Made by a program: the position numbers and the translations under genes. A DNA stretch of 64,000 bases from assembly GCA_964188305.1 (NCBI GenBank), contig OZ076893.1. One strand, 5' to 3'. Below the pieces are notes generated by a model. It had not been told where the DNA came from. It was given only the letters and a program-made list of their open reading frames with translations, and did no database searches. Of this stretch, positions 1 through 64,000 are shown piece after piece. Positions within the stretch are counted from its first letter, which is position 1. The number at the start of each line of letters is the position of its first letter. Source of the DNA: Podarcis bocagei (taxonomy: Eukaryota).

Positions 1-1654
1 GGGAAATATTGCAAAGGATTTTTGGTGGAGATGAATTGTTGCTTAGTCAAAACATGAGATCAGTTCTGTGGTTTCTGAGGCAAATCAGAAATTTACTTAT
101 AAGCTTATTCCACCTTCTTAACAACCCTGAACTTGCATATCAGAATATAACTGATCTGCAGAAAGGACTTTATGATCTGAAAATAAAGACAATGTACGCA
201 CTTTTGTAGCCCAAGATAATCTTTAATAACCTTTAATAAAAACAATTAAAAAGTGAGCGAGAGAGAGAAAATCAGCTAGTTCTGGCCAGTGAGAGAAATG
301 AACCAACTTAAGGATGTATATTCAAAACTGAAACAGGGAATTGCAGTCTATTTAGGGTTCACTGTGGTGGTGTGAAATTCCAGGCACTCTAGATGGCACC
401 TTTGAGCTATATTGGAATATAGAACTATATCACAGGTACAAATAAAAAATGTGTTGTGTGAGGGGTGCTGGCATTGTATTAGTTACCAGTTATCAATAAA
501 GACCTTTTGGAATCATTATGAATAGCCACTTCAAATGGTCAGGTAAGTGCACTGCAGTTGTCAATCAGAAATCAGAACAGAGCAAGAACATAATACAAAA
601 GCTGTTATAAAGGTCCAACCATGCTTCGAGAAAATTGTGCTGTTCCTGATCATGCTTAAAAAGAATATAGCACAACTCAAAAGAAGTAAAGAAAAGGCCA
701 ATGAAAACTATCAAGAAAGACAAGTCTTCCATATGAGGTAAGTTTAAAAGATTAATGCTGATCCTAAGCCACACTGCAGGGGAGCAAAGAAGTGGAAGCG
801 CTATGGAGAGGCTATAGGGCATTTTTTCCCTTGTTCACACTGGGATCACCACACTCAATAGCCATTTCCAACCATTTTACACAATGCTAAAACAAACTCA
901 GATTCAATACACCAGCAAATAACAACAACATATGCAATAAGCTATGCAATACAGTACCAGATTTCATTCAGTTGTTTTTTTAATGTCACCTTTAATGTAT
1001 GTCTCGGTGTTACATATAACAGAAATGTTGACGCTGAATATTTTTTTAGAACATATGGAATACACATAAGGTTGCTGCACTCCCAGAATGACTGTGTGGA
1101 ACTGTAATCCTGTTACCTGAATAACAGCTATACGAGTGGGACTTCATTATATTTAGGAAATTCATTAGCACACTGATCATTAAAAGTTTATGTGAGATGT
1201 GTGGGTAGGTGGGAATCATCCATAAAATAATCCTGTCATAATATAAAGCACCATGCAAAATACCTAGGACACAGCATACCTATATAAAAAGCTACAGTTT
1301 GCTGCAGTGTAATCCACATTTTTTTTGAATCAATAACTGAAATGTTTGGGTCATGCACCTGACTGCCCCGTGTCCATTGCTTGCTATGGGGTGGGAGGAG
1401 AGAAGAAGACAATTATAATTTGTAAATCTCAACCAACATCACTAGCATATATGAGCATGTACCTAAATGCATTGCAAGAGGAACATGCTGGACAATTCTG
1501 CTTTGTTATGGTAAGTAAAGCAAGATCCTCTGAGTTGTTTTACTTTGGAGCTTCTCCCAGGAGGATCATTTGCTTGGAAGGATAGATATTCCTATATCAG
1601 AATGAAAGTACAAAAGGCATACACCCCATCTGAGGAATTATTGTAACATGCTGG

Positions 1655-1695
1655 TGCAGTTTTTGGTTGAGACTCTGGGTGTCGCTGCTCCCTAA
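1655..1695 (+). promoter_or_regulatory. CSE / CTCF site of exon 1 promoter (CGCT type)
   Basis: TGCAGT...GACTCTGGGTGTCGCTG; CGCT at 1683, 209 bp before ATG. Confidence 0.85.
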
Positions 1696-1891
1696 CCAGG
1701 CAGAGAAATGCACTGAGAGATGCTGCCATCTCAGTGCTGCTGCTCCACCTAGAAAGAGAATGCAAGGGAACAGAAACAAAGAAGATCTAGGAAGGTCTAG
1801 ATCCATTGGATTTGCTATTTTATTTTATTTTTGCTAAAATATTGGACCATCCAGGTTTAAGGGACTGAAAGTAAGAAGATAACATCTGGAA

Positions 1892-4321
1892 ATGGCTATT
1901 GCAACACATTTCTGTTTTAGGTTCTACAAGGACACAGCTTTCATTTCCATCATATTTTTTTGCATCGCATGTGAGACTGCTGCTGAACAGATTCAATATT
2001 CAGTTCCTGAGGAAATGCCAAAAGGTTCCTTTGTGGGGAATATTGCAAAGGATCTTAGACTGGATATAAAGGATTTTTCACATTATGGAGTCAGCTTTGT
2101 TTGCAGAGGTAAGATGGAATATTTTGCTTTAAACAATAAGAATGGCCATTTATACATTAAGGAAAGACTGGACAGAGAGCAGACCTGTCCCCAGATACAA
2201 AGATGTCTCTTTAATTGTGAAGTTATTATAGAAGATGCAATGAAGATTTATACAATTGAAGTAGAAATAATTGATGTCAACGACAATGCTCCAAGCTTCA
2301 AATCAGCTCAACTCCAGATAAAAATCAGTGAGGTGACTGAAGGTGGGACACGATTCCGTCTGGAAGATGCCCAGGATCCAGATTTAGGGATGAATTCTGT
2401 CCAGAATTATAAACTCAGTGCAAACAAACACTTTTCTCTGGATGTGCAAACTGGATTGGATAGTGCAATATATGCAGAGATTGTACTGGAAACATCATTG
2501 GACCGAGAAGAACAAAATGTGCATGACCTTATTCTCACCGCCTTTGATGGGGGGGACCCACCCAAATCTGGCACAACCCAAATCCATATTATTGTCCTTG
2601 ATGCAAATGACAATGCACCCATTTTTAGCCAACCTGTATACAAAGTGACCATTGCAGAAAATGTGCCCACAGGCTATACAGTAGTCACAGTAAAAGCCAC
2701 TGACCTGGATGAAGGAATCAACAGAGAAATAACATACTCCTTCAGAAAAATATCTGACAAAGCTTCTCAGAACTTCCACATAAACTCAGAGACAGGTGAA
2801 ATTATTCTTGTGGGGAAGCTGGATTATGAAGAATCTACACTGTATGAAATAGAGATTCAGGCCATTGATGGGGGAGGACTATTTAATATATCAAAAGCTG
2901 TGATATTTGTAAGTGATGTTAATGACAACACACCTGAAATAGCTGTCAGGTCACTTGCCAATTCAGTTCCTGAGGATTCTGAAGCTGGAACTGCCATTGC
3001 CTTGATAAACGTGCACGATGATGATTCTGGAGAGAATGGGAAAGTCATATGCTCTATTCCAAGTAATATCCCTTTCCAATTAACAAAAGCAAATGCTAAC
3101 TATTACACTATGGTCATTGCTAGACCGCTGGACAGGGAGCAAGTAGCAGCCTACAACATCACCATCACAGCCTCAGATCACGGGATGCCACCTCTTTCAT
3201 CAACCACCTTAATCCTCCTTCAGGTTTTAGACAAGAATGACAATGCTCCATACTTTATGCAACCAGAATACACTTTTTACCTTGTAGAGAACAACCAGAG
3301 AGGGGACTCTATATTTTCTCTGAAAACAGAGGATCCAGACTGGGGGGAAAATTCAAAAACAACCTATTCCATCATTGAAAGTCAAATGTTTGATTCCTCA
3401 CTCTCCTCCTACCTTTCCATTAATTCGGAAACAGGGGTTGGCTATGCCTTGAAAACCTTTGATTATGAAGAGTTTCGGGAGATTAAGTTCCATGTAAGGG
3501 CTCAGGACGGAGGTTCTCCACCACTCAGCTCCAACGTCTCAGTGACTCTCTTCATCCTGGACCAGAATGACAATGCTCCCCAAATCCTGTACCCTTCCCC
3601 TCCCACTGATGGCTCCACGGGGATAGAGCTGGCCCCTCGCTCCTCAGAGCCAGGCTACCTGGTCACTAAGGTGGTGGCCGTGGATGCGGACTCTGGCCAG
3701 AATGCCTGGCTCTCCTACCAGCTGATCAAGGCCACCGAGCCAGGGCTCTTCACTCTGGGGCTCCACACGGGAGAGATCAGGACGGCCCGCTTCTTTCTGG
3801 AGAAAGATGCCCTCAAGCAAAGCCTGGTGGTTTTAGTCAAGGACTATGGGCAGCCTCCAATGTCGGCGTCAGTCACTGTCACTGTGGTCTTGGCTGACAG
3901 CATCCCTGATATGCTGACTGATCTGAGCAGTGTCCCAGTATCTGAAGACCCACAGTCAGATCTCACCTTCTACTTGGTGACTGCAGTGGCTTTTGTCTCC
4001 TGCTTGTTCCTCGCCTTCCTCCTTGTGTTACTGGCACTCAAACTTCGCAGGTGGAAAAATTCTCAGCTGCCTGATAATGCAAGTTTGAATTTCAGTGGTG
4101 CACCAGTTTCACAGTTTGTGGGGATTGATGGAGTCCGGGCATTTCTTCAGTCTTATTGTCATGAGGTTTCACTGACTTCAGGCTCTCGGAAAAGTCAGAT
4201 TCTTTTTCCAATTGGAAGTTGTACCAATACTCTGACACCACAACAGGCTCCGGATAAGCCAGGTCCTGTGTTACTCATAGGTGATTCTAACACAGGTACG
4301 GAGGAGGCAGCAATCCATCAG
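1892..4321 (+). CDS. PCDHGA: Protocadherin gamma-A-like variable exon 1 (SP, EC1-6, TM, type-I cytoplasmic tail); splices to constant exons outside the window
   Basis: 813-aa ORF with cadherin motifs (YSVPEE, LDRE, DxNDNAP) and gamma-A tail [21 protein letters not shown]; donor CAG|GTGAGT after 4321, 810 codons, phase 0. Paralog number cannot be assigned. Confidence 0.93.
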
Positions 4322-5389
4322 GTGAGTAAATAAATTTCAATACTTTGGCCCTCATTATTCAATAGGTGTTATTTTATGAAATTTAAAAGAATTTCTAAAA
4401 TAACAAATCCTGGAAAAATCTGTTTATGCTTTCTGTAATAAAGATGTAAAGAGAGATGGTGTTTCATTAAATGATGAAGCACTTACTTTATTGATTCTGA
4501 TAAATAATGTATTTTGATCTATGTCATATTTTAAACAAATTTTCTAAGGATAACAGAAATCTGGATCAGATTTTGTTTTGATAGGAAACTTGTGTATTAT
4601 TCCTATAAACCTTTATTGTGCATAACTTATATTGAAATCCACCTTCTGACCAGGTTAGAAACAGTCACAGAAAGGCCAATATTCTTTGTTCTATCACAGA
4701 AGTGTTTAGGAGGCTGGCAATGATCCTTGGCTTTTCCACTTGCCTGCCACAATGCAGGAAGTTGCTGGAGAGGGGAAAGGAGCAGTACTAAGGTCTGGTC
4801 AGCTGCATACAATCTGAACTATATTTAAGGCAATAGACAGGCACATACATCAGCACAGCTTTGTGACCTAGCATTTCTTTTTAACCTTTTATAATACGGT
4901 TGTCAGTGATGGATGGTCTGCAAGAACAGACATTTGTCTCTATTCTGTGAAGCTACTCAGGTTTGTAGCCAAACCACTCAGTGATCCTACAGCAGAACGC
5001 TTGCCCACAGTTATCTTTTCAGCAGATAAGAGGGCGTGCAAGTGATAGAACAGCCTTCACATGAGGTTTTGTTTAGGAATGTACAACTTTTGCTACTGAA
5101 ACTCAATAAAAGTTATTTTGGAGTTCCTTGAAATGGTTGGCTCATTGAAATGCAAGAAGATAATGTTGTTATAATGATGTAGCCACCAATATCATGCAGT
5201 TTGGATTACTTCCACCATGAAAAGTTATAGCATGACTGAAAAAAATGTGGAGAAGGACAATAACGATTTTCAGTGATGAAAATGCATCCTTATGAGGAGA
5301 GTTCAAATCATTCATGCATAGCTTCAGGCAGCAGTGGACAGAGCATGGTGGGCAGCCTGGCCTCCTGGCAGGTGAGTCGCTGCCCTTTA

Positions 5390-5405
5390 CCATGAGGGGG
5401 CACTG
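5390..5405 (+). promoter_or_regulatory. Candidate intergenic forward CTCF motif
   Basis: CCATGAGGGGGCACTG closely matches the CTCF core CCASYAGRKGGCRS; motif match only. Confidence 0.45.
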
Positions 5406-6602
5406 CAGCAGTGGGGTTGGCACACTGCAGATGCAATCCAGAAAAAGAGCATGGTATTAAAATCAAGTGTGTAAAACAGACATAAACTTGATTGATTTAA
5501 TCTTTCTCTGGATTATGGTCCTGAGCTTAGAAGCACAGTTACTATAGTTCTAAAAAATCATTTTTACTTTAATCTGTTCCTCCTTTTTAGTGCTCATGGT
5601 TCTATGGATTTCATAAGGTGAATAAAAACTGGTACATGCCAAGCTTCTGTATTTAGATCGCATAGCAGTAATTAATTTCATGATCTTAATCTATGTTGGC
5701 CTCAGTGTTATACACGTGCACAAGAAGCTCCTTTGTTGGTACTTTTTGGTCTAATGATTTCCACATTGTTGTGTGACAGATGAATCTAAGAAAGCATTCA
5801 CTGAAGGATTCTCCAGTGGTCCAGGCTCCAACACTAAACAGCAATGAAGGTTCAAACACTCCCTTCATCAGGTCATATTAAATTACCCACATGAAAAGGC
5901 TATGTTAAAATCCAGATAGGATCCTGTACATGTTGAAATATAGAGCTGAGCTGAATGAGCTTTCAAAATTAACTTTTTACAATGGAAATTGGGACATTGT
6001 GGTGCTAAGGAGGACAAATGTTCAGAAATGGGGTAAGGAGCTTACTAGGGAAAGCAACAGAGGCAAATTCTCCCTCCCTTTTAGGCTGTATACACAGCAC
6101 ACACTTAAAGCACATGGCTTTCCCCAAAGAATCCCAGGAACCATATTTTACCCCTCACAGAGCTAAAATTCCCGGCATCCTTAACAACCTACAGTTCCTT
6201 GGATTCTGTGGGTGGGTGTGCATATGCAGCCAGTTTAGCTGGTTCTACAAGCAGTGGCAGCAATGGGACACAATGTTCCTATGTAATGCTTCAGTTATGT
6301 GACATTAAGAAGCCCTTCCAGAGGCCTTGTGTGCTCTGTTGAAGAATGTGGTGGTCCCTCACTGGCAGAGAACATCTGCTCAGCTGCTTCCACTTCCCAT
6401 ATATTGGTGCCTCTAGATGCACAAAAGGCTTCAGTCATCTACCACAAGTTGGAAGGCCATGGAACCAGCCACAGAGGGGTATGTGTGGTGGTGCCAGCCT
6501 TGCATCCTTGTACTACTGTCTCAATAACGTACTTACTATTTACTATTATTGCTTGAAGCGAGCTTTGATGGCAAAGGAAACTGCATTACATGAATTCAGG
6601 CA

Positions 6603-6644
<42 letters not shown>

Positions 6645-6860
6645 TTATTTATACCCCACCCATCTGGCTGGGCTTCCCCAGCCACTCTGGGCGGCTTCCA
6701 ACAAAATATTAAAATGCTGTAATGCATCAAACATTAAAAGCTTCCCTAAACAGGGCTGCCTTCGGATGTCTTCTAAAAGTCTGGTAGTTGTTGTTCTCTT
6801 TGACATCTGGTGGGAGGGCGTTCCACAGGGTGGGCACCACTACCGAGAAGGCCCTCTGCC
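6603..6860 (-). mobile_element. L2-like LINE 3' fragment with (AAT)n tail
   Basis: (AAT)14 at 6603-6644 followed by TTTATACCCCACCCATCTGGCTGGG...GAGAAGGCCCTCTGCC; a related copy is at 13376. Confidence 0.65.
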
Positions 6861-7110
6861 CTCTGCATTCATTCAGTGTGGTATTGTCTACCACATTTAG
6901 TCTTCTAAATCTTTAGACTATCTATGGTCATATTCTCGAAAAGGTTTCCTTTAAAATGGAAAATAAACATGTGTCTTAACTGAACATTTCCCATAAATAT
7001 TTTAGAACAAAATGTTGAGATGATTATTGAAAGCAAATGCTACTCATTTATGAAATTCCACTGTGCTTTTCTGTGCCAAAGAAATTTATTCAGGGTCTCT
7101 GGAAGGACTC

Positions 7111-7467
7111 ACAGACCCTCCAAGTACCCCTATTTTCCAAGAACAGCTCCAGATTTACAGAAGCCATCCTGGTTTCTGATTTGATCCTGCAATGTCCCAC
7201 TTTTCCTTAGGATGTTCCTATTTTCATCACAGAAATGTTGGAGGGTATGTCCGTATTTTCATCGGAGAAATGTTGGAGGGACATGGAATGGGATGGCCAA
7301 GGGGCTTTTTTTCAGCCAGAACTCACCAGAACTCAGTTCCAGCATCTCTCAGGTGGGCGCCATTGCAAGAGAACAAGGGAGGCATTCATGGTGAGTTCCA
7401 GAACCTCTTTTTCTAGGAAAATAACGCTGGACGTCCCTTTTTTCAACAGAGAAATGCTGGAGGGTAT
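7111..7467. mobile_element. Nested non-autonomous DNA-transposon (MITE) fragments
   Basis: Inverted ends CCCTCCAA...TTGGAGGG (7116-7245) and repeated AAATGTTGGAGGG; internal 7299-7429 shares TTTTTCAGC...CTCTCAGGTGGGCGCC with 12800-12861. Confidence 0.5.
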
Positions 7468-8029
7468 TGTCTCACAGTCACAGCAAATGCAGAGAAACAT
7501 CAAATGATAAATTGACATGTACTAGGTTTTTACATAAACAGCACAATTTACATAAATGACACAAAATGAAAAAATAGTGCCACTCCTTGGTTGCCATCAG
7601 AGCCTTGGCCTGGCTACTGGCCACAATGGGAGGAAGACTGCCTCTGTCCACTGGCTTCAGCTCCACAGCCGCCTTCCCAAAAGGCTGTCAACACCAACAA
7701 CTCAGGGAAATGAAAGGAACAAGTCCTTTATAAAGTAAAAGAACCAAAGCCGACAGGGAATTACACTTTTGGGAACTGTGTAGTTCGTTTTGAATTTTTA
7801 AATCAAACCTCAGTCCTGACCTGCAGTTAAGGGCTCAGGGCCTTACAGGGATGGCCAAACTTCATCCTCACTGGCTGAGGTAAGTGATCTCCCTTTCTTA
7901 CAAAGGGGTAACTGCCCATGATGGCGGCTGCTCCTAGCTTCCGCTCTCTTACAGGGCATGTGTATATCCTTCCTCCAGAAGTCTTAAAGGACAATTCACA
8001 AGCACAAATAAGTATAGATTTATTTGTAT

Positions 8030-8671
8030 TGTAGCCTTATTGGAGTTCACTGATTGGGTCTGCATTGCTCCGTGACAGGAGGAAGGAAGTCAAATGACAC
8101 CGAGGTTGGTTCAAAGAAAGAGTTTATTCTGCTCTCCGGATAGCAGAAGGCACTTGCGTGATCACGTCCACAGCAAGTCCAAAGAAATGACAGTTTTCAT
8201 GCAGTTTATATATCCTCCAGGCACCCTCTCACTCCTCCCCTAGGAGCCCAACCACGTCGGCCTACGTACACAGGTTGACATCACATATGTTCCTGCTCTG
8301 GTACTCTCAACCATAAAAGGATCTTCCTTCCTGTACTTCTGACCATAAAAGGATCTTCCTCTTCCTACTCTGATCTGGGATGCAGAGGTCACCATTTCCA
8401 AGAACACACTCTGGCGTTATTCCCAGACGTGGGTCTGCGCGTCTTTGTGGTCAGCACATAAGTTAAAGTTCTGACGTGTTTTCGTTGTTCCCCTGGGGAG
8501 CCATCCCTTGCCTGTCCTGATAAAGGACAGAACTGTTTATGCAGTTGTGTCCTTATTATGGTTTTGCTCAACAGTTCAAGTTTTACGCATTTAAAAGTGC
8601 TCTCTTTTGAAAGAACAAAAGGGGGGGTTGAGTCAGTTTTTAAACTTACTACACAGAAACCCATTCCTTCA
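8030..8671 (-). mobile_element. ERV-like solo LTR (642 bp)
   Basis: TG...CA termini (minus strand TGAAGGAA...GGCTACA); 4-bp TSD GTAT at 8026-8029 and 8672-8675; minus-strand TATATAAA (8205-8212) and AATAAA (8123-8128); U3 direct repeat ACCATAAAAGGATCTTCCT x2. Confidence 0.75.
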
Positions 8672-9323
8672 GTATAGCTTGGAACACAAACTTCTTCCTT
8701 CCACCATGGACATAACTATTTCTACACTGAAAGGGTTTAAGCATAACTACCGTAACTACATTTACATAGGCTAAGGAAGAAAAGACCCACATCTAATTCT
8801 ACACATTTTAAAGTAACCTTTATTTCTTTGTAGCTAGGCTACAGACTGGGCAAATCTGATGGAAACATCAGATCAGTGACAAAAATTCTATATGCTTTAA
8901 TAGATAGTAATTCCATCTAGTGAACTATGATAGATGGATATTCTAATGTGGAGCATCAGAATAAATAGCTCTCAAGGCTCTGATGCCTGACTTTTGAAGA
9001 TTGAAGCCCATGAATTAACATTGGTGTTCATGCATGGAATTTAGTCCTATTTTATTAAAATAAGTGAATAATCTCTTATACGCACTATTTTATACAGAGT
9101 TGTCAATAAATGCATAAAACACCAGTCTATTTTTTTTAAAAAAAATTGTAATAGCCAACAACAACCACCAGTACAAATTTATCTGAAGTCTAAATGTTTG
9201 ATGTTGTTTCTTTAGGGCAATTTTTCACTTTTAAAAATTTATACTCGTGTTATGCCCCTTCTTAAAGCAAAATATTTCTTTTATGATGGCAAATACAGGA
9301 CTACCAATGTAGGGAAAATAATC

Positions 9324-9364
9324 TCCAGTTTTCAGTTGAGCCTCTGAGTGTCGCTGTTCACTAA
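9324..9364 (+). promoter_or_regulatory. CSE / CTCF site (CGCT type)
   Basis: TCCAGT...GCCTCTGAGTGTCGCTGTTCAC; CGCT at 9352. Confidence 0.88.
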
Positions 9365-9559
9365 TCTGGCACAGGAAGACAGATATTCAGCTAACCCAGC
9401 CGCAGTATTCTTAAACACAGGCACAAAATATCTGATGCATCAAACTTGCACAGATATTGTAGGCACTGTTAAGAGAGACTTCTATTTTTTATTTTTTAAA
9501 AACCACTAATTTAAAACCCAGAAGCTCCTGAGTCCTAGAATTGATAGTGTTGCAAGATA

Positions 9560-11983
9560 ATGGAAGAAAATCAGAGGCTGTGGATCTGCAAAGAAAGGGT
9601 CTTGCAATGCCTCATAATTGTGCTTGCTTGGAAGATAGTTTCTGGGAAGATTCATTATTCCATTCCTGAGGAGATGCAGAAAGGCTCTTTTGTGGGGAAT
9701 ATTGCAAAGGATCTAGGAGTGGATGGAAATCATCTTTCAGACCACGGACTACGGATTGTTACCAGGACAGGTACGAGTCAGTATTTTGCTTTGAATTACA
9801 ACAGTGGCCATTTACAAACCTCTCAGAGAATAGACAGAGAGGAAGTCTGTGGAAGGGCAAAAAGGTGTGTTTTAAGTTTTGATGTTATAGTTGAGAGCAA
9901 AATAGAGATCTATGGGGTTGAAGTGGAAATTATTGATATAAATGATAATGCTCCCCAGTTCTCATCGGGGAAACAGGAACTGAAAATCAGTGAGGCATCT
10001 ACTGCCGGATCCCGGTTCCCTCTGCCTGAAGCTCAGGATCCAGACCTAGGGATAAATTCTATACAGACCTACCAACTCACAGGCAGTAGCCATTTTTCTC
10101 TGGAGGTGCAAGTTGAAGAAAATGGTGCCAAATCTGCTGTGCTGGTGTTGGGGAAAAATCTGGACCGGGAAGAGCAATCTGTTTTCAATCTGATCCTCAC
10201 AGCTACTGATGGAGGCGATCCAGTCAGGTCCAGCACTGCTAACATCCAAGTCATTGTTTTAGATGCAAATGACAATGCACCTGTTTTCAGCAAACCAATC
10301 TATGAAATGAGCATCAAGGAGAACATTCTGAACGGGTCCAGCATTGCTACAGTTAGTGCTACTGATCTGGATGAAGGACAAAACGGAGAGATAAAATATT
10401 CATTCAAAAAAATCACAAAGAAGGATTCCAAAATGTTTATTTTAAACTCAACAACTGGTACAATTACCTTAATGGGAAACCTTGATTATGAGGAATCATC
10501 CTCCTATGACTTTGAGGTGAAGGCTGAGGATGGAGGAGGGCTGAGTGACTGGTCAAAAGTTGTGATAATTGTTACGGATGTTAATGACAATGCGCCTGAA
10601 CTATCAATAACCTTTTTCATCAATACCATTTCTGAGAATTCACCAATAGGAACAGTTATTGCCCTTCTAAATGTACAAGATGAAGATTCAGGGGTCAATG
10701 GGGAGGTCACATGTTCAATTCCCAGTAAGCTCCCTTTCCAACTAAAACAGTCTTTTGATAACTTTTATAGTTTGGTGACACAAAGCAACCTTGACAGAGA
10801 GAACAAAGCAGACTACAACATCACTATCACAGCTACTGACCATGGAATTCCACCACTTTCTGTGTCAACTTTTATCCTACTTCAAATCCAAGACACAAAT
10901 GACAACCCACCTGTTTTTGCAGAACCATCTTACTTGGCTTATTTTACAGAGAACAATCCAAGAGGAGCTCAAGTATTTTCCTTAAAAGCAAACGATCCAG
11001 ACTGGGAGGAAAATGCCAGAATAAGTTATTCCATAATTGAAGGGAACATGGACAAATTCCTTATTACCTCCCACCTCTCCATAAACTCTGAGACAGGGGT
11101 CATCTATGCTCTGAGTTCTTTTGACTATGAAGAGATCAGGGAGCTGAAGTTCCTGGTCAAGGCTCAGGATGGAGGTTCTCCACCACTCAGCTCCAACGTC
11201 TCAGTGACTCTCTTCATCCTGGACCAGAATGACAATGCTCCCCAAATCCTATACCCCTCCCCTCCCACTGACGGCTCCACGGGGATAGAGCTGGCCCCTC
11301 GCTCCTCAGAGCCAGGCTACCTGGTCACTAAGGTGGTGGCCGTGGATGCGGACTCTGGCCAGAATGCCTGGCTCTCCTACCAGTTGACCAAGGCCACCGA
11401 GCCAGGTCTCTTCACTCTGGGGCTCCACACGGGAGAGATCAGGACAGCCCGATTCTTTCTGGAGAAAGATGCCCTCAAGCAAAGCCTGGTGGTTTTAGTC
11501 AAGGACAATGGGCAGCCTCCAATGTCGGCTTCAGTCACTGTCACTGTGGTCTTGGCTGACAGCATCCCTGATATGCTGACTGATCTGAGCAGCGTCCCAG
11601 TATCTGAAGACCCACAGTCAGATCTCACCTTCTACTTGGTGACTGCAGTGGCTTTTGTCTCCTGCTTGTTCCTCGCCTTCCTCCTTGTGCTATTGGCACT
11701 CAAACTTCGCAGATGGAAAAATTCTCAGTTGTGTGACAATGGAAGTGTGCATTTTGACAGTGCTCCCATCTCCCAGTTTGTGGGGATTGACGGAGTCCGG
11801 GCATTTCTTCAGTCTTATTGTCACGAGGTTTCACTGACTTCAGGCTCTCGGAAAAGTCAGATTCTTTTTCCAATTGGAAGCTGTACCAATACTCTGACAC
11901 CACAACAGGCTCCTGATAAGCCAGGCCCTGTGTTACTTATAGGTGATTCTAACACAGGTACGGAGGAGGCAGCAATCCATCAG
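9560..11983 (+). CDS. PCDHGA: Protocadherin gamma-A-like variable exon 2 (type-I tail)
   Basis: 818-aa ORF with six cadherin repeats and TM; donor CAG|GTGAGC after 11983 (808 codons, phase 0). Confidence 0.93.
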
Positions 11984-12440
11984 GTGAGCACAAAGATGTC
12001 AAGATTTCCCATTTGATCTTCCAGTATTCTAAAATGCATAGGAAACTTTCCTGAGTATAAAGATTTTCTGAATGCTGCTACTGCCATTGTTTAACAATGT
12101 ATAACGATCTCTAGAACAGATAGGTTGTCTTTCTTACTCTATGTCTTGGTGGTATGTCTTGTAGTGCTGATGGCAGGTGAAGTCATCTTGCATATTCTGT
12201 AGTGCGTTTCTACCATGTGCACAATGAACTTTGCCTTTTGAAAACATTCCGTTTTTGACCTTCTGAATGCCTGTAGATGCAACGCTCCCTTTTTCTCAAC
12301 AATTTTATGTGGGATTATAAATTGATGCTCCCCTTTTCATCAAATACAGGAGCTACATTCAGGCTTCAGTTCTTTGGCAACATGGTGCTGGTCAACGTAA
12401 ATGCTATATTTATCTTGTTTTTGTTTTTTATTTGAAGAAG

Positions 12441-12673
12441 NNNNNNNNNNNNNNNNNNNNNNNNNNNNNNNNNNNNNNNNNNNNNNNNNNNNNNNNNNNN
12501 NNNNNNNNNNNNNNNNNNNNNNNNNNNNNNNNNNNNNNNNNNNNNNNNNNNNNNNNNNNNNNNNNNNNNNNNNNNNNNNNNNNNNNNNNNNNNNNNNNNN
12601 NNNNNNNNNNNNNNNNNNNNNNNNNNNNNNNNNNNNNNNNNNNNNNNNNNNNNNNNNNNNNNNNNNNNNNNNN
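12441..12673. other. Assembly gap (233 N)
   Basis: Run of N. Confidence 1.
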
Positions 12674-13375
12674 AAAGAACACACACATATATGAAATAAC
12701 ATTAGTAAAACAAATCAGCAATAGCTCTATATCCAAAAATTGTTGTAACAGGGAACATAAAATGTGTAGTTTTTACTTTCATTAATTGTTAATGATATCC
12801 AGTGCTTTTTTCAGCTGGAGTGCGCTGGAGTGCAGTTCTGGCACCTCTCAGGTGGGCGCCCCACTTCATGCCTTTACATATTTCTGAGAAGCCCCAAACT
12901 AACATTTCAAGTCAAAATGGAAGCTGCCCAGTGTGTGCGAGTCTACACTTTTTTAAGATCTGTGACTCCACCCAGCTCCTAGCCGCTCTTAGCCATGATT
13001 GGTCAAGGTTAGGACTTAACTACAGGACTAATTCATACTTCCTTTTCTTCAATCCATCTGCTGTGTAGCGGCAGTGGGCTTTAAGCTGTCCCGCCAGCCT
13101 TCTACCATTGCATGAGTGTGCGTTTGTGCAAGGGCCCTTCTGAGCTGCCCTAGCCATCCGCCTGTATCTAAGAGAGCAAGGGAGGCAGGGGTACATTTAT
13201 CTTTCATCCTATCCATATTCTGTGTCTAACACTAAGGCTAAATCCTGGGACATTTGGTACTAGATTTGGGAATATGGAGCATAAATACTATTATAGACTA
13301 ATGCCATTGTTATCTCATTGTCTAAACTAATACTATCCTTCAGGCAAATAAAGGTATAGTGAAACAAATCTAGAA

Positions 13376-13684
13376 ATTATTATTATTATTAATTTATTTA
13401 TACCCTGCCCATCTGGCTGGGTTTCCCCAGCCACTCTGGGTAGCTCCCAACTGAATATTAAAAACACAATACAGCATTAAACATTAAAAACTTCCCTAAA
13501 TAGGGCTGCCTTCAGATGTCTTTTTAAAGTAAGATTATTGCCTTGACATCTGCTGGGAGCGTGCCTCTACCAAGAAGACCCTCTGCCTGGTTCCCTGTAA
13601 CCTCACTTCTCGCAATGAGGGAACCGCCAGAAGGCCCTTGGCGCTGGACCTCAGTGTTTGGGCTGAACGATGGGGGTGGAGACG
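13376..13684 (-). mobile_element. L2-like LINE 3' fragment
   Basis: (ATT)n tail followed by sequence homologous to 6645-6860. Confidence 0.65.
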
Positions 13685-14099
13685 AAGTTCCAAAATTATG
13701 GGTCAGACTACACATCTAGTAAAGAAAATGAAATGATAACTAAATCCTACCCCCTGGAAACAAAGGAGAATTAATTATATATATTTTAAAATATTTCTTC
13801 TAATTTCAGTGAGTTATTAAAGACAGTTACCAACCCTCTCACACAAACAAAATTAATAAGAATTCAGAAACCTGGTCCTAATGAACTCCATGTTGATTTG
13901 GTAAAGTTGCATTACAAAAGGAATGTGTAACCAGCATTCTCTTTCCCTTCTCCCCTAACAGTTCTAATTCAATACTTAAATAATATACAAATTTAATTAA
14001 TTTTGGGGTGGGGAAGAGAAGCAGGAATTAAAAGTAATACAATGAAACAGATTCAGGCCAAAGGTGGGCAAGCAGTATCAAGAATACTAAAATATTATA

Positions 14100-14341
14100 C
14101 AGTGGTACCTCGGGTTACATACGCTTCAGGTTACATACGCTTCAGGTTACAGACTCCGCTAACCCAGAAATTGTGCTTCAGGTTAAGAACTTTGCTTCAG
14201 GATGAGAACAGAAATTGTGCTCTGGCGGCGCGGCAGCAGCAGGAGGCCCCATTAGCTAAAGTGGTGCTTTAGGTTAAGAACAGTTTCAGGTTAAGTATGG
14301 ACCTCCGGAACAAATTAAGTACTTAACCCGAGGTACCACTG
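14100..14341. mobile_element. Tc1/mariner-superfamily MITE
   Basis: Perfect 18-bp TIR CAGTGGTACCTCGGGTTA / TAACCCGAGGTACCACTG flanked by TA; internal GCTTCAGGTTA repeats. Confidence 0.88.
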
Positions 14342-14440
14342 TAGATAGCTTGCATCACAACTTCTAGCTTTGACTAACTGGCTAAACATGGGGAAATGCT
14401 GTAAAACATAACATTTTCAGTGACAGTGATTATCAATATA

Positions 14441-14509
14441 TCTTAGTCAGTAGAGCTTGAGACTCTTAACCTCAGGGCCATGGTCCCTTCCAGCTCTATG
14501 ATTCTATGA
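14441..14509 (+). mobile_element. Internally deleted tRNA-Lys-derived SINE with CR1-type tail
   Basis: GTAGAGCTTGAGACTCTTAACCTCAGGG resembles the tRNA-Lys(CTT) D and anticodon arms; ends in GGTCCCTTCCAGCTCTATGATTCTATGA. Confidence 0.65.
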
Positions 14510-15859
14510 ATATTGGTACAGAGAACCCCCCCCCCCAAAAAAAATACTAGAAAATATGTAATATCAACTAATACCAAAGGACACCATAATCTTGGCTGCA
14601 AAATATCATATTAGATAAAACACTATAGTATTTTGGGGAAACAAGACTTCAGTAAGAGTCAGCCTAGTTATTGTACAGGAGATAATACACAACAACAATC
14701 TTCAGGTGAGCTTTTTCTCTTAACTCAAAAAGCAGACTCGGAGGTTGTACCTGGAAGTGCAAAGGAGTACTGCCTCTTTCTCTTCCTGCTGTTTGCTGAA
14801 AACAAGCCTCCCTGGTTGTATTCTCATTCATGGAGAGATAGGGGGAGAAAATCAGCTTGGAGATTTTTGAATGAACAAATGGTAGGAATGAAAAAACAAT
14901 AGTAAATGCTAATCTTCCCTTTATTAAAGCCCATATGAGCTGCTCCTGTTCCTGATGATGATGGTTCCCAACAAGATTAAAAGTTATCTCTCTACCTACT
15001 TAATTGCACCATGTGGTGCTGCACTTGCAGGATGTGACAACACAACCAGCCCTTCCTCAGAACACCATTGGGTGGGTGGGTGCTGTGAAGTGACGTGAGC
15101 AGAAAGACATGAATTGCTATGTGGCTCCAAGCCAAGGACGGCCACCTGAGAAAAGGTGAAAGTGGGTGTAGAATGACAATCTCTCCTTTTAGAAATTGCC
15201 ATTCTCAATTTCAAGCAAATCTCGAGTATTGGAATGTGCCATTCAGGTAGGAATGAGTGTCAAGACTGAGTTCAGTGTTCGCTTCCTCCTCCTGCCTTGA
15301 AGAGCTGATAGTTGCTCATCCCTTCTTCCCATAAAGTATCATCTGATTTCCTGATTTCCTCCCCATCATGCCTTTAGAGTTGTGAATGGTAGCAGCATTT
15401 GAGAGTTTAATACTCTGTAGATTTGTGAAAGAAGTATTTTACCGAATGGATTATAAGTGGACATAGTGTGGGAGTCAAAGTATGTGACGCATGTATTTGG
15501 ATCATTTTAGTGTCAGTTTTCTGTTGACACTCAGGTGTTGTGTAAGGGGTTGCTGACCTGTATAAAAATCTTTGAGCCAAAAAAGACACACCTGTTCCCA
15601 CTGTCCATATATTGTTATTCTATCTTCATTTAAAAAAAATTAATGGATGGTAGATTAAAAGCATCATAAGTGATATCGGAGTGGAAAATTTTGAGAACCA
15701 TTCTTTCCAGATCCTATGGTTAGAGAACAAGAAAAGATTAGGTAAGTAATCTAGGACTTGTTAAGTGAAAAGATAACCAAAACATAGACTCTTGACCCAG
15801 TGTATGTTCCATTGTGGTCCATGACACCCTTTCCAAGCCCTGAATCAGCAGCAAAACAT

Positions 15860-16760
15860 TGTGACTTTATAAGAACACCTGTGGGAAACCTACAAATAGG
15901 ACCTGAGCTCAAAAGCACCCTCGCATCCCGTGGATTCCAGCAACTGGTATTCAAAAGCATTACTGCCTCTAGCTGTGGAGGCAGAGCATAACCATTATTG
16001 GTAACAGCCTTCAATAGCCCTTTCCTCCATGAATTTGTCTAATCCTCTTTTAAAGCCATCTGATTTATCATCACTGCGTCCTGTAGACTTGCGTTCCTTC
16101 ATTTAACTATGCACTGCTTGAGGACTTAGTTCCTTTTATCTGTTCTGAATCTCCCAGCGTTCAGCTTCACTGGATGTCCCTGCGTTCTAGTGTTTTGCAT
16201 AATTATATAAACTTCTATCATGTTACCTCTTACCCACCTATTCTTTAAACTATAAATTCCCAAGAGCTGCAAGTTTTCTTTGACCAAAATGGTCAAAGGC
16301 CTGGAAACGATGCCTTATGAGGAACGGCTAAGGGAGCTGGGCATGTTTAGCCTGGAGAAGAGGAGGTTAAGGGGTGATATGATAGCCATGTTCAAATATA
16401 TAAAAGGATGTCACATAGAGGAGGGAGAAAGGTTGTTTTCTGCTGCTCCAGAGAAGCGGACACGGAGCAATGGATCCAAACTACAAGAAAGAAGATTCCA
16501 CCTAAACATTAGGAAGAACTTCCTGACAGTAAGAGCTGTTCGACAGTGGAATTTGCTGCCAAGGAGTGTGGTGGAGTCTCCTCCTTTGGAGGTCTTTAAG
16601 CAGAGGCTTGACAACCATATGTCAGGAGTGCTCTGATGGTGTTTCCTGCTTGGCAGGGAGTTGGACTCGATGGCCCTTGTGGTCTCTTCCAACTCTATGA
16701 TTCTATGATTCTTCATAGAAGGGGTTGCTTGTACTCCTTGATAATTTTGTTTATTCTTTT
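15860..16760 (-). mobile_element. Older CR1 LINE 3' fragment (host of a nested insertion)
   Basis: Reverse-strand CR1-like sequence (TCCATGAATTTGTCTAATCCTCTTTTAAAGCC; TTTTCT|TCATAG junction) on both sides of 16281-16712; outer boundaries approximate. Confidence 0.6.
16281..16712 (+). mobile_element. Young 5'-truncated CR1 LINE (ORF2 C-terminus plus 3'UTR)
   Basis: Intact frame ...[32 protein letters not shown]...WNLLP...; terminal (ATTCTATG)n repeat. Confidence 0.92.
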
Positions 16761-17688
16761 TTGAATAGATCTCAGTGATCCACCAGGTGTATATAGGGAC
16801 AGGAGTTCTTTCAGAAAACAAGGTCCTGAGTTGTTTTCATGGCTTTGTTTCCTATATATTTAAATAATTTACCATGAAGTGCTCAAACCTCTTAAATGCT
16901 CTTGAGATACGGAGGGAGACTGAAACCACTGTGCCTTCTGATGTCTTCCTCTACCAACACGCACATACATAAATTATTTTATTTGTATGCCTCTTTTCCA
17001 CAGTTCAGACCATCCTCAAGGTAGCTTACGACATAAAAAAATACATAACTACAACATAACAAAAGTAGTCATAAATAAAACATGGAACTGATAATAAAAC
17101 ATGAAACACAACCAAACTGAACAGTTTCTACATAAATCACAAGATCTAAAATAAAGATACAAAAAACCAACAGCAACAACAGCAGCAAGCCCTCATCACC
17201 CCAAAAAAGCTACACCCCAGCCCCAATCGTCTCACCTGCCGTCCTTTCCACTTTAAAATTCACTCACCAGAGCATAGAATGGGGCTGCTGGGTGCCTGAG
17301 GCCACGACCCTCTACACAGTGCAGTTATCCTATGAATAAGCACATGCACTGTTGAAACATTTAAAGCAGCCTCTCTGAATGAGCACCTTGCTACCCTAAC
17401 TGCAGATAAACCTGGGGTGCTTTATAAAACATGCAATAAACCCTACTTACATGACTATATTAATAGATAATGAATGCAATCCTCCTAATGCAATTAACAC
17501 CCCATATATTAATGCACATTGCAAGCACAAGAAAAAAGCATCAGCTTTTTAAAGTACTCCAGATGACGATGAGATTGCCTCACCATATCACTTGGGTCTA
17601 TTAAACAGGATGTGGAACTTTCAGTCCATCACATCCCTGACTCAGATTGTCTAGGCAAATATGAAAGTAAGATTATGTTAAAACGATC

Positions 17689-17730
17689 TATAGTTTTCAG
17701 TTGAGCCTCTGGGTGTCGCTGTTCACCAAT
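17689..17730 (+). promoter_or_regulatory. CSE / CTCF site (CGCT type) followed by CCAAT
   Basis: GCCTCTGGGTGTCGCTGTTCACCAAT; CGCT at 17717. Confidence 0.88.
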
Positions 17731-17920
17731 TTGGCTACAGAACACACTGGGAGTTCCATAAATTCTCTACTGTATAAACAGAAAATATCTGCATGACCAT
17801 ACTTGCACACACATTGCAGGGAGTGTAATAGGAGCAACTTTAAATAAAAAACAACAGCATTTATTTCATACTCAAAAACGTCTGAGCCAGAATAAGTGGC
17901 ATTTATCCTGTTGCAAGAAA

Positions 17921-20347
17921 ATGGGAGGAAACCAGAAGCAATGGAGCTGTAAAGAGACAATCTTTTTGCCATGCTTCATATTGATGTTCATTTTGAAGAC
18001 AGTTTCTGCACAACTTCATTATTCCATTCCAGAGGAGATGCAGAAAGGCTCTTTTGTGGGAAATATTGCAAAGGATCTAGGAATGGATGGAAATAATCTT
18101 TCAAACCGTGAGCTCCGGATTCTTACCAGAACAGGTATGATTCAGTATTTTACCTTGAACTACAACAGTGGTCATTTACAAACCACTGAGAGAATTGACA
18201 GAGAAGAAATTTGTGCATGGGCAGAGAAGTGCAAATTAAATTTTCAGGTTATTGTTGAGAGTAAAAGAAAACTTTATGGAGTTGAAGTGGAAATTACTGA
18301 TATAAACGATAATGCTCCCCACTTTCCTCCAGGACAACTGGAGGTGAAAATTAATGAAATATCTATAAAAGGGTCTCGGTTTCCTCTGCCTGATGCTACT
18401 GATCCAGATCTGGGGATAAATTCTGTTCAGAATTACCAACTCACAGGCAGCGTGCATTTTTCTCTGGATGTTCAAACAGGAGAAAATGGTCCCAAACATG
18501 CTGAGCTGGTGCTGGAAAAATCTTTGGACAGAGAGGAACAGTCAGTTTATGATCTAATTCTTATGGCTATGGATGGGGGTGATCCTGTCAGGACTGGCAC
18601 TGCCCAAATTCAAGTCATTGTTTTAGATGTAAATGACAACGCACCAATTTTTAGCCAACCAGTCTATGAAATCAGCATTGAGGAGAACATTCCCAAAGGG
18701 TCCATAGTCTGTGCAGTCAAAGCCACTGATCTGGATGAAGGAATCAATGGAGAGGTGAAATACTCCTTCAAAAAAACCACAAAAAAGGATTCACAAATGT
18801 TTCTTTTAAATTCAACAACTGGCATAATAACCCTCATGGGAAACTTGGACTTTGAGACATCATCCTTCTATGAATTTGAGGTGCAAGCCATGGATGGGGG
18901 TGGTCTAAGTGACAGGTCAAAGGTTGTGATCATGGTCACAGATCTGAATGACAATGCACCAGAATTAACTGTGACCTTTCTGACCAACTCCATTCAGGAG
19001 AACTCATCAACCGGAACAGTTATTGCTATTATAAATGTAGAAGATCACGATTCTGGAATCAATAGTGAGGTCACATGCACAATTCCCAGAAACCTCCCGT
19101 TTCAGCTAAAACAATCCATAGACAACTTTTATAGTTTGGTGACAGATGGCCCCCTTGACAGAGAACAAGTGGCAGACTACAACATCACCATCACAGTAAC
19201 TGATCATGGAATGCCTTCTCTTTCTACAGCCACCATCATAGCTCTGCACATTTTAGACACAAATGATAACCCACCTCACTTTGCAAGATCAGATTACAAG
19301 TCATTTTTCATGGAAAATAATCAGAGAGGAGCATCCATCTTTTCTCTAAATGCAAATGATCCAGACTGGGAAGAGAACTCCAGAATAACTTATTCCATCA
19401 TAGAAAGTCAAGTGACTGGCTCCCCTCTCTCCTCATACCTCTCCATTAACTCTGAAACAGGGGTCATCTATGCTCTGTGTTCTTTTGACTATGAAGAGAT
19501 CAGGGAGATTAAGTTCCTGGTCAAGGCTCAGGACGGAGGTTCTCCACCACTCAGCTCCAACGTCTCAGTGACTCTCTTCATCCTGGACCAGAATGACAAT
19601 GCTCCTCAAATCCTTTACCCTTCCCCTCCCACTGATGGCTCCACGGGGATAGAGCTGGCCCCTCGCTCCTCTGAGCCAGGCTACCTGGTCACTAAGGTGG
19701 TGGCCGTGGATGCGGACTCTGGCCAGAATGCCTGGCTCTCCTACCAGCTGATCAAGGCCACTGAGCCAGGGCTCTTCACTCTGGGGCTCCACACGGGAGA
19801 GATCAGGACGGCCCGCTTCTTTCTGGAGAAAGATGCCCTCAAGCAAAGCCTGGTGGTTTTGGTCAAGGACAATGGGCAGCCTCCAATGTCGGCATCAGTC
19901 ACTGTCACTGTGGTCTTGGCTGACAGCATCCCTGACATGCTGACTGATCTGAGCAGTGTCCCAGTATCTGAAGACCCACAGTCAGATCTCACCTTCTACT
20001 TGGTGACTGCAGTGGCTTTTGTCTCCTGCTTGTTCCTCGCCTTCCTCCTTGTGTTACTGGCACTCAAACTTCGCAGGTGGAAAAATTCTCAGCTGTCTGA
20101 TAATGCAAGTTTGAATTTCAGTGGTGCACCAGTTTCACAGTTTGTGGGGATTGACGGAGTCCGGGCATTTCTTCAGTCTTATTGCCATGAGGTTTCACTG
20201 ACTTCAGGCTCTCGGAAAAGTCAGATTCTTTTTCCAGTCGGAAGCTGTACCAATACTCTGACACCACAACAGGCTCCGGATAAGCCAGGCCCTGTGTTAC
20301 TCATAGGTGATTCTAACACAGGTACGGAGGAGGCAGCAATCCATCAG
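17921..20347 (+). CDS. PCDHGA: Protocadherin gamma-A-like variable exon 3 (type-I tail)
   Basis: 812-aa ORF; donor CAG|GTGAGC after 20347 (809 codons). Confidence 0.93.
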
Positions 20348-20787
20348 GTGAGCACATAAGTTTCAGTACTTCCTATTTGATCTCCCAGTATTCTAAAATG
20401 CATAGGAAACTTTCCTGAGTACAAAAGGTTTCCTGGCTCAGGCAATCACCATCCAGGACTGGGAGACTAAGAAGAACCACAGCATGGTGTAGATTGCACA
20501 TCTCTTCCCGAGGCCCCTCCTTTGCATGTTTAGCTAAAGCTAAGGATGCATTCCTGAAGGCTGCTAGTGCCATTGTTTAATAATGATTAACAAGGTCTCT
20601 AGAACAGTTTGGTTTACCAGAACTTTTGGTAGCAGGGCTCTCTCTCCATGGCAGTAGCACAGAGGTGGATAACCAGTGGGCTGCATGCACCCTCCACATC
20701 TGTCAGTGCAGTCCCCCAAACTGCCTATACCTTCCTGATCCTGCCAAAGAGAAACACCACTACCGGAGACGGGGTGGGGTGGGGAAT

Positions 20788-21151
20788 CAGCCATATCTCA
20801 TCTACCTGGTGACTGCAGTGGCTTTTGTTTCCTGCTTGTTCATCACTTTCCTCGTGTTAGTGGTCATCAGGTTGCACAGATGGAGAAAACTGCAGCTGTT
20901 TGAGTCAAGGAGTGTGAATTTCAGTGGTGCTCCTGTCTCACAGTTTGTGGCTATTGATGGAATCCAAGCATTTATTTACTCTTATTGTGATGATCTTTCT
21001 CTTACCACTGACTTTATGAAAAAACCAGTTTAACACTTCCAGGGCAAATTATTTCCATACCGCAACCAATGATCAGGCCTAGGAGGTAAAGGATCCTATT
21101 TTTGCTACTGGGTATTTAGATTGGAACAATGGAAATGAAATCAGAGACCAG
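20788..21151 (+). pseudogene. Relic gamma-A variable exon: TM plus cytoplasmic tail only (type-II tail), frameshifted
   Basis: Encodes [53 protein letters not shown], homologous to the tail of exon 41845; frameshift near 21015-21030; retained donor-like CAG|GTGTGC; no ectodomain or CSE upstream. Confidence 0.85.
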
Positions 21152-22166
21152 GTGTGCTAACTTTTTCTTCTAATTGTAAATGTAGTTACAAATCTTGACA
21201 GATAAATTTTCCATTTTTCTCTTTTCTTGACCCTTTTCAAAGCAATTAGACATGTTGGTAATTATTTTATTCCACTTATAGCTAGTATCTTATTTTACTA
21301 GTTGGGGAAATCTATATATCCAGAATTTCCCAGACATATCCAAAATTTGTCAACATCATCTGGGCAGAAATCAGAAAAATGTTGGGAAAAATCCGGGCGT
21401 ATGGCAGCCCATGTTGGCAGTTGCGATCTTGCCCAACAACTTTTCTGTCCGGATTTTCACTGTTTGAAACATGGCAACTGAAGGTCTGATTGCCTGGGAC
21501 ACAAGCCAGAAGGCACAGTGGGTGGTCTTCTCACTTTGGTGAGTGGCAAGGAGGGGAAAAGAGGGGGAAAGAAGGTAGCAGGGGGGGAGTGGCCTATTTT
21601 TTTGTCTTGGCCCCTCCCCCCAACTGTGCCCACATTTGGCTTCAGCCCTGTCCACCACTGGCTTTTGTCTTGCCCAGCATCTGCATATGGCCCCTGGCAG
21701 ATTACCTTTGGCCCCCTGTTCTGTTCTGTTGTGGAATGCCTGCCCCTTGGGAAGTCTGATTGCCCCCCCTCATTAAATGACAGGCTGTGAATACCTCTGT
21801 GTTCAATTACACTGTCAATTATTTCTTCCACCTCCCTGTTGGTTGATTAATTGTTTTCATTGAAGTTGTGATCTGCTTTGGAAGTCCCTGGACTAAAAGC
21901 TGAGATGAACCTATTTCGAACAAATAAATACATTTTCCTGTGGTAACATGATCTTCTGGTTCTCTTTGCCAACCACTATTCTTAAATAGGTGCAACTTGT
22001 GCCTAGTTAAGTGCAAGTAATAATTGCTCACAGTAGCATAAAGTACCTCTAAGCCTGGAAGGAAAGGGGGTGTTGCTATATGCACTTTGAGTGCTGGTGG
22101 GAATTGCATGCTGAAATAGCTGACCTATCCTGCCTGCATTACAGTTCCCAATCCCAAACCAGGAGC

Positions 22167-22300
22167 CATGTGCTAGAACTGGCCCTCCAAATGTTTTGGG
22201 ACTACAATTCCCATCATCCCTGACCACTGGTCCTGCTAGCTAGGGATGATGGGAGTTGTAGTCCCCAAAACACCTGGAGGGCTGAGTTTGGGGATGCCTG
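22167..22300. mobile_element. Palindromic MITE (copy 1)
   Basis: Hairpin GGACTACAATTCCCATCATCCCT / AGGGATGATGGGAGTTGTAGTCC. Confidence 0.7.
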
Positions 22301-23459
22301 TGCCAGAAGGAGGCATCCATCCTCTAATCTACCTTGCTGGACTGGGTCATTAGTCAAATATAGATTCATTTTGCTATGTGTATGCATTGTGTTTTAGTCT
22401 ATGCTTTTGGCTAATCTTTCTTCACTGAACAATGGTGTTACTATTCACTGATAACTCCACGTTTTCAGGTAATAAGAATTTAACCTATCAAATTAATATC
22501 AACAATAAGACCGATAGAATGATAGAAAATCATTCCGAATCTATGATTGCATTCAAGTCAAGTGTGGATATAAGCACTTCTGGATATATCTTAGACCCCC
22601 AAAAGAAAGTTTCTTATCACTCAAATCCTCTCCGCTGAATGGCTCTGCACTGATACAATAATGGCAGAAAGAAAGTTCTCAGTTCAAAACAACTACTGTT
22701 ACTACTACTACTATTACTACTACGATTAATTATGACATTTCAGTTTACAGTCTGACAAACTGAAATTCTGGCAGAGTAGTGCACACTTTGAGTGCACTTG
22801 AGTAGAAGCTTTTTCTTCATGTCATAAACATTCCTGATTAATTACAGTAAACTTCCGCATGTGCCAAAGCAATCCAAAAATGCAATACATCTAACAAATC
22901 TTTTATCTTCAGATATAAGTTTCATTGAGTTTATACTCAGGTAAGTTGGTATAGGATTGCAATGTAAAAACTGTAATAAAATCTTACTAGCAAAGGTTGA
23001 ATAGAATTAAGTAACAATACTATGAAAACAGAAATGAAAAACCAATTATTCAAAAGGATCATATGGGTCTTCTTGGGAAATACCATTGAAAAGCATCCAA
23101 AAAAGTCAAAGGGAGAATATTGAATAATTCACCACCTAAGGAATTAGGAATCATCACACAGAATCGTAAGGAAAGATGTATCACCCAAAACTTCCTCTAG
23201 TGCAGCAGTGGCCAGCCAGATGCCACAGGGAAGATTACAAACATATGGGAAAAATGTCAAATGAATATGCATGCCTAAAGAATGAAAGAGTTATCCTGTG
23301 CTAAAGTGAATTTAAATTTCTTTTTCAGCATTTTATTATGGCCAAAAGAACAGAAATAAAGCACACAATGCACCAAAATCTTAAAGAAAGAACAAATTTA
23401 AAAAATTAAAACAAGTTCATAATTAAATAAAGGCCAAATCACCAGAATTCTGGCAGGGA

Positions 23460-23672
23460 TAGGGTTGCCAGGGCATCCCACAATTGTTTTTAGGAAAACC
23501 TGAAAGTTGTTGAGCTTTTTCTAGACAAAAACACCCCTAAAACCGTGATTTTGTGATTGACTTGCCTAAGAACGAGGACAAAGCGCCAACTCTTTGAAAT
23601 TCCCCCAAGATGTCAATTCCGCCTTTGAAATCCCAGTAACGTCCAGGGAAATCCGAACGTATGGCAGCCCTA
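23460..23672. mobile_element. hAT MITE (copy 1)
   Basis: TIR TAGGGTTGCCA / TGGCAGCCCTA; 8-bp TSD GGCAGGGA. Confidence 0.85.
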
Positions 23673-23975
23673 GGCAGGGATGTAGGCTTCCTGAATTATT
23701 GCATGGTTTTCTTCTGCTGGCAACTGCTTGTGTTTATGCTCCATCAAAAACACCCTAAAGTGTCATTATCATCTACCAGGAAAAGCAATAAAAATATTAA
23801 AATAACAGTTTGTATGCAATGAAAAAGAAATCTGAATTAAGCTTATGTGACTTCTAATCAAGTGATACTAAAGTACATTTGGACAACCAGTGAAAGAATT
23901 TTTACTCATTCACAATTCTCCATAGATATCAGGGGGAAATAGCAATATAGAATTATAAACATGAAAATAAGCAAA

Positions 23976-24016
23976 TACAGTTCCCCATGTGGACTCAGAG
24001 TGTCACTGTTGGACAA
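23976..24016 (+). promoter_or_regulatory. CSE / CTCF site of B1 (CACT variant)
   Basis: TACAGT...GGACTCAGAGTGTCACTGTTGGAC; CACT at 24004. Confidence 0.8.
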
Positions 24017-24242
24017 CGTGGGAGCAGCCATGGCTCCAGCATTTCGGAGACTCTTAGAGCAGTGTCTCTCAACACTTCAGCTGAGCAGAAAGGAAAAGCT
24101 TTTATTTTAAAAGCTGCTCAAGAAAGGAAAGCTCTCAGTTTCCCAAAGATCAGCTGAAAAGAAGAATATTTCTATTATCTCAAATAAGTGTACTGGGAGT
24201 CTTGAAAACTGTACTGAAAGAAGGAAGAAATCAGGAAATGCA

Positions 24243-26672
24243 ATGGATGTGATGGAAGTAAAGCAGGCAGAGAGAACAAGGAAGATCACCAAGAGGCAAG
24301 TACTGTTTCTGTTCATATTCTGGTCTGTGTTCTGCTGCCAGGTAGTGTCTGAGAAGGTTCAGTATTCAGTTCCAGAGGAAGCAGAGCAGGGCTCCTTTGT
24401 GGGGAACCTTGCTAAAGATCTGGGGTTGGATGTCAGAGAGCTGTCAAAGCGCAAACTTGGTATTTCTTCAGAAAAGCAGTTCTTTGAATTGAATGAACAA
24501 AATGGCAACCTGTATGTGAATGAGAGGATAGACCGGGAAGAGATTTGTGGGGAATCATCCACTTGTGTCGTCAAATTAGAAGTTGTGGCACACAATCCTT
24601 TGAATATTTTCCACATAAATATTTTTATCCAGGACATTAATGACAATGCCCCATATTTCCGGAATGAAAATGTTGAGCTTAAATTGAGTGAGTCTACTCT
24701 GCCAGGAACTCGATTTGCTCTTGGAAATGCTGAAGATAAAGACATTGGAACAAATTCCCTGCAGAATTATCAATTGAGCTCAACTCCATATTTCAAGTTG
24801 GAAATTCAAAACAGCAATAATGGTGGCAAATATGCAGAATTAGTATTGCAGAAACAACTGGACAGGGAAAAAGAACATGTGCATCACATGGTCCTTACAG
24901 CCATGGATGGTGGAGAACCTCCAAAAACCGGAACAGCCAAAATATTGGTAACAGTTCTTGATGCTAATGACAATGCCCCTGTTTTCACCCAGACAATCTA
25001 TAAAGTGAGCCTGAAGGAGAGTGCACCCAAAGAAACCTCTGTGCTTCAAGTCAAAGCATCTGACAGTGATGAAGGGTCCAATGCTGAGATCACTTATACA
25101 TTCAGTGACATCCCAGAAACAGCTGAGCAGAAATTTCATCTGGATCCCAGAGATGGAACAATTACACTTATAGAAAGTGTTGATTTTGAGGACAGACAAA
25201 AATATTTGATGATAATTAAGGCAAGTGATGGAGGAGGCTTGGCGGCACATTGCAATGTGGAGATTGAGGTTCTTGATGAGAATGACAATGCTCCAGATGT
25301 GATCCTTACATCCGTGTCCAGCCCAGTTCCAGAAGATGTCACATCTGGAGCTGTGATTGCTCTCATTAAAATTCAGGACAGGGATTCTGGGGATAACGGA
25401 GAAGTCACCTGTCACCTGAAGGAACTTGTACCTTTCCTGATAGTCTCATCCTCGGATAATTACTTCAAGCTCCTCATAGATGGTGCTCTTGACAGAGAAA
25501 GGACTCCAGAGTATAATATTACAATCACAGCCACAGACAAAGGCACACCTCCACTATCCACACACAAAACCATATCAATACAGATCTCAGATATCAATGA
25601 TAACCCACCAGCCTTTGACAAATCTTCCTACACTGCCTACATTCCAGAGAACAACCCATCTGGAGCTTCAATTTTCCACATCAAGGCCTCTGACCCAGAT
25701 CTGGATCGCAATGCCAGAATCACTTACTCCATCCTTCACAGCAACATCAAGGACCTGCCTCTCTCCTCCTATGTCTCCATTAACTCTGAGACCGGGATCA
25801 TCTATGCCCAACGCTCCTTTGACTATGAGCAATTCAGGGAGTTTCAGATTCAAGTGAAGGCCCAAGATGGAGGTTCTCCACCACTCAATAGCAGTGCCAC
25901 AGTGACAGTATGTGTTTTGGATCGAAATGATAACGCTCCGCAGATCCTGTACCCCTCACAATCAACAGAGGGCTCCCCTTTCTTTGAGATGGTGCCTCGG
26001 TCAGCTGAGTCGGGTTATCTGGTGACGAAGGTGGTGGCCGTGGACTCTGATTCTGGACACAATGCCTGGCTCTCCTTCCATCTCCTGCAGGCCACAGAGC
26101 CCTCACTCTTCAGCATTGGCTCCCACACAGGAGAGGTGCAAACAGTCCGAGCATTACTTGAGAGAGATGCAGTGAAGCAGAGGCTGGTCATCCTGGTGAA
26201 GGACAATGGGCATCCTCCTCTCTCAGCCACCACAACTTTGAGCCTGGTGTTTGCTGAGAACTTCCAGGAGGCTCTTCCAGAAATGAACTCCCAACCAAAT
26301 GACTCAGAGTATCAGTCTGATCTACAGTTTTATTTGGTATTGGCCTTGACCTTGGTGTCCTTTCTGTTCCTGGTGACGGTGATTCTGACCATTCTGATGA
26401 AGCTTCGAAGGTCAAGGAACCCCACTTTCCTTCAGTGCTTTATTCCTGACCCCCATTCAAAGGCTGGTGCCATATTCCCACCCAATTATGAGGACGGAAC
26501 TTTGCCTTATTCCTACCAGGTCTGTCTGTCCTCTGAATCCAGGAGGAATGAGTTGACATTCCTGCAGCCCACTGTCCAAATAGCAGAGAACATCCTTTGC
26601 AATGGCAGCTCTGACATTTCTTTGATGGTCAGTGGAGGCAATTTAATTTCTGAAAAGGAAAATGACAGCACG
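24243..26672 (+). CDS. PCDHGB: Protocadherin gamma-B-like variable exon (B1)
   Basis: 818-aa ORF; gamma-B tail [16 protein letters not shown] and [20 protein letters not shown]; donor ACG|GTGAGT after 26672 (810 codons). Confidence 0.92.
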
Positions 26673-29390
26673 GTGAGTTATATTGCATGTTCCTTATAGG
26701 GAATTTGGTGTTGTCACTTGTTTGATAGTTTAATTGTAAACAGTGGATGTTATCAAACTGGCATCCCAGAGAATTGAGACCATGTCATCAGGGAAATAGG
26801 TAGGAAGTAGTACTGAGCTGCTACTGCTGTAGAGCAAGCTAATTGGATTTTCCAGCAGCTATTGAGGAACAGCATAGCTGGATGGTGGAGGCTCTGTCAG
26901 AATTACCCAGGTGCACATTTGCATGGTAACTCGGTGCCGTGCTAAGATTACAGTGTGGTGCAGCATGGCTAAGTGGAGAGAATGCTATTTTTCTTTTCTT
27001 TTCTTATCTTTGCAGTACAAATGCAATTGAATAAGTAGTTATTTTTTACATTCTGTCCTTTAAGAAATTTACAAGAAGAAATACCAAAAAGTCTTTCATA
27101 GAATATTCTTTAAATAAGTTGGTAAATTTCTTAGTAATTGGTAAAGTTTTTCAACTGAATTTTAGGAAGTGTGTGTGGAAGGAAGTGTTTATGGGTTGGA
27201 TTATTTAATGAGAGTAAAGGATTAATTAATCACTAAACATTTTAGAATAACTTGATTTGGTTCTCATAAATACAGATAATCTTACATAGCATTTGGATAC
27301 TGTGTTCCTGTCATAGACAGAGCTTGGGATTTGGGTCTGATGAGAATAGCACAACATATTAAGTGGTGGAGCACTGATAGTATCAGTAGTACAAGCATTT
27401 CTTAGGTCCTGTGACTGCATGCTGTTTGTAGAATGAAAAATGCTCATGTACAACCTGTGTAGAAGAGTGGCAGCATCAAAAGGGAGTTTCTCTTGGCATG
27501 ATTTCTAGAGATGTTGTATACCACTCTTTGTGTGTGTGTGTGGGACTATAGAATTATTTTACTTAAATAAATAATATGCACATATCCCACCCCCCACGTC
27601 CAAGATATGTATATACTGGAAATGGTCCCTGGATTGACAAATACCCTAAACCAAACATGACTGTATCATGAACCCAAAAGTATCCCCTGCCCCTGCACTG
27701 GCCCCAGCCCTGGCCAGGTCCTGTATTCTCATATACTACTGATGTCCAGTGTGGATGCAATCCCAAAGTATTGGCATTCCTTTCCTTGGCATTTGCATTA
27801 GAGATTATGACAAATTGTAACAGTTGTAGTGAACACTTTGTATGTAAGGATGTGTGGATGTGGAGCATGTGGTTAGTATTTCCACTTATACCATCTCTAG
27901 TCATGCTTCCATACTGTAGAAATATAGGGGACAAATGACTATTGGGTCACAGCTACCAATAGTAGATGCCCTTTTAACTCTTTGGCATGGAATGTTTTCT
28001 TATGGAGAGTCAATCTGGCCAGGACATACATCTGCACATGCTGTAATTGCTGTACTTTAAAGCTGGGTCATGTTCACCACCAGTGTATATTCCATTAGGA
28101 AAGATGAAGACTAATGTTAAAATAACATTTTTGGCATTATCTAGTGGATAATTCAGTGTCTTGTCCCTCCTGCTAATGGCCAAATTCAGTTTTAGCAGTT
28201 TAATCTTGTAGAACAAGAAGCACAACATCAAGCTCTCCAACGAAGATGGCCGAAAACCACCTACCTCTGCTGTTTAACAAGCCCTCACATGCTAGTTTTT
28301 AATAAAGCTCTCTTCTGAGTTTGACATCCAGTTTTCACATGTGTGCTTCTAAGCTGCCATTGAATGTTATCCATCCACAGTAGTGGTGTTTGTGATAAGC
28401 TGGAGCTGTGGATGAGGCAGCGGTGTGGCTGGGTCTGTATGCATCTGTCAGCAACCAATCTGGCATTCCTGCTGGTGCACCTACATGGCCCTAAGCTTGC
28501 CGTGACTGAAGCCCAGCCCTTTCCAGATAAGCAGTGGCAATAAATTACAGAGAATGTGGCCATTTTACTTCTTTGCTCTGTGCAGTAATACCTAGTGTTA
28601 AGAATGTTCAAGGCGCTTCACATATAGTGCTGTGTAACTCTTACAATAACCCAGAAAAGCAGATCAATGTTATGATATTGGGGTAGGGGGAGAGGCTGCA
28701 TTCAAATTTGTGGGGAATATTGCATTAGTTATTTTTCCTGCGTTTAATGGCAGCATTTCTGTCCTGTTCTTTTCACTGTGGTACCTGCTGTGCTAAGGAA
28801 CTGTGGTTTTTGACTGATATACCAGCAAGTTGTGCTGAATTTCATGCACACCAGTGTATTTGGTATCACACAACAATGAATGTCATTGGCTAATGCCGCA
28901 ACTCTGTCAGCCTTTCTGCACATGGATGCCTCTGTTTCCCCATGAAAACAGCAGGAAAGAACTGTGTGTCAGCATATCAGTTTCCTCACTTTACAACTAC
29001 AAACATTACACTGACACAAAGAAAATAAGAAGTACCAGAGGCTTACTATTCTTTTTTCTGCATCCAAAATGAATCTTTTGAATATCCAGCAAAGAACATT
29101 GCTGAGAAAGTTCAATATTTCAGAATTCAATTCATTCCAGAATTTCCAGTAATGGGCTAGGGCAGGAACCCTAAACACACTTGTCTTTCCTGCTCCATTT
29201 CAGTTTGTTTACAACAACAAAAGTTGTCACTCTTCTTTATCTATAGTGGGTAAATTTGAAGGGAAAAAATAAAGAATATAGAAAAATATACATAGTTATC
29301 CTAGCTATATCTTCATTTATAATATTTATAATATTATAATATAATAGTACAGTGAAATGGTGTTTATTTAATTTTCAAAAGTGAAGTTTT

Positions 29391-29431
29391 TGCAGTTTGG
29401 GCTTGATCCTCTGGGTGTCACTGTTGACCAG
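29391..29431 (+). promoter_or_regulatory. CSE / CTCF site (CACT variant)
   Basis: TGCAGT...TCCTCTGGGTGTCACTGTTGACC; CACT at 29419. Confidence 0.83.
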
Positions 29432-29617
29432 AACGGAGCAGAAATGTGAAATCCTGCCCAGTCGAAGTTGCCTTTCCGTTAAACACAAACACAAAATATC
29501 TGAAGGAACAAGCTGCTTGTCAGTGCAAAGAAGAAATGGAAGTGCATTTTCCTTAGAAAAAAATTGGATACAGCATCATTTGAATCAGAATTGAAGGGCC
29601 TTTAACCTGCTGCAAGG

Positions 29618-32041
29618 ATGGAAGGAACTCAGAGGCTGTGGAATTGCAGAAAGGGAATCTTCCAGTGCCTTTTCATGATGTTTTCTTGGAAGGCAGTTTC
29701 TGGGCAGATCCACTACTCCATTCCAGAAGAGATGCACAAAGGCTCTTCCGTGGGGAATGTTGCAAAAGACCTGGGAATGGATGGCAAGCAGCTCCCAGAC
29801 CATGGACTCCGCATTGTTTCCCCTGTAGGTATGATTCAGTACTTCTCTTTGAATGCCAACAATGGCCATTTGCAGATATCTGAGAGAATAGATAGAGAGG
29901 AAATTTGTGGAGAAGCAGAGAAATGTTTGTTGAAGTTTCAGGTTCTTGTTGAAAGCAAATTGAAGCTTTATGGAATTGAAGTGGAAATTACAGATATAAA
30001 TGATAATGCTCCCCACTTCTCTCTATGGGAACAGGACCTGGAAATCAGTGAGGCATCTATACCTGGATTCCAGGTTCCTCTTCCTGAAGCTCAAGATGCA
30101 GATTGGGGGATAAATTCAGTGCAGAGCTATGAACTCACGGGCAGTAGCCATTTTGCTTTGCATGTGCAAACAGAAGAAAATGGTGTCAGACTTGTTGAAC
30201 TTGTGTTGGAAAAGTCACTGGACAGAGAGGAACAATCAGCTTACGATTTGCTCCTCACAGCTACTGATGGAGGTGATCCCATCAGATCTGGCACATTACA
30301 AATCCACATCGCCGTCCTTGATGCAAATGACAATGCACCAGTTTTCAGCCAACCTCTCTATGAAGTGAGTGTGAATGAGAATATTCCCAAGTGGTCCACA
30401 CTTTTGACAGTGAGAGCAACTGATATGGATGAAGGAATCAATGGAGACATTAAATACTTTTTCCAAAAAATCACAAAGAAGGACTCCCAAATGTTTCTGT
30501 TAAATTCCACAACAGGTGAAATCATCCTTATTGGGAATCTTGATTATGAGGAATCATCTTTATATGCATTTGAGATACAAGCAAAAGATGGAGGAGGCCT
30601 GAGTGACAGATCAAAAGTTGTGTTATCTGTGATGGATCTGAATGACAATGCACCCGAATTATCAGTTACCTTTGCCACCAACACCATACTGGAAAGTTCA
30701 CCATCCCAAACGGTAATTGCCATTTTAAATGTCCAAGACCGAGATTCAGGAATCAATGGGGAAATCACATGTTCAATCCCTAGCAACCTCCCTTTCCAGC
30801 TAAAGAATTCCATGGATAACTTTTACAGTTTGGTGACAGATGGTGCTCTTGACAGGGAACAGGTGTCAGTCTTCAATATTACTGTCACTGTCACTGACCA
30901 TGGAGTCCCCCCTCTTTCTACAGTCACAGTTGTCACACTTCATGTTTTAGACACAAATGACAACCCACCCCTCTTTGAAAAAACAGACTATACTTTCTAT
31001 TTTGTTGAGAATAACCAAAGAGGAGCCATGGTCTCTTCTATAAGAGCAAATGATCTTGACTGGGAAGAAAATGCCAGAATAACATATTCCATCACTGATG
31101 ACCAAAGAAGTGACTCCCGCCTCTCCTCCTACCTCTCCATTAACTCTGAGACAGGGGTTATATATGCTCTGACCTCCTTTGATTATGAAGACTTTCGAGA
31201 CATTCGGTTCCATGTAAAGGCTCAGGATGGAGGTTCTCCACCACTCAGCTCCAACGTCTCAGTGACTCTCTTCATCCTGGACCAGAATGACAATGCTCCC
31301 CAAATCCTGTACCCCTCCCCTCCCACTGATGGCTCCACGGGGATAGAGCTGGCCCCTCGCTCCTCTGAGCCAGGCTACCTGGTCACTAAGGTGGTGGCCG
31401 TGGATGCGGACTCTGGCCAGAATGCCTGGCTCTCCTACCAGCTGATCAAGGCCACCGAGCCAGGGCTCTTCACTCTGGGGCTCCACACGGGAGAGATCAG
31501 GACGGCCCGCTTCTTTCTGGAGAAAGATGCCCTCAAGCAAAGCCTGGTGGTTTTAGTCAAGGACAATGGGCAGCCTCCAATGTCGGCATCAGTCACTGTC
31601 ACTGTGGTCTTGGCTGACAGCATCCCTGACATGCTGACTGATCTGAGCAGCGTCCCAGTATCTGAAGACCCACAGTCAGATCTCACCTTCTACTTGGTGT
31701 CTGCAGTGGCTTTTGTCTCCTGCTTGTTCCTCGCCTTCCTCCTTGTGTTACTGGCACTCAAACTTCGCAGGTGGAAAAATTCTCAGCTGCCTGATAATGC
31801 AAGTTTGAATTTCAGTGGTGCACCAGTTTCACAGTTTGTGGGGATTGACGGAGTCCGGGCATTTCTTCAGTCTTATTGTCATGAGGTTTCACTGACTTCA
31901 GGCTCTCGGAAAAGTCAGATTCTTTTTCCAATCGGAAGCTGTACCAATACTCTGACACCACAACAGGCTCCTGATAAGCCAGGCCCTGTGTTACTCATAG
32001 GTGATTCTAACACAGGTATGGAGGAGGCAGCAACCCATCAG
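29618..32041 (+). CDS. PCDHGA: Protocadherin gamma-A-like variable exon 4 (chimeric: ectodomain like exon 41845, tail and intron like exon 17921)
   Basis: 811-aa ORF; donor CAG|GTGAGC after 32041 (808 codons). Confidence 0.93.
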
Positions 32042-33032
32042 GTGAGCACATAAGTTTCAGTACTTCCTATTTGATCTCCCAGTATTCTAAAATGCATAGG
32101 AAACTTTCCTGAGTACAAAAGGTTTCCTGGCTCAGGCAATCACCATCCAGGACTGGGAGACTAAGAAGAACCACAGCATGGTGTAGATTGCACATCTCTT
32201 CCCGAGGCCCCTCCTTTGCATGTTTAGCTAAAGCTAAGGATGCATTCCTGAAGGCTGCTAGTGCCATTGTTTAATAATGATTAACAAGGTCTCTAGAACA
32301 GTTTGGTTTGCCAGAACTTTTGGTAGCAGGGCTCTCTCTCCATGGCTGTAGCACAGAGGTGGATAACCAGTGGGCTGCATGCACCATCCACATCTGCATA
32401 TTCATCTGGGCTTGGAGGCTCTTTTTTATTTTTTGTGGATTTTTTTCCTTCAATGTTTTTACTAAAATCTTTTGCAGTTGAGACACAGATCCAGAAAGGG
32501 TGCATGGGAGAAGGAAAGATGTGGGGTGAGGGAGGGAACAGGGAGAAAGGATAGATGGACACAGCTTCATTACATTTTGTGTTAACCAAAAACAAAAACA
32601 AAAAAACCACAAAGGGAGTTTATTTTAAATGTCAGGGGTTTTTTAAAATATATATAATACAAAAAAGCGAGAACTCTAACCCCAAACTGTTTGGGTTGCA
32701 TGCAACAAGAAAGGTTTTCAGCGGGTGGGGCATCAATGCTTGGTGTGGGGGGCTGACACGCTTGGAACACGAATCATGAGAGAAGCTCAGGGAATGGAGC
32801 ATTAAAACAGACACCATGAAAGAATGAGGTGCTTGGGCAAGGAGGGAAATACAGAGCAGTTCCTCAGCAGGGGAATGGAGGGCACTCCACACTGAAGCCA
32901 TGGAGAAATCCAATCCTTTTCCATCCCATCCCACTGCAGCCCATCCCATCTTTCAGTGCAGTCCCCCAAACTGCCTATACCTTCCTGATCCTGCCAAAGA
33001 GAAACACCACTACCGGAGACGGGGTGGGGAAT

Positions 33033-33384
33033 CATCTACCTGGTGACTGCAGTGGCTTTTGTTTCCTGCTTGTTCATCACTTTCCTCGTGTTAGTGGTCA
33101 TCAGGTTGCACAGATGGAGAAAACTGCAGCTGTTTGAGTCAAGGAGTGTGAATTTCAGTGGTGCTCCTGTCTCACAGTTTGTGGCTATTGATGGAATCCA
33201 AGCATTTATTTACTCTTATTGTGATTATCTTTCTCTTACCACTGACTTTTGAAAAAACCAGTTTAACACTTCCAGGGCAAATTATTTCCATACCGCAACC
33301 AATGATCAGGCCTAGGAGGTAAAGGATCCTATTTTTGCTACTGGGTATTTAGATTGGAACAATGGAAATGAAATCAGAGACCAG
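33033..33384 (+). pseudogene. Second copy of the relic gamma-A TM/tail exon
   Basis: Near-identical to 20788-21151 at an offset of about 12.23 kb; premature TGA at 33250-33252. Confidence 0.85.
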
Positions 33385-34398
33385 GTGTGCTAACTTTTTC
33401 TTCTAATTGTAAATGTAGTTACAAATCTTGACAGATAAATTTTCCATTTTTCTCTTTTCTTGACCCTTTTCAAAGCAATTAGACATGTTGGTAATTATTT
33501 TATTCCACTTATAGCTAGTATCTTATTTTACTAGTTGGGGAAATCTATATATCCAGAATTTCCCAGACATATCCAAAATTTGTCAGCATCATCTGGGCAG
33601 AAATCAGAAAAATGTTGGGAAAAATCCGGGCGTATGGCAGCCCATGTTGGCAGTTGCGATCTTGCCCAACAACTTTTCTGTCCGGATTTTCACTGTTTGA
33701 AACATGGCAACTGAAGGTCTGATTGCCTGGGACACAAGCCAGAAGGCACAGTGGGTGGTCTTCTCACTTTGGTGAGTGGCAAGGAGGGGAAAAGAGGGGG
33801 AAAGAAGGTAGCAGGGGGGGGAGTGGCCTATTTTTTTGTCTTGGCCCCTCCCCCCAACTGTGCCCACATTTGGCTTCAGCCCTGTCCACCACTGGCTTTT
33901 GTCTTGCCCAGCATTTCCTAAGGCCACTGGCAGATTACCTCTGGCCCCCTGTTCTGTTCTGTTGTGGAATGCCTCCCCCTTGGGAAGTCTGATTGCCCCC
34001 CTCATTAAATGACAGGCTGTGAATACCTCTGTGTTCAATTACACTGTCAATTATTTCTTCCACCTCCCTGTTGGTTGATTAATTGTTTTCATTCAAGTTG
34101 TGATCTGCTTTGGAAGTCCCTGGACTAAAAGCTGAGATGAACCTATTTCGAACAAATAAATACATTTTCCTGTGGTAACATGATCTTCTGGTTCTCTTTG
34201 CCAACCACTATTCTTAAATAGGTGCAACTTGTGCCTAGTTATGTGCAAGTAATAATTGCTCACAGTAGCATAAAGTACCTCTAAGCCTGGAAGGAAAGGG
34301 GGTGTTGCTATATGCACTTTGAGTGCTGGTGGGAATTGCATGCTGAAATAGCTGACCTATCCTGCCTGCATTACAGTTCCCAATCCCAAACCAGGAGC

Positions 34399-34532
34399 CA
34401 TGTGCTAGAACTGGCCCTCCAAATGTTTTGGGACTACAATTCCCATCATCCCTGACCACTGGTCCTGCTAGCTAGGGATGATGGGAGTTGTAGTCCCCAA
34501 AACACCTGGAGGGCTGAGTTTGGGGATGCCTG
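34399..34532. mobile_element. Palindromic MITE (duplicated copy)
   Basis: Same sequence as 22167-22300, offset 12232. Confidence 0.7.
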
Positions 34533-35685
34533 TGCCAGAAGGAGGCATCCATCCTCTAATCTACCTTGCTGGACTGGGTCATTAGTCAAATATAGATTCA
34601 TTTTGCTATGTGTATGCATTGTGTTTTAGTCTATGCTTTTGGCTAATCGTTCTTCACTGAACAATGGTGTTACTATTCACTGATAACTCCACGTTTTCAG
34701 GTAATAAGAATTTAACCTATCAAATTAATATCAACAATAAGACCGATAGAATGATAGAAAATCATTCCGAATCTATGATTGCATTCAAGTCAAGAGTGGA
34801 TATAAGCAGTTCTGGATATATCTTAGACCCCCAAAAGAAAGTTTCTTATCACTCAAATCCTCTCCACTGAATGGCTCTGCACTGATACAATAATGGCAGA
34901 AAGAAAGTTCTCAGTTCAAAACAACTACTGTTACTACTACTACTACTACTACGATTAATTATTACATTTCAGTTTACAGTCTGACAAACTGAAATTCTGC
35001 CAGAGTAGTGCACACTTTGAGTGCACTTGTGTAGAAGCTTTTTCTTCATGTCATAAACATTCCTGATTAATTACAATAAACTTCCACATGTGCCAAAGCA
35101 ATCCAAAAATGCAATACATCTAACAAATCTTTTATCTTCAGATATAAGTTTCATTCAGGTAAGTTGGTATAGGTATGCAATGTAAAAGCTGTAATAAAAT
35201 CTTACTAGCAAAGGTTGAATAGAATTAAGTAACAACACTATGAAAACAGAAATGAAAAACCAATTATTCAAAAGGATCATATGCGTCTTCTTGGGAAATA
35301 CCATTGAAAAGCATCCAAAAAAGTCAAAGGGAGAATATTGACTAATTCACCACCTAAGGAATTAGGAATCATCACACAGAATCGTAAGGAAAGATGTATC
35401 ACCCAAAACTTCCTCTAGTGCAGCAGTGACCAGCCAAATGCCACAGGGAAGATTACAAACATATGAGAAAAATGTCAAATGAATATGCATGCCTAAAGAA
35501 TGAAAGAGTTATCCTGTGCTAAAGTGAATTTAAATTTCTTTTTCAGCATTTTATTATGGCCAATAGAACAGAAATAAAGCACACAATGCACCAAAATCTT
35601 AAAGACAGAACAAAATACAAAATTTAAATTTGCTAAACAAGTTCATAATTAAATAAAGGCCAAATCACCAGAATTCTGGCAGGGA

Positions 35686-35899
35686 TAGGGTTGCCAGGGC
35701 ATTCCACAATTGTTTTTAGGAAAACCTGAAACTTGTTGAGCTTTTTCTAGACAAAAACACCCCTAAAACCATGATTTTGCAATTGACTTGAATAAGAACG
35801 AGGATAAAAGGGCCAACTTTTGGAAATTCCCCCAAGATGTCAATTCCGCCTTTGAAATCCCAGTAACGTCCAGGGAAATCCGAACGTATGGCAGCCCTA
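35686..35899. mobile_element. hAT MITE (duplicated copy)
   Basis: Same TIRs and GGCAGGGA TSD as 23460-23672. Confidence 0.85.
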
Positions 35900-36202
35900 G
35901 GCAGGGATGTAGGCTTTCTGAATTATTGCATGGTTTTCTTCTGCTGGCAACTGCTTGTGTTTATGCTACATCAAAAATACCCTAAAGTGTCATTATCATC
36001 TACCAGCAAAAGCAATAAAAATATTAAAATAACAGTTTGTATGCAATGAAAAACAAATCTGAATTAAGCTTATGTGACTTCTAATCAAGCGATTCTAAAG
36101 TACATTTGGACAACCAGTGAAAGAATTTTTAGTCCTTCACAATTCTCCATAGATATCAGGGGAAAATAGCAATATAGAATTATAAACATGAAAATAAGCA
36201 AA

Positions 36203-36243
36203 TACAGTTCCCCATGTGGACTCTGAGTGTCACTGTTGGACAA
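36203..36243 (+). promoter_or_regulatory. CSE / CTCF site of B2 (CACT variant)
   Basis: GGACTCTGAGTGTCACTGTTGGAC; CACT at 36231. Confidence 0.8.
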
Positions 36244-36476
36244 CATGGGAGCAGCCATTGCTCCAGCATTTCTGAGACTCTTGGAGCAGTCTCTCTCTCT
36301 CTCTTAACACTTCAGCCGAGCAGAAAGGAAAAGCTTTTATTTTAAAAGCTGCTCAAGAAAGGAAAGCTCTCAGTTTCCAAAGATCAGCTGAAAAGAAGAA
36401 TATTTCTATTATCTCAAATAAGTGCACTGGGAGTCTTGAAAACTGTACTGAAAGAAGGAAGAAATCAGGAAAGGCA

Positions 36477-38905
36477 ATGGATGTTATGGAAATAAAGCAG
36501 GCAGAGAGAACAAGGAAGATCACCAAGAGGCAAGTACTGTTTCTGTTCATATTCTGGTCTGTGTTCTGCTGCCAGGTAGTGTCTGAGAAGGTTCAGTATT
36601 CAGTTCCAGAAGAAACAGAGCAGGGCTCCTTTGTGGGGAACCTTGCTAAAGATCTGGGGTTGGATGTCAGAGAGCTGTCAAAGCGCAAGCTTGGTATTTC
36701 TTCAGAAAAGCAGTTCTTTGATTTGAATGAACAAAATGGCAACCTGTATGTGAATGAGAGGATAGATCGGGAAGAGATTTGTGGGGAATCATCCACTTGT
36801 GTCCTCAAATTAGAAGTTGTGGCACACAATCCTTTGAATATCTTCCACGTAAATATTTTTATCCAGGACATTAATGACAATGCCCCATATTTCCGGAATG
36901 AAAATGTTGAGCTTAAATTGAGTGAGTCTACTCTGCCAGGAACTCGATTTGCTCTTGGAAATGCTGAAGATAAAGACATTGGAACAAATTCCCTGCAGAA
37001 TTATCGATTGAGCTCAACTCCATATTTCAAGTTGGAAATTCAAAACAGCAATGATGGTGGTAAATATGCAGAATTAGTATTGCAGAAACAACTGGACAGG
37101 GAAAAGGAACAGATGCACCACATGGTCCTTACAGCCATGGATGGTGGAGAACCTCCAAAAACCGGAACAGCCAACATATTGGTTGCAGTTATTGATATTA
37201 ATGACAATGCCCCTGTTTTCACCCAGACAATCTATAAAGTGAGCCTGAAGGAGAGTGCACCCAAAGGAACCTCTGTGCTTCAAGTCAAAGCATCTGACAG
37301 TGATGAAGGGTCCAATGCTGAGATCACTTATACATTCAGTGACATCCCAGAAACAGCTGAGCAGAAATTTCATCTGGATCCCAGAGATGGAACAATTACA
37401 CTTATAGAAAGTGTTGATTTTGAGGAGAGACAAAAATATGTGATGATAATTAAGGCAAGTGATGGAGGAGGCTTGGCGGCACATTGCAATGTGGAGATTG
37501 AGGTTCTTGATGAGAATGACAATGCTCCAGATGTGATCCTTACATCCGTGTCCAGCCCAGTTCCTGAAGATGTCACTTCTGGAGCTGTGATTGCTCTCAT
37601 TAAAGTTCAGGACAGGGATTCTGGGGATAACGGAGAAGTCACCTGTCACCTGAAGGAACTTGTACCTTTCCTGATAGTCTCATCCTCGGATAATTACTTC
37701 AAGCTCCTCATAGATGGTGCTCTTGACAGAGAAAGGACTCCCGAGTATAATATTACAATCACAGCCACAGACAAAGGCACACCTCCACTCTCCACACACA
37801 AAACCATATCAGTACAGATCTCAGATATCAATGATAACCCACCAGCCTTTGAAAAATCTTCCTACACTGCCTACGTTCCAGAGAACAACCCATCTGGAGC
37901 TTCTATTTTCCACATCAAGGCCTCTGACCCAGATCTGGATCGCAATGCCAGAATCACTTACTCCGTCCTTCACAGCAACATCAAGGACCTGCCTCTCTCC
38001 TCCTATGTCTCCATTAACTCTGAGACTGGGATCATCTATGCCCAACGCTCCTTTGACTATGAGCAATTCAGGGAGTTTCAGATTCAAGTGAAGGCCCAAG
38101 ATGGAGGTTCTCCACCACTCAATAGCAGTGCCACAGTGACAGTATGTGTTTTGGATCGAAATGATAATGCTCCGCAGATCCTGTACCCCTCACAATCAAC
38201 CGAGGGCTCACCTTTCTTTGAGATGGTGCCTCGGTCAGCTGAGTCGGGTTATCTGGTGACGAAGGTGGTGGCCGTGGACTCTGATTCGGGACACAATGCC
38301 TGGCTCTCCTTCCATCTCCTGCAGGCCACAGAGCCCTCACTCTTCAGCATTGGCTCCCACACAGGAGAGGTGCAAACAGTCCGAGCATTACTTGAGAGAG
38401 ATGCAGTGAAGCAGAGGCTGGTCATCCTGGTGAAGGACAATGGGCATCCTCCTCTCTCAGCCACCACAACTTTGAGCCTGGTGTTTGCTGAGAACTTCCA
38501 GGAGGCTCTTCCAGAAATGAACTCCCAACCAAATGACTCAGAGTATCAGTCTGATCTACAGTTTTATTTGGTATTGGCCTTGACCTTGGTGTCCTTTCTG
38601 TTCCTGGTGACGGTGATTCTGACCATTCTGATGAAGCTTCGAAGGTCAAGGAACCCCACTTTCCTTCAGTGCTTTATTCCTGACCCCACTCAAAGGCTGG
38701 TGCCATATTCCCACCCAATTATGAGGACGGAACTTTGCCTTATTCCTACCAGGTCTGTCTGTCCTCTGAATCCAGGAGGAATGAGCTGACTTTCCTGCAG
38801 CCCACTGTCCAAATAGCAGAGAACATCCTTTGCAATGGCAGCTCTGACATTTCTTTGATGGTCAGTGGAGGCAATTTAATTTCTGAAAAGGAAAATGACA
38901 GCATG
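36477..38905 (+). pseudogene. PCDHGB: Protocadherin gamma-B-like variable exon (B2) with 1-bp frameshift after the TM (pseudogene, truncated isoform or assembly error)
   Basis: Near-identical to B1; C5 run is C4 at 38684-38687, giving a stop at 38789; the normal tail continues in another frame (ORF 38735-38932) to donor ATG|GTGAGT after 38905. Confidence 0.75.
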
Positions 38906-41617
38906 GTGAGTTATATTGCATGTTCCTTATAGGGAATTTGGTGTTGTTTGAGAGTTTAATTGTAAACAGTGGATGTTATCAAACTGGCATCCCAGAGAAT
39001 TCAGACCATGTCATCAGGGAAGTAGGTAGGGAGTAGTATTGAGCTGCTACTGCTGTAGAGCAAGCTAATTGGACCTTCCAGCAGCTATTGAGGGGCAGCA
39101 CAGCAGGATGGCGGAGGCTCTGTCAGAATTGTCCAGGTACACATCTGCATGGTAACTCGGTGTCGTGCTAAGATTACAGTGTGGTGCAGCATGGCTGAGT
39201 GGAGAGAATGTTTTCTTCTTCTTCTTATCTTTGCAGTACAAATGCAATTGAATATGTAGCTGTTTTCACATTCTGTGCTTTAAGAAATTTACAAGAAGAA
39301 ATACCAAAAAGTCTTTCATAGAATATTCTTTAAATAAATTGGTAAATTGGTAAAGTTTTTCAACTGAATTTTGGGAAGTGTTTGTGGAGCTTTTTATGGG
39401 TTGGATTATTTAATGAGAGTAAAGGATTAATTAATCACTAAACGTTTTAGAATACTGTAACTTGATTTGGTTCTCATATATACAAATAATCTTACATAGC
39501 ATTTGGATATTGTGTTCCTGTCACAGACACAGCTTGGGATTTGGCTCTGATGAGAATAGCACAACATATTAAGTGGTGGAGCTCTGATGGAGGCTATCAG
39601 TTGTACAAGCATTTCTTAGGTCCTGTGACTGCATGCTGTTTGTAGAATGAAAAATGCTCATGTACAACCTGTGTAGAAGAGTGGCAGCATCAAAAGGGAG
39701 TTTCTCTTGGCATGATTTCTAGAGATGTTGTATACCACTCTTTGTGTGTGTGTGGGGGACTATAGAATTATTTTACTTAAATAAATAATATGCACATATC
39801 CCACCCCCCACGTCCAAGATATGTATATACTGGAAATGGTCCCTGGATTGACAAATACCCTAAACCAAACATGACTGTATCATGAACCCAAACGTATCCC
39901 CTGCCCCTGCACCGGCCCCAGCCCGGGCCAGGTCCTGTATTCTCATATACTACTGATGTCCAGTGTGGATGCAATCCCAAAGTATTGGCATTCCTTTCAT
40001 TGCTTTTGCATTATATTGTTAGAGATTATGATAAATTGTAACAGTTATAGTGAACACTTTGTATGTAAGGATGTGTGTATGTGGAGCGTGTGGTTAGTAT
40101 TTCTACTTATACCATCTCTAGTCATGCTTCCATACTGTAGAAATATAGGTGACAAATAACTAGTGAGTGACAGCTACCAATGGTAGATGCCCTTTTAACT
40201 CTTTGGCATGGAATGTTTTCTTATGGAGAGTCAATCTGGCCAGGACATACATCTGCACATCCTGTAATTGCTGTACTTTAAAGCTGGGTCATGTTCACCA
40301 CCAGTGTATATTCCATTAGGAAAGATGAAGACTAATGTTAAAAGAACATTTGTTGGCAATATCTAGTGGATAATTCAGTGTCTTGTCCCTCCTGCTAATG
40401 GCCAAAATCAGTTTTAGCAGTTTAATCTTGTAGAATAAGAAGCACAACATCAAGCTCTCCAAAGAAGATGGCCGAAAACCACCCACCTCTGCTGTTCAAC
40501 AAGCCCTCACATGCTAGTTTTTAATAAAGCTCTCTTCTGAGTTTGACATCCAGTTTTCACATGTGTGCTTCTAAGCTGCCATTGAATGTTATCCATCCAC
40601 AGTAGTGGTGTTTGTGATAAGCTGGAGCTGTGGATGAGGCAGCGGTGTGGCTGGGTCTGTATGCATCTGTCAGCAACCAATCTGGCATTCCTGCTGGTGC
40701 ACCTACATGGCCCTAAGCTTGCCGTGACTGAAGCCCAGCCCTTTCCAGATAAGCAGTGGCAATAAATTACAGAGAATGTAGCCATTTTACTTCTTTGCTC
40801 TGTGCAGTAATACCTAGTGTTAAGAATGTTCAAGGCGCTTCACATATAGTGCTGTGTAACTCTTACAATAACCCAGAAAAGTAGATCAATGTTATGATAT
40901 TGGGGTAGGGGGAGAGGCTGCATTCAAATTTGTGGGTAATATTGCATTAGTTATTTTTCCTGCGTTTAATGGCAGCATTTCTGTCCTGTTCTTTTCACTG
41001 TGGTACCTGCTGTGCTAAGGAACTGTGGTTTTTGACTGATATACCAGCAAGTTGTGCTGAATTTCATGCACACCAGTGTATTTGGTATCACACAACAATG
41101 AATGTCATTGGCTAATGCCACAACTCTGTCAGCCTTTCTGCACATGGATGCCTCTGTTTCCCCATGAAAACAGCAGGAAAGAAATGTGTGTCAGCATATC
41201 AGTTTCCTCACTTTACAACTACAAACATTACACTGACACAAAGAAAATAAGAAGTACCAGAGGCTTACTATTCTTTTTTCTGCATCCAAATGAATCTTTT
41301 TAATATCCAGCAAACAACATTGCTGAGAAAGTTCAATATTTCAGAATTCAATTCATTCCAGAATTTCCAGTAATGGGGTAGGGCAGGAACCCTAAACACA
41401 CTTGTCTTTCCTGCTCCTTTTCAGTTTGTTTACAACAAAAAAAAATGTCACTCTTTTTTATCCTTAGTGGTTAAATTCGAAGAAGAAAAAATAAAGAATA
41501 TGGAAAAATATACATAGTTATCCTAGCTATATCTTCATTTATAATATTTATAATATTATAAAAAACTAGTACTGTACAGTGAAATGGTGTTTATTTAATT
41601 TTCAAAAGTGAAGTTTT

Positions 41618-41658
41618 TGCAGTTTGGGCTTGATCCTCTGGGTGTCACTGTTCACCAG
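41618..41658 (+). promoter_or_regulatory. CSE / CTCF site (CACT variant)
   Basis: TGCAGT...TCCTCTGGGTGTCACTGTTCACC; CACT at 41646. Confidence 0.83.
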
Positions 41659-41844
41659 AACAGAGGAGAAATGTGAAATCCTGCCCAATCAAAGTTGCCT
41701 TTCCATTAAACACAAACGCAAAATATCCAAAGGAACAAGCTGCTTGTCAGTGTAAAGAAGAAATGGATGTACATTTTCCTTAGAATGGAGTTGGATACAG
41801 CATCATTTGAATCAGAATTGAAGGGCCTTTAACCTGCTGCAAGG

Positions 41845-44268
41845 ATGGAAGGAACTCAGAGGCTGTGGAACTGCAGAAAGGGAATCTTCCAGTGCCTTTT
41901 CATGATGTTTTCTTGGAAGGCAGTTTCTGGGCAGATCCACTACTCCATTCCAGAAGAGATGCACAAAGGCTCTTCTGTGGGGAATGTTGCAAAGGACCTG
42001 GGAATGGAGGGCAAGCAGCTCCCAAACCATGGACTGCGCATTGTTTACCCTGTAGGTATGATTCAGTACTTTTCTTTGAATGTCAACAATGGCCATTTGC
42101 AAATATCTGAGAGAATAGATAGAGAGAAAATCTGCAGAGAGGCAGAGAAATGTTTGTTGAAGTTTCAGGTTCTTGTTGAAAGCAAACTGAAGCTTTATGG
42201 AATTGAAGTGGAAATTACAGATATAAATGATAATGCTCCCCACTTCCCTCTATGGGAACAGGAGCTGGAAATCAGTGAGGCATCTACACCTGGATTCCAG
42301 GTTCCTCTTCCTGAAGCTCAAGATCCAGATTGGGGGATAAATTCCGTGCAGAGCTATCAACTCACAGGCAGTAGCCATTTTGCTTTGCATGTGCAAACAG
42401 AAGAAAATGGTGTCAGAATTGCTGAACTTGTGTTGGAAAAGTCACTGGACAGAGAGGAACAATCAGCTTACGATTTGCTTCTCATAGCTACTGATGGAGG
42501 TGATCCCATCAGATCTGGCACATTACAAATCCACATTGTTGTCCTTGATGCAAATGACAATGCACCAGTTTTCAGCCAACCTCTCTATGAAGTGAGTGTG
42601 AATGAGAATATTCCCAAGTGGTCCATACTTTTGACAGTGAGAGCGACTGATATGGATGAAGGAATCAACGGAGACATTAAATATTTTTTCCAAAAAATCA
42701 CAAAGAGAGACTCCCAAATGTTTGTTTTAAATTCCACAACTGGTGAAATCATCCTTATTGGGAATCTTGATTATGAGGAATCATCTTTATATGCATTTGA
42801 GATACAAGCCAAAGATGGAGGAGGCCTGAGTGACAGATCAAAAGTTGTGATATCTGTTACAGATCTGAATGACAATGCACCTGAATTATCAGTTAACTTT
42901 GCCACCAACACCATACTTGAAAGTTCACCATCCCAAACGGTAATTGCCATTTTAAATGTCCAAGACCGAGATTCAGGACTCAATGGGGAAATCACATGTT
43001 CAATCCCTAGCAACCTCCCTTTCCAGCTAAAGAAGTCCATGGATAACTTTTACAGTTTGGTGACTGATGGTGCCCTTGACAGGGAACAGGTGTCAGTCTT
43101 CAATATTACTGTCACTGTTACTGACCATGGAGTCCCCCCTCTTTCTGCAGTCACAGTCATCACACTTCATGTTTTAGACACAAATGACAACCCACCCCTC
43201 TTTGAAAAAACAGACTATACTTTCTATTTTGTTGAGAATAACCAAAGAGGAGCCATGGTCTCTTCTATAAGAGCAAATGATCTTGATTGGGAAGAAAATG
43301 CCAGAATAACATATTCCATCACTGATGACCAAAGAAGTGACTCCCGCCTCTCCTCCTACCTCTCCATTAACTCTGAGACGGGGATTATATATGCTCTGAC
43401 CTCCTTTGATTATGAAGACTTTCGAGACATTCGGTTCCGTGTAAAGGCTCAGGACGGAGGTTCTCCACCACTCAGTTCCAATGTCTCAGTGACTCTCTTC
43501 ATCCTGGACCAGAATGACAATGCTCCCCAAATCCTGTACCCCTCCCCTCCCACTGATGGCTCCACAGGGATAGAGCTGGCCCCTCGCTCCTCTGAGCCAG
43601 GCTACCTGGTCACTAAGGTGGTGGCCGTGGATGCAGACTCTGGCCAGAATGCCTGGCTCTCCTACCAGCTGATCAAGGCCACCGAGCCAGGGCTCTTCAC
43701 TCTAGGGCTCCACACAGGAGAGATCAGGACGGCCCGCTTCTTTCTGGAGAAAGATGCTCTCAAGCAAAGCCTGGTGGTTTTAGTGAAGGACAATGGGCAG
43801 CCACCTCTCTCTGCTTCAGCCACTCTGACTGTGGTGCTGGCTGACACCATCCCTGCAATCCTCTCAGACCTGAGCAGCATCTCAGCTCCTGTGGAGCCTC
43901 CGTCTGACCTCACCTTCTACCTGGTCCTTGCAGTGGCCTTTGTTTCCTGCTTGTTCTTCATCTTCCTCCTTGTGTTACTGGCCATCAAGTTGCACAGGTG
44001 GAGAAATTCTCAGCTGCTTGAGTCGGGGAGTGTGAATTTCAGTGGCGCTCCTATCTCACAGTTTGTGGGGATTGACGGAGTCCGAGCATTTCTGCACTCC
44101 TACTGCCAGGAGGTTTCTCTCACTACAGACTCTAAGAAAAGCCAATTTAGTATTTCCAAGGCAAATTATTCCAATACTCTGAGCAATCAACAGACTTGTG
44201 AGGTAAAGAATCCTATCATATCTGGTGAAGATTTAAATTTTAATGATGGTGATCCAGTCATAGCCCAG
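41845..44268 (+). CDS. PCDHGA: Protocadherin gamma-A-like variable exon 5 (type-II tail)
   Basis: 810-aa ORF; tail [21 protein letters not shown]; donor CAG|GTGAGT after 44268 (808 codons). Confidence 0.93.
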
Positions 44269-45138
44269 GTGAGTTAATCAGGTTATCTTTTGATTTTATA
44301 TGAACTTACTCATCTTGGTGAATTTTACATCTATCTGATGATCTGCAATACTATACTGGAGGCTATTATTATAGATAGCACTTTGTTATTTATTAGTAAC
44401 ACCACAGTTGTTTTTTCAGTATTTGTGTTTCATGTTATAACACAGACAAATTATTTTACTCAGTTACATTTCTTATCTTTACTGTTATATTGCCCAGTAG
44501 TAAAATGACTCTCTGATCCTCATTGCCAAGTATATATTATGGTATGTAAAAATATAATTGATGCTATGCAGCTTTTTAATGAACATCAATATTATGGGCA
44601 CCATCCATAGGAGAGATAAGTTCCTTCTCCAGAAATCACTGGGTCTCAGAAATGCTTTTCTTTGGCCGAAATGTACCATATAGTTGTAGGATATTTTGGA
44701 ATAACGTGTGCATAGTAAGAATAATCATGAGTTATACTTATACACTTGTTTGACTGATATTCTAGCATCTGCTGAATCGAGAAAAATGAAAATAACATAC
44801 TAACTGAATATTAATTAAGATAGATTATTTAGCGCATTTGTGCAATTAGTTTTAGGCTGAATCTTCTGTCTTTTCCATTAGTAAATGTCATGTGGATTCT
44901 CGTGTTCTCTGCCTGGATGGGTAGGGCAGAAGGAAAAACAAAGATGTAAACTGGCAGAAGAAAACACTCCCATATGCAAGGATTAAAGCGAATCTTCCAT
45001 ATGATGGACCTCTACCACTTTCCAAACCTCTAAAAGGATAAGATCAAAGACAGGGAGGTGTGTGGATAGGGAAGACTCTCACATAAGACTAGGCAGAGAC
45101 AGAACTGCTTCTTGTAATGGCTTTGAAAGGCCAAGCAC

Positions 45139-45319
45139 CAGGGCCGGCCCAGCCACGAGGGAAGGTGTGGTGACCACCTTAGGTGGCAGAGTCCACCAGG
45201 GCGGCAGATCCTGATGTCAGTTCCTGACGTAGATCTTCACTCACCCCACCTTCCTTGGTGAGGAGGGGGTGCCATTCCTGGGTCTGTCTCAGGTGCCAAA
45301 ATGTACTGGGCCGGCCTTG
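45139..45319. mobile_element. hAT MITE
   Basis: TIR CAGGGCCGGCCCAG / CTGGGCCGGCCTTG; 8-bp TSD CCAAGCAC (45131-45138, 45320-45327). Confidence 0.88.
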
Positions 45320-47127
45320 CCAAGCACTGCTTGGCTTTTTGCTACATACAAAACTATTCCTGGAGAAAATATACCAGAACTTTCCTGTCACTAAATATGG
45401 TAATTAATTTCTCTTCTGACAGATAAACCATAATCTCTGCTGTGGAGCCTCTTCTAGAAAATGCATATTCACTCTTTTTGATCTCCTGTGTGTATCTGCG
45501 GCAGCCTTTATGTTTTAGAAGTGCTGGCAGCGCTCCTCCCCCATTCTTCTGAGGAAAATATTATCTTTCCTGAATACTTTTTCTGCTGCCCTCACAATTA
45601 AGCAAGCACCTTCAATCCCTTACTAGTCCTCATATTAAACCTTGCTAAAAAATAAATAAAAATCCAGTATATATGCAATGCTGGAGCGCACAGTCCTGAT
45701 TATATGATTTTTAAAAAGTTCTTAAATGCCATGAATATGAGCTGTTTGTTCCTAGAAACTGGGATGCGTCGTTCCTGTGGTGGGTTTGTCTGAGATGAAG
45801 TAATCCCTAGAAGTTATTTTCTCCAGATATTACTACACAGTAAATGTGGATGGATGTTAAAAACTCACCCAAAGGCAAATGTGAACACTTTCCAAAGAGG
45901 CTAAAGACCTGCCAATCATTAAGAATTCACTGTATAGTTAACTTACAGTATAATGGTATACATACCTACTCAGACGTGCTTAATGGATACAGGATGGCAG
46001 ACGAGGCTTTGGTTTAGGGTTGGCATTGGGGGAAAACAGGGTTCTTGTGCCTTTAACAGATGCATGGCAGACAGAAATTCAAGAGGTTGAACCTTTCCTA
46101 GTATGGAAATACAATTATGGGGAAAGTTTCACCATGACTGTGCTCACTCTAATTTTGTGGTATACCGTGCTCCCCACAGCAGCCATTTTGTATTATGCCA
46201 TGCACCCATGGCAGCCATTTTGTGACTTGCACCCACAGCACTCTCTCAGAATTAAAAAAAGTGACCACTGGTCCAATGGTGTAATTGTAAAACAGGCAAA
46301 CTGTCAGGTTTCTGAGGTGGCAGCAGCTAGAGTGAGGAAAGGTGAAGAGCAGGCCCTCAGCCTGGCAGAACCACCTCCCCCGCTTCCTTGCTGAGGAGAA
46401 ATGAGCAGGCCTTGGGACTGAGGCTTTATAAAATGATGTGAAGCTGTACTGGTTCCCTGACCACCTGAATTTATATTTTTGCCTAGATGAGGTAACTAGC
46501 GTACAATACTTCTGGTGGACGTGCTGCCATGTGCCTCCCTGCCACAGGGGACATATATCTGAGATACATTTGGCAGGTATTCATGGAAGGGATGTGGAAC
46601 TCCCTGCCCTGGAAAGTCCTCTGGGCCTCCTTCCATTTCACTGCCTGCTGCAGGCCTTTTTATTCCAATAGGCATTAATCCTGCCTTGGAGCTGAATATT
46701 CTTGACTATATCCCAAATATAGACATTTTTTAAAAATTCCACACTGACTCCATGGCAGGATTGTTGAAGTGACTACTATTTTATCTGCAAAGTCTGAGGT
46801 AAATTACCATAGTGTACAGAGTCCAGATTTATTCTTCCAAAAGAACTCTGCCAAATTCTTCTTTACATATTTGGGGGCAAATGATAGAAAAAGAAGCCAA
46901 TTTATTTACTGCTGCTGCAATACTACCACTCCAAATTCTAGGATGGATTGAAGGGAGCATCACATGTTCGAAACAAAGGGAAACAGAGGTATGAGTGACA
47001 TTTATTCCTTCCTGTATAATACGCAAAGCAGGGCTAGGCACAAGGATCATGGAATGATGGATGATTCTAGCAGGTGAAATTCTTGCATTGTATCACAGTG
47101 GAGACATATGTGTTCTCACCATATATT

Positions 47128-47700
47128 AGAATTATAGAGTTGAAAGTTACCTCAGTAATCATCTAGTCCAACCATCTGCCAATGCAGGAAATTCACCATT
47201 GCTGATAGTCTCTGTTTAGAACTTCTAATGAAGAAGAGTACACGACTTATGGATGCAGTCTGATCCACTTTCAAGCAGCTCATGCCTGCAAAAGGTTCTT
47301 CCTAATAGTCTAAATACTTTTTCTTGCAATTTGAATTCTTTTCTTGTTTCCCCATTTTGGACACATTCCAGTTTGCCAATATTCTTCTTAAATTGTGGTG
47401 CATGGAAATGGGCACAGTACTCTGGGTGAGGTTGTCTGACCAAAGCAGGATATAAATATACCATTACTTTTCACAAACTGGACGCAGTATTTATGTTGAT
47501 GTGAACTAGAACTGCATTAGCCTTTTTAGCTGTTGTGTCGCACTACTGGCTCATGTTTACCTTGTTATCTGCTAAAACCCTAGAATCTTTTCACATGTAC
47601 AGCTGTCAAGCCAGGTATCACCCATCCTAGATTTGTGCACCTGATTCTTCCTAACTAATGCAGAGATTTAAATTTATCTCTATTGAAAATTGTTTTGTTA
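47128..47700 (-). mobile_element. Degenerate CR1 LINE 3' fragment
   Basis: Starts AGAATTATAGAGTTG...ATCATCTAGTCCAACC; minus-strand ORF contains ALVRQPHPEYCAHFHAPQFKKNIGKLECVQ, resembling CR1 ORF2. Confidence 0.75.
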
Positions 47701-49208
47701 AAAACGTCCCCTTTCTGCATCCAGTCATGATCCAAGTATTATTAGCTATTATTAGGCATGAGGGAGCTGCTTTCTATGAGTAGACCCTATGCAGTTGGGA
47801 TCTAAGTGAGAAGCCATGTAGGTTGAGTTTATGCAAGAGGAGTGTGTTCAGTTTATGTGGGTAGGACCTGCGTGATCAGCTCACTCATTACTCCCCAGCT
47901 GCATGGGACTGTTTGGAGGAAAGCAGCTCCCAAGCAAGAGGCATGCTATTTAAAAGCCTTCTGAGTCACTTGGTTTTCTTGTGCTTCTCCAGCTTTCACC
48001 ACAACTCAAATGGCATCCAGCTAGGCTTCTGTTTCTGATGTTTCAGGTCCCCACTTCAGCAGGAAGTAGAAGAGACACTGGTGTTTATTATCTTACCTTC
48101 TACATGGTGCCTACTTAAAAGCATACCTCATGAGAGGCCATCTGAATACCTGCAGCCTCCAACTACACAGTAAAGTTACCACATTTCTAGATATGGGTGC
48201 TTATGGAATCACGGGTGGGATTTCAGATACTTGTAGTCACACCTCCCAGTGGCCATGATGTGGGGTATGTTCATTTGAGAATATTGTTGGTTAGCTATAA
48301 ATCAAAGAAGTGACTGAGTTGATGGCCAAAGTCAAATTGAGTTGACTTCAGAGAACAAGCAAGCCTCCAAAAGAAGAGCTGTCAGTGATAAAATCATAAG
48401 AGGATAATGGAATACAACAGCAAACTGGAAGTATCTGGGATAGATTATCGAAATTGTTTCCCCACTTCAATGGAGACTTAAAATATTCGGATCTGCTACC
48501 TCAGAATGTAATGGTATGAAAACAAAAGTGCCTTCTTGATACCCTCAATACATCTCTTGTTTCAAAACGCCAGTTTCAGATTATTATGGTACTAGAATGA
48601 ATAGCTATCCTCATGATGGGCAGGGTGCAAGTCTTAGTTCTTGGACATTTTAGTTCCATTAATCTTGTTCTGATTATTGGCTTTCAATGAAAAGGCTCTG
48701 CAGTTCTACTTACTGGATTTAATGGAAACTTCTCATCTCAAAGTTAGTCAGCCTAAGAGCCTGAGGAACTATCAAATGGGAACTGAAGAAAGAGAAGCTG
48801 GACACGTGGGATTACTGAAGGAGGGAAAGATGGAGAGGAAAGATGCATGGTTATTTTTCAAGCACAGCCCCATGGAACCTGACTTTCCATGATGCAATCC
48901 CCTGCATCTAAGAGCTGCCTGTGACAGACAAAACCACGTGGACAGGGAAGATCGTGAACTTTGCACACACAATATGCAAATATGGTTCTGTCATTCATAG
49001 GCAGCCCCCAATCAAGTCACATCATAGGGAAAAAATAGCACAAATGTAACTGCATGCGAAGGTCAAATAAAGAATTAACTCTGAGAAGGAAATGGGAGAG
49101 GGAGGGAAGAATGATTAGAAAGCTGCACATGACAGATCAGCATACATAGATGAGCAGGGCTGAATTGCACATATCATAGTATAATCACCTGCCAGATCCT
49201 TGGTTATA

Positions 49209-49465
49209 CAGTGTTACCTCGAGTTACAAATGCCTCAGGTTACAAATGCTTCAGGTTACAAATGCTTCAGGTTACAAACTCTGCTAACCTGGAAGAGTTA
49301 CCTCGAGTTGAGAACTTTGCCCCAGGATGAGAACGGAAATCGTGTGCCGGCGGTGCAGCGGTAGCAAGAGGCCCCATTAGCGAAAGCACGCCTCTAGTTA
49401 AGAACAGTTTTAATTTAAGAATGGACCTCTGGAACGAATTAAATTCGTAACTGGAGGTACCACTT
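49209..49465. mobile_element. Tc1/mariner MITE, same family as 14100
   Basis: TA-CAGTGTTACCTCGAGTTAC ... GTAACTGGAGGTACCACTT-TA; shared internal sequence; about 235 bp upstream of a CSE. Confidence 0.85.
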
Positions 49466-49700
49466 TATGCTTATAATATTCAGTATTCAGGTACAACTAA
49501 GACTGGGAGTAAACATGAGAACACCTGAGAAAAAAGTACCTATTGTGATCTTTTTAAGGACAAAACTGGCTTATATGAACCATATATCTATTAATGAGTT
49601 GAACAAAAAGATCAGTCAACTGAAATTTCCTGATAATACCATAAAGAATAGAAAGAGTTATGGAAGAAAATGTACATTTAGGATTCCAAAATAAGGCTTC

Positions 49701-49742
49701 TGCAGTTTTGTATTGAGCCTCATGGTGTCGCTGTTCACCAAT
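49701..49742 (+). promoter_or_regulatory. CSE / CTCF site (CGCT type) followed by CCAAT
   Basis: TGCAGT...GCCTCATGGTGTCGCTGTTCACCAAT; CGCT at 49729. Confidence 0.88.
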
Positions 49743-49973
49743 AAGGAAAAAAAGTAAAAGATCCAGCCTCACAACCTTAGCTATTACAGTGCAGCACACA
49801 GTAACTGAGGCGAGGCTGAACATGACAGTACAGAAAGCAAAACTGAAGTAAGTTTTGCTTAAACACAATTTGGCTATTTTGAACTGGATCCAGGAGCAGA
49901 ACAAAGGGATCACCAGAAACCAATCATTAGAGCTTTTGAACAGAACCAGCATTTTTTCTCCTGGTACAAAATC

Positions 49974-52376
49974 ATGGAAGAAACCCACAGACTCTGGAGT
50001 TGCAGAAAAGGAATCCTTCAATGCCTTGTCATGGTGACAATCTGGAAGCTAATTTCTGGGCAGATCCGATATTCCATTCCTGAGGAGATGCAGAAAGGCT
50101 CTTTTGTGGGGAATGTTGCAAAGGACCTGGGAATGGATGGGAAGCAGCTTTCAGACCATGGACTCCGCATTGTTTCCACTGTAGGTATGGTTCAGTATTT
50201 TGCTTTGAATGTCAACAATGGCCATTTACAGATTTCTGAGAGAATAGATAGAGAGGAAATCTGTGGAGAGGCAGACAAATGCATATTGAAGTTGCAGGTT
50301 TTTATTGAAAGTAAATTAAAACTTTATGGTATTGAAGTGGAAATTACAGATATAAATGATAATGCACCCTGGTTTCTACCAAAGGAATGGAAAATGAAAA
50401 TCAGTGAGACATCAACACTCAGAGACAGGTTTCTTCTACCCAAAGCTCAGGATCCAGATCTAGGGATAAATTCTATACAAGATTATCAACTTGCAGGCAG
50501 TCACCATTTTTCTCTGCATGTGCAGACAGGAGAAAATGGGGCAAGACATGCTGAGCTGGTGCTGGAGAAACTTCTGGACAGGGAAGAGCGGCCAGATTAT
50601 GATCTAATCTTCACAGCTACTGATGGGGGTGATCCAGTGAGATCTGGTACTGCTCAAATTCATGTGATTGTTCTAGATGCAAATGACAATGCACCGATTT
50701 TCACGCAACAGATCTTTGAAGGAAGCATGGATGAAAATATTCCTAAAGGGTCGATAGTGTGCACAGTGAGAGCTACCGATATAGATGAAGGAACCAATGG
50801 AGAGGTAAAATACTCCTTTGAAAAAAACACAGAGAAAAATTCTAAAATGTTTCTACTGAATTCAACAACAGGAGACATTACCCTTGCAGGAAGCCTTGAT
50901 TTTGAAATATCATCTTTATATGAATTTGAGGTGCAAGCCATTGATGGTGGTGGTCTAAGTAACAGATCAAAGGTTGTTATCTTTGTAAAAGACTTAAATG
51001 ATAACGCACCTGAAATAGCAATAACCTTTGTACTCAACTCTGTGTCTGAGAACACACCAACTGGAACTGTCATTGCCATTTTAAATGTCCAAGACAGAGA
51101 TTCAGGAGTCAATGGGGAGGTTATGTGCTCAATTCCCAATAGCCTTCCTTTCCAACTAAAGAAAACAATGGACAACTTTTACACTTTAGTGACAGACAGA
51201 GCCCTTGACAGGGAACAAGTGGCGACCTATGACATCACTATTACAGCAACTGATAATGGGACTCCGACATTATCAACCTCTGCAATTATTTCACTGCAGC
51301 TGTTAGACACAAATGACAATCCCCCATTCTTTTTACAGTCATCCTACACCTCTTATCTTCTAGAAAATAATCCAAGAGGAGCCTCAGTCTTTTCCCTGAA
51401 AGCAAGTGATCCAGACTGGGAAGAAAATGCCAGACTAACATATTCCATCACTGATGACCAAGGAAGTGACTCCCGCCTCTCCTCCTACCTCTCCATTAAC
51501 TCTGAGACAGGGGTTATATATGCTCTGACCTCCTTTGATTATGAAGACTTTCGAGACATTCGGTTCCATGTAAAGGCCCAGGATGGAGGTTCTCCACCGC
51601 TCAGCTCCAGCGTCTCGGTGACTCTCTTCATCCTGGACCAGAATGACAATGCTCCCCAAATCCTGTACCCCTCCCCTCCCACTGATGGCTCCACAGGGAT
51701 AGAGCTGGCCCCTCGCTCCTCTGAGCCAGGCTACCTGGTCACTAAGGTGGTGGCCGTGGATGCGGACTCTGGCCAGAATGCCTGGCTCTCCTACCAGCTG
51801 ATCAAGGCCACTGAGCCAGGGCTCTTCACTCTGGGGCTCCACACAGGAGAGATCAGGACAGCCCGCTTCTTTCTGGAGAAAGATGCCCTCAAGCAAAGCC
51901 TGGTGGTTTTAGTCAAGGACAGTGGGCAGCCACCTCTCTCTGCTTCAGCCACTCTGACTGTGGTGCTGGCTGACACCATCCCTGCAATCCTCTCAGACCT
52001 GAGCAGCATCTCAGCTCCTGTAGATCCTCCGTCTGACCTCACCTTCTACCTGGTCCTTGCAGTGGCTTTTGTCTCTTGCTTGTTCTTCACTTTCCTCCTT
52101 GTGTTACTGGCCATCAAGTTGCACAGGTGGAGAAATTCTCAGCTGCTTGAGTCAGGGAGTGTGAATTTCAGTGGCGCTCCTATCTCACAGTTTGTGGGGA
52201 TTGATGGAGTACGAGCATTTCTGCACTCCTACTGCCAGGAGGTTTCTCTCACTACAGACTCTAGAAAGGCAAATTATTCCAATACTCTGAGCAGTAAAGA
52301 AGCTTGTGAGGCAAAGGATCCAATCCTACCTGGTGAAGATTTAAACTTGAACAGTGAAGGCTTAATCGTAGTCCAG
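49974..52376 (+). CDS. PCDHGA: Protocadherin gamma-A-like variable exon 6 (type-II tail with 7-aa deletion)
   Basis: ORF reads to 52550, but donor CAG|GTGAGC after 52376 (801 codons) marks the homologous exon end. Confidence 0.92.
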
Positions 52377-54868
52377 GTGAGCAAACAATTTTCGATTAAC
52401 ATGATTTTTTTGTTTTGTTTTATTAATATCAGAATATATTTCCCATTTACCTCTGGTTTCTCATTATATTCAGAACTATGTCAGTCTTCTTTTTATTCCA
52501 TCCAGCTCTTCCTTCCTTTAGTTATCACTGGGTATGTGATCCTTCTGTGAAGGAACTTCTTTCACCAAATCTTTATCTTGATGCATTAAGTGACCAATCT
52601 TTGCCTCATTCGTGCTACTTCGGACTGCTGGTGGGGGCTCATAAAACAGAATGCTCCTCTATAAGAAAACATAGTTCCCTACATATTGCAAACAATCATG
52701 CCTGGGAGACAGTTATTAGCCTAATTTAATTCCTCTCACCTAGTTTTTATGTGGAAGTGTATTTCCCAACCAGTATTGATCAAGACTTCAGTATGTGGGT
52801 TCCTGTTTAATTTACGGATGGATTTGGTGCATTCTTAATTGTTTTAACTTTGACTGTTGTATTTTATTTTTATCTCATTTCTGCATGACATTACCAAATG
52901 TTGGGATGGATGGATGGATAGACAGCTAGTATATGAATAAATGAGTATATAAATGTGAGCAGCCACCTATCTTGGTACTGGCAAGACATAGGTTTACTGC
53001 CTCGGTGAGCACTAGAAACTAGAGGCCTATGGCAAGTCAGTGTCCACTCCAGTCATTCAGGCAGACAAGCTCTTAACCTGGAAGCAAACTGATTCATTTT
53101 TATTTTTATTTCAAGCAGCTTGTACACTACAAATACCTACTGTGGTCTGCACAGATAGGATAGTCAAACATCTAGTCAGCAAGTAACTTTGCTGCACTTG
53201 TTTGCATGTCAATGGTACTTCATAGGGACTTCTCTGACAGTAAGTAACCCCTTTCCACTACACTCCCTCCAGAAAGCTGATATTGATATTCCCATTGTCA
53301 AAAGGCTTGTTATGTCATTTTCCAAAAGCAGTTATGGTTTTACTTAGCTTTTTATTGACTGAGATATTATTGATGTTTGTATATTTTAGAACGATAAGAT
53401 AAGGAGACTTAATTGGGGAGGGGACTCTGGGAATAAAAAAGAAAAAATGCAAGCACTTGTATATAAGATGGTTGCTTTATGCTCCTTATAACTTGGAACC
53501 TTCACCCTGTGTCAGAAAACAACAGCAACACACTAACTTTTTTTGGGGGGGGGGTTCTACCCCAGTGAGATTTCCAATATAAGGTGAGGGTAGAATTTTG
53601 AATCCCAGAAAATATATGTGTCTGTGGTGTCAGAAGAAGAGTGCTTGACAATGTCCAAAAATCCCAAGCCAGAAAACACTTATTTGTAGGATGTGTTTCT
53701 GACCCCATTAAGAAACTCACAAGAAAACTGTCCTTGGTTAGAGAGATGTCCCCAAACAACATTATTCGGCTTGTGCCAAGTTATTGACACAGCTGTAAGT
53801 GGTAGGGGCTGAACTTTGGAGATATTGTAGGGGTGACCATTTGTGACAATGTCCTGGAAGTCCATTCATTGCAGAATGAAAACCACACTGGAGCGGAGGT
53901 GGGGATGCTTTGATTCACACAAAATTGTATGAGAGAAACTGGAAATGATTTATTACTTGGGCACATTGCGGGGGAAATGGTGCTAGAAATAGTTGCTTTA
54001 CATTATTGTAAATAAAAGTGGTAAAATATTTTGATCACATTGATCACATGCACATTAGTTAGTTTGGTCTTTCAGTATTTTATTCCTTTACAGAAACCTT
54101 TTAAACAGAATAATGCAAAAGTATAGAGGTATTAATGCTATGTTTAAACTGGGTGAAAGACGGATAGCAAATAGCATACTAATGTATTACATGTTATCTC
54201 TTTTATAAAGAGTGCAGCTAGCTTTAGTCCAGGTCCTATGAGAAGATTTTAAATATAAGCTCTCCCATCTTTTTTAATCACTTTAATTCAGCGAGGACCC
54301 ACTTTTCTTTGAATTAATTTCAAGTATAAATGGGGTTCATCAGTACCGTTAGCTAAACCTCCCTGCCATTTCTTCCCTTTTTCAAGAAAAAAAAAATCAC
54401 CTTTGTGTGGGGTGCTGGTAGTAACTGTCAATGGGCAGAGGTAGGAAAGTAACCTTGAACCAGAAATGATGTTCCTGAGTATGCACAGAAGTGGAATTTC
54501 CTGCCAGAGAGCATGCCAAGTGTATTTCCCTCTGCCTCCTGATCCAATAAAGGAGACATTGACAAACCCTGTGTACCCTGACAAGGAATTACACTCCTTA
54601 AATGATCTAGAAGACCACAATTTCTTTAGAAGCCTCTGGAAACAAAGCCCTCCTCACCAACAGGCATCCCCCCTCTACTATTCCTATGGTTTTTCTTGTT
54701 GTTTTTTTCCTTTTTAAAGAAAGAAACTATCAATGATGCTGAATGGTGAGGCACTGGGAAGTGATGGAGAAGAAATTTGTTTATGATTGAATTTAAATGT
54801 GAACTTATATTACAAGCAATTCCCTACTTTAGAGATAAAATATCATGTAGAGTTACAGAAATAGCAAA

Positions 54869-54909
54869 AACAGTTCCCCATGTGGACTCAGAGTGTCACT
54901 GTTGGACAA
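54869..54909 (+). promoter_or_regulatory. CSE / CTCF site of B3 (CACT variant)
   Basis: GGACTCAGAGTGTCACTGTTGGAC; CACT at 54897. Confidence 0.8.
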
Positions 54910-55093
54910 CGTGGGAGCAGCCATGGCTCAGCATTTCTGAGACTCTTGGAGTAGTATCTCTCTCTTAACACTTCAGCCGAGCAGAAAGGAAAAGCTTTTA
55001 TTTTAAAAGCTGCTCAAGAAAGGAAAGCTCTCAGTTTCCCAAAGAACAATATTTCTATTATCTCACATAATAAGGAGGAAATCATAAACAACA

Positions 55094-57523
55094 ATGGATG
55101 TGATGGAAATAAAGCAGGCAGAGAGAAAAAGGAAGATCACCAAGAGGCAAGTACTGTTTCTGTTCATATTCTGGTCTGTGTTCTGCTGCCAGGTAGTGTC
55201 TGAGCAGGTTCAGTATTCAGTTCCAGAGGAAGCAGAGCAGGGCTCATTTGTGGGGAACCTTGCTAAAGATCTGGGGTTGGATGTCAGAGAGCTGTCAAAG
55301 CGCATGCTTGGTATTTCTTCAGAGAAGCAATTCTTTGATTTGAATGAACAAAATGGCAACCTGTATGTGAATGAGAGGATAGACCGGGAAGAGATCTGTG
55401 GGGAATCATCCACTTGTGTCCTCGAATTAGAAATTGTGGCACACAATCCTTTGAATATTTTCCACATAAATATTTTTATCCAGGACATTAATGATAATGC
55501 CCCACATTTCCAGAATGAAAATATTGAGCTTAAATTGAGTGAATCTACTCTGCCAGGAACTCGATTTGCTCTTGGTAATGCTGAAGATGATGATATCGGA
55601 ATGAACTCCCTCCAGAATTATCAGTTGAGCTCAACTCCATATTTCAAACTAGAAATTCAAGCTGGCAATGATGGCGGCAAATATGCAGAGTTAATATTGC
55701 AGAAACAACTGGACAGGGAAAAGGAACAGATGCACCACATGGTCCTTACAGCCATGGATGGTGGAGAACCTCCAAAAACCGGAACAGCCAAAATATTGGT
55801 AACAGTTATTGATATTAATGACAATGCCCCTGTTTTCACCCAGACAATCTATAAAGTGAGCCTGAAGGAGAGTGCACCCAAAGGAACCTCTGTGCTTCAA
55901 GTCAAAGCATCTGACAGTGATGAAGGGTCATATGCTGAGATCACTTACACTTTCAGTGACATCCCAAAAACAGCCAAACAGAAGTTTCATCTGGATCCCA
56001 GAGACGGAACAATCACACTCATAGAAAGTGTTGATTTTGAGGACAGACAAAAATATATGATGAAAATTCAGGCAAGTGATGGTGGAGGATTGGCGGCACA
56101 TTGTAATGTGGAGATTGAGGTTCTTGATGAGAATGACAATGCTCCAGATGTGATCCTTACATCCATGTCCAGCCCAGTTCCTGAAGATGTCACATCTGGA
56201 GCTGTGATTGCTCTCATTAAAGTTCAGGACAGGGATTCTGGGGATAACGGAGAAGTCACCTGTCACCTGAAGGAACTTGTACCTTTCCTGATAGTCTCAT
56301 CTTCGAGTAATTACTTCAAGCTCCTCATAGATGGTGCCCTTGACAGAGAAAGGACTCCCGAGTATAACATTACAATCACAGCCACAGACAAAGGCACACC
56401 TCCACTCTCCACACACAAAACAATATCAATACAGATCTCAGATATCAATGATAACCCACCAGCCTTTGACAAATCTTCTTACACTGCCTATGTTCCAGAG
56501 AACAACCCATCTGGAGCTTCAATTTTCCACATCAAGGCCTCTGACCCAGATCTGGATCGCAATGCCAGAATCACTTACTCCATCCTTCACAGCAACATCA
56601 AGGACCTGCCTCTCTCCTCCTATGTCTCCATTAACTCTGAGACTGGGATCATCTATGCCCAACACTCCTTTGACTATGAGCAATTCAGGGAGTTTCAGAT
56701 TCAAGTGAAGGCCCAAGATGGAGGTTCTCCACCGCTCAATAGCAGTGCCACAGTGACAGTATGTGTTTTGGATCGAAATGATAACGCTCCGCAGATCCTG
56801 TACCCCTCACAATCAACAGAGGGTTCACCTTTCTTTGAGATGGTGCCTCGGTCATCTGAGTCGGGTTATCTGGTGACGAAGGTGGTGGCCGTGGACTCTG
56901 ATTCGGGACACAATGCCTGGCTCTCCTTCCATCTCCTGCAGGCCACAGAGCCCTCACTCTTCAGCATTGGCTCCCACACAGGAGAGGTGCAAACAGTCCG
57001 AGCATTACTTGAGAGAGATGCAGTGAAGCAGAGGCTGGTCATCCTGGTGAAGGACAATGGGCATCCTCCTCTCTCAGCTAGCACGACTTTGAGCCTGGTG
57101 TTTGCTGAGAACTTCCAGGAGGCTCTTCCAGAAATGAACTCCCAACCAAATGACTCAGAGTATCAGTCTGATCTACAGTTTTATTTGGTATTGGCCTTGA
57201 CCATGGTGTCCTTTCTGTTCCTGGTGACGGTGATTCTGACCATTCTGATGAAGCTTCGAAGGTCAAGGAACCCCACTTTCCTCCAGTGCTTTATTCCTGA
57301 CCCCCATTCAAAGGCTGGTGCCATATTCCCACCCAATTATGAGGACGGAACTTTGCCTTATTCCTACCAGGTCTGTTTGTCCTCTGAATCCAGGAGGAAT
57401 GAGCTGACATTCCTGCAGCCCACTGTCCAAATAGCAGAGAACATCCTTTGCAATGGCAACTCTGACATTTCTTTGATGGTCAGTGGAGGTAATTTAAATT
57501 CTGAAAATGAAAATGACAGCACG
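55094..57523 (+). CDS. PCDHGB: Protocadherin gamma-B-like variable exon (B3)
   Basis: 821-aa ORF; donor ACG|GTGAGT after 57523 (810 codons). Confidence 0.92.
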
Positions 57524-57847
57524 GTGAGTTATATTGCATTTTCCTTTTCCTGGAATTAGGTGTGTTATCAGTTGTTTGAGAGTTTATTTGTAAATAATGG
57601 ATGTTATCAAGCTGGCATTCTAGACAATTCATGCCATGTTACCAGGAAGGTAGGGAGGGAGTAATACTGAGCTGCTACTGCTGCAGAGCAACCTAATGGG
57701 ATGGATTTTTCAGCAGTTGCTGAGGGAGAAAACTGCAAATTGTGGAAGCCTCAGTCTGAATTATCTAGATGCCTATCTTCATGCTGACTTAGGGTGATGA
57801 TCTAGGACCACAGCATAGCATGTTTGAGTGGAGACAGTGCTAAATTG

Positions 57848-57891
57848 TTTTCTTTCTTTCTTTCTTTCTTTCTTTTTTTCTTTCTTTCTTT
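57848..57891. repeat. (TTTC)n microsatellite
   Basis: Direct tetranucleotide repeat. Confidence 0.8.
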
Positions 57892-59384
57892 CCAGCATGA
57901 CTAAATTTGAATATGTAGCTATTTTAATGTTCTCTCTTTAAAAAGATACAGTATATGCAAGAAGAAACACAAAAACATCCTACATTGTATATGCTTCAAG
58001 AAGTTTGAAAATTTTCTATTTATTGGCAAAAAATTCCTTAATATCCAACTAAATATTAGGAAGTTTGTGGAGAGTTTTTTATGTGTTATGGGGAAGGAAA
58101 TAGCAGATTGAACATCTTTTGATGACAGTCTGCCAGCAGAGATAATTACATGGTGATTGATGATAGCCAGACATAAGTCTTGGCTCCCATATTCATTTTG
58201 GTGGAAAGAGTGAATAAGAGATTAATCCCTGGTGCTTTGAAAAAGCTGTTTTCTGTTGTCAAGAGACCAAGAAGCAGTCAGCTGCTAGGAACTCGGATGG
58301 GGGTTAAGCGACTTGAGAGCTGAGGAATTTACATCTTACCCTAAAGCCATGTAAGAACCGTGACCGGTATGGGATCTGCAAAAGTCTCCCTTTCTTAATT
58401 ATTTTTGGGACAGTTATAATTTATAACTGAGGGAGATTTGTCCAGTTTTAACAATGGAAATCTGTATTTTTGTATTTTTTAGATTGATATAAATGTTCTA
58501 CATTATTAAACTTTTATATTATTAAAAATGAATAAAAATTATATTTTAAAAATGACAACCATAATTCAAAGCACACAGGAAGTTAAAATCACAACAGAAT
58601 AGATTAATACAAATTAAAGCAAATTAAAAATGCAAGCAATATTATGTAAGATTGATTGCATTATGCTCCTTACAACTTGGAACCTTCACTCAGTGTCGGA
58701 AAACAACAGCAACACAGTAATTCTTTGGAAGGGGTGTGTGTTTCTACCCCAATGAGATTTCCACTGTTTGGTAGAGGTAGAATTTTGAATCCCAGAAAAT
58801 ATGTTTCTGTGGTGTCAGAAGAAGAGTGCTTGACAATGTCCAAACATCCCAAGCCAGAAAACACTTATTTGTGGGATGTGTTTCTGACCCTATTAAGAAA
58901 CTCACAAGAAAACTGCCCTTGGTTAGAGAGATGTCCCCAAACAACATTATAAGGTTTGTGCCAAGTTATTGAAACAGCTGTAGCTGGTAGAGGCTGAACT
59001 TTGGAGATATTGTTGGAGTGACCATTTGTGACAATGTCCTGGAAGTACGTTCATTGAAGAAGCAAAACTGCACTGGAGCAGATGGGGTGAGAATTCTTTG
59101 ATTCACATAAAATTGTATGGCGGTTAAAGAGAAACTGGAAATGATTTACCGGTAATATTGGGAACACTTGGGGAAAAAAATGGTGCTTGAAATAGTTGCA
59201 TTACATTATTGTAAATACAAGTGGTAAAATATTTTGATCACATTAATCAAATGCACATTGGTTAGTTTGGTCTTTCAGTATTTTATTCTTTTACAGAAAC
59301 TTTTTAAATGGAATTATGCAAAAGTATAGAGATAGAAATGCTATGTTCAAACTGGATGAAGGACAGATAGCAAATAACATAGTA

Positions 59385-59644
59385 TAGTCATACCTCGGGT
59401 TGAATGTGCTTCAGGTTGAGCGCTTTCGGGTTGCGCTCCGTGGCAACCCAGAAGTAATGGAACGTGGTACTTCCAGGTTTTGCCACTCGCACATGCGCAG
59501 AAACTCAAAAAGATGTCACACGCATGCGCGGAAGCGGCAAAATGCAACCCGCGCACATGCAGACGTGCCATCGCGTCTTACATTCTATTCAGGATGCAAA
59601 CGGGACTCCGGAACAGATCCCGTTCGCATCCCGAGGTACCACTG
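59385..59644. mobile_element. Tc1/mariner MITE with paralogous empty site
   Basis: TA-TAGTCATACCTCGGG ... CCCGAGGTACCACTG-TA; the paralogous site at 54180-54181 has a single TA. Confidence 0.88.
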
Positions 59645-60387
59645 TAATGTATTACATGATCATCTCTTTTATAAAGAGTGCAGCTAGCTTTAGTCCAGGT
59701 CCTAGGAGAAGATTTTAAATATAAGCTCTCCCATCTTTTTTAATCACTTTAATTCAGTGAGGACCCAGTTTTCTTTGAATTAATTTCAAGCATAGAATGG
59801 TTTTCACCACTACCATTAGCTAAACCTCCCTGCCATTTCTTTCCCTTTTCAAGTAAAAAAAAAAAAAATTACCTTGAAAAGGTGTGGGGTGCTGGTGGTA
59901 ACTGTCAATGGGCAGAGGTAGGAAAGTCCTAACCTTGAACCAGAAATGATGTTCCTGAGTATGCACAGAAGTGGAATTTCCTGCCAGAGAGCATGCCAAG
60001 TATATTTCCCTCTGCCTCCTGATCCAATAAAGGAGACATTGACAAACCCTGTGTACCCTGACAAGGAATTACACTCCTTAAATGATCTAGAAGACCACAA
60101 TTTCTTTAGACGGCTCTGGAAACAAACCTTTTGTATCTGATGAGCCCTCCTCACCAACAGGCATCCCCTCTCTACTATTCCTATGGTTTTCTTGGTGTTT
60201 TTTCATTTCTTTTTAAAGAAAGAAACTAAAGCAAAGATGCTGAATGGTGAGGGACTGGGAAGCGAAGAGGATGCACACAGGTGATGGAGAAGAAATTTGT
60301 TTCTGATTGCACTTAAAGGTGAACTTATATTACAAGCAATTCCTTACCTTAGAGAAAATTTCTATGTAGAATTATAGAAATAGTAAA

Positions 60388-60428
60388 AGCAGTTCACCGT
60401 ATGGACTCAGAGTGTCACTGTTGGACAA
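60388..60428 (+). promoter_or_regulatory. CSE / CTCF site of B4 (CACT variant)
   Basis: AGCAGT...GGACTCAGAGTGTCACTGTTGGAC; CACT at 60416. Confidence 0.8.
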
Positions 60429-60655
60429 CGTGGGAGCAGCCATGGCTCAGCATTTCTGAGACTCTTGGTGCAATCATACTCTCTTAACACTTCAGCTGAG
60501 CAGAAAGGAAAAGCTTTTATTTTAAAAGCTGCTCAAGAAAGGAAATCTCTGTTTCCCAAGGATCAGCAGAAAAGAACAACATTAGTACTATATCACTTAA
60601 GTGTACTGGGAGTCTTGAAAACTGAAGTGAAAGGAGGAGGAAATCAGGAAATGCA

Positions 60656-63085
60656 ATGGATGTGATGGAAGTAAAGCAGGCAGAGAAAACAAGGGAGATC
60701 ACCAAGAGGCAAGTACTGTTTCTGTTCATATTCTGGTCTGTGTTCTTCTGCCAGGTAGTGTCTGAGAAGGTTCAGTATTCGGTTCCAGAGGAAGCAGAGC
60801 AGGGCTCCTTTGTGGGGAACCTTGTTAAAGATCTGGGTTTGGATGTCAGAGAGCTGTCAAAGCGCAAGCTTGGTATTTCTTCAGAAAAGCAATTCTTTGA
60901 TCTGAATGAACAAAGTGGCAACCTGTATGTGAATGAGAGGATAGACCGGGAAGAGATTTGTGGTAAATCATCTACTTGTGTCGTCAAATTAGAAGTTGTG
61001 GCACACAATCCTTTGAATATTTTCCACGTAAATATTTTTATCCAGGACATCAATGATAATGCCCCACATTTCCAGAATGAAAATATTGAGCTTAAATTGA
61101 GTGAATCTACTCTGCCGGGAACTCAGTTTGCTCTTGGAAATGCTGAAGATGATGATATCGGAATGAACTCCCTCCAGAATTATCAGTTGAGCTCAACTCC
61201 ATATTTCAAACTAGAAATTCAATCTGGCGATGATGGTGGCAAATATGCAGAATTAATATTGCAAAAACAACTGGACAGGGAAAAAGAACATGTGCATCAC
61301 ATGGTCCTTACAGCCATGGATGGTGGAGAACCTCCAAAAACCGGAACAGCCAAAATATTGGTAACAGTTATTGATATTAATGACAATGCCCCTGTTTTCA
61401 CCCAGACAAACTATAAAGTGAGCCTGAAGGAGAGTGCACCCAAAGGAACCTCTGTGCTTCAAGTCAAAGCATCTGATAATGATGAAGGGTCAAATGCTGA
61501 GATCACTTACATTTTCAGTGACATCCCAAAAACAGCCAAGCAGAGGTTTCATCTGGATCCTAGAGACGGAACAATCACACTCATAGAAAGTGTTGATTTT
61601 GAAGAAATTCAATATTATGTGATGATAATTCGGGCAAGTGATGGAGGCGGATTGGCGGCACATTGCAAAGTGGTGATTGAGGTTCTTGATGAGAATGACA
61701 ATGCGCCAGATGTGATCCTTACATCCGTGTCCAGCCCAGTTCCAGAAGATGTCACATCTGGAGCTGTGATTGCTCTCATTAAAGTTCAGGACAGGGATTC
61801 TGGGGATAATGGAGAAGTCACCTGTCACCTGAAGGAACTTGTACCTTTCCTGATAGTTTCATCTTCAGATAATTATTTCAAGCTCGTCATAGACGGTGCC
61901 CTTGACAGAGAAAGGACTGCAGAGTATAATATTACAATCACAGCCACAGACAAAGGTTCACCTCCACTCTCCACACACAAATCCATATCAATACAGATCT
62001 CAGATATCAATGATAACCCACCAGCCTTTGAAAAATCTTCCTACACTGCCTACGTTCCAGAGAACAACCCATCTGGAGCTTCAATTTTCCACATCAAGGC
62101 CTCTGACCCAGATCTGGATCACAATGCCAGAATCACTTACTCCGTCCTTCACAGCAACATCAAGGACCTGCCTCTGTCCTCCTATGTCTCCATTAACTCT
62201 GAGACTGGGATCATCTATGCTCAACGCTCCTTTGACTATGAGCAATTCAGGGAGTTTCAGATTCAAGTGAAGGCCCAAGATGGAGGTTCTCCACCACTCA
62301 ATAGCAGTGCCACAGTGACAGTATGTGTTTTGGATCGAAATGATAACGCTCCGCAGATCCTGTACCCCTCACAATCAACCGAGGGCTCCCCTTTCTTTGA
62401 GATGGTGCCTCGGTCAGCTGAGTCGGGTTATCTGGTGACAAAGGTGGTGGCCGTGGACTCTGATTCTGGACACAATGCCTGGCTCTCCTTCCATCTCCTG
62501 CAGGCCACAGAGCCCTCACTCTTCAGCATTGGCTCCCACACAGGAGAGGTGCAAACTGTCCGAGCATTACTTGAGAGAGATGCAGTGAAGCAGAGGCTGG
62601 TCATCCTGGTGAAGGACAATGGGCATCCTCCTCTCTCAGCCACCACAACATTGAGCCTGGTGTTTGCTGAGAACTTCCAGGAGGCTCTTCCAGAAATGAA
62701 CTCCCAACCAAATGACTCAGAGTATCAGTCTGATCTACAGTTTTATTTGGTATTGGCCTTGACCTTGGTGTCCTTTCTGTTCCTGGTGACGGTGATTCTG
62801 ACCATTCTGATGAAGCTTCGAAGGTCAAGGAACCCCACTTTCCTCCAGTGCTTTATTCCTGACCCCCATTCAAAGGCTGGTGCCATATTCCCACCCAATT
62901 ATGAGGACGGAACTTTGCCTTATTCCTACCAGGTCTGTCTGTCCTCTGAATCCAGGAGGAATGAGCTGACTTTCCTGCAGCCCACTGTCCAAATAGCAGA
63001 GAACATCCTTTGCAATGGCAGCTCTGACATTTCTTTGATGGTCAGTGGAGGTAATTTAATTTCTGAAAAGGAAAATGACAGCACG
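60656..63085 (+). CDS. PCDHGB: Protocadherin gamma-B-like variable exon (B4)
   Basis: 812-aa ORF; donor ACG|GTGAGT after 63085 (810 codons). Confidence 0.92.
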
Positions 63086-63594
63086 GTGAGTTAAAGTGCA
63101 TTCTTTTTCTCCCTTTTTTAGGGAATTTGGTGTGTTATCACTCGTTTAAGAGTTGAATTATAAACAGTGGATTATATCAAACTGGCACCCCATACAATTC
63201 AGGCCATGTCACCAGGGAAGTAGGTAGGGAGTAGTACTGAGCTGCTACTGTTGCAGATCAAGCTAATGGAATGGGCCTTCTAGCAGTTGTTGAAGGGCAA
63301 AATTGCAAGTTGGGGGGGAGCCTCAGTCAGAATTATCTAAATGCACATTTGCATGCTGACTTAGGGTGATGATCTCGGACCACAGGATGGCATATCATGT
63401 TTGAGTGGAGATGCTTATCATTCCTTCCTTCCTTCCCTCTTTCCTTCATAGTATGACTAAAATTGAATATGTAGCTATTTTAATGTTCTGTCTTAAAAAA
63501 ATAGAAAAATAAACATAAAATAATTACATAGTAGATTCTTCAAGAAGTTTGAAAATGTTCTGGTTATTGGCAAAATTCTCATTATTATTAAACT

Positions 63595-63697
63595 CATCAT
63601 CATCATCATCATCATCAACCTTTATAACGGTCCAGAGACCCAACAAATCGTTACAAAGCAATACACAATTCATACAGCCTACCTCCAGGTTAAACAA
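63595..63697 (-). mobile_element. Short 5'-truncated non-LTR retro-insertion with (ATG)n tail
   Basis: (CAT)7 at the left end; 25-bp TSD GCAAAATTCTCATTATTATTAAACT (63570-63594, 63698-63722); absent from the paralogous region near 58005-58030. Confidence 0.75.
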
Positions 63698-64000
63698 GCA
63701 AAATTCTCATTATTATTAAACTAAATATTAGGAAGTTTGTGGGGAGTTTTTTATGTGTTATCGGGAAGGAAATAGTGGATTGAACATCTTTTGTTGGCGG
63801 TCTGCCAACAGAGATAATTACATGGTGATTGATAATAGCCAGACATAAGTCTTGGTTCTCATATTAATTTTTGGGGAAAGAGTGAACAAGAGATTAATCT
63901 CTGGTGCTTTGAAAAAGCTGTTTTCTGTGTCAAGAGACCAAGAGGCAGTCAGCTCCTAGGAACTCGGATGGGGGTTAAGCGACTTGAGAGCTGAGGAATT

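Follow-up and report, generated by a model that had tools for sequence, protein, structure and literature searches.

Clustered protocadherins (Pcdhs) provide neuronal surface identity. A gamma A-type variable exon is one large exon that encodes a signal peptide, six cadherin repeats, a transmembrane (TM) helix, and a short variable cytoplasmic domain. The birth of new Pcdh isoforms is usually inferred only from trees blurred by conversion. Hybrid genes at NAHR junctions are known from the Lepore/anti-Lepore globins and the red/green opsin hybrids.

The 3' part of Pcdh variable exons undergoes regional gene conversion and concerted evolution, as described in Fugu (PMC1852091), Anolis gamma-a (PMC2764143), and Xenopus (PMC4978886), and all three studies cite Noonan et al. 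2004. In Anolis, gamma-a is the subgroup with low dS in ECD5 and ECD6 (0.065 in ECD6) (PMC2764143). Pcdh clusters are generally known to undergo tandem duplication through unequal crossover. Such a duplication has been modelled in mouse Pcdh-alpha, where the extra exons are subject to the same stochastic choice as the rest (PMC4151104). We found no report in the literature of a hybrid Pcdh exon at a crossover junction, a negative result of little weight.

The window analysed here, a 64,000-nucleotide stretch of Podarcis bocagei DNA (contig OZ076893.1), holds part of the gamma-Pcdh cluster of a lacertid lizard. Like the Pcdh loci of Fugu, Anolis, and Xenopus, it combines divergent EC1-EC4 heads with a near-identical late ectodomain and tail within a subgroup, and the homogenised subgroup is gamma-A, as in Anolis. 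In the assembly sequence, one of its exons, C29, sits on the junction of a 12.2-kb head-to-tail duplication. Here we describe the mosaic structure of C29 and weigh the events that may have produced it.

Results

Variable exons of the window

The plus strand carries 10 tandem ORFs of ~810 aa each, and in every one of them Pfam identifies Cadherin_2, five Cadherin domains, and Cadherin_C_2. The C29 ORF (811 aa) shows this same series and has the architecture of a gamma A-type variable exon. The solved structures closest to C29 are mouse gamma-B4, gamma-A9, and gamma-A4, and its named relatives are lacertid 'protocadherin gamma-A6-like' proteins. A17, with a splice donor (CAG/GT) at 20347/20348, is 95.5% (head) and 98.6% (tail) identical to its P. 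raffonei orthologue P0009. E41 is the positional orthologue of P. raffonei exon X (P0243), with a tail identity of 93.9%, and the exon and 3.8 kb of its 3' DNA are collinear with the loci of P. raffonei (L004) and P. lilfordi (L005). The gamma-B copy B36 has lost 1 bp from a C run near 38683; the resulting frameshift leads to a stop at 38787-38789, and the donor GT is still intact at 38906. A second duplication in the window, B55/B60, has an intergenic junction.

Table 1 Coordinates of the features discussed in the text, in window positions.
Feature	Position	Strand	Description
A17	17921-20347	+	gamma-A-type variable exon with type-1 TM/cytoplasmic tail (ORF, Pfam); 3' parent of the chimera
Duplication unit 1	19630-31324	+	A17 EC6/tail, 3' DNA with relic, B24, intergenic DNA, C29 promoter and head
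Low-divergence tract	19870-22800	+	partner 31576-35030; 0.9-1.7% mismatch vs about 3.4% elsewhere
Relic	20788-21200	+	decayed TM and cytoplasmic fragment of a type-2-like exon; duplicate at 33035-33430
B24	24243-26672	+	gamma-B-type variable exon of unit 1, intact (ORF, Pfam)
C29 promoter element core (CSE-like)	29415-29425	+	203 bp before ATG; reads GTGTCACTGTT
C29 (exon 29618)	29618-32041	+	chimeric gamma-A-type variable exon; ORF intact, 811 aa, stop just 3' of donor
C29 head	29618-31216	+	signal peptide, EC1 to most of EC5; E41-derived
Homogenised late-EC5/EC6 segment	31217-31575	+	359 bp, common to all six gamma-A exons of the window; putative crossover substrate
Crossover point, best estimate	31310-31338	+	conservative interval 31217-31609
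Duplication unit 2	31325-43551	+	C29 EC6/tail, 3' DNA with relic copy, B36, intergenic DNA, E41 promoter and head
C29 tail	31576-32041	+	end of EC6, TM, variable cytoplasmic domain; type 1, A17-derived
Intron directly 3' of C29	32042-32396	+	98-100% identical to post-A17 intron 20348-20702
556-bp insertion	32397-32952	+	unit 2 only
B36	36477-38905	+	B24 copy in unit 2
E41 (exon 41845)	41845-44268	+	gamma-A-type exon with type-2b tail; 5' parent of the chimera

Mosaic ancestry of C29

C29 is a mosaic of two parents. At the informative positions, where A17 and E41 differ, the C29 head matches E41 at 367 of 399 sites, A17 at 23, and neither at 9. Of the 142 such sites in the tail (31576-32047), 136 match A17 and 4 match E41. 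For the head, nucleotide identity is 96.3% with E41 and about 75% with A17, and the tail amino acid sequence is 98% identical to that of the A17 orthologue and 65% to that of X. In a three-way alignment, C29 and E41 are 93-100% identical from 28.6 kb to about 31.5 kb, and C29 and A17 are 97-100% identical from about 31.3 kb to 32396, with the similarity resuming from 32953. The A17 ancestry runs from 31576 past the splice donor into the intron. These counts bear out the sequence-only reading of this DNA, in which exon 29618 was said to follow exon 41845 from the promoter onward and then to carry a 17921-type tail and intron.

Separate head and tail trees, which that reading had proposed as a check, conflict with each other. 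C29 groups with E41 in the head tree (support 100/100) and with A01, A09, and A17 in the tail tree, where E41 and A49 stand apart (100/100). In AU tests, the congruent alternatives fail with p = 1e-82 and 1e-3. As in a hybrid gene, the 5' part of C29 comes from the downstream parent and the 3' part from the upstream parent.

Duplication units and the homogenised EC6 segment

Self-BLAST aligned 20697-31955 with 32947-44182 (11.3 kb, 95.8% identity with gaps included) and 17888-20702 with 29586-32396. The head-to-tail period is about 12.2 kb, with an ungapped identity between the units of about 97.7%; the unit ends in Table 1 were placed by the refined crossover point. Self-BLAST and the three-way alignment show two copies each of the relic fragment and the B exon, as observed earlier, and likewise of the intergenic DNA. 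The relic is ancestral, since P. raffonei and P. lilfordi also carry it 3' of their A17 orthologues. The units differ by 14 indels of at least 3 bp, namely the 556-bp insertion and 13 smaller ones. The 556-bp insert has no second copy in the window, and neither unit 1 nor either of the two Podarcis loci contains it. The outgroups rule out a deletion in unit 1 and show that unit 2 gained the 556 bp after the duplication.

Both ends of the repeat unit fall inside the same 359-bp segment of C29. Pairwise identity in this segment is 93-100% among the six gamma-A exons of the window and at least 96% (96-99%) among A17, C29, and E41. As in the Pcdh genes of Fugu, Anolis, and Xenopus, dS is low (0.06-0.17 vs 0.7-1.5 in the heads) and GC is raised (0.59 vs 0.42). 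The breakpoint zone previously placed at 31217-31573 corresponds to the region in which the three exons are that similar. A maximum chi-square of 406 locates the switch between 31315 and 31339. We also used markers fixed in both Podarcis outgroups, for which A17 matches its orthologue and E41 matches X. E-type markers end at 31309 and A-type markers begin at 31339, which narrows the switch to 31310-31338. Since this zone undergoes ongoing conversion, the position is only a best estimate.

If two haplotypes of a single unit had been set in series by the assembler and joined in the EC6 segment, C29 would not exist, and homology alone would automatically make such a join in-frame. Twin copies separated by about 11 kb, noted elsewhere in the cluster, would be in keeping with this reading. 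The signs of a haplotypic false duplication, near-identical copies beside a gap, were not seen. There is no assembly gap at the junctions (19.6, 31.3, and 43.6 kb), the sole N run of the window being 12441-12673, and 359 bp at 96-99% identity are too short for a long-read overlap. The copies differ by about 3.4% in addition to their indels, approximately the depth between Podarcis species groups, and both exons carry the substitution pattern of constrained genes. We therefore regard an assembly artefact as hardly credible.

Single-unit state of two related species

Relatives without the duplication, which the sequence-only reading had suggested looking for, were found in P. raffonei and P. lilfordi. 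In both loci, collinearity with the window starts upstream of A17 and extends 4 kb beyond E41, and each holds a single unit consisting of the A17 orthologue, a B exon, and the E41 orthologue. In these outgroups, X, with its type-2b tail, occupies the place of the present C29 and E41. The single unit in both species indicates that the duplication and the chimera are derived. Of the C29/E41 head family, the P0003 cluster contains 11 members, which come from L. agilis, Zootoca, and three Podarcis species. All 11 have a type-2 tail, as does P. raffonei X, and the head-tail combination of C29 is accordingly a derived one. The protein head tree, which is a polytomy here, had suggested C29 as the orthologue of P. 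raffonei exon W; the flanking DNA rules this assignment out and shows that C29 and E41 are co-orthologues of X. DNA comparisons with P. raffonei used single-exon models in place of the spliced models P0003 and P0009.

The relationship of the units to the two Podarcis species is nearly star-like in the older part. Outside the B exon, 25 sites unite the units, and the conflicting groupings have 25 and 15 sites, so the event cannot be cleanly placed after the species split. These four-taxon patterns would fit a duplication and chimera older than the separation from P. raffonei and P. lilfordi, with one unit lost in those lineages by reciprocal unequal crossover or lineage sorting, as would the private branches of the units (1.1-1.2%), which equal the P. 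lilfordi branch. However, such an origin requires two independent precise losses or deep polymorphism, and the single unit of the outgroups favours neither unit 1 nor unit 2 in blocks. In the downstream tract, 40 sites unite the units and the conflicting groupings have only 1 and 0, a pattern that later conversion could also yield. An origin before the split is thus quite improbable in our view.

Uneven divergence between the units

The mismatch between the units is 0.9% in 20353-22800 and about 3.4% in 22801-31216, and not the even divergence expected from one event. In 20353-22800, each copy has 0.37% private change, and the two copies share differences from P. raffonei at 4.3% of sites. Private change against the outgroups is 1.1-1.8% per unit, which speaks for two genuine copies. 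CpG decay is ruled out as the cause, since non-CpG sites give the same contrast. The uneven divergence requires either a later conversion or a tail swap that postdated the duplication.

In the latter case, an older duplication with its junction outside the exon would have contained a complete E41-type exon, and a later conversion or double crossover, with a tract from the EC6 segment to ~35030, would have replaced its type-2b tail and intron by the A17 tail and 2.5 kb of 3' DNA. On this view, gene conversion, and not the duplication, would have made the chimera. This order of events would account for a tail and downstream tract about four times less diverged than the remaining unit, for the lower private change per copy in the tract (0.37% vs 1.5-1.8% outside), and for the start of the L. 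agilis homology to the unit near 22757. On the other hand, it requires a tract of at least 3.2 kb across a large non-homologous block and a first junction that left no trace, while a single EC6 crossover already accounts for the period and for both unit ends. Low-divergence patches elsewhere in the unit also show that plain conversion between the units is common here. We consider these two steps unlikely. The one-step origin by crossover in EC6, which we prefer, needs an extra and rather long conversion tract because the divergence is not uniform. A later conversion of ~3.2 kb that re-homogenised the tails of A17 and C29 and the DNA 3' of them would explain the low-divergence tract. The duplication itself is old, not recent, roughly as deep as the split of these Podarcis lineages.

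Constraint, promoter, and splicing of C29

C29 and E41 have both stayed intact, and purifying selection acts on each. Neither exon contains an indel, and their heads show a dN/dS of 0.23 (0.18-0.26 by branch), which rules out positive selection on the heads. Twelve nonsynonymous and 13 synonymous codon changes fall on the C29 branch, and 9 and 14 on the E41 branch. Of the 12 derived changes of C29, 8 are located in EC1-2. With 27 of 533 residues of EC1-5 differing between C29 and E41, the earlier description of "nearly the same recognition ectodomain" is too strong. The accompanying claim of two different intracellular tails holds for the membrane-proximal, TM, and variable cytoplasmic parts, but the constant tail is shared.

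A conserved promoter element precedes all ten exons. In C29 its core lies 203 bp before the ATG, in line with the ~200 bp expected for variable exons. In comparisons covering positions from 29347 onward, the C29 core has CACT instead of the usual CGCT box, and the same CACT core occurs in E41, in head-family exons of P. raffonei, P. lilfordi, and L. agilis, and in the four B exons of the window. The C29 donor, CAG/GTGAGC at 32041/32042, is identical to that of A17. Near the donor, C29 has private variants such as a T-to-M and an I-to-T change. In annotated P. raffonei mRNAs, the junction reads ...Q/QAQPNTDW... in the phase of the C29 donor for each of the tail types 1, 2a, and 2b. The gamma constant exons lie beyond the window, and C29 is predicted to be expressed and spliced to them. 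In 20 sequencing runs (7 organism labels), the word shares for the C29 query were 0.56-0.77, values that do not separate C29 from A17 and E41 because A17-type and other gamma-A exons share about 71% of the query.

Discussion

Unequal crossover in the shared EC6 segment is, in our judgement, probably the best explanation of the duplication and of C29, and we infer that both arose in one step. The trees, the AU tests, and the single-unit outgroups support this origin of the duplication and the new in-frame combination, as had been proposed in the sequence-only reading. The ancestral order would have been A17 with its type-1 tail, one gamma-B exon, and E41, of another head family and with a type-2b tail. 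The ~360-bp late EC5/EC6 segment of the gamma-A exons would have been kept alike by gene conversion, and on misaligned chromatids the E41 copy of this segment may have paired with the A17 copy. Unequal crossover there would yield a 12.2-kb tandem duplication with the new in-frame exon C29 at its junction. C29 would have received its promoter, signal peptide, and EC1-EC5 from E41, and the end of EC6, TM helix, variable cytoplasmic domain, splice donor, and intron from A17. The conversion of the A17 and C29 tails, the insertion 3' of C29, and the frameshift in B36 would have followed, while the C29 and E41 heads diverged under purifying selection. The notion of EC6 as a recombination hub restates the known 3' homogenisation of Pcdh variable exons, and the B55/B60 junction is not in an exon.

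The birth event can be read directly here: both parents and the product are present, the crossover window spans 30 bp, and two relatives retain the ancestral state. The converted EC6 block may be more than a by-product of concerted evolution, as it can be the birthplace of new exons and can shift EC1-5 recognition domains onto another transmembrane and variable cytoplasmic segment. The C29/E41 pair and A17 offer natural material for testing the contribution of the variable tail with a nearly constant ectodomain. The C29/E41 head family occurs with a type-1 tail in C29, with type-2b tails in E41, P. raffonei X, and Zootoca P0123, and with type-2a tails in P. raffonei W and P0003 and L. agilis H1 and H2. 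The DNA downstream of the L. agilis head-family exons is that which follows a different head (A49) in the window. Tentatively, and with somewhat more doubt than confidence, head-tail re-pairing may be a recurrent and retained mode in this cluster and not a one-off. If so, the converted EC6 block would act as a module linker by which ectodomains are movable between tail classes, and selection would have maintained C29/E41 as a natural swap experiment from roughly the time when these lizard lineages split.

The Fugu, Anolis, and Xenopus studies describe homogenisation of the block, whereas here it appears to be the substrate of a reciprocal unequal crossover that made a new exon. Unlike in those studies, an ectodomain was moved between tail classes, and two tail classes coexist in one gamma-A array. 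The head-to-tail duplication of variable exons and promoters within the cluster resembles the mouse Pcdh-alpha model; however, the mouse duplication was engineered through loxP sites located between exons and gave no hybrid exon, while the junction here is intra-exonic and the outgroup state is known. As with the globin and opsin hybrids, misaligned tandem paralogues would have given a junction gene with the 5' part of the distal parent and the 3' part of the proximal parent. In contrast to those hybrids, the parents here share only about 75% identity beyond a short converted block, so that this block dictates the crossover site, and the swap follows the borders of functional modules, namely the recognition domains and the TM/juxtamembrane tail. 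C29 is a clear and fresh example of the known growth of Pcdh clusters, one that illustrates the known mechanisms and does not overturn them.

Mosaic structure of exon C29

The ORF scan of the window revealed ten tandem ORFs of ~810 aa each, all on the + strand, and Pfam assigned Cadherin_2, five Cadherin domains and Cadherin_C_2 to 10/10. The nearest named relatives are lacertid "protocadherin gamma-A6-like" and "gamma-B-like" proteins, and mouse gamma-A and gamma-B ectodomains are the nearest among solved structures. Every ATG is preceded, ~200-250 bp upstream, by a conserved promoter element, and a splice donor of the (C/A)AG|GTGAG or ACG|GTGAG type ends every exon except A49, whose donor was not pinpointed. 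Since the CACT form of the promoter box is kept in Podarcis and Lacerta exons of the C29/E41 head family, it is an old variant, not recent CpG decay. B36 meets a frameshift stop ahead of its donor; a 1-bp deletion in a C run (C4, versus C5 in B24, B55 and B60) throws the cytoplasmic part out of frame. This frameshift is the derived state when polarised by P. raffonei and P. lilfordi, and B36 is either a young pseudogene or an assembly homopolymer error.

Coordinates of exons and other features (window positions unless stated)
Feature	Coordinates	Strand	Promoter box (CACT-form core)
A01, gamma-A-type	start 1892	+	CGCT
A09, gamma-A-type	start 9560	+	CGCT
A17, gamma-A-type	start 17921	+	CGCT
C29, gamma-A-type	start 29618	+	CACT (29415-29425)
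E41, gamma-A-type	start 41845	+	CACT (41642-41652)
A49, gamma-A-type	start 49974	+	CGCT
B24, gamma-B-type	start 24243	+	CACT (24000-24010)
B36, gamma-B-type	36477-38905; deletion 38683; stop 38787-38789	+	CACT (36227-36237)
B55, gamma-B-type	start 55094	+	CACT (54893-54903)
B60, gamma-B-type	start 60656	+	CACT (60412-60422)
Duplication units 1 and 2	19630-31324; 31325-43551
Relic, two copies	20788-21200; 33035-33430
Insertion in unit 2	32397-32952
High-divergence patch	26760-27359
267-bp element	16441-16707; reversed copy, L004 14581-14847
E41 substitution patch	43803-43827
E41 promoter and 5' end	41383-41986
B55/B60 duplication	53443-58329; 58626-64000
H1 and H2	10001-12421; 25058-27478 in merged L003 + L002 (L. 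agilis CM020422.1 4861367-4898844)

Self-BLAST paired 20697-31955 with 32947-44182, and 17888-20702 with 29586-32396. In the three-way alignment of A17, C29 and E41, C29 matches E41 at 93-100% identity, starting at least 1 kb upstream and running to ~31.5 kb, and matches A17 at 97-100% from ~31.3 kb via the donor into the intron; the A17-like match resumes past a 556-bp insertion and then covers the whole next unit. At sites where A17 and E41 differ, C29 agrees with E41 at 367/399 in the head (signal peptide and EC1 to most of EC5) and with A17 at 136/142 in the tail (end of EC6, TM and variable cytoplasmic domain). The maximum chi-square for a switch is 406, between 31315 and 31339. The sequence-only reading had described this mosaic correctly on every point checked by these comparisons. 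The separate head and tail trees that it proposed conflict at support 100/100 each, with (C29,E41) and A49 as sister in the head tree, and (A09,(C29,(A01,A17))) versus (E41,A49) in the tail tree; AU tests rejected congruent placements of C29 (p 1e-82 and 1e-3). That C29 is a false join of the assembly is very improbable: such a join would need to rest on 359 bp at 96-99% identity, and the divergence between the two units is on a level with that between different Podarcis lineages. A scan of the window found no N runs near the duplication junctions.

Probable point of exchange in early EC6

Among the six gamma-A exons, a shared block (31223-31582) shows 93-100% identity in all pairwise comparisons made, versus 55-90% in the heads, with dN ~0, dS 0.06-0.17 (heads 0.7-1.5) and GC 0.59 (heads 0.42). 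It is followed by a type 1 tail in A01, A09, A17 and C29 (96-100% alike) and by a type 2 tail in E41 and A49, and the two types share only ~62-65% protein identity. In annotated P. raffonei mRNAs, every tail class splices in one phase to the common gamma constant region. The two different intracellular tails proposed earlier thus differ in the end of EC6, the TM helix and the variable cytoplasmic domain, but not as whole tails.

Breakpoint markers were restricted to sites fixed in both species (A17 equal to its orthologue; E41 equal to X, its P. raffonei orthologue). At these markers, C29 is E-type to 31309 and A-type from 31339, with one isolated exception per side, which places the exchange, as a best estimate, where EC6 starts. 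Conversion continues in the shared block, so a conservative range is 31217-31609. The interval first suggested, 31217-31573, contains the switch, but its right limit rested on nine differences at 31576-31600 that are private to E41. These nine substitutions, all within 25 bp, set E41 apart from X, A17 and C29, and E41 is equal to A49 there. Since X equals A17 while E41 equals A49, the patch is probably a later micro-conversion, with a type-2a tail as donor once the species had split.

A single unit in related species

In flanking DNA, the window shares 95-96.6% identity with Podarcis lilfordi, 94.4-95.6% with P. raffonei and 88-92% with Lacerta agilis, which marks its lineage as a lacertid one at about the distance separating Podarcis species groups. 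The relatives' DNA was reached through single-exon gene models. Collinearity of the P. raffonei (L004) and P. lilfordi (L005) loci with the window starts ~3-4 kb before A17 and reaches 4 kb past E41, but each locus holds one unit versus two in the window. Their order is A17 orthologue, relic fragment, one B exon and X (P0243, 942 aa), which combines a head of E41 type with a type-2b tail (93.9% to E41) and is followed by the downstream DNA of E41. Related genomes lacking the duplication, named earlier as a check, thus exist, and their arrangement is, as judged from sequence, the ancestor predicted by unequal crossover. Type-2 tails occur in X and, within the P0003 cluster, in 11/11 members of the C29/E41 head family; these come from L. 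agilis, Zootoca and three Podarcis species (P. raffonei, P. lilfordi and P. muralis). The head-tail pairing of C29 is therefore derived.

The decayed relic, broken by one stop and one frameshift, codes for nothing beyond a TM helix and a type-2-like cytoplasmic domain and lies ~440 bp past the A17 donor. Since P. raffonei and P. lilfordi also carry it, it is an old remnant, and may be A17's displaced former tail or an adjacent exon that lost its head.

Age and probable later conversion

Against P. raffonei, non-coding DNA shows 1.5-1.8% private change per unit. When both outgroups are included, the older part, 22801-31216, comes out near-star, with private changes of 1.21% in unit 1, 1.11% in unit 2, 1.15% in P. 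lilfordi and 1.80% in P. raffonei; with the B exon set aside, 25 sites unite the units and conflicting groupings get 25 and 15. This dates the duplication to about the time when these lineages split; it is neither recent nor polymorphic.

Private change is only 0.37% per copy in 20353-22800, where 4.3% of sites are shared against P. raffonei, and 0.76-0.88% in 19560-20352 (1.6% shared). The A17 and C29 tails with their downstream segment (19560-22800) were evidently homogenised much later than the duplication. In the simplest reading, a ~3.2-kb conversion tract would have begun in the tails, already under ongoing conversion among type-1 exons, and extended into the sole homologous downstream DNA. 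It is rather unlikely that the tail swap of C29 itself dates from this later homogenisation instead of the duplication.

The 556-bp segment is an insertion specific to unit 2, as polarised by P. raffonei and P. lilfordi. An imperfect 12-13-nt direct repeat flanks it; no second copy was found within the window, and terminal inverted repeats were not evident. A local patch 3' of B24 has 28 unit-1-private changes versus 10 in unit 2. The 267-bp element sits in a 428-bp insertion of the window relative to P. raffonei, and its 98.5% copy in L004 is inserted at a site matching window 40547-40552; a short, young mobile element has probably moved in both lineages.

Maintenance of C29 and E41

C29 and E41 contain no indel and no stop, versus 14 indels of at least 3 bp in non-coding DNA of the units. 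Their head dN/dS is 0.23, and changed codons (nonsynonymous/synonymous) are 12/13 for C29 and 9/14 for E41, against a neutral expectation of ~3.6:1. Both exons are therefore kept by selection. The heads are close, as the claim of nearly the same recognition ectodomain implied, but 27/533 residues differ, and 8/12 derived replacements of C29 fall within EC1-EC2. Since the trans-recognition interface of protocadherins involves EC1-EC4, C29 and E41 may have lost their common specificity.

The ancestral promoter is better kept in C29 (97.6% identity to X) than in E41 (94.2%), so that the older-looking promoter is that of the chimeric exon. With P. raffonei as outgroup, the E41 promoter and 5' end carry 27 private changes versus 4 in the C29 counterpart, and L. 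agilis H2 also has several of these E41 variants, a hint that another paralogue of the head family was the conversion donor.

Comparison with known protocadherin clusters

The C29/E41 head family occurs with three tail classes. In L. agilis, H1 and H2 join an E41-type promoter and head to an A49-type tail, beyond which the DNA stays A49-type for at least 1.5 kb, and switch inside the same converted zone as C29. Relative to the window, H1 lacks the stretch that holds the tail and intron of E41 and the A49 head, a loss that fits an unequal-crossover deletion in that zone. In the window, the older gamma-B tandem duplication B55/B60 (~90% identity) has its junction in intergenic DNA near 58.3-58.6 kb by self-BLAST, not inside an exon. 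The proposal of EC6 as a recombination hub thus holds in part, as the three tail classes and the L. agilis switches fit it but the B55/B60 junction does not, and exon-internal crossover is one route of cluster growth, not the sole one.

The low dN and dS and high GC of the shared block match the signature of regional gene conversion described in fugu (PMC1852091) and in Anolis, the gamma-a subgroup in particular (PMC2764143). Pcdh clusters are already known to undergo both tandem duplication by unequal crossover and 3' homogenisation (PMC4151104, PMC1852091, PMC2764143, PMC4978886); no paper on a crossover-junction hybrid of Pcdh exons was found in the literature searched. C29 reflects processes already known for these clusters, its hybrid junction exon being a well-documented added case whose mechanism is like the classical one for hybrid genes.
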